The notes beneath the pieces are model-generated. The model saw nothing but the letters and a program-made list of their open reading frames with translations, was not told where the DNA came from and made no database searches. 64,000 nt of DNA from Magallana gigas (lineage: Eukaryota): NCBI RefSeq assembly GCF_963853765.1, contig NC_088856.1, positions 32,550,001 to 32,614,000 of the forward strand, written 5' to 3'. Position numbers and translations under genes: made by a program. Shown one piece after another: positions 1-64,000 of the stretch. The number at the start of each line of letters is the position of its first letter. Within the stretch, counting starts at the first letter, position 1.

Positions 1-23653: not shown

Positions 23654-26600
23654 TTTAATTTTCTCAAGAGGGGGGTGGGGGCTGGTGGTTGAAGAGATAA
23701 ATGAAAAAAAAATTGAGATGTGCAAATCAAACATACATTTTATATGCAAAGTCAGACTTAATTGAGAACTTCCACTTTTTAGAAATATTTTTAAAAGAAA
23801 AAAAATGTGCCAAAGTATTTTGCGTACGTTGCATATTTTTTTATTCATTACTGTTTATTCTTATTCAGTATAAAATTTAAAAAATATAAGATAGTGATAA
23901 TAAGATTTGTTTATAAAGAAATCGCGATTTTGGGTAAATTTTCTTTGGTCCAAAGTGGGATATATATACTTGTACTTTCAACTGTTCTTATGACACTACC
24001 GATGAAATTACCTGTAGTTTATTAAGTGGTAGTAAATGAACATAATTATAGATAACTCGATTAAGCTGGTTCGGACAGTTTGAAAATTACAATGACCCTC
24101 GTTAAATTTTACAGTAATTTTCAGGGTACTTTGTCTTAATGAGGGTATGTCTTAATGAGGATTATGTCTTAATGAGGGTATTTCTTAATGAGGGTATGTA
24201 AATAGTCAAACTGATCTGGCGTTTGGTGTAAAACAAAAGAAAATTTTTACCAACAGTGAAAGTCATAAATTGTACCTAATTCAAATAATTTGAATATCAG
24301 TTCAGTTCCTTATTATTTATTTGATCTATATCAAATTAGACTAAATGAAGATAAATTTTTCGAAAACTAGGATTTGCATGCATTATTCCAACATCAGTAA
24401 GATTTAGAATACTAGTTTTCTTCATAATTTGCAATTGTCTCGAGTTAAAATGTACAAACTCATGCACATATTAAGAGGGGTGAGGGACCCCCCCCCCCCC
24501 CCCCCGAAAATTAAAATTTGTTAATTTCGGTGTAAAATTATCACATTTATGCCTCGCAGCCCCCCCCCTCGATAAATACACTTATCCCTCGCTCCCCACC
24601 CCCCACCCCCGGGACAAATTTTCTGGATCGGCGCATGCGTACATAATGTTGGAAATGAAACATTACGACCAAAAAATAGCCATTGTTTTGATATTATTGA
24701 AGTAAGATCACAAAAAAATAAAAAAAATCGCATTCCCCTTTAGAAAAACAGAATAGTGACATTAAAATAGAATCAATTTATATACCAACTCGTTTTTGCT
24801 TGAACCACTTTCATAAGTACATGTATGAAGGCCTACCTTTATTTTAACTAAACATTCTACACATGCCTGCACACGTGTAACGGCACAACATTTGAATAGG
24901 CTTTTGTTTAAGCTTTCTTAACGGTTTGAGCTGACCCTTCTTGTAATTTTTGAGGGCAACGCCCAGTACTAGTAATTATTTTCCTATTTAAATCGACGAT
25001 TTATTTTATATAACGTTACATGTATTTTATACAGACAAACGTCTTTGATTTTGAAACCATGGAAAAAATTTTATTCAGTGTCGATTCAATATGAAAAACA
25101 GAAAATCAATCAATTTTATGGAAAAAAAACCCATTCAATACTTAATTTTGAAACTATCCCTATACACTACAACAAGGGGTTCATAGTTGTCTTGTACCTT
25201 TATGTTGAAGAACTATTTAAGTATTTTTATCTAATAATATTTTCAAAATCCTTTCAAATTAAGCCTAGTTGATTCGACGTAATCCCAAATATGCAGTAAA
25301 GTCAGCCGGGAGAAAAATAGATAAAAACAAAAGCATTGAACTGTACTCTTAATGATAGTAACCCTATTAGCTTATGTACTAGCAATATTAACTCGAAATT
25401 ACAATATTAAATACAACCCATATTTTAAAAAGGCATTAGCGATAGGTGGCAGATCGACTTGTGAGATATTACTAAGGAGAAGAAATGTCCCAAGAAAATT
25501 AACCCTAAACCAATATAAATGTCATCCTCTATTAAACCTCGTGAAAACTGAAATCAATTGACAGAACTTGACAGGAATATATCAATTAAGCCGGGTCTAC
25601 GTGTAAATCATAGGCCAGGAAACAATTTTTGCCACTTATTATTGGAAATTGCGTCCCGAAAGCGTTTCCTAGATGAAATAAAAATTGACATGATTGTTTT
25701 GAAGTAGTTTTGGAATGTCTTGTCATTCAGGGTTTTTTGTATTCAATGACTTTTTGTTGATATTTTCTCAGAGCTTCTTTGCGTCGAGCAAAATTTTTTT
25801 TAGGATAATACAAGACCTCCTTTAATTTTTTTTTTCATTTTACTTATTTTTTGCAGTTTTTCGAAGATCGATGTCATAATTTTTGAAATTGGTTCTTTTA
25901 ATGCATTTGCAAAAGTAGCATTATATATAAAACTACTTACATTCTCTGAATGAGATTGTTAGCAATAATGCTTTTGTCATCTCCCAAAACCATTGTTAAT
26001 TGTCGATTGTTTTCAAAGTACACAGTTCGATTGATTTTCTTTTAAATTAAAACTTTTCTTTAGTATGCGCTATGGACATTCCTCTTTGTGTAAAGTATTT
26101 TAGCTGTCAATGTTTGGTTAAAAAAAACCATTCCAAAATGTTTGGTTGAATTGTTGTAATTGTTTTAAAAAGAACGAAAAGTTTGTGTTACTTCATAAAA
26201 AATGTTGTTCAAATTCAAATATCAAGTTTAAGGAAGGAAAATGGGGCCAACATACTAAATGTATCTATTGAAGTCTTGCATAGGAAACATTCATGGTCTA
26301 AAACTAAACAAAACAGATACCTCCTTGGAAACGTATTGGTTAAACAAACCGAAAAATCTCAGGTTTGAATGTTTATCACAAATGAATAAAATTTTCAATA
26401 TATTAATGCACGTGTGCTTGTCTCTTTAAGTGATATTGGCATATTTTTCTTAGTACAGTTTTTATATCCTGAATAGATATGTCTTTAACTTTTTTTCTTT
26501 TACGATCGGACTTGCTTTAGATGTTGGTTAATATAATAAAATGTAAGGCAATTGGCCCCACTTACTTAATGACTTGAACAAGGGTTGACATAGTTTTACA

Positions 26601-29600
26601 TTTTCCATGGAAAAATGTAAATGGAAAAGTTTATGGGAATTTCTAAGTCTAAGGGTGGCTAGAATCCCTTAAAAGAGATGAAAATGAATTGTCATCAGTT
26701 CTAAAAAGCGACATTTGCTCTCATTTAAATAGCTACTTGTCTGTCATTGGTTAATGATTCATTTTAAAAAGTATGAAAAAAAATCTTGAAGGTCATGGCA
26801 TGATGTCCTATATAAGCATGTTAACCATTCATAGCGACTATTAAGCCAATATTAAGAAACAGATAAAAAGCACGCATGTCTACGATCAATTATACCTTTC
26901 CAGAATAAACATAAAAACAAAACCAGAGACATAATGTCTCTGATGAAACTAACAAAATAAAGACAAAACATTACAGCTCCAACCACCATCTCTTGCTTTG
27001 AACCTCTAAATTATCCCCCCAGGAAACCAGAACGCACCAAACAACGCACCACAGAAAGCACCACACAGCGCACAACATGACGCACCACAGAAAGCACCAC
27101 ATAGCGCACCATACAACGCACCACCAAAACTAACCTCTACTACCAGCAACTACTTGGTTATGGAATAATATGTCTTCCTCTATATAACAAAACAATCTCT
27201 TGTCAAAATGAAAGGACAAAACTTTTGTTTCTATTGAACTTTCAAAAAGACCAGACTCTTCATAGTTACACACTGTCGTTAGCAGCCGACCCTGTTCACG
27301 CGGTACACCCAAAACCCAACACTTCCTTCTTAAGGAAGTGTCTTCTAGATGTGTTTACACATGAACGTTTACATATTCATTATTTCGTTTTCGCAAAAAA
27401 TGTCACTTTTTAAAAAAAAATTGAGATAATTTTTTTTATTGATATTATCCAATTAATATGTTTAGAACATTTAACATGTATACAGTATATCTCAGCTCCA
27501 AAACGCGTTCAGACACAGCAGTTTAATTACATGTCTGATTTTTTTTTCTAACTAGTTATATATGCACAAGAGTGGATAAAATAATTGCCTTTTAGTTCAT
27601 TTCGAATAAAATGCTGAAAATTATGTTAACATAAGTAATAAGGAATAATTCTTTGAATATTATGAGGTGATATTTATATTCGCATTTGATTAACTTTTAG
27701 ACTTTCCTGTAAAGTAAATCTATATATGTTTCTTTGTTGTTCTTGTATATTTACGAATCAATGTTTGCTTTACATTAAAGTATGAGAAGAAAGAACAAAA
27801 GATTCTGCATATTGACTGACGTCACAAAACTTAGCTTTAATAATTGTATTTTAAAATGCTAAAATGCAGTGAACATTCGATATGTTGATGGCTATAAACG
27901 AAGTTTATGTTGCTATAAATGATACTTGTAGAATAAATTTAAAACATTCTTATACAGATGTATTTTATTAATTCAAAATTTGGTCAAACATTCAAAAACA
28001 TTTTTCTAAAATACTTTAAAGTTTTTACGGCGAGAACTTTCAGAAAAGTTTTATGCTTGTGATTCATTTTACGGATTAAAACTATCTTGTGGATAAAAAA
28101 AATAAAATATAAGTTTCAAAATTAGGACTTATCAAGAGTTCGTAAATTAAGGTATCTTATTTTTTTCGGAAAGCCAATGCCTAGCAATGTAAGGATTTTA
28201 GCTAACCTGAGGGATCAAGTGAGCTTATAGGATCAAAATATTTTCAGTTATAGTTGTTGTTGTTGTTGTGTTGTGGCCGACGTACAGTCAGTTTCTCAAT
28301 TGTATATCTCTTCTCTGAAAACACTGGAGAAATTTAACAACGACTCAAAAATCTTTGGGTGAAGATATTTTTGTTAATTGGAGGGCCAGACCCCATAACA
28401 AGGGAAGGTAATTAGGGAAGTAATAAAATTGAACAGATTGATTTTAAAGTCTTATTTGGATATATTTTTTCTTTTACAAATGCTCCATTATATGGTTTAT
28501 TTATAGTTATTTGCAAACTTTAATCTTTGTGATCAGAAAAAAGGCCCCTTGGGGAAGTGGTAAAAATCATCTAAGAAATTCATATGGGAAAATTCTTTAA
28601 AAGCTCTCTGTTAAATAATAAAAGGTAAGGGGATATCAAATTGTGAAATTGAAGGCAGCAAACCAATACGTCAATTCGTAAAATTTAGATTTAGTTTCTT
28701 TGAACTATAACCTTTTGGATTAAATTTAAAGTGTAGTCGCAATGAGGGGTGGGGGGATCAGAAAAAAATCTTATGAAAAAATTGAAGCAATGAATTGTGG
28801 AATTGATGTAGAACCTAACCATTTTTTTCTCAATTTAGCCATACACTTAAGATGAAGGTAGAGACATTGCAAAATACATAATCCGCGTTAGCGGTTTAAG
28901 TATCTTTTCCTGCAATTATCGCTACCTTCATAACACGCATGAATCACCAAAAGATTCATCTTTCTTTTACGTTAAAGAAAATAAATTATTGGTAATGTTA
29001 ATTACATTAAAAAGAAGCATGCGGCCAAATCGTCTCCTATGGGGATTTGAGTCTGACATCATGATTCTTCCGTGATTTTTGTTAGGTTGCTGAAGGTTTC
29101 GACCGATAAACTGGTTTGAACTGGTTCGTGTATATTTCAGTCCTGTCAGTTTCTATACAGCTGTGAATTACAACCAATTTTCGTAAAGAATAGAGGGAAT
29201 CATGCGAGAAACATAAATAACAATAATACAATGTAGTAATGAAAGGAAAAAATAACATTAATATTCAGAAAATATATACGCCTGCTATAAAACTGGCCGA
29301 AATCTCGGACGACGGATAGCCAACTGCCCCCTGAAACTTCTCTTTTAATATTGTTTTTATGACACAAACTCATAAAAATATGATATTTTGAATGTTATGG
29401 AAATAGGATTTAGCTGTTTTTATTTTGATGTATTGGATTTTTATAAAGATATACTGATTTAAACTCGGAACACATTACTATAGGGACCGCGAGATTTCGA
29501 TCAGTTGACAATCTCTGTTATTTATGTCACTGATCGTACTTAGTGTATGTAAATATAATAAGCGCAATCTGAAAGAATTATAAATGAGACATGAGTGAAA

Positions 29601-32600
29601 ACGAATTTTAAATTTAACACATCAATAAATGAATTAATCTTTGTAAAAATATAGGCTTTCATCCGTGCGACTCAGAGAATGGATGCATGATAACTTGAAA
29701 AATTTTCAGGGCTTTTTGAAAAATATTTAAAAATAAAACTCAAAATTGCGACCAAAGACCATACAACTCGATACACAACAAACACATTTAAAATCGATTT
29801 GTACTGCATATTATCTTCGAAAGCTTCCTGACACTTCACCGATGCCTACCTAAAATATCAATATGGCCTCACCGTGATCTGGCGGAATCAATTATTTTTT
29901 CATCAGGAACTGTACACATCGTGGGATTCGATGCAAATCTTACTGGTTCCATCGACCTGCTCAGTTAATGAATCTGACGTCAGGAGCATATCTTTGTGAC
30001 ATATTAATACTCATCAACATTTTTCTGTTCAAGTAAACAAACTTACTTTATTCGTATGACACGTGACAGGGGTTAAAATCGAAAATTTCTACACGTATCT
30101 ATAACAATAGATTGTTATAGATAATTTTGGAAATCTTCGATTTTAAACTTTTAATGTAACACTCGCCCTACTCCTTCCCTTTGAGATCTTCTTGCACACT
30201 AGTTTTTAGAGAGCTCCTGAGTGGTAGGAGCGATCTGCCATTTATACACATTATGTCATAATTTGTCATCAATTCACTTATCCGAACATTTTTAGATTAG
30301 ATCAAGATAAAGAATTCGAATAAAAAAAATTGCATGGGCATTTAGTAGCTTGTATGGATGTGTTTGAACAGAAACACATGACTGTGTATACTACATTTCT
30401 GGTATGATTTTCAACCAAAATATATATTGCAATATATTTTTTTCATGTTATATATTGGTGACTTTTTTTATTATTTCATGATAAAGTGTTGTTTCCAGCT
30501 TTGATTTTCGACATATTTTTCTAATTTTTTCCTTGTATTCACTTCTCATTTTTCATCTCTCATTTTTGCAGTGTATGCAAGAGAGGGGTCATTGATATAA
30601 GCCCTATGGCTTGTTTCCCAATTTCACAATTGTAATTACCGCCATGTTAATGTATTTGAATCTATAATGAATAAATATTGTTCAAACTAAAACATTTGGC
30701 GATGTAGTTGAATTAGCGAAATTTGAATTCCGCAAAAAAAAAAAATGAAAAAAATAAATCACAGCCAAATCTAATGCGTTTACACATTCAGTTATGTTTA
30801 TACATGTTTTAAGTGTTGATTTTTGTTTACCATAGGTGCCAACGAATACATTCAGACAGCCAGGAATGATAGGTAAGTCACATAATCAACGTAAAATCAG
30901 TAGATCTTTCCCTGAATCATATCAGCCTGTCCTGTGAATTTAAGATAATCGCATCATTAACTCGAAATGTGGCATTGGGGTTCATATTTCCTTTCCAAAC
31001 CTATATTATATCCCCAAAATAAATGATTTTTAAAGTTTACGTGAAATTCCACTGAAACATTCAAACTTAATTTTAACTCTCTCCCCCCCCCCCCCCCCAC
31101 AACAAAACACAAAATAAAAACTCATACCCACGTTGGGCAAGGAAGACTTTAATGAAAACAAACAGTTTTCAAAACCACTCGAATGCTGAAACACAAACCA
31201 GACAAGCTAAAATCAAGAACACTTTGAAAGACTCTAAAATAGTAATGTTCGGTGGTGAGCGAAGAACAAAATCATATAAATCGAAACTAGACGCTGCGCG
31301 AGTCTGAATATTCATTTATGCAAATATGTAAATATTAACGAATCTTATTCAGTTCTTGCGTAAGTGCAAACAAAACGTTTTGAATTTCTTGAGTTTCAAA
31401 ATTTTTTTGGGTTCTCGTATTCTAGCATAATTAATGGCGTACATTAAACAATATTAAATAATACGCATGACTTATAGTCTTAAACTACACTGTAAATATG
31501 ATGACTATTCTATTTTGTTTTTGGGTTTTTTTGTGTTGTTGTTTTTTGGGTTTTTTTTGGTTGTTTTTTTTTGTAAATTAAAAAAATAAATAAATTGTAC
31601 TTTGTCTGATATCATAAAACTTTAACTCTGTAAAAATATATAGATCTACATGTATAGTTTAGTCGTTCAAATCTGGCATCCCATTTAAATTAAAGATAAG
31701 TAACCCAATTAAAGTTGACTGTTTATACAGAGTTCTCTTTGTCTATCTCTGTTCTAAATACCCTGCGTTTATTTGTTTCAGAGGCTGTTTACACGGCCAA
31801 AGAACGGTGGATGGAAGCTGTGTGTGTTTGCCATGCTGGAGCGGCCATCAATGTGATGTTCCCAGTACGTGGTTTTATTTTCAAAGTAGAAATCTTTAAA
31901 GATACTCTTGCTATTCCGTGAAGCTATTCAATAAGACAACTATAAACAAACTTCACAGTATGTAAATGAATCTTGACAATCAAAAGACCACATTCAAAGC
32001 AATCTAATTTGAACTATTGGAAAATTTGTTGGTCTTATCATTATGGTTCTATTTTAGGAAATCGACATCCGCCCAAGTTTAGTCAAGATGTGTATTACAC
32101 TTCCGTCACGGATCTCATTAGCAGGGATAACATTCTTGTTCCCGAGGCTTTCGATGAAGACCTGAAGACAGTGTGCAAAGAGGATGCAACATGTCCCTGT
32201 GCCGAAGTCTATTTCTCTATTATGGACGGAAACGAAGATGGTTTGTTCACCATTGATCCCCAATCTGGAGCTCTATCGATCAGCTTTGGAGCCGTGCCAC
32301 AGAAAGATCGATATGAAATCACACTCAAAGCTTCAAATCAATTTAACAGCATCAATCAGCCTGAATCCACAACCCTTGTCATCGTAGATTTTCCTAAATA
32401 CCAAAGCGAGGTCGAGAGCCCACATCACATCGAGAAAAGGGTAAAATTCCAAAAAACCAGAAAGCTAACTTAACAACGCAATAACAAAAGACATTTTTGT
32501 TTATAATCACAGAAAACGAAATTCCGCAGGGAAATTGAAACATAAATAACTCATCAGATTAACGTTAAAGCCAAGATAAGACCATAATTGATAGTTTATC

Positions 32601-35600
32601 CACGTAATTATTACATTTTTAAGTACAACATTCAGATTCTTTGAAGTTTTACCAAACGCACTTATAAATCATCCATGTAGGCAATCTATTAGTGTTTGCA
32701 ATGTTTTGTTTAGGCTCTGTCAAGCGTTGTTGGAAACGTGACGTTTGACCTCAAGAAGAAGTACCCGTATAACGAGACGACAGAGATGAAGGTGGGCAGC
32801 CGCGTCCGGTTCCAGCTGACCATCACGTTCCCGATAGAGGACACAGACATGCTGGTGGAACTCTTCACTCCGGACAACGAAACCACCGTCATGATCTTGT
32901 GTGACGTCAACGTGACGGCCATCGGAAGCAGCCTCATGTACAACGGAAGTAAAGAACCAGTAATGGACTCCCGGGAACCCGACTCAGTAATGGTAAGATA
33001 ATCTTCCTATTTCGAAGTTTTCTTTTTTAAAACATCCCGCAGATGATAATGTCGTATAAATTTTTGGAACGTTAAAGATCAAGTTTAAATACGTAAAGAT
33101 CCTTGTAATTTAAGTACGACAGAGCGATTATCAACTTTGGTGTTGTCCAAAACTCCGGCTGTGTCAATGCGATAGAGTGCAGCATCTATATCGAGTACGA
33201 GGCAATCCTTTTGGAGAATCCTTCCACAAATGCCGGAGAGGTTTACTGGGTCAGTGCTGGAGCTGAGTACAATAATGAGAACGAGGTTTGGGTGGGACAA
33301 GCATCGTTTGTGGCTTTTCCAAATGACACCGTAAGTGTTGGGGATTTTAGAGTGCGCTTTCATCTCATTATTTCCAAAATGAAAACTTCTTTGAATAATG
33401 TACGTATAGAAGTATTTACGATATGGCGCGTTTACCGTCGGAATTTCTCACATTATATGTAAAAACGATTAACGATATTTTTCCAGACTGTTAACGAAAA
33501 CCCGACAGTTAATTTTACCGGACCTAGCACTTTATCCGTGGGATCAGCCGCCGTTTTCCAGGTTGACTTACTTCTGCCTAATCCTTCCTCGCTCCTGACT
33601 TTTGACGCCTTTGCTCCTATCAATACCTCTTCTGTCATGTCCATCTGTAGTGCCAAACTCAAGTACCTCTCAGACAATTTTAGATGTGGTTTTGATGAAA
33701 GAGCAGTGACTACACAATATTACCAGGATCAAACTGGCATTGGAAACTCTATGGGTCATCTTAATCTAGGAACTTTGCTAAATAAAGGTATGAATTCAAG
33801 AAAGTCAGACACATCGATGGTACCATGCATAGCATACAATTTTCAGGAATGTCTTTATCTTTCCTTGACTGTCTCTGTAGGATCACGAGATGTAACAAAC
33901 GTTCAAGAGAACAACCTGGTGTCCGTGGAGTTTGTAGCTCACCTGTACAACGACCCCAGTTTTGTCGGCACTAATTACATGGTTGGGGCCGCGTTCGAGA
34001 TTTCACCGAACCAAATATGGGCAGGACAAATGCAGGTCACTGCTACTTCTGAGGTGGATCCAATAGGCATGGTCAGTTTTTTTATTGTTGTACATTTTTG
34101 TATCCTATAATGTCTTTAAAACAACTGATCGACAATTGAGTATGATTATTGTTTCTGTTTGCTAGTAAGATACTATGATCACTATTTGTATTTTAAAACA
34201 GTCCACCCCGCTTTTGGAGTTCAACCCTCCCAACGGACAGACAGTTGCTATTGGAGACGCCGTGACGCTCCTGCTTGAAGTGCAAATTCCAGATTCTACT
34301 ACTACATCATACAGCCTACTAATTAAGGCACCGTTTTCCACAACTGCTATCTTTAAAGTGTGTTCAGTCGAGATCAAATCCATTGGTGAAAACATGCCTT
34401 GCGTTCACAAAGAGGACAAAAAGACGGTTTACTCCTCACGTGACACCGTGTCGTCGTCTCCTGAGCCTGACATGGCTACCCTCAACCTAGGTGGGATAAC
34501 CAATCTCAATCTGAACAATACTGCCACAGAAGCAGACACAATTTCCTTTGAAATTATCGTTGCGCCATTAAATCACACGGAGGTTGTGGATTTGTCCTCG
34601 CACACCGTGGAAGCCACGTTGTTTTACGCGGGATCGTTAACCGTAGTCCAGTCATCGTCCATTCAAATATCTGGTACTTCTGTGCAGACCACCAGTGTGT
34701 CGGTGAGTCCAAAACCTTAACAACGAACCTTATTCAACAATGTAGCCATGCTTCCTACAAGAGAAAGCATATTTGCTATGTTCGAATTTATTCACTTTCT
34801 GCAAGACTCTTGTTTCTTTTATTTAAGACACAACGTTAATTTTTTTCAGAACACAACCTCCCCGTCTTTTAACATGGTTTACGTGTTTGGAAATGAAAAT
34901 GTAGAGGTCGGTACTGCGACCCGCGCTCAGCTTGAGATCACCACCAACAGAAGTGTGTCCTATCCCATGATGAACATGGAGTTCATCATGCCTCTTGGCA
35001 ACACCTCCACCAAGCTGTCCATCTGTAGAGCCCGGATGTTGTCCGCCGGGAGAAACTTGCCCTGCGTGGCACCGGACTGGATCAACTCCCAGGTCATATA
35101 TCAGTCACAGTAAGTATAGATCACGGTACCGACCGGCTACTAAGATTGACCGTAGATTATGACGATATCAGCAGTTTTCCCCCGACTCTTTCATTGTTAG
35201 ATATTAAGACGAATATCCATGCACTGAGCTGTTCAGGCCGATATCTAATCCATACACAGCTAAAAAGTATATCTTACAATTGATAAATAATACAACCTGG
35301 ACCGGAAAAGAAATGTGCTTGGTTGTTCATTTGGACCTTAGCGGAATAGGCTAATATATCAACATATTCGAATGAGGTGTATATTTCTTTTCAATATAAA
35401 CATAATCTATGCTCTTAAGAAAAACGGGTTTTTAAATGATAGATACAACGAAACAGTCAATGACCAGGCCTTGATGTACCTAAGCACCGTCTGTAACTAC
35501 CAGCGAGTGGACAACGTCACTGATGACATCATTACCATCGTTCTGGATGTGAAGGTGGAGGATAACCCCGAGTTGATAACAGGAGAGAAAGAGTGGATCA

Positions 35601-38600
35601 GTGCCGGGAATCAGTACTCGGATACAAAGATATGGGTCGGACAGCTAGCTTTGTATGCCCAGAGAACAGGAACAATCATCCCGGTAAGACTGAATACCTG
35701 ATACATGATATAATCGATGATGCAAGAATTTGGGGGAAGAAACTGTTCTGAATGTATATCGAATTTTGCAAATTACTTCTAAATTTTGCTGGTGTTTTCA
35801 CGGACGAAAGCACTTCGGTTGTTTCTTAAAGTATATCGACCAAGGTGTAGTGTTTTGAATGAAAGACGAGGCTTGTTTTTTATTTTACCTTTTTTTAAAG
35901 GGAACGACCCCGTACATCAATCTCATCAAAAACACCACATTGAGTAGCATACCAATCGGTTACCCCTCCGTGTATACAGCTCTGATAAAGATCGCTCCAC
36001 AGGAGAGTGCCCAAGTCAAGGTTTCTGTGACGGTTAGCAGCTCTGTGTTGTCTATTTGCGGACTGCGTATAAAGGACATCGGCGACAACTACCCATGTGT
36101 CAATAAAAACGTTACCACGTCAATCAGCGGATCTTCTGGCTTCATTGACTTGGGTATCGTCACAAATACGGGTAAGGGAAAGAAGTATACATTTCCTTAA
36201 AAGCCCAAACATGTTATATGATCCCACTTAGTCTTTACAGGAAATTTGGAATTTTCAAACGGTCTGTCAACCAGAATTTTTTCCCGTAAGGCTGTAGTTT
36301 GAGCGTCTAGCATGCCTTAAATTCATTATCATACCTTATATAATTCCAGGACCCAATGCACTGGTTTCCAATGACTTCTACGACAGTAACACCATTTTAG
36401 TAGAGTTGATTCTTCAGCTAGCAGACGACACCACCACCGTAACTGATGGCTCCAGTCACAGCTTTGACGTAGACGTGGAATATGGAAGTGACGGAAGTAA
36501 AAAGAGTTTTTCCGCGCAGACGATTGTGGCCACTCATGACAAAACAGTGGCTAACTTTGTATGACTTTTTCTACTGGTTATTTTCAAAATAAGCTGGTAT
36601 CATTTCTATTCATGTGGCAAGAACTCATTTTCAAATAATTGATTTTTCAGACTTCGGTTGACAATAGAACGGTGAATTCTTTTTTTATCGAAAACATTGG
36701 AAGCAATGTCTCTGATGCAAACATAGCAAAGGGAGAGTCTAAACGATTTGTTCTCGAGATGATATATCCAGAAGGAGAGACAAAAGATATCACTGTTAAG
36801 TTTATGTCGTCCTCCATTACTTCACAACAAAACAACATGGATCTGTGTGGATCCGGACTGACCTATGTGGGAGAAAACTTCCCTTGTCTGGATAAAACTA
36901 AAATTACACCAGAGTACTCGAAGAGGTAAGAATGTGTTTCTTATTATAATTAAAGTACTCAGTAGAACTTGAACATTCTAGCCGACTAAATGGCGTTTCT
37001 CTCTGACTCTCTTAGGACCGGGTCCCTTCTGATGGATACGGCGTCATTACAGCTCGGGTTTGTTCGTTCTTCCGGGGTTAAGACTGGTGACAACGAAGCC
37101 AACAAAGTAAGAATAATAGATTATAAGTGAAATTTTCTTTGCATTTTGTAGTCACGGCTTAAATTTTAACACTCTTTAACTTCAAAACGAATAAAGCTCG
37201 GCTCATCTGACTTTGAACTGTTTTCTTTCAGCTCCGTTTGGAAGCGGTGGCTAGGCTTCTCCCCAGTTCAACACTGTCCGCGGGGACCGTGATTCCATTC
37301 CATGTGGCTGTCAATACAAACAACTTAGAGATATACGTGGGTCAGATTGATTTAACTGTGACCGACACGCCCACCACCACTACAGTGGTAAGGACAAATC
37401 ACCGTGATGGATATTATCGTGGAGATTTTTTCTTTATTCTTTTTTTTCTTCTTGGAAAATAATAAGTATTACATTGCAAACTTTTATTATTTTTCTTACA
37501 GACGACAAGCATTGTGAATACATCCTTATTGTACATCAACTCCAGCAGTGACCCTCACCCCGTGAATGTCGGTAACCTGACCACCCTTCCTATCGTCATG
37601 TACGTTCCTCCAAACACTATGTCCTCGGTCCTATTCGACATTGAGCTACCCCAGTTAACAGTCACCATAGGGACAATCGAGAACATCCGGGTTTCCTCCA
37701 GTGGAAGCAACATTGGTTGTGTCTACGAAAACGAGTCTCTGGCTTTGAAATTTGACAGGAAGTTCAATTCATCTATCAACACATGTCAGGTCCATCATGG
37801 GCAGTTGGATCTTGGAACTGTCACTAATACTGGTATGATGAAACAGCTGTTAATCATTTTGGCATTCGATCAGTGGGCTAAGGCAAGAAACATGTAGGAT
37901 TTGCTGTTGGTAAATTATTTCAAAATCTTTCCGTTTAGGGTTGTCTTATGGAACGGGTACAAACATAGAGGGTGATGACCACATTCTAATAGAAGTGGAT
38001 CTCAGAATAAATGACAACATACCTGACTCACTTGGTTCGGTATTTCCAATAAGTATCGGGGCAAAAGTTGCAGACTATATTGTTATATACGAGAAAAACA
38101 TTTCTCTAACAAGAACCGGGTATGAGAGGCCTGACCTAGAAATAATCGCTACTTACAACTCAACATTTTCAACTTCGTAAGTACGATAAAATACTGTGCA
38201 CTAGTATTCTACTGATCTAATATGAGAGTTTTTTTTCTGACAAATTTGTTGTTGCAATTGCAGATCCTTGATTGTTGTTGATGCCATCTTGAAACACAGT
38301 AATATGACGTCTGCGACTGCAATAAACGCGACGGCCTATTTTTATTTACCGCCATATTTGGAATACAAGAGTATTCAAAGTAACGTTACTCACAGTGGTC
38401 CAGTTTTTAGAGAGGGAGTCGTGGAAATCCAGGTAAATAAAGAAAAACAACCATTACTGACCTCCAAATGCCTGTGTTAACTAACTGTTGCAAAACTAAG
38501 AAAATGATATTTTCTTTCGTATAACAGTTTGACGAAGTTCTCATGTGTGACGTCATCAACATGCAGCTGACACTGGAACCGAATCAGACGACAACTGTGC

Positions 38601-41561
38601 CCCTCGACATCCTCACGGAAAACACAATGGTTGCATACGAGGTCAGTAGCTTTATGGCACACACTCCAGCCAGCGTCTACCCATCCGACCAGGTCTTTGA
38701 CACGCCCCTTCAATATCTGAACTTTAGTGTAACAGTCACCAAAGTAGGAGGTAAATATCGTACTCGTTGCAGGAAATATTCGCACATGAATAATTTAAAT
38801 TAAACGTTTGTTTGCACTTTGAATTATTGGCTTTAAAATGTTTCTGCAGTGAATATTTAATAAATTATAAAAGGTTGAATGCAGCTGAAACTGAATTGAT
38901 TGTGAATTTTGTACAACAGTGTGTGACCTACCGCTGGGTATGACCAGTGGACATATAGACGACTGTCAGCTAGACGGCTCCATAGAGAACGACCCGGCCC
39001 GACCCCCGTCACACGGCCGCTACAACGGCAACTCAGGTCAGTGCAAGGCTGTCCGCACGGTAACGTGTCTAAACACGTGTAGGATTTGTCGAGTTTCTCC
39101 TACCTATTAAAATGTATCAAAGTGTATATTTCCCATTTGTTTAAAATCTATAGCATGGAGACCATTCTCAAGAGGACCAACGTTTTCCAAATTCCGGTAT
39201 TTCCAAGTGTTCTTTGGCAACAAGACGTTGGTGAATAAGATTGTGATGCAGAAAGGCGCGGGGTACACCCACCACCCCTCCCAGCTGTCCCTCAGATACA
39301 GCAATGACGGCTACTCCTGGCAAACGGCGGAAACGGTATGACGTGATGGTGTCGCTCTTTGCTCGTCTATAAATTGAAAGAAATATATCATTTTTACAAA
39401 CATTTTCATTACATACATGTATCTACTTTAAACGCAAGCTGAAGAAAGTATTTTACCGCTTTTACGCCTCTAACTACGAATTACACAAAGGTTTCCTCAA
39501 TGCTGCATGAACAAACTGATACTTATAATAAACTTTCAGGCAACATTTTTCCGACGATTTCAGTACAAATTCAGTTGTTGATAAATATTTTTGACCAATG
39601 CACCTGCATATACTCAATCAAAATTGTCGAATAAGTGTTAAACATTCCCTAAATGACGTGAATCACGGATCGCCTGAGTTCGTCTTTTTGATGTCAAGTT
39701 TTACAATGAACTGTTGGTCTTTAAGGTGGCGGTGTCCACGCCGTTTGCGGAGACGACCATCTACCCTCAGAGGCAGACCCAGGCCCGCTTCATGAGGGTC
39801 TATATCGACAAGGACGACACTATTAACGGAGAGCCGCCAGACATAGGACTCAAGTTCGAATTCTTTGGCTGCTATCTCAGCGGAGAATACACTACAACTA
39901 GTAAGGAACAATGCACTGCGCGATAAATTGGCTTTCTTACCCTTTTGATTGCTTTAGTTGTAATTAAGTCGATGGTGAAGGCGGGACTGCATGTCAGGCA
40001 TTTAATTAACATCCCAGAGAGAAAATGATGATGATTTGACGAAATGGAACAATAGCATAATTAATTTTTGGTTGGCTTAATAACCAATTCCATTATAATA
40101 AAATGTTGATTAAAATTTGTGTATTTGTATTGATCCCATAGCGACCTTTATAGCTTATATGCGGTACTTTATTAACAACTTTATTTGGTTTCTGGACGTT
40201 TTTTTTTTCGATGTGGTCATATTTAGGATGAATGGTTTAACAAACAGATCGTGTTAGTTGTTTATAAAAGTATATTTAAACCTTACACGTATTGTTTTCT
40301 TTCAGGTGTATGCAATGCAGCGCCGAGTAATATATACCCTAACGGTCAGTAGTTCGAATCTCAAATATTGCATTAAAAAAATTCTTTGAAACGTAAAAAG
40401 AAATTTAAGTTAATGTAGTTTAAATATATATTGTATTAACAGACAATTCCTTGGTTTGCAGATTTCTATTTCCGTAGTTTCCATGCTCTGAATGGAAAAG
40501 TTCTGATGTGCGATATTAATCCTAAAGACAAGTGAGTAACAGCAGATGTTCGCCGCGTCTCTTCTCGCGGTGTCCAAATTTTTACGCTTCCATATGACTT
40601 AGAGTTAAACAAAGAACTCTGTTTTCTTCTATGTACGCACATGTCATCAAGTTATAATAGTGGTATACATGTAATTAGAAGTAACGCGTTAAAGATTTGG
40701 TTTTTAATTAAAACTGATAATTTGATGGTCTGTTCTGTTTTTCAAGGGACTTAAAACAACACTGCCATTTCTCTGTAGACGGCGCTACTTGGACAGGTAA
40801 ATACAAGTTTGTTTTATGGTACAGTTGACTCTGTTCAGTTTTTGAGGACAGTTTTAATAACATCGATTGATCATGTTGAACTTTAACCTTTTAAAGCAAT
40901 GGATGGTCGCGTTGCCAGTCTTCTTGGACACGAGTCATCAAAAAATATATTCTTTGCTTACGACAACGACCAGAGGTCTACCTTAATGAGTGAGGACGAA
41001 GGAATCACGTGGTATAATGTACCACGTGATTTCTACTTGGACACACGATCTAAGTTAACATTTACCCCGTCTAAAAACGTCCCAATGCAAGTGACCAACC
41101 TGAATGTAGCGGAGCCCCATGCCAACTATCAATTTGGACCGTGGGGAGGTTTGTCTTTAACTCAATTAACTCACAGAGTTTGAATGAAATAATTTTAATG
41201 GTAAAATAGATTACTTGTAATTATATGTGTTTTAATTTGATACCAGTACCATTTTCTACGGCTTATGACTCCTATAAAATTAATAAAGAAATTCATCCTA
41301 TTTAATGAAGTATATTCTAAGTATGTTAAGCAGTCCAAAATTTGCGCAATTTTTTTTTTGCGCAGCAAAGTTTATTTGGTAGCAATGGACAGTAACTCTA
41401 TGACAGTTCTGCAGCTCTTTAGTTTACTCAGGTGACTGTTAAGGCCCATATAACTCCTTTTAGTTTATTTTTCCTTTTTTTATACAGTTACGTTTGAGGG
41501 TTTATGGAAGAGTTCAGCAGGCATATGGAGTAGAGTGGTTGAATGGGACACGTGTTGCTGA
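23286..41561 (+). CDS. Uncharacterised large secreted protein (~1,830 aa): signal peptide, EGF-like, cadherin-like, 7 tandem ~165-aa repeats, Ig-like module, F5/8 type C (discoidin), Asp-box tail
   Basis: Phase-consistent exons: 23286-23355 (MARGLPNISLCFCVTSFFILLSK), 30372-30401 (less certain), 30836-30872, 31782-31864 (GCLHGQRTVDGSCVCLPCWSGHQCDVP), 32058-32440 (PPKFSQDVY...AFDED...YFSIMDGNEDGLFTIDPQSG), 32714-32992, 33115-33330, 33487-33787, 33881-34071, 34202-34702, 34850-35109, 35443-35683, 35901-36171, 36350-36558, 36651-36925, 37016-37106, 37232-37387, 37502-37832, 37939-38176, 38264-38432, 38528-38750, 38920-39036, 39154-39335, 39726-39900 (CDLPLGM...AWRP...YSNDGYSW...GLKFEFFGC), 40306-40344, 40462-40531, 40747-40796, 40897-41148 and 41488-41561. 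Total 5514 nt, stop-free, ending EWDTCC*. The link from the first exon to the rest is inferred. Confidence 0.8.
23618..23653. repeat. (ATC)n microsatellite
   Basis: About 12 ATC units in intron 1 of the secreted-protein gene. Confidence 0.85.
24132..24198. repeat. Minisatellite, 16-bp unit, ~4 copies
   Basis: gtcttaatgagggtat repeated. Confidence 0.85.
27029..27127. repeat. 12-bp minisatellite (cgcaccacagaa-like), ~8 copies
   Basis: Units CGCACCAAACAA, CGCACCACAGAA, AGCACCACACAG, CGCACAACATGA and similar. Confidence 0.8.
28196..28855. mobile_element. Probable non-autonomous Helentron/HINE-like element (right boundary approximate)
   Basis: It starts ttttagctaacctgag...caagtgagctt followed by a short (GTT)n/ACGT-type microsatellite. 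This layout is typical of molluscan Helentron-derived elements. Assignment is by resemblance only. Confidence 0.4.
29291..29506. mobile_element. Degenerate MITE
   Basis: actggccgaaatctcg and cgagatttcgatcagt are imperfect inverted termini. Confidence 0.45.
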
Positions 41562-42894
41562 TAGCAGAGGGTCGATACATAGAACCACTGGACCCCGCAC
41601 CCACTCAGTGACGCTACAACCCCTATAAAACCTTTGTTACAAACTTTGTTCGTTGTGACTTGTCAGTTTTTTGGTATTTTAAAGAATTGATTCACATGTG
41701 TGTTTCATCTCAATCTGCCCTTTATTTGATTTACATATTGCTGAGTATCAATGATATTCAGCGCCAGATCCCAGTAGACAACAGTCAAGTGATGTCAACA
41801 GCGTGCTTAATCAGTGCCGACAGAGATTACATATATATCAGTTTATACTTTGAAAAATAAATTCCGTCCATATCGTTACAGTTGCTGATCTATTTATATT
41901 TATTTATATGTATCCCTATATTCATACTAGTGTATAACAAAGGTTGAAAACGCCGCCTGCTTCGTTAACGCTGGAATTGTTAATGTTTCATTTCATGTCA
42001 TACCGTTATTATTTTTTGTTTATATATGTAAAACATTCAATGTTTTAAATGTGTGTTGTTTTTATTGCTACTGTCAGATTGACGGTTTGTTTCCAATGTA
42101 TACTGGGAATCTGTTATGAACTTTATCCTCCCGAACAATGTTTAAATGCGAGGCAGTACAAGGGTTAATCAAACAGTTTAAAACCTAATTCAAAAGAAAT
42201 GAAAAGTTGAAGACAGTTTTTCCACAAATTTTAACATCGCCTACATTGATATCGATGCTCAACCGTAAATGGTATTCTCCAGAAACTACATTGTATTCCT
42301 AACATTATTAAGAAAGTTTTCAAAATGGAGACCAAGCAAGAAGTAAACAGGAGAGATCCAGCTACATGTCTTTTGAGAAAGGATTATGTTACCACAATCT
42401 GATCAAAGTGAAGCAGCTAACATTGTGTATTTTTACGACATAGTATATTTTAAAAGCAATATCCGACGTGTTTCAAAGCTAGCTGATTTTGAACTTGTTT
42501 TTTTCGTTCTCTGAATCTTTTGCTTAAATATTACGCATTCAGTCAAAAAAAAAACAAAAAACGAAGAAAACAATCAAATACAAGCGTCGTACCCTTATCA
42601 CGTTTTGTTTGAGAGCAAGTTAAAAGCGTCCCGGAAATGTCAACATTTTTCAGATTCTGATGACGTCGGCATTAACTGTTAATACCTATTTTGCAGATAC
42701 ATTGCTTACCCCCAATACCTTAATTAAATTGTCGGGACTGAGCTTTGATTAATCCTTACAGAAAAAAATCTATTTGTTGGACTTTTAGACGTCAGCCTTC
42801 CTAAACCTTACAACTTCTGGTCTGCTCTTGACCTAATGTATTCAACAGCGCAATGAATTCCTCATATATACAAAACATAGTAAAGAAGGTTAAT

Positions 42895-43235
42895 GAAACA
42901 TATTAAACAACAGTAGTTGTATTGAACCATATTAAACCGCAATAGGTATACTTATTGTACCATATTTGACCACAATAGTTATATTGAACATATTAAACTA
43001 CAATAGTTATACCTATTGCACCAAATTAAACCTCAATAATTATATTGAACCATATTAAACCGCAATAGTAAAAACCACAATAGTTATACCTCTTGTATCA
43101 TATCAAACCGCAATAGCTAAATTGCACCATATTAATCCGCAGTTATATTGAATCATATTAAACTGCAATAGATATATTGAAACGTGTTAAACCACAATAG
43201 TTATACCTATTTACCATGTTTAACCACAATAGTTT
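42895..43235. repeat. Degenerate minisatellite, ~28-33-bp unit
   Basis: Recurrent attgaaccatattaaacc(g/a)caatagttat(acct). Confidence 0.75.
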
Positions 43236-43313
43236 TACTTTACTATCACTAACCGCAAATCCTTCTCAGTAACAGTACTATAAATCTTGTAACCATAAAC
43301 AAAGCCAAAAAAC

Positions 43314-44597
43314 AGTAATACTCTAGTCAGTGACTGCAAAAGCCCAGTCAGTAACGGCAATACTCTAGTCAGTGACTGCAATAACCCAGTTAGTAATTGC
43401 AATACTCTAGTCAGTTACTGAAATAACCAAGTCATTGACTGCAATACTCTAGTCAGTGACTGCAATAACCCAGTCAGGAACGGCAATACTCTAGTCAGTT
43501 ACTGCAATATCCCAGTCAGGAACGGCATTACTGTAGTCAGTGACTGCAATTACCCAGTCAGGAACGGCAATACTCTAGTCAGTTACTGCAATAACCCAGT
43601 CAGGAACGGCAATACTCTAGTCAGTTACTGCAATAACCCAGTCAGGAACGGCATTACTGTAGTCAGTGACTGCAATTACCCAGTCAGGAACGGCAATAGT
43701 CTAGTCAGTGACTGCAATTACTCGGTCAGCAACGTCATTACTCAGTCAGTAACTGCAAAATCCAAGTCAGTAACGGCAATAGTCTAGTCAGTGACTGCAA
43801 TAACCCAGTCAGTGACTGCAATACTCTAGTCAGTGACTGCAGTAACTCAGTCAGTGACTGCAATACTCTAGTCAGAGACTGCAATAACCCAGTCAGGAAT
43901 GTCATTACTCAGTCAGTAACTGCAATAACCCAGTCAGTAACGGCAATACTCTAGTCAGTGACTGCAATAACCCAGTCAGGAACGGCAATACTCTAGTCAG
44001 TGACTGCAATAACCCAGTCAGGAACGGCATTACTGTAGTCAGTGACTGCAATTACTCAGTCAGGAACGGCAATAGTCTAGTCAGTGACTGCAATTACTCG
44101 GTCAGGAACGTCATTACTCAGTCAGTTACTGCAAAAAACCAGTCAGTAACTGCAATACTCTAGTCAGTGACTGCAATAACTCAGTCAGTAATGGCACTGC
44201 TCTAGTCAGTGACTGGAATAACCCAGTCAGGAACGGCATTACTCAGTCAGTAACTGTAAAAACCAAGTCAGTAACTGCAATACTCTAGTCAGTGGCTGCA
44301 ATAACCCAGTCAGGAACGGCAATACTCCAGTCAGTGACTGCAATAACCCAGTCAGTAACAGCAATACTCTAGTCAGTGACTGCAATCACCCAGTCAGTGA
44401 CTGCAATACTCTAGTCAGTAACTGCAATAACCCATTCAGTAATGGCAATACACTAGTCAGTGTCTGGAATAACCCAGTCAGGAATGGCAATACTCTAGAC
44501 AGTAACTGCAATAACCCATTCAGTAACTGCATACTCAGTAACTGCAATAACCAAGTCAGTAACTGCAATACTTAGTCAGTAACTGCAATAACCAGAA
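43314..44597. repeat. ~1.3-kb satellite array: 42-bp unit built from two 21-bp subunits
   Basis: aatactctagtcagtgactgc alternates with aataacccagtcaggaacggc, with occasional 20-bp variants. Confidence 0.92.
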
Positions 44598-46531
44598 ACA
44601 GCAATTCCATGGCCAATAAACTCTAAGACGCTGGCCACTAACATCATTCCCGGCCAGTTACCACAATACAGTAGTCAGTAACTTCTATAACCTACAGCAA
44701 GTTATCACAATGATTAAGTCTGTAATCGCTGATAATTCATATAAAATAAATAATAGATAAGTACAAGTCTAGGGGTAAAAGTATACTTTATTCCATCAAA
44801 ATATTGGATTGCTATATAAATGGAATGTCTTTCTTCTCTCGCCTATGAAATAAATATACACTGTTTGTTTATAAAATATGTTGTTTGCTGTGATGCTGCA
44901 GAATGAAACATTCACTCACTCTTTCAATACAAAAAACATCAGGTTTCCATGCAAATAGTACAAAAAGCATAACATACACTGAATAAATTGTCTTTGGTGC
45001 TAGATTAAACAAAAGAAAAAAATCTTCGTAATTGCCATTTGATACATTGAAGCTCAATATTTCCTAAAACAAGAACAAATATACATACTTCCACTGAATT
45101 ACACTAGAATCACCAGTTCTTTAAATTACATATTATGAAATCTCTTTTTTTTCCATTTCAAAACCATGTCTTGTTTTTTTTCTATAAAAAAAGACATACA
45201 CCTCTAAAAAAGTAATTTTTTCAAATATATTTAAAATGCCATCAAGATTTTACTTCCTGACATTTATGTGCTGTATAAAAATACTTTGTACTATAAAAAT
45301 GTGACATTCAATACCACAAATTCAGTGTGAAACATAAACTCTGAATATAATCATGCTCTATTTGTAGAGGAAAATTGCTGTAGTATAAAAACACAAACTT
45401 TTCAACAAAATGGAACTCTATTCTAAAAAAATAAAAAGTAGCAATGACTTCTCCAGGTTTCCTGTAAATATGGCATTTTGAATTGATAATATTTCATTGT
45501 GGTTGTAAAACAAAACAAGTCCTTAACATTCATGGTTCCAAGCAGTCACTATAAATAATATTCCACTCTTTATCTAGCTTGTACTCAAAATGCCAATGAT
45601 TTAATGTAAAGTGTAATTATTATTAAACAATGAATTATACATTTATATACTTATGTATAACAACTACCTAAAGGTTCAAATGAAACAGCAACATTTAAGT
45701 AACAACTAAACTGTCATGGTTAAAAATCTTTTCAGCACTGCATGTGGGGTTTTATCATCATAACAACATACTCATTGCAAACAAAAGTTGGTCTTGATTC
45801 ATAGTCCAATCCCTAAATTAAAGCTAACAATGGCACAAGAACAAGAAAGCTAGGATTTTCTCTTCATATAATTATATTTCAACCATTGGACGGCTACACA
45901 TCATGAAGAGTCATTTAATTGCATAGGGCATCAGCACTTGCAGTAATCTGGTGCTCCAGCCATCTAGCTCACCAAAATGGCAGACAATTTGCTGTAATAT
46001 CACTGAAATTTTGCATATGCTCATTTAAACTGGTGGCATCGCTGAAAGTACCTCTAGCAAAATTAACCCTAAAGCTGGTGACCTAGTCAAAGTAAGTGTA
46101 AACTGGTGACTCAACAAACCATCAATAACTGCACTAAACAAAATTAATATAAAATCAGAAGATGCCTTTTAATGGATTTTTTCTTCATACAAAAAAATAC
46201 AAGTCGAATACCAAAAAATCATATGGCAAGATATTCTAATCTCTATCAAAATGTCCTTAATTTGACTTTTAAGAATCTCTAATCAACCACAAAAGTGCAA
46301 CGTAAAATTCCATTAAACGTTTCTTATCACACAACAACTAAGAAATAAAGTTAATATAAAATCCATAAACGCCATTTGTTACTTTGCCAATTCTACCCAC
46401 CAATTTCTGAATCCAAGTGATTTCAAATACTAGTGTAACAAGTTGTAGAACAATGACAGACTGCACTTGGAGAATCGAATACTTTGTGGGGAGAGAGAGG
46501 GAGAGGAGGAGGGGAGGGGAGAGGAGGAGGG

Positions 46532-49500
46532 TCAAAGATCTGTCTGTAAGGGACTGGCTAGGGGTGCCTTTTCATCGTCGTCCTCTAGGTTACCATAGTG
46601 ATAATCGGTACATTTGTCGACGTTGACATAAGTACTTTGTATATTGGACCTATGCTGGCCCTGTTTCATCTTGTGCTCCAACACAGACAACATCTCCATG
46701 ATGGTCTTCACCAGGTCACTGAACTGTGGCCTGTCCGTGGGGTTAAACTCCCAGCAGTTCCTCATCACTGTATACCTGTAGATGTCATATCACATTACAG
46801 ACCATTACAACTTCTATCATTACATCATATAATCTCAGCATTCTGTGGCCAAAAGGTGTGTTCATTAATATTTGCCCCCCGGGGCTTGTATGACAAAACT
46901 GTTACACTGAAAAATTCATTACAGGGTGTGCAATTCATTGGAGTCAGGGGTCAGAAAATAGATATACTTACAGCGGGTCTGGACAGAATGGTGGCTGGGG
47001 CATCCGTCTGTTCTTTTTGATGTACCTTAGGACGTCCCAGTTGTCGACCTCTGGGTAAGGATTGACTCCCCGGGTCATCAGTTCCCACAGCACCACCCCA
47101 AAGGACCACTGGAAATAGACCTCAGCATCACTACACCGACCACTCAGTCACTCTGAGGTTTGTCCTATATCTTATTGCTAGGCGATATCTAAAATCAGCT
47201 ACCACTAGAACTAAGTTAAACGAACTCTGTGTTAAATGTTAATGTTTATATACCTGAACCTATTACCGGTATATCAGTTCTGAAGTAAGCATTGTATTCA
47301 AGGTTATTGTTTGACTTGTATAAGAAAGGTTTCATCGTCTCGCAAAAAGCTGTTTTCACCTTTCCAATCCTAAATCTGGTTTGGGTAAAATCAAATACTA
47401 GATTTTTACCATAACGTCACATTGTCACAAGAAACATACCTCATAGTTTGCTGAATCCGACAACAATACAGTAATGGTGTGGGAGGAGCCCATTATATAG
47501 CATTTTTGAGTAAGTTTTCTCGTTATGTCACAAATGAGATAATTTTATTACTATGTCCTGAAAATTGCTGAATCACATCGGAAATAGTTATATTGCCCTC
47601 CTGGGAAAAGTTATATTTCACAGGAAATGGTTATATTGCCCTCCCGAAACTGATATATCACCCTCGCGTGCAATCATTCTGCATATTTATTACGTCGGGT
47701 TTGAAATTTAGCTTGGCAAATAAACAGTTCCTCGAAAATAAAAATGTCTTGACAGTGTCTGCTATTCACAGAAACTTACTTTAGTTGTTTAATTTGAATA
47801 AAAATGTTCTTTTTGAAAGCTCCGATCGACATTTTACAGGAAAATGAATTTGTAAGATATGAAGATGCATTGATAATTAAAATACACATGTTAATGAGAT
47901 AAATATATTCTTAAACATATTTTTATTTTTAAAAATGTTATATAACATATATTACATGTCATCTCGGGCGACAATACCAGAATATTTGTCCCTTGGTGAC
48001 AGGAAAGCCCTGGAGTGTTATGTCCCCCTCTGCCTTCGGCATCCGGCAACATAAACTCCAGGGCTTTCCTGTCACCTCGTGGCAAATATTATACATATAT
48101 TACATGGCTTCGAGGGCGACATACCAGAATATTTGCCCCGAGGTGACAGGAAAGCCCTGGAGTGTTATGTCACCCGATGCCGAAGGCAGAGGGGGACAAA
48201 ACACTCCAGGGCTTTCCTGTCACCGATGGACAAATATTCTGGTATTGTCGCCTGAGAAGACATGTAATATGTTATATAACATTTTTAAACAAATCAAACT
48301 CGGGTTATCAACATATTTATTTAATTCACAAGGCAGAGGCAAATGTTTTTAGAAGGCTCACGCTTGAGTTTATCACTTTCGTCGTATTTGCCAAATTTTT
48401 TTCATCAGTTAAACTATCGAGTTTGAACAAACCACAGACATTGGCCTGACATGTTTAAAATTCGCGGATCTGTTTTGCTTAGCAACTGGCTCGTTGAATT
48501 TCGAACCCGACGTAATCAATATGCAGAACTCTTGCATGCGATGGTGATATTACAATTTCGGGAGGGCAATATAACTATTTCCTGTGAAATAAAACTGTTG
48601 CCAAGGAGGGCAATATAACTGTTTCCGGTGTGATTCAGCAATTTTTAGGGCATAGTAATAAAATTATCTCATTTGTGACATAACAAGAAAACTTGTTCAA
48701 AAATGGTATATACTGGTATGTCGCCCTCGAAGCCATGTAATATATGTATAATGTTATCTAGTACACAGTGTTCCTGGCAGACCTTCCATACTCACCACAT
48801 CTGACTTGGAGCTGTAGGTTCCCTTCTCCAGACTCTCTGGAGCCATCCATTTCACAGGGAGCTTACTCTTCTTGTTGTCACTGCTGTAGTAATCTCGCTC
48901 ATAAATGTCTCGAGATAGACCAAAATCGGCCACAATGGCTCGGTAGTTCTCATTCAGCCTGAAAAAGACCCCAGAAGATGCATGTACTCATTTCTTGTCA
49001 AATGACTTTAAGCTAAGTTTTATAAGTACATTTGAACACTGGATAATATACTTACATGCAGTTTCTGCAGGCTAAGTCTCTGTGAACCACCTTCAGCAGA
49101 GATAGGTATTCCATTCCCTTGGCAATGTCGACGGCAAACAAGATGAGGTCCTTAATTGTGGGATTCTAAATATCAAATGCACAGTACTGCATTATCCAAA
49201 AGCTATCCAAAAGCTACTTTCACAGTTTCTTTGTAATCATATTGTCAATTAACTAACTGTACATAAAGCAGCAAATCATTTTAAATCCTATTGGATTCTC
49301 ATTTCTAAATCATATACAATACACAGATCTAAAATTATCTTTCTCTCTTATATATTTCAAAGATACACTAATTATGGTAACATTTAGCACCATCTTTCTC
49401 ATCAGCTGATTAGTGTTACCATTTAAGGTAAAGGTCCATACCCCACTTGATAAATAAAATGCGTACAGATTTTTTTCATATTTTTCAAACATGTATATGA

Positions 49501-52500
49501 GCATATGTTCTTATCAAATTTTACTCAGTTGGCTGGTCCATCGGTATCATTAAAGCTATGGCCGTGGCTAAAAATAGAACCATTTGCGGAAAACGGCGCT
49601 TGTTTCATACATAATGAATCTAAGCCTAAGCCTGAAATTAAACTTTCACAAGATCATTTTTTGACTTGTATCCAATGTAAAATGAAGGAATTATCATTTT
49701 AAAACAAATAATTTTTTGTTCACTTGCTTATTTATTAAAATATAGATAAATCTGCTAACAAATGAGATGAAATGAATCAAATTTTCAAATCGAATTTAAG
49801 CTCTTGTAATTTTATTTACGTACAGAATTCTCTGATATATTGATATTATTTACCCCCTAACGTCCTTAATCAATTGGAAATAAAATTACCCAAAGGACCG
49901 GCCTTTTCAGGATCACAATGGGCGTATTTTTGGTAAAAAACATTAAAATATATATTTTGAAAAAAGATCCGTAAAAATAAAATTGTGCATAGGTTTATTA
50001 TTTCATCACTCTAAAAAAATATGTTTAGTTTATTGTTAAATAGAAAACATGATTTAAACAAACTGTTGATTAATCTGTATTATTTAAATCGCAAAAGATG
50101 GTTTCTTTTGGAATCTTTAAGTATAATGGATCGAGATCGGTATTTAGAAATTGCAGTCACACGCGTGGATAATGCTAACTACCTGATATGCTTTTAAGAC
50201 AAACCTCTATTCAACCTTTTTTTAACTGGTTTAAAGACTGTTCTTAAAATGAAATAACTTTTCTTCAGCGTATGGTTTTAATTCTTAAAACATTTTTTGT
50301 GTGGAAAATATATATATGCTCGTTGCTAAGCGAAAAGGATAAATATGATATCAGTCAAATTATTTCCCCTTGTGTATTTATCTCCCTTATGCACTGGAAT
50401 AGATCTCGGTCAGGATTTCATTTTGGGTGTTTATGGACTTTCGGGGATTAATGTTCAAATATTTGGATTAAATTCAACCTTATAATGCATTGATGTTTAT
50501 GCAGGAAAACAGTAAGAGGTCTATATTTTCAAAACGAGTACGCAATCGACACAACCCAGTCAAGTTTTCATTTCGGTGATTAATAGGCCTAATTGATTGC
50601 AGTTGTCAGTATTTTGAATAGCTTTGTTTTGAATCAATTTCTAGGTCAGCTTGATTTCAGAACAAATTAGACCCGGCCTCGTTAAATTACACCTTTTAAC
50701 GCTAGCTCTCAATTAGATCGGGCACGGACAAGACGTAATAACGCGTGAATTACGTCAGACGTTGTTTTGTGACGTATGGATAATTACCTTAACTGCACAT
50801 TTAAAGCTAAGCTTCAAAGTGTTATTTCTTTTTAATCAATATCTGTGCATTTTAACCTAGCAGAATCGAATGTGTGTACATGAATTAGCAGACAAGAGGT
50901 CTTTCAAAAACATGTTCAAATCAGTAGTGGCATCTTCTTCAAAACATGGGAAACTTTAATGTACTCTGTATCAAAAATGACAGAAAAAGTGAGCAAGTTC
51001 ACATACCCCATGCTTCCCCATTACTTGATAATGATGTACATAATGAATGGCAAGGTATGCATAAAATAATTTGATAAAGCGTATGACTCGCCAAAAAAAT
51101 ACCTGCAAATATGCAGATCTATTCCTTTGTCTTAAGAAACCTAAATAATTCTATTTTCAAAAGGGTTGAAATTCACAGGGTAAAAAAGGAATCAGAATTT
51201 TCTGGTAATATGCATATCTACACATTGTGATCTAAATACCTACAAAGTTTCATGAAATTTCGTGCAGCGGTTTAAGAGGAGTTTTGCTTACAAAAAAAAA
51301 AAGAACTGACAGATTGACTGAAGGACTGACTAACTGACTGACAGACCAGTCAAAAATTTTATACCCGTCACAACTTCATTGCGTGGGGAATAATTAGAAA
51401 TTCACTAAATAATGCGAACTTAAATTGCATTTAGAGTACACATAGAGATGGATTTCACCTAGTAATTGCCCCTGCCCCCCTACACCCCCACCCAAGTTAC
51501 CGGTAATGACTTACTTCATGCTCATTCCTGATGTAGGTCAGCAGATCTCCATGCTCCATGTAGGGCAGGATGACCAAGGGCATGGCGTCGTAGTTGAAAC
51601 AGATCCCTATGAGGGTCAGTACATTAGGGTGATGGAAGTCCTTCATCCTCATGGCCTCGTCAATGAACTGAGATATATCTATCTCTCTAGGACTGTTCTC
51701 TGTAAGACAATTAACAAGATCGAATCAAGCCATGAAACCACACTTCTACAGATTTAGAATAAATGTTGTAGAAGTTAATTGTGAAATCAAAAATCAACAC
51801 TTACGATGCAGAGTTTTGACTGCCACCATGAGTTCCGTTTTGGATTCTGGATATGTTATATATCCTTTGTACACACAGCCAAAGTGCCCTGAAAATAGAA
51901 AACAATTATGGTAAAAATACTACGTTTACTTCATCATAAAAATGTGGTAATGGTTTTTCTATATAATTAGCTCACAGACAGCAATAAATCCTGGACATAT
52001 GTCTGACCTCTGCCAAGGATTTCACCCATGGTCAGCCAGTCGTGTTCTATCAGCAGTTTCTTGTCACGTAGCACCAGCAGTGTTGACTCATCCAGTACTA
52101 CCGTGGGTCCATCTGTCTCCGATAGACCAGCAGCTCCATCCTCACGACTCTCCGATGCATGACGCTCTTGATAGTCTGAAAATCAGAAAAAACTAAATCA
52201 AGTGTGCAAATGATCATCTTTGTTTGTCAGGCTTTAACTTTTTCATCTTTAATAAAGTTGCTTTTTTGTCCATGGAGTGCCCGGTATATCACAGTTGAAC
52301 ACTTACAGTTTGCTCTGTTCTCTCTGCTTTCAAAATCAAAGGTCGTTCCATCTGGGTTGAGTCCGCTGAACCTCACCTGGCCCTGACCATTGGCGTATCC
52401 AGCAGCGTAACCTTTCTTCCTGAACACACCCAGCTTCCTCTTCTTCATCACGATGATAAGTACGATGATGAGGATGAAGACAATGACAAGGACTACGGAG

Positions 52501-55500
52501 ATAACAATGATAAGAGTCGGTGGACCACTGGAGGGACCCCCCACATACTGTAGTCTCCCAATGGTAAACTGCAAATACTGGCCCACTTTGACCTAAAAAA
52601 AATTATATAATCACATTGATAAACTTTCTCTCAAACTGCTTTTATAGAAGACAAGACTTAAATGATGAAGGAGTAACTGAACAACAAATGGGCTTATGAT
52701 AGACTTGGCGGTGTACTTGCCTGTACTGTATAGTCGATCTTCTCATCAGTCTCTGTTGGCTTGTTCTGAGGTTTACAGTACAACATCTTGCTCTTCAGGA
52801 GATACACCTTACACATACTTTTGCCAATGGTGACAATGGCATCTTTAGGGGCTATCCCTTTGTCAATATGTTCACCCTAGAATTTGAATAAAGATAAACA
52901 TAATGTATGGTATTTTTGGACATCTATTCACAATCTATTCTCATACTTTTGACTCTATTTTGATACACTTTAAATTCCTAATTAAACGTGAGGAATTAAT
53001 ATTCCCCTTAAATTGAGAGATGCACATCTCGCATAATATAAAATCTCGCTTTAATTTTTTAAATGGATTTAAACTATTTTGAATTGTGATAAAAATTTGG
53101 CATTTGATATTTTTGTGATTTGATGCAAAACCATTAAATCTTGGAATTAAGTACTTGAATAAAATAAGGAATCTACAATACTTGAATGTGAATGTATTCA
53201 TGAATAAACCCCATTTGGGACTGTTTATGAAAATAAATGACCAGTATATATTGCTTTTACAATAAATTTTGATCATCTTGTGGGATTATTACACCATCTA
53301 AAGACAATGTGTCTTAAATACATCAAAAATGTATGTACATGTAAGTTACCTTGAGAATGAGAACATCCTCCGATATATCAAAGAGCCGAACAGAGTCAAA
53401 CTTCTCAAAGGTTGGGTCTGGGTAGTAGGTGAATCGACTGAGGGCGTAGTGGAATTTATCAAGCTCTCTGAGTTCTCTGATATCATCCATTTTGAACCAA
53501 ACAGAGGCTATCTCGGGTAAGTTGGGATCTACCGGTCCAGACAACAGGTTCTTGATACTGGGAGTGGAGCAGGTCATCATGGTGCCATCAGCAGAAGACG
53601 TGCAAGTCTGAAATCAACGGAGAACAGGTCTGTAAAATGGATGGGAGAACAAAGAATTCTGAATATTTTTCCAAAAACAAACATTCATTGTAGTTTCCCA
53701 CTACAAGGGACTAACAGTTTTTGAGTGTCTTGATAGCCACGTACAAACCTGAAATTGAGAGTTTTTCCCCTTTACTGTGGCTGCAATCTGTGGTTGCTGC
53801 ACGACATTCAGATTGGTTCCTTTAACCAAAATTTCTAGACCCCCACTGAAATTCAAAATGATTGATTATATCTACATTAATGAATAAGATTAATCACAGA
53901 AACTAACAGAATGAAAAATCCATCACTTCTTTATACCTGACAATGGAAGTTTTGGGTTGTATGCTGGTGATTGTAGAATCATTGACATAGGCAAACATCT
54001 GTGAGCTGGACGTGTTACTGCTGTCGATTTGAACTCTGACATAGGCCGCTGTAACTAGGGATGGATACGTAGCCTTCAAATCAGAGGTTTCATAACGGAT
54101 CTCTGAGGTAGCCATTTTCCCAGTGAGGCACAAAATAGCTGTACTGTTTTTCCTGAAATCATTTTTACTTCTAGTATTATTACAGTGAGAAAAATACTTG
54201 TGTTTAATTGGGTATAAAACAATAGTTCTAATTATATAATCAGAATACTTGATTACTATAGGTACAATCAATCGTAGCCTTGTAAATCTGTGTAAGAGTA
54301 TAATGCCACCTCTGAACACTGCATTCTGTTGCTCCAACAAACACGGCCAGATTTGAACCAATGTCCAGGTTCTTTCCCTTGATCAATAATTCTGTACCCC
54401 CAGACACTGGTCCCAGGGGTGGGAATATTCCTTCCACAGTTGGAACCTGATAACACAATATTGAAAAATAAAATACAAACATACTTTTAAAAAATCTTTA
54501 AGAAAAAATGAAAAATGAAAATGTACGTGGATCAACTGTACCTTATAATGAAACTGATGTCCTGCGGATGTCCCATTTATTTTATATTCGGCTGTGTATC
54601 GATCCTCTACCTCCAGTAACACTGGCGCTAGGCCAGAGGTTTTAGAGGCGGGAGTCCTACACTGCAACCTGTCAGAAACAAGGGGTCAAGGGTCAGTTTT
54701 AATATCAAAGTCTTTCATTTCATATTAAGTTTTTTGGATTGCTTTTAGGAGTGGATTAAAAAAAACTGCATATCTATCCAAGAAAGAAACTAATCAAAGT
54801 TTTCATTGGTTTGAAAATAACCAATGAACTAATGTACATAGTCCTCAAAATTATGAACTTTACTTAATCCATGATAATTGCTGCCCACAAATAATGAAAC
54901 CAGAGCATGTATCAAATTGGCAAGTGTATAGTTGGAAAGAAACACCAAAGCCAGCACTTCACTAAAGGACTAATAAGAAGTACAACCTGACCGACTTACA
55001 CATTCATATCTCTGCTTTCTATATTGCATTCACTACCATTTATTGAAACTTTGACCGTGGCTTTTGCAGAACCAAAGTTTATTCCTTTGAGAGTCAACTT
55101 AGTTTGTCCTTTAGTTGGTCCAACCATGGGAGACATCTATAGTGAAAATATATAAAATGGTGTTACTTGTAATTCTTTGCATATATACTAGTGTATTATG
55201 GTGTTGTTTTTTTTATTGATAAACAATTCATTAAATACCAAATGCGATTTGAGACTTTTATATTTTTTTACTGGATATGCGTATACATACCGGTATTAAA
55301 CTAATATAGCAAGGAATTGATAAACAATAATTAGATACCGAGGTTTGAGACTAATTGTATATAATTTACTGGTGCACAATATTCCAAGCAATCATATTGA
55401 CAAACTGGTATGTACCGTAACCTAACATCAGGTAACACAACTTACCTGTGAGATGACAGGTGGGCAGGTGTCATTCTGCCACTGCACTGGGGGGTTGAGG

Positions 55501-58500
55501 CACTCTGTGTGTAGGGAGCAGTGGTCCCCACACCAGCCACACCCCGCGGGGTCCCGACTCATCACACAGGCCTCACAGGTACTATACCCATCACAAGTAT
55601 ACAGGGGGAACCTGTACAGCTGTAATACAATGACAGGCATAGCAATCAAGGTACAGTGTAAAACAGGGACCAGCATAACATGGTACAATGTACATCAAAA
55701 TCACCATTCTAATATTCAACACTGTAGTTTTGAAGGGAAAAAAACCAAGAGGCCTATGGTACTTATTGCTCACCTTAGTATACTTCAGCCATGTAAAGGA
55801 TTTATAGATATTAACCCCTTCACGGTAACTGCGGTACTGCTCTTTTGCAGGGCAAAATGACATAATTTGGTGGAATATGACGTAACATCAATTGTTTCAA
55901 TTACGTCATTTAATCATCTACTTACTAAAATTTCGGTAAAGTATATCAAATTGCCCTGCAAGAGAGCAGTACTGCAGTTACCGTGAAGAGGTCTATTCAT
56001 TTGATAATTTTAATTCTTTCATACGTATTTTTTTTATAATGATGCATGACTAGTGGGATATAAAAAATTGTACTCTGCATAGCTGAAGAGTAATAGGAAA
56101 GTTGTACAATTTGTACAATTTAGCTGACCAAAAATAGTCTTCACAGAATAAAGTCTCTGCACACAAAGATTTTTTTCCTCAAAACAATGCTTAATCGATT
56201 TGATAGTAAATGCATGCAAAAATTTTTTGGCATGTGTTGATATTGCTAAAGTGTTTTCATTTTATTTGATATCCTTTATAACTAAATATATATATATAGT
56301 ATAAGAATACACGCTTTATAATATACCCAAAAAAGAACATGCGCAATGCTACTGTATACTGGGAAATATTCGCTCCCCTTTTAATTTTTCGCAACTTTCG
56401 CCCTCGTTGTCAGCGGGTGAATTTTAGACTAGGCAAATTCTGATGTCTTCAATTATTTCTCTTTAAACAGTAAACACAACTGTGTCTGGGGGAATTCAAT
56501 AAAGGGCAAAACTGCTTGCAAGTGTAAAAAGGCAAAAATTACACAAGTCAAAAATAACCCTGTATACAGTACCTCTCTTGGGTTTTAAATCTACCTCTTT
56601 GTCACCACTGATGTATAGTAAAACATGGTAAAATAATTATCACTGTTATCACCATTATTACAGTATACAACTTTAAAATAATGATCACTTTCACACAGTA
56701 CAGCTGTAAAACAAAGATCTTTTCCACACTGTAGCTGTAAAACTATGATAACTACTGTGGTTTCATCAATATTCGTTGAATACCAATTTTCGTGGATTTC
56801 GTTGTTAAGTTGATCCACGAAATTTAATGTTCATTGAAGTGCAATTTCTGTTATCATTTTGTATTGATAGGGTCATTGGCCTCGAATTTACGTATCCTTG
56901 AAACTGTGATTTTCACTTTAACCACGAAAATTGATACCCTTGAATATTAATGAAACCACAGTATTCAACATCACAGCTTTTAATTAATTAATGATCACTA
57001 TTGCACGGTGCAACTATAAAACAAGAATTTGAAAAAGGGGAGATAATTTGAGTTTTGTTACAATCATGCCCTTTCTACCACCCTTTCTCTATGAAAGAAT
57101 TTAGACTTTACAAAGATCATGGAGGAGAGTTCCACTTCCCTGGGCTCAAGGGTCTTCACCTCCCCCCCCCCCTCAAAAAAAATCCAAAGCTTATGCGAAC
57201 ACTTAAAGAAACTGCTGCGGGCTGTCCTTGCTAATTAGCTTTTAAATCTTTAAAAAATCTTTTATACATTGAAGAACAGCAAATTCATTTAATTGTACAA
57301 CTTGTACTCTTTTTAAGTTCACAATCTAAGGTAAGCTTAGATCTTGATGTTTACATTTTACAAAGTTCAAATTTGTTCCGCTTCAAATTCTGGATTTTAA
57401 TTAGGACTTATTTTTGCTGATAACTAATAAATTAATACTAATTACCAAGAAAATAAGTCCCAGTTGGCATAGTTTAATTAACTACAATGTTTATAATATC
57501 TCAAACAATTATAGACTATTCTCACCCCATTTTCCTGTATTATATATAGCACAACCAATTGAGTCCATATTTTTAGTAGTATTACTAGTTTAAATGATGG
57601 ATATGTTTTTTAGGTTAATTAACACTCACAGTTTGGTCAGCTATGAGGAAGACATGCCTATTGTCATGGCTGACTTCTGTCTGGGTAGATAGAGGTTTGT
57701 CAGTTACATTCCAGCTTGTCAGATAATGGACCTTTGTCTCCCTTTCAAACCAGATCTGTATATTTTGAAAGACTTATATACCAGTAAATGTTATTTAAAA
57801 TTTTCATTTTTGATAAAGTAATGAGTATACTATTAATGCTGCAAACAATCATATAATCAAATCAATCATCAAAAAATATGCCTTTATGACATATCCCTTT
57901 TTAAGTTATAGGGCCTATTGAGTCTCTAATTTAACCAATATATGATATGATAAGAAATGATGTACATGTATGCCTTTTATAGGCATTTAAATTACTATGT
58001 ACAAAACAGAAAAATATATAAAGATCATAAAAAAGAGATATAATTGTTAAGGTACTTCACTACACCGAGACTTATACTTTTTAAGACACTACGTCACAAG
58101 ATGGCGATTTAAATGTTTTGTTAATCTGTTTGTATCAATCGATTCAGATGTATATCGTCATAGCTCAGTGGTTAAAGTATCAGGCTTGTGAACCGCAGGT
58201 AATGAGTTCGAATCCACCTGAGGCTTTTGTTCATGTTTACTGAATGACATTTTTGAAAATAGCATTTTTTGTCTAAAATTGTACATTTTTCGCCTCTTTG
58301 ATATATATAATTCTTATCCATCATTCTTTCTATCATAATCAAGTAAATTTCTGCTGATTTGAGAAACTATTTCAAGGTGTAGTGAGGTACCTTAATGCAT
58401 ATGAATTCCTTTTTATGGACTTTTTCAGATATTGGTTGTTACCTTTGAAACCTGCCCAGTATTAGAGCCCAGAATGGCTACTCTATCTCTGTTTTGATTT

Positions 58501-60424
58501 GTCAAAGCAACTGATGTCAACAGGGCATCAGACACGGTATGCACAGCAGTTTTACTCAGTTTAAACTGGTCCCCGTTTTGACTTACGGCACTCTCCTGAA
58601 TCCCAATGTTACTCATCAGTCCACAAAAAGAATGTGGTGTGTAATTTGTCTGCCAAATACATAATACATATTACAATTCAAATTGCTATTTACATAGGAT
58701 CATTTGAAAAGCATGATTAAGAAAGATCTTTAAAATGTCAATAAATAATATTGCCCAATTTTCCTAATTTTATCTTAAAAACTTCAGAAGGATCTAATGC
58801 TGTAAATAATGGAAGTAATCACTGAAAAAACTAAAAGAAAACATATGCCATACTGTGATCATGGTAGAGAGACCTGTGTTTTGATTTATTTAAGTTAAAT
58901 AGAAGGTTTGAACATATCACTCACAAAAAGGCAGTGGTTGTTGAAATAAGCATATTAAGAATCATACAATGCAGGAAGGGGAGGGGGGTTATGGTGTACA
59001 AAGATTCGTTTATGGGAGAATTTCGTCTCACGTGGGGGAACATTGGTTGGATGCCGGAGATTTTAGATTTTAAGACATTTTGTGGGAGTCTTCCATGAGA
59101 TGCAGGAGGGTTAACAGGTACACATTTGAAATGTTATAACAAGAACTCATATATATGGTACCAGGAGAACACATATACAAAAGAGTTAACTTGTACCTTG
59201 GAGAATTGGTACCCACATGGTACAAGTTTTCCTGGTTACATCAAGGAAAGGTATAGTATCAAAACCAAGCAAATAGGTAATCATGGGTATACAGATAATA
59301 AGGATACCTACATCTGTCTCACAATTCCGGACTTCTTTCAGAGATTTCCCCACCAGCCATGTGACCTCACTTCCGATACCTTCCAGGAAACACTTATCCT
59401 GTACATCTTCAAATTTCTTCACAATATCTATTACATCATAGAAGCACAGAACTGACCCCAGAGAGGGATCAGCTTCTGAGCCCTGCTCCGTTCTTCCGAA
59501 GGTCACCGCCAGACCTGTAGATGTATCCCTGGCTCCGACTGAGTGATAATACGCCCCGATGGCAATGTTATACACTACTGAATTGGACATACACTGAATG
59601 GGCAGCTCCGTATAGGAAGCATATGTTTGGTCGTCCTGACATATCCGCACTATCTTTGTCATAAATTTGGGAGCAGTTGCTAGAGCATCATCCATTTGCA
59701 CTGAGATGAAATAGGTGTGATTTTCATACTCAAAACCATGAATGTAGTATGCTTTAAATAAGCCGACAAGATCCGGATGTACATCCACATAAGTTTTATA
59801 CATTATATTATTGGTCAAATACTGAAATGATTTGTCCTTAATATGAAATTTACGAGTAGAGATGGCAGCTGGGCGGAATGTGGATGGTCTCCCGTCATCA
59901 CCCATGGCAACATACAGAAGATTGAATCCCTCACTTACAGCTCTACCACCGAAAAATGCAAACACGTGTCTCTTGTTGATGCTGCCTACAAAGTTAATTT
60001 TGTCATTTTTCAATTCTATAACCTGACTGATGTCTGTGGTGGATCGGAATTCACATTTGCCCTGATGGACAGAGCCACACACTAGCATAGAACCACTCTT
60101 TCGATCATACTCCAGTATACAGACTTGATTATCCGTGGGGACCCTCCCCTCTTTACAGATGGTGGTGGGGTCGGGAGAACACTGGGGGCTGTCAGAGTAC
60201 GGACCCATCGACACATGTCCCTGAAGACGGAGTTCTGAATTGAGATGAATGAGGCCGTTCTTGGCTCCCAGAAACACGTCCCCATTATCAGGGTGGACCA
60301 TTATCTCGTACACCAAACCATGGTCTACATGGTAGGAAGAAATCTTTGCTGCAAACACTGAGGAGATCACTGTTTGAAGCAGGAACACTAATCCCCAACA
60401 CAGTTTTATTACTCCCCTCTTCAT
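46532..60424 (-). CDS. MET: MET/RON-family (HGF receptor-like) receptor tyrosine kinase: signal peptide, Sema, PSI, 4 IPT, TM, tyrosine kinase; 19 coding exons, ~1,374 aa
   Basis: Minus-strand exons 60424-59312, 58649-58443, 57755-57630, 55619-55446, 55136-55000, 54668-54542, 54446-54310, 54152-53937, 53845-53749, 53607-53350, 52876-52721, 52592-52307, 52175-52008, 51888-51805, 51699-51515, 49165-49056, 48958-48796, 47108-46972 and 46775-46532 join in phase (4125 nt). Hallmarks are [70 protein letters not shown] and the C-terminal YVNV. The symbol denotes the family; one-to-one orthology with MET versus RON is not established. Confidence 0.92.
47490..48751. mobile_element. Two inverted copies of a ~600-660-bp non-autonomous DNA element forming a ~1.25-kb imperfect palindrome in a MET kinase-domain intron
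   Basis: 47507-47680 is the reverse complement of about 48530-48705, and 47890-48090 is the reverse complement of about 48128-48290. Segment 48088-48128 recurs inverted at about 48713-48751. Confidence 0.75.
49427..50788. mobile_element. TTAA-flanked non-autonomous DNA transposon (Kolobok-like), ~1.36 kb, MET intron
   Basis: TTAA|ggtaaaggtccatac on the left and gtatggataattacc|TTAA on the right. The TIRs are imperfect and begin with purines, and no transposase ORF is present. Confidence 0.5.
50892..51395. mobile_element. Helentron/HINE (pearl-like) non-autonomous element with (GACT)n microsatellite
   Basis: It begins acaagagg, has the block acattgtg..ctaaatacctacaaagtttcatgaaatt, a GACT/GACA microsatellite at about 51305-51350, and ends tatacccg.cacaacttc.ttgcgtggggataa. 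This is the layout of bivalve pearl/HINE elements, assigned by resemblance. Confidence 0.6.
52593..52720 (-). other. Probable GC-AG intron in the MET-like gene
   Basis: The exon ends ...TAT ACA GTA CAG and is followed by GCAAGT, matching the GC-donor consensus AG|GCAAGT. It joins in phase 0 to a strong acceptor (tttttttag|GTC AAA GTG), giving DYTVQ-VKVGQYL. Confidence 0.75.
55812..55995. mobile_element. MITE with ~40-bp TIRs (MET intron)
   Basis: cttcacggtaactgcggtactgctcttttgcagggcaa pairs with ttgccctgcaagagagcagtactgcagttaccgtgaag. Confidence 0.75.
56350..56571. mobile_element. MITE with TACTGTATAC/GTATACAGTA termini
   Basis: 10-bp perfect inverted termini, and a related copy at about 20296-20483. 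Confidence 0.65.
56753..56963. mobile_element. MITE with TACTGTGGTTTCAT/ATGAAACCACAGTA termini
   Basis: 14-bp perfect TIR, extended by aatattc and ccaattttcgtgg/ccacgaaaattg subterminal pairs. Confidence 0.75.
58051..58391. mobile_element. TTAA-flanked MITE (Kolobok-like) carrying a tRNA-like A/B-box segment
   Basis: TTAA|ggtacttcactacacc ... ggtgtagtgaggtacc|TTAA (16-bp TIR, 1 mismatch). Internal tagctcagtgg at 58161 and gttcgaatcc at 58206. Confidence 0.75.
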
Positions 60425-63400
60425 ATTGAGGCCTAATGATGGGCGATTCCCTCACAGACCGCAAGTCACAGAGGAGCGAGGACAACACCGCATTTCCATG
60501 TTGTCAAATAACCAGACAGAGGTTACTAACTGGGTTCAATCATAATCCCAGCTGATTTTGATAATAGCAGCATGTGATCACTTTCTGTCCAGATTTCCTG
60601 AAAAATAGGAAAAATAAAACAATCAAATAAACAATGACCATGTCCATTAGTTGACAATATAGATAAATCAGGATAAGATACATAGGATTTAATTATCCTC
60701 GGATTCTGTTAAACATATCACCTAGAGGTATATACATATACAAGTGCACTAAAGCACAATCCTGATAGCCACTAGCACTTCATTGCCATTATCTCACCGA
60801 TTCTTTTTCACTCTCTGACACATACCAATTAGTACATTAAAAGTTTGATCAATCACTAGAATGGACTGCAATATGTGTCCTGCAACATCGTAAATGACAA
60901 ACAAGCTAGGCCTAGCTAGCTATCACACATACTGTTCATATCTTATCATTTGTTACAAGATCTTTCCCCAACCAAGACACCACTTGAAGTGAAAATTTTT
61001 AAGAAATATATCTGTTACTCAGAGTTTGAGGCATATCTGATCCTCAAGATGTTGAAGCAATACTAGAACTACTGTATTTTCATGATGTCAGTGAGCCATA
61101 TATATCATATATACTTAAAACACTTCAAATAACTCACTTAATTCACACTCCACTTTATCAAATTCCTTTGCAATTCTGGATTCTTTTCTTCAAATTGAGT
61201 GAAAGTCTAAATTCTATTTGCTGTATTTGAAATGTACATTTTATTCTTTCTTTTATAAAATATTATAATTATTCAAATAAAGAACAATACAATGTAATGA
61301 ATAATTAAGAAGTTAAAGATATATACTCCTATATATGGTTAACTCAATTTATACTCACTGAAATAGTCCTGCTAAAATTCCGATTTGGCTGCTGGTCTAG
61401 AAAATTGGCCACACACTGCATTTGATGGGGGCTGCATGCATGAAAAAAATGTTAGGGATAATTTCACAATCAAATCACAGAGCCCATCATTATTTCCTAA
61501 AAATGTCATCGTGTGTAACTTAATATCCAATTTGCATGTAATGAACATCAATTATAGGTTGTTGCATATTAAATCTTTACTCAATAGCAGCTGAACAATC
61601 TACAGTAATTTCTTTTACATATGTACAATTTATACTGAAAAAAATACATGTACAAGCTGATAACATCTTTATAAACAGTTAATTAATTAATACAATTACC
61701 TTTGGATATAAATCACAGAAGTATAAATATAAAACGATGTTTATTTTGTCGCACAACCTTTAATTGTGTATGTTATGTGTGTGTGGGTTTTTTTTTCTGT
61801 GTTCTGTAACGATCGATTTCCAAACATTTTACCTACTTCTACCTGACCCCGCCCATGTATGTATACATATATATAACTTTATGTCAAGATGGGGACACCT
61901 GTATACTGCAAAGACATTTTGACATTTTATTTATTTAAATTGCTCTACTATATAGCCAGTGAAGGTTATTGCTTTGCTCGACAAAACGCAAGCAATAGAA
62001 AACAATTCATCACAGATGGCATGAGTAATACCAAACACTCTAAACTACCGGAAGCTCGCTAAATGTCTGTTTCTGTTGCAGAATTCTTATCTGCTGAAGT
62101 GTCCGACATCAAATCGGTAAATGTAATTCCTAAATATTTTTGTGTCTGAATACTTACTATCAGTGATTTCCATGTTTCCTCATTATAACTGATAATCTAC
62201 CTGTGCATATTACTTTCATTTTCACCTGTACAATGCCGGAAGCGTACACAACACAGGTAAATGATTTTGCGTTGGCGGATCTCGGATCTTATCTGTCGCA
62301 TGGGTAGTTCAGAATGGTTTACTAGTTCTTGAATGCTGAATGGATTACAATCACTGAAATCAAGCGCACAGCTGTCACTTATTTGACTTTCAATCATTAA
62401 TTCACAAACAACAAGCCAACCAATTAAATAAAAGGTCTCACGGTCACAACCCCCCCCCCCCCCCCCCCGTTGCAAGCCACGGAATATGAAGACAAAGCCT
62501 GTGGCTTGCGACGATGCTCCCACTCCAATCTTTAACAAAGGTGTATATAGGGAACTAGCGATATGAATTTTATATGGCATTAGTTCTAACCACTTGTACA
62601 TTGTATTTCGGATTAAAATCAAAAAGACTTTCAAAGCAATTTTAAAAACGCATTTGCCTCTTCTATTCTAATTTATTACTCATCAATAAAAGAAAAAAAG
62701 TCGATCGACCTACATGTAGCTTCTATTCAGAGAATGATGTTGCAAGTTGCAGTTACTACAAAGACATGTTATAGTACTCTTGATGGTCAAAATCAGATCT
62801 AACTTAGATTTTCAAACATGATATCTGTGTGTTACATTAAAGTTTTAAAATTCAGAGAGTTTAAAACTATCTATATAACAAAAGAAATATGACCATAAAC
62901 TATTTTTATACACATATTTTTCTGCATTTTAATTCGGAGTAGATGAATACGTATTTTACAGATTTTCAGACTTGAATCAGATCTCTCATTCTCTCATAGT
63001 AGACTCTTTCTAAAAATAAGGTTAATCAGGAGTCATTGTAAACAAATATAATTTATTCACCCTTCTGAATTTGAACAAATTAAAGCCTCGGCTTTAAGCA
63101 AAGTTAACCCCCTTTTTATTTGTTTCTGCAACACTCCGTCCAACTATTGTAACCATCTAACCAGTGGTCGATGTAAGACAAACTTGTTTGAAGATATCGA
63201 GGTTTTCGCGGTTTTATTTATTATAATACATGTACTAAATCGCACACAAAGGATCCAATCGTTTCCGTTGACGCCTAAATAATGGGCAGTCACTGGAAAT
63301 CTTACCTGTTCTTGTCCATTCAGGATTTTTTTCGGGGGGGGGGGGGGGGATATATAGCATTTTAAGTAAACGTTTTGTATGAATTTGATTTGAAGTTAAA

Positions 63401-64000
63401 ATGAAGACTATCAAGTATTGCAGTTTCCTTACGCGGATTTCAGAATACGTATCTAAAAGAAAGAAGTTTAAAAACGGTTTTTATATATGCAAATACTATA
63501 TTTAAACAATAAAATGATTTCTTTGATGATTCATTCGGGATATGAAAGGCGTGTCAATTTCAGTCTTGTCAGTTTCAGTCGCTGTAGTTTTCTACCAATC
63601 GATAAACGGGGCGTGTAGATTTCAGTCTGGCTGTTTCTATAGAGCTACAAATTAACTTAAAGTTTCCGTAATAAATAGAGGGAGTAATACTTGGTAGATG
63701 TAAATATAATGTAGTAAAATGTGATATGTAGGAGAGGGAGTCTGGAAGAATTATGTTCATGCATCAAACACAGATGATAGGACGATACGCGTGGAATATG
63801 GTTCTGAATTTTAAAATAAAACAGATATATTTTGTTCGCAAATGATCGATGTAGAACAAGTACTAATTAACGTTCAGTGATTAGCAGGAACACCATACAT
63901 GGTCTGTCCTTTTGTCTGAAAATGAGCAATTCGGTCTATGCCCCGAAAAATACAGTAATGCGTTGAATCCAAACACAGAACCTCTCTTCCTCCACTCCCT

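What the first reader, a model, noticed from the sequence alone, without database searches (positions are those of the whole stretch)
32714..38176. Seven tandem ~165-aa repeats of an unrecognised Cys-containing beta-type domain in a giant secreted protein
The core of the ~1,830-aa protein is seven divergent repeats: 32714-33330, 33487-34071, 34202-34702, 34850-35683, 35901-36558, 36651-37387 and 37502-~38150. They share the pattern V/IG-x3-F/L-x-L-x-I-x-x-P ... (I/L)C-x6-8-G-x-N-x-PC ... L-x-LG-x-(I/V)-x-N ... I-x-(V/I)E ... V-x-AG ... IW-x-GQ, and are dense in N-x-S/T sequons. I recognise no standard animal domain here. From memory, motifs such as KGESKRFVLEMIYPEGET and INFGVVQN...IYIEYEAILLEN...NAG resemble DUF11/fimbrial isopeptide-type Ig-like repeats of bacterial giant adhesins. 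That resemblance is inference. If it is real, this is an intron-rich animal gene built from bacterial-adhesin-like modules and placed between cadherin and discoidin adhesion domains. It would be a candidate uncharacterised extracellular matrix, adhesion or microbe-binding scaffold.
Basis: partly seen in the sequence, partly recalled or inferred. Interest (0 to 1): 0.78.

Follow-up and report, generated by a model that had tools for sequence, protein, structure and literature searches.

The report
Animal protein built from pilin-like domains
A spliced, expressed animal gene encodes a secreted protein whose core is seven copies of a beta-sandwich domain that is demonstrably related to the stalk domains of bacterial pili and giant adhesins, but has swapped the bacterial isopeptide cross-link for a cysteine pair; the family is conserved across invertebrate phyla and has never been characterised.

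Summary
An HMM built only from orthologues finds exactly seven ~160-aa repeats (E 1e-27 to 1e-41 each). No repeat passes any Pfam or NCBIfam cut-off.

The gene belongs to an unnamed family of 1,500-1,900-aa secreted proteins in molluscs, annelids, nemerteans, flatworms, ticks, a millipede, echinoderms and hemichordates. The layout is signal peptide, EGF, cadherin-like, seven repeats, a DUF11-like domain, discoidin and a C-terminal domain.

- The animal HMM hits ~155-aa segments of giant bacterial "isopeptide-forming fimbrial" proteins at 40-64 bits per domain.
- A bacteria-only HMM finds all seven window repeats.
- hhalign gives 98.9% probability.
- Those bacterial segments match TIGR04226 (RrgB D2 isopeptide domain).
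- An AlphaFold model (pLDDT 94.7) matches Gram-positive pilin middle domains (Z about 12) and prokaryotic DUF11/pilin models (TM 0.72-0.75).

The repeats are not DUF11 proper. They lack the Lys/Asp/Asn triad (hydrophobic residues instead) and carry a conserved Cys pair. The likely role, which is inferred, is a rigid glycosylated stalk between terminal binding domains.

The parts
31786..31860 (+). EGF-like exon (approximate limits, inside open segment 31663-31896)
   Evidence: Weak Pfam EGF_Teneurin match, E 0.0021. tblastn of the Patella and Owenia orthologues aligns their N-terminal EGF here. The exon ends were not mapped by RNA.
32027..32440 (+). Cadherin-like domain exon (3' end fixed by RNA; 5' end approximate)
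   Evidence: Pfam Cadherin 27.4 bits against a cut-off of 28.8, E 4.6e-6. The same position passes the cut-off in the Macrostomum orthologue at 31 bits. The donor at 32440|32441 is seen in RNA contigs.
32714..33330 (+). Repeat 1 (exons 32714-32992, 33115-33330)
   Evidence: Junctions. Orthologue-only HMM 124 bits, E 2.8e-40. Has the first Cys only.
33487..34071 (+). Repeat 2 (exons 33487-33787, 33881-34071; the 93-nt intron between them is open in frame)
   Evidence: Junctions. 127 bits, E 3.2e-41. Cys pair present.
34202..34702 (+). Repeat 3 (single exon; the unit that was modelled)
   Evidence: Junctions. 115 bits, E 2.1e-37. AlphaFold2 with the family alignment gives pLDDT 94.7, pTM 0.87. 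Bacteria-only HMM 44.7 bits. Cys54 and Cys67 of the unit.
34850..35683 (+). Repeat 4 (exons 34850-35109, 35443-35683)
   Evidence: Junctions. 125 bits, E 1.8e-40.
35901..36558 (+). Repeat 5 (exons 35901-36171, 36350-36558)
   Evidence: Junctions. 87.5 bits, E 5e-29.
36651..37387 (+). Repeat 6 (exons 36651-36925, 37016-37106, 37232-37387)
   Evidence: Junctions. 113 bits, E 7.1e-37.
37502..38176 (+). Repeat 7 (exons 37502-37832, 37939-38176)
   Evidence: Junctions, three of them also in raw polyA reads. 83 bits, E 1.1e-27. First Cys replaced by Glu.
38264..38750 (+). Eighth, different beta domain, DUF11/CLIPPER-like (exon 38264-38432; inferred intron 38433-38527; exon 38528 to about 38750)
   Evidence: The acceptor at 38264 is from RNA. 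The CAG|GTAAAT donor at 38433 and the acceptor at 38527 are inferred from sequence. An alignment of this region from 14 orthologues against canonical bacterial DUF11 domains gives hhalign Prob 89.5%, E 2e-6 over 83 columns. No Pfam hit.
38920..39923 (+). F5/8 type C (discoidin) domain, about three exons (limits approximate)
   Evidence: Pfam F5_F8_type_C, E 3.6e-5 on the partial exon 39111-39338. Orthologues pass the cut-off at 38-60 bits. tblastn of orthologues covers 38922-39338 and 39741-39893.
40887..41180 (+). Exon of the conserved C-terminal domain (one Asp-box-like S-x-D-x-G-x-x-W motif)
   Evidence: tblastn of the bivalve orthologues' C-terminal 90 aa, 33-36% identity. Only chance-level Sortilin-Vps10 and BNR matches.

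Best explanation
The gene encodes a secreted, glycosylated extracellular protein of an ancient, uncharacterised invertebrate family. Its layout is signal peptide, EGF, cadherin-like, seven repeats, a DUF11-like domain, discoidin and a C-terminal domain.

Each ~160-aa repeat is one CnaA-type (Ig-like, about 10-stranded) beta-sandwich. It is homologous to the 'D2' isopeptide domain of sortase pilins and of giant bacterial fibrillar adhesins (TIGR04226-type, DUF11 superfamily).

In the animal family the three residues of the bacterial Lys-Asn isopeptide bond and its catalytic acid have become hydrophobic core residues. A conserved Cys pair, about 13 residues apart and most likely a disulfide, has appeared instead.

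By analogy with the bacterial proteins, the seven domains plus the eighth DUF11-like one form a stiff, protease-resistant stalk tens of nanometres long. The stalk would space an N-terminal EGF/cadherin head from a C-terminal discoidin (glycan- or lipid-binding) module in matrix, cell-cell or cell-microbe adhesion.

Shown: the gene structure, transcription, repeat number, homology, fold, loss of the triad and family distribution. Inferred: the disulfide, the stalk role, and the adhesion or matrix function.
For: Gene and transcript: 15 GT..AG junctions in RNA contigs of three studies, with an open spliced frame.

Seven repeats.

Family: 403 representative clusters at E<1e-3, the top ~30 being 1,500-1,900-aa proteins with seven repeats. 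They are named only 'uncharacterized' in Sinanodonta, Pecten, Dreissena, Patella, Lymnaea, Nucella, Owenia, Lineus, Macrostomum, ticks, a millipede, Strongylocentrotus, Diadema, crinoids, Ptychodera and Glandiceps.

Secretion: signal peptides and no membrane helix in orthologues.

Age of the array: the window's repeat i matches the orthologue's repeat i best in 7/7 (bivalve, annelid), 6/7 (tick, flatworm) and 4/7 (hemichordate) cases.

Homology to bacterial domains:
- Animal-only HMM scores 40-64 bits per domain over HMM positions 13-160 in ten giant bacterial proteins.
- Bacteria-only HMM scores 130 bits on the window protein, with all seven repeats in register, and up to 59.8 bits for one domain of Ptychodera.
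- hhalign Prob 98.9%, E 3.6e-17.
- The bacterial segments match TIGR04226 end to end (35 bits against a cut-off of 30 for P0096). The proteins are named isopeptide-forming fimbrial proteins.

Fold:
- pLDDT 94.7.
- VIA Z 11.5-12.2 to BcpA, EbpB, RrgB, CppA, GBS80 and LrpA, and Z 10.9, rmsd 2.6 A to the CLIPPER domain 9ifr.
- ESM Atlas TM 0.72-0.75 over 144-153 residues to DUF11/pilin proteins.
- Language-model features give DUF11 clusters at 0.95.

Triad and Cys pair:
- Lys column: bacteria K 88%, animals L/F/I/V.
- Acid column: bacteria D 97%, animals V/L/F/I.
- Asn column: bacteria N 88%, animals V/I/L/F.
- Cys columns: animals 75% and 76% Cys, where bacteria have V/L/I or variable residues.
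Against: - No experiment or tissue information bears on function. The stalk role is an analogy.
Two of the seven window repeats lack one Cys.
- No animal repeat reaches a curated family threshold, so the link to TIGR04226 runs through bacterial intermediates.
- Sequon enrichment is modest.
- The N-terminal signal-peptide exon and the last exon of this gene were not located in the window.
Confidence: 0.72

Rival explanations
1. The repeats are not a passive stalk. They are the working part: an array of seven divergent binding modules, for example a multivalent pattern-recognition or matrix-binding surface for microbial or glycan ligands. Each position would be specialised.
For: The repeats are only 16-25% identical to each other, yet each position is conserved across phyla. 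This suggests position-specific constraints beyond mere spacing. Related CnaA/DEv-IgG domains in MSCRAMMs (SdrD, ClfA, FnBPA; Z 9.3-10.5) and cohesins (Z 10-11) do bind ligands. The genome holds at least five paralogous arrays, as immune or adhesion families often do.
Against: The closest bacterial relatives are stalk-type domains alternating with DUF11 in giant adhesins. The conserved residues are mostly core Gly, Pro, Asn, Cys and hydrophobics, and no conserved surface patch was identified. Dedicated binding domains (EGF, cadherin-like, discoidin) sit at the ends.
Confidence: 0.2
2. The likeness to bacterial pilin or adhesin domains is convergence, or the generic similarity of Ig-like sandwiches. 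On this view the repeat is an animal invention with no specific bacterial kin.
For: The first profile, built from N-terminal halves only, also summed many weak hits on ordinary Ig_3 arrays to E 1e-16. This shows that generic strand patterns can accumulate. Foldseek TM to solved structures is only 0.5-0.59. Integrin calf and TMEM132 domains also appear at TM about 0.5.
Against: Full-length HMMs do not hit the Ig arrays at all, but they hit the bacterial D2-like segments reciprocally at up to 64 bits for a single domain, collinear over about 150 positions. hhalign gives 98.9%. Six motif blocks are shared in the same order. A second, different bacterial stalk domain type (DUF11-like) follows repeat 7.
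Confidence: 0.05
3. The locus is bacterial contamination, a recent transfer or a dead gene, and not a working animal gene.
For: The nearest non-family relatives are bacterial. A 2025 survey judged eukaryotic hits for isopeptide domains to be contamination (PMC12617251).
Against: There are fifteen spliceosomal introns, all spliced in RNA of several studies, and strand-specific polyA reads. The frame is open. The locus sits between ordinary animal genes on a 58-Mb contig. Collinear orthologues exist in at least seven phyla.
Confidence: 0.01

Closest known systems
TIGR04226 (RrgB_K2N_iso_D2) domains: the isopeptide 'D2'/middle CnaA-type domains of sortase pilins (RrgB, BcpA, GBS80, EbpB/C, SpaD) and of giant Gram-negative 'isopeptide-forming fimbrial proteins'
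   Same: - Same fold (Z 11.5-12.2).
- Sequence homology through the Gram-negative giant proteins: 40-64 bits per domain and hhalign 98.9%.
- Same order of motif blocks: IGE.VTY/G..f.l, PEG/P, SiGanl/svG.N, FdFGtV.N/ldLG.vtN, IVvEV/i.ve.
- Tandem use in very long secreted proteins.
   Different: - No Lys, Asn or catalytic acid, so no isopeptide bond.
- A Cys pair is present instead.
- It occurs in spliced animal genes, without a sortase or CTERM anchor.
- It is combined with EGF, cadherin-like and discoidin domains.
- Animal units do not reach the model's cut-off.
Pfam DUF11 (PF01345), renamed CLIPPER; crystal structure 9ifr (PMC12617251)
   Same: - CnaA-like Ig-type sandwich (Z 10.9, rmsd 2.6 A over 118 residues to 9ifr).
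- Atlas and AFDB neighbours are mostly DUF11 proteins.
- It is a stalk domain of fibrillar adhesins.
- Some DUF11 domains also lack the isopeptide residues, according to the paper.
- The domain after repeat 7 looks like canonical DUF11 (Prob 89.5%).
   Different: - The seven repeats are about 45 residues longer.
- They do not match the Pfam model.
- They give only Prob 1.6% against canonical DUF11 domains in hhalign.
- DUF11 has so far been reported only from bacteria and archaea.
Animal Ig-like stalk domains: integrin alpha thigh/calf, TMEM132 middle domains, complement C3/C5 MG domains
   Same: All are extracellular beta-sandwiches used as spacers in large animal surface or secreted proteins. 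They are weak fold neighbours (TM 0.47-0.54; Z 9.2-10.1).
   Different: They are clearly more distant than the prokaryotic domains, show no sequence-level signal, and have different lengths and motifs.

Membership tests
Pfam DUF11 / CLIPPER (PF01345) | Match to the family HMM at or above the gathering score (24.6 bits) | tested here: not met
   No hit at E<=1 on any window repeat exon. 0 of 71 family units match DUF11 at E<=1. hhalign of the unit alignment against 70 canonical DUF11 domains gives Prob 1.6%, E 0.03.
Pfam DUF11 / CLIPPER (PF01345) | CnaA-like Ig-type Greek-key beta-sandwich | tested here: met
   Model pLDDT 94.7. Z 10.9, rmsd 2.6 A to 9ifr and Z about 12 to pilin CnaA-type middle domains. 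TM 0.72-0.75 to DUF11 proteins in the Atlas.
Pfam DUF11 / CLIPPER (PF01345) | Lys (first strand), Asp and Asn (penultimate strand) isopeptide triad. The triad is typical of the family but not universal. | tested here: not met
   In 103 animal units the aligned columns are L/F/I/V, V/L/F/I and V/I/L/F. No column exceeds 25% Lys. The seven window repeats have L F T M L I T at the Lys column and V V V I F F I at the Asn column.
NCBIfam TIGR04226 RrgB_K2N_iso_D2 (isopeptide-forming fimbrial D2 domain) | HMM score of 30 bits or more | tested here: not met
   The window repeat and two orthologue units give no hit. 1 of 71 units hits, at E 0.0016. The bacterial segments that the animal HMM hits do match it: 35, 29.2, 25.8, 22.2 and 15.9 bits, full model length.
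NCBIfam TIGR04226 RrgB_K2N_iso_D2 (isopeptide-forming fimbrial D2 domain) | Homology detectable by profile methods | tested here: met
   Reciprocal HMM searches and hhalign Prob 98.9%, E 3.6e-17 over 127 columns link the animal units to the bacterial TIGR04226-type segments.
Unnamed bilaterian family (EGF, cadherin-like, seven repeats, discoidin; 'F5/8 type C domain-containing protein' in UniProt) | Seven repeats in register and a collinear full-length alignment to orthologues | tested here: met
   Seven domains. 40% identity over 1,220 aa to Pecten, 39% over 1,276 aa to Sinanodonta, and 26-28% over about 1,400 aa to the annelid, nemertean and flatworm proteins. Repeat-by-repeat best matches lie on the diagonal.
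Cadherin (PF00028), for the upstream flank | HMM score of 28.8 bits or more | tested here: inconclusive
   The window exon scores 27.4 bits, E 4.6e-6. Macrostomum scores 31 bits, the urchin 18 and Dreissena 14 at the same position.
F5/8 type C discoidin (PF00754), for the downstream flank | HMM score of 28.2 bits or more | tested here: met
   A single partial window exon scores 24.3 bits. The whole domain in orthologues scores 38-60 bits, and tblastn places it at 38922-39893.

The most novel reading that the evidence does not exclude
A block of bacterial fibrillar-adhesin stalk, made of D2-type isopeptide domains together with a DUF11/CLIPPER-type domain, was captured by an early animal before the protostome-deuterostome split. 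It acquired introns, was fused to EGF, cadherin and discoidin modules, and was re-engineered for the oxidising animal secretory pathway by trading the autocatalytic isopeptide bond for a disulfide. This would be the first genuine eukaryotic family of CnaA-like pilin domains. A 2025 global survey found this class only in bacteria and archaea. It would be an ancient inter-domain transfer that became a fixed, seven-domain extracellular scaffold in many phyla.
Probability: 0.35. Interest if true: 0.82.

Novelty: new variant of a known kind. Interest (0 to 1): 0.66.

Why it matters
CnaA-like isopeptide and stalk domains (pilins, MSCRAMMs, DUF11/CLIPPER) are regarded as a prokaryotic invention. The most recent survey dismissed eukaryotic hits as contamination (PMC12617251). 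Here a bona fide animal gene family, with introns, transcripts and collinear orthologues in at least seven phyla, is built from such domains.

- It gives a natural experiment in how a fold stabilised by an isopeptide bond is re-stabilised: by hydrophobic core residues plus a Cys pair.
- It defines a domain family missing from Pfam, which now annotates about 1,100 residues of otherwise blank sequence in hundreds of invertebrate proteins.
- It points to an unstudied secreted adhesion or matrix scaffold that seems absent from the standard model organisms. No vertebrate, insect or nematode member was seen among the named hits.
- It offers a testable case of ancient bacterium-to-animal domain transfer.

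Tried and rejected
- Single-sequence AlphaFold of repeat 3 gave pLDDT 45 and was unusable. Only the 71-row family alignment gave a confident model.
- MAFFT on exon fragments misplaced the C-terminal halves. I therefore searched with N-terminal halves first (A2) and rebuilt full units from orthologues.
- The A2 profile also pulled Ig_3/I-set arrays (P0061, P0062) to E 1e-16 by summing 3-10-bit hits. Full-length HMMs do not hit them, so I reject them as spurious.
- The word-indexed protein search with the Ptychodera repeat region found only one close relative. It was no use for mapping distribution.
- A profile search of PDB sequences found nothing below E 0.1.
- Paper searches for six orthologue accessions, and for metazoan CnaA-like domains, found nothing.
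- UniProt calls two Macrostomum fragments 'REJ domain-containing'. Pfam REJ does not match them.
- The earlier-findings index had nothing near this place.
- A brute-force enumeration of GT/AG pairs was uninformative and was superseded by the RNA junctions.
- I did not attempt a donor or rooted phylogeny. About 150 very divergent columns would not support one.
- I did not measure the Cys-Cys distance because model coordinates are not exposed.

Full report
WHAT IS THERE

The window is animal DNA (about 35% GC, rising to 41% over 32-40 kb). It carries a dense chain of short open segments on the + strand.

I laid contigs of three RNA runs from three different studies, plus raw reads of a polyA library, on 32400-38390. 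This gave fifteen joints, every one GT..AG. They define these exons:
- ..32440
- 32714-32992, 33115-33330
- 33487-33787, 33881-34071
- 34202-34702
- 34850-35109, 35443-35683
- 35901-36171, 36350-36558
- 36651-36925, 37016-37106, 37232-37387
- 37502-37832, 37939-38176
- 38264-..

Spliced in this way, the frame stays open for 1,415 codons. In the raw-read run the first mates lie on the minus strand, as expected for a + strand mRNA in a standard stranded library.

ARE THE REPEATS REAL?

I searched a profile of the seven N-terminal halves (A2) against 1.84 billion representative proteins. It found 403 clusters at E<1e-3. The top ~30 are proteins of 1,500-1,900 aa, nearly all with exactly seven hits spaced about 165 aa apart.

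From 15 of these orthologues I cut 103 full units and built an HMM that contains no window sequence. On the spliced window protein it finds seven domains, each covering almost the whole model, with independent E-values between 1e-27 and 1e-41.

Within the window the repeats are 16-25% identical to each other.

N-glycosylation sequons are somewhat enriched: 30 against 20.0 +/- 3.8 in shuffles.

THE FAMILY

Names attached to 20 clusters are all 'uncharacterized', 'hypothetical' or, automatically, 'F5/8 type C / EGF-like domain-containing protein'. They come from:
- bivalves (Sinanodonta, Pecten, Dreissena)
- gastropods (Patella, Lymnaea, Nucella)
- an annelid (Owenia)
- a nemertean (Lineus)
- a flatworm (Macrostomum)
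- ticks and a millipede
- sea urchins and crinoids
- hemichordates (Ptychodera, Glandiceps)

Further fold-level family members appear in AlphaFold DB clusters at TM 0.65-0.79, including an 1,805-aa F5/8 type C protein.

The window protein aligns collinearly with Pecten (40% over 1,220 aa) and Sinanodonta (39% over 1,276 aa). It still aligns at 26-28% over about 1,400 aa with the annelid, nemertean and flatworm proteins.

The window's repeat i finds its best partner in the orthologue's repeat i in 7/7 cases for the bivalve and the annelid, 6/7 for the tick and the flatworm, and 4/7 for the hemichordate. Chance would give about 1/7. So the seven-fold array is old and fixed, not a recent expansion.

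Orthologues start with signal peptides and have no membrane helix.

Flanking domains:
- an EGF (weak Pfam hits)
- one cadherin-like domain (27.4 bits in the window against a cut-off of 28.8; 31 bits in Macrostomum)
- a discoidin F5/8 type C domain
- a conserved C-terminal domain of about 190 aa with one Asp-box-like motif

No paper mentions the accessions tried.

WHAT IS THE REPEAT?

Curated libraries are blank. No Pfam hit falls on any window exon. None of the 71 units scanned passes a Pfam or NCBIfam cut-off. The best chance-level hits are TIGR04226 (E 0.0016), DUF7507 (0.0018) and GramPos_pilinBB (0.037), each in a single member. The PDB sequence search is also blank.

Several independent lines nevertheless converge on one answer.

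(a) Language-model features of repeat 3 point to DUF11 clusters (score 0.95, 184 of 256 shared features).

(b) With the 71-row family alignment, AlphaFold2 gives a confident single-domain model: pLDDT 94.7, pTM 0.87, about ten strands.

(c) An exhaustive structural scan of PDB representatives ranks the CnaA-type middle domains of Gram-positive major pilins first. BcpA, EbpB, RrgB, CppA, GBS80, LrpA and SSA1632 score Z 11.5-12.2. Cohesins, the CLIPPER (DUF11) domain 9ifr (Z 10.9, rmsd 2.6 A over 118 residues), MSCRAMM and AgI/II domains follow. Foldseek against PDB agrees, at TM 0.5-0.59. In the ESM Atlas the nearest models are prokaryotic DUF11, GramPos_pilinBB and 'isopeptide-forming fimbrial' proteins, at TM 0.72-0.75 over 144-153 residues and rmsd 2.7-3.0 A. 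Among reviewed UniProt entries the best animal neighbours are only TMEM132 (TM 0.52-0.54) and integrin alpha calf/thigh (about 0.5).

(d) Sequence homology:
- The full-length animal-only HMM hits ~155-aa segments of ten giant (2,300-6,200 aa) bacterial proteins at 40-64 bits per single domain, over HMM positions about 13-160.
- In these proteins the segments alternate with canonical DUF11 domains, with a period of about 310 aa.
- An HMM built only from 33 such bacterial segments finds all seven window repeats in register (130 bits in total, best single repeat 44.7 bits). It scores up to 59.8 bits on one Ptychodera repeat.
- Profile-profile comparison gives Prob 98.9%, E 3.6e-17 over 127 columns.
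- The bacterial segments match NCBIfam TIGR04226, the RrgB Lys-to-Asn isopeptide D2 domain, along its full length. Scores are 35 bits (above the 30-bit cut-off) for the Lampropedia protein, and 29, 26, 22 and 16 bits for others.
- NCBI names these proteins 'isopeptide-forming domain-containing fimbrial protein'.

A control. The first, half-length profile had also summed many 3-10-bit hits on ordinary Ig_3 arrays to E 1e-16. Neither full-length HMM hits those proteins, so I discard them.

The seven repeats are not canonical DUF11: hhalign gives Prob 1.6%. But the region between repeat 7 and the discoidin domain (38264 to about 38750) does resemble canonical DUF11, at Prob 89.5%, E 2e-6 over 83 columns. 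The animal protein thus carries both of the domain types that alternate in the bacterial stalks.

THE ISOPEPTIDE QUESTION

I made a joint alignment of 33 bacterial and 103 animal units. The bacterial segments conserve:
- Lys (88%) in the first strand (P.l.K.V)
- Asp (97%) in vltD.LP
- Glu (64%) in IVvEV
- Asn (88%) in LtNtAtL

This is the arrangement described for CnaA-like isopeptide domains: Lys in the first strand, Asn in the penultimate strand, plus a catalytic acid (PMC12617251).

The animal units have L/F/I/V at the Lys column, V/L/F/I at the Asp column and V/I/L/F at the Asn column. Glu survives in 34% of units. No animal column exceeds 25% Lys.

The seven window repeats read L F T M L I T at the Lys column and V V V I F F I at the Asn column.

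Conversely, the animal units have Cys at 75% and 76% of two columns about 13 residues apart (iC.v.v.svG.N.PC). Bacteria have V/L/I or variable residues there. In the model these are Cys54, in a strand, and Cys67, in the following loop. In the window the pair is complete in repeats 2-6.

The animal domains therefore cannot make the bacterial cross-link. They most probably use a disulfide instead. That is an inference, because I could not read model coordinates.

HOW IT PROBABLY WORKS

Shown:
- It is a secreted multi-domain protein.
- Its central ~1,150 residues are seven tandem pilin-D2-like sandwiches followed by a DUF11-like one.
- Recognised binding modules sit at both ends.

Inferred, by analogy with fibrillar adhesins, where such tandem domains form the stalk (PMC12617251):
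- The repeat block is a stiff, glycosylated, protease-resistant rod.
- The rod separates and presents the EGF/cadherin head and the discoidin/C-terminal tail in extracellular matrix, cell-cell or cell-microbe adhesion.

The main rival is that the repeats are themselves position-specialised binding modules. I keep it at about 0.2, because each position is separately conserved across phyla and because related DEv-IgG and cohesin domains do bind ligands.

Convergence is unlikely given the reciprocal single-domain scores. Contamination, recent transfer or pseudogene status is excluded by the introns, transcripts and orthologues.

ORIGIN

The nearest relatives outside the family are bacterial. The bacterial state (triad present) looks ancestral, and two bacterial stalk domain types sit together in the animal protein. 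This fits an ancient capture of an adhesin stalk by an early animal. I have not shown it: I made no rooted tree and did not survey non-bilaterians or protists. No vertebrate, insect or nematode member appeared among the clusters that carry names, but I could name only 30 of the 150 listed.

NOVELTY

The fold class and its bacterial families are well known. An authentic animal family of this class, lacking the isopeptide bond and carrying a Cys pair, is not in Pfam or NCBIfam and not in the literature I could search. The 2025 survey reports such domains only in bacteria and archaea, and treats eukaryotic hits as probable contamination. I rate it a new variant of a known kind, with interest 0.66.

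Noticed in passing
Own genome outside the window: L001 (C4:32687001-32697000, minus strand, about 80 kb downstream), L002 (C4:7479001-7489000, minus), L003 and L004 (C9:27.76 and 27.80 Mb, minus), L005 (C3:30.09 Mb, plus): At least five further loci carry arrays of the same repeat. L001 has nine exon-level hits of up to 62.6 bits, covering at least five repeats. So the domain family is multigene in this species. Whether the paralogues keep the seven-repeat plus discoidin layout was not examined.
   Followed up: partly
window 33788-33880: This 93-nt GT..AG intron inside repeat 2 has no stop in frame. A six-frame reading therefore shows a false 31-aa insertion (it contains the string VPCIAYNFQECL). 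All three RNA assemblies splice it out.
   Followed up: yes
window 43317-44593: A tandem array with a 42-bp unit (21-bp sub-period), about 31 copies, 85% matches. It gives long artefactual open frames rich in N, V, S and C just downstream of the gene. Smaller 29/61/77-bp arrays lie at 42887-43258.
   Followed up: partly
window 46341-60451, minus strand: A multi-exon receptor tyrosine kinase gene converges on the repeat gene. Kinase exons lie at 48757-48987 and 51500-51724 (PK_Tyr_Ser-Thr, E 2e-15 and 3e-11). There is a transmembrane-like exon near 52230-52592 and a 421-aa open N-terminal exon at 59189-60451 with no Pfam hit.
   Followed up: partly
window 2295-8451 and 10866-15134, plus strand: The upstream neighbours are ordinary animal genes. 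One is a WD40 beta-propeller gene. The other is a glycosyl hydrolase family 47 (ER mannosidase/EDEM-like) gene, with exons at 12296-12547 and 14039-14293 (E 6e-10 and 1.4e-14).
   Followed up: partly
window 40887-41180 and orthologue C-termini: The roughly 190 residues after the discoidin domain are conserved across phyla. They include an S-x-D-x-G-x-x-W Asp-box-like motif and often end in W..CC. They match no family above chance. This domain was not folded.
   Followed up: no
window 32897-38144: The RNA contigs of different studies differ from the window at about 37 single-base positions. They have no indels and no frame disruption, so this looks like ordinary allelic polymorphism.
   Followed up: no
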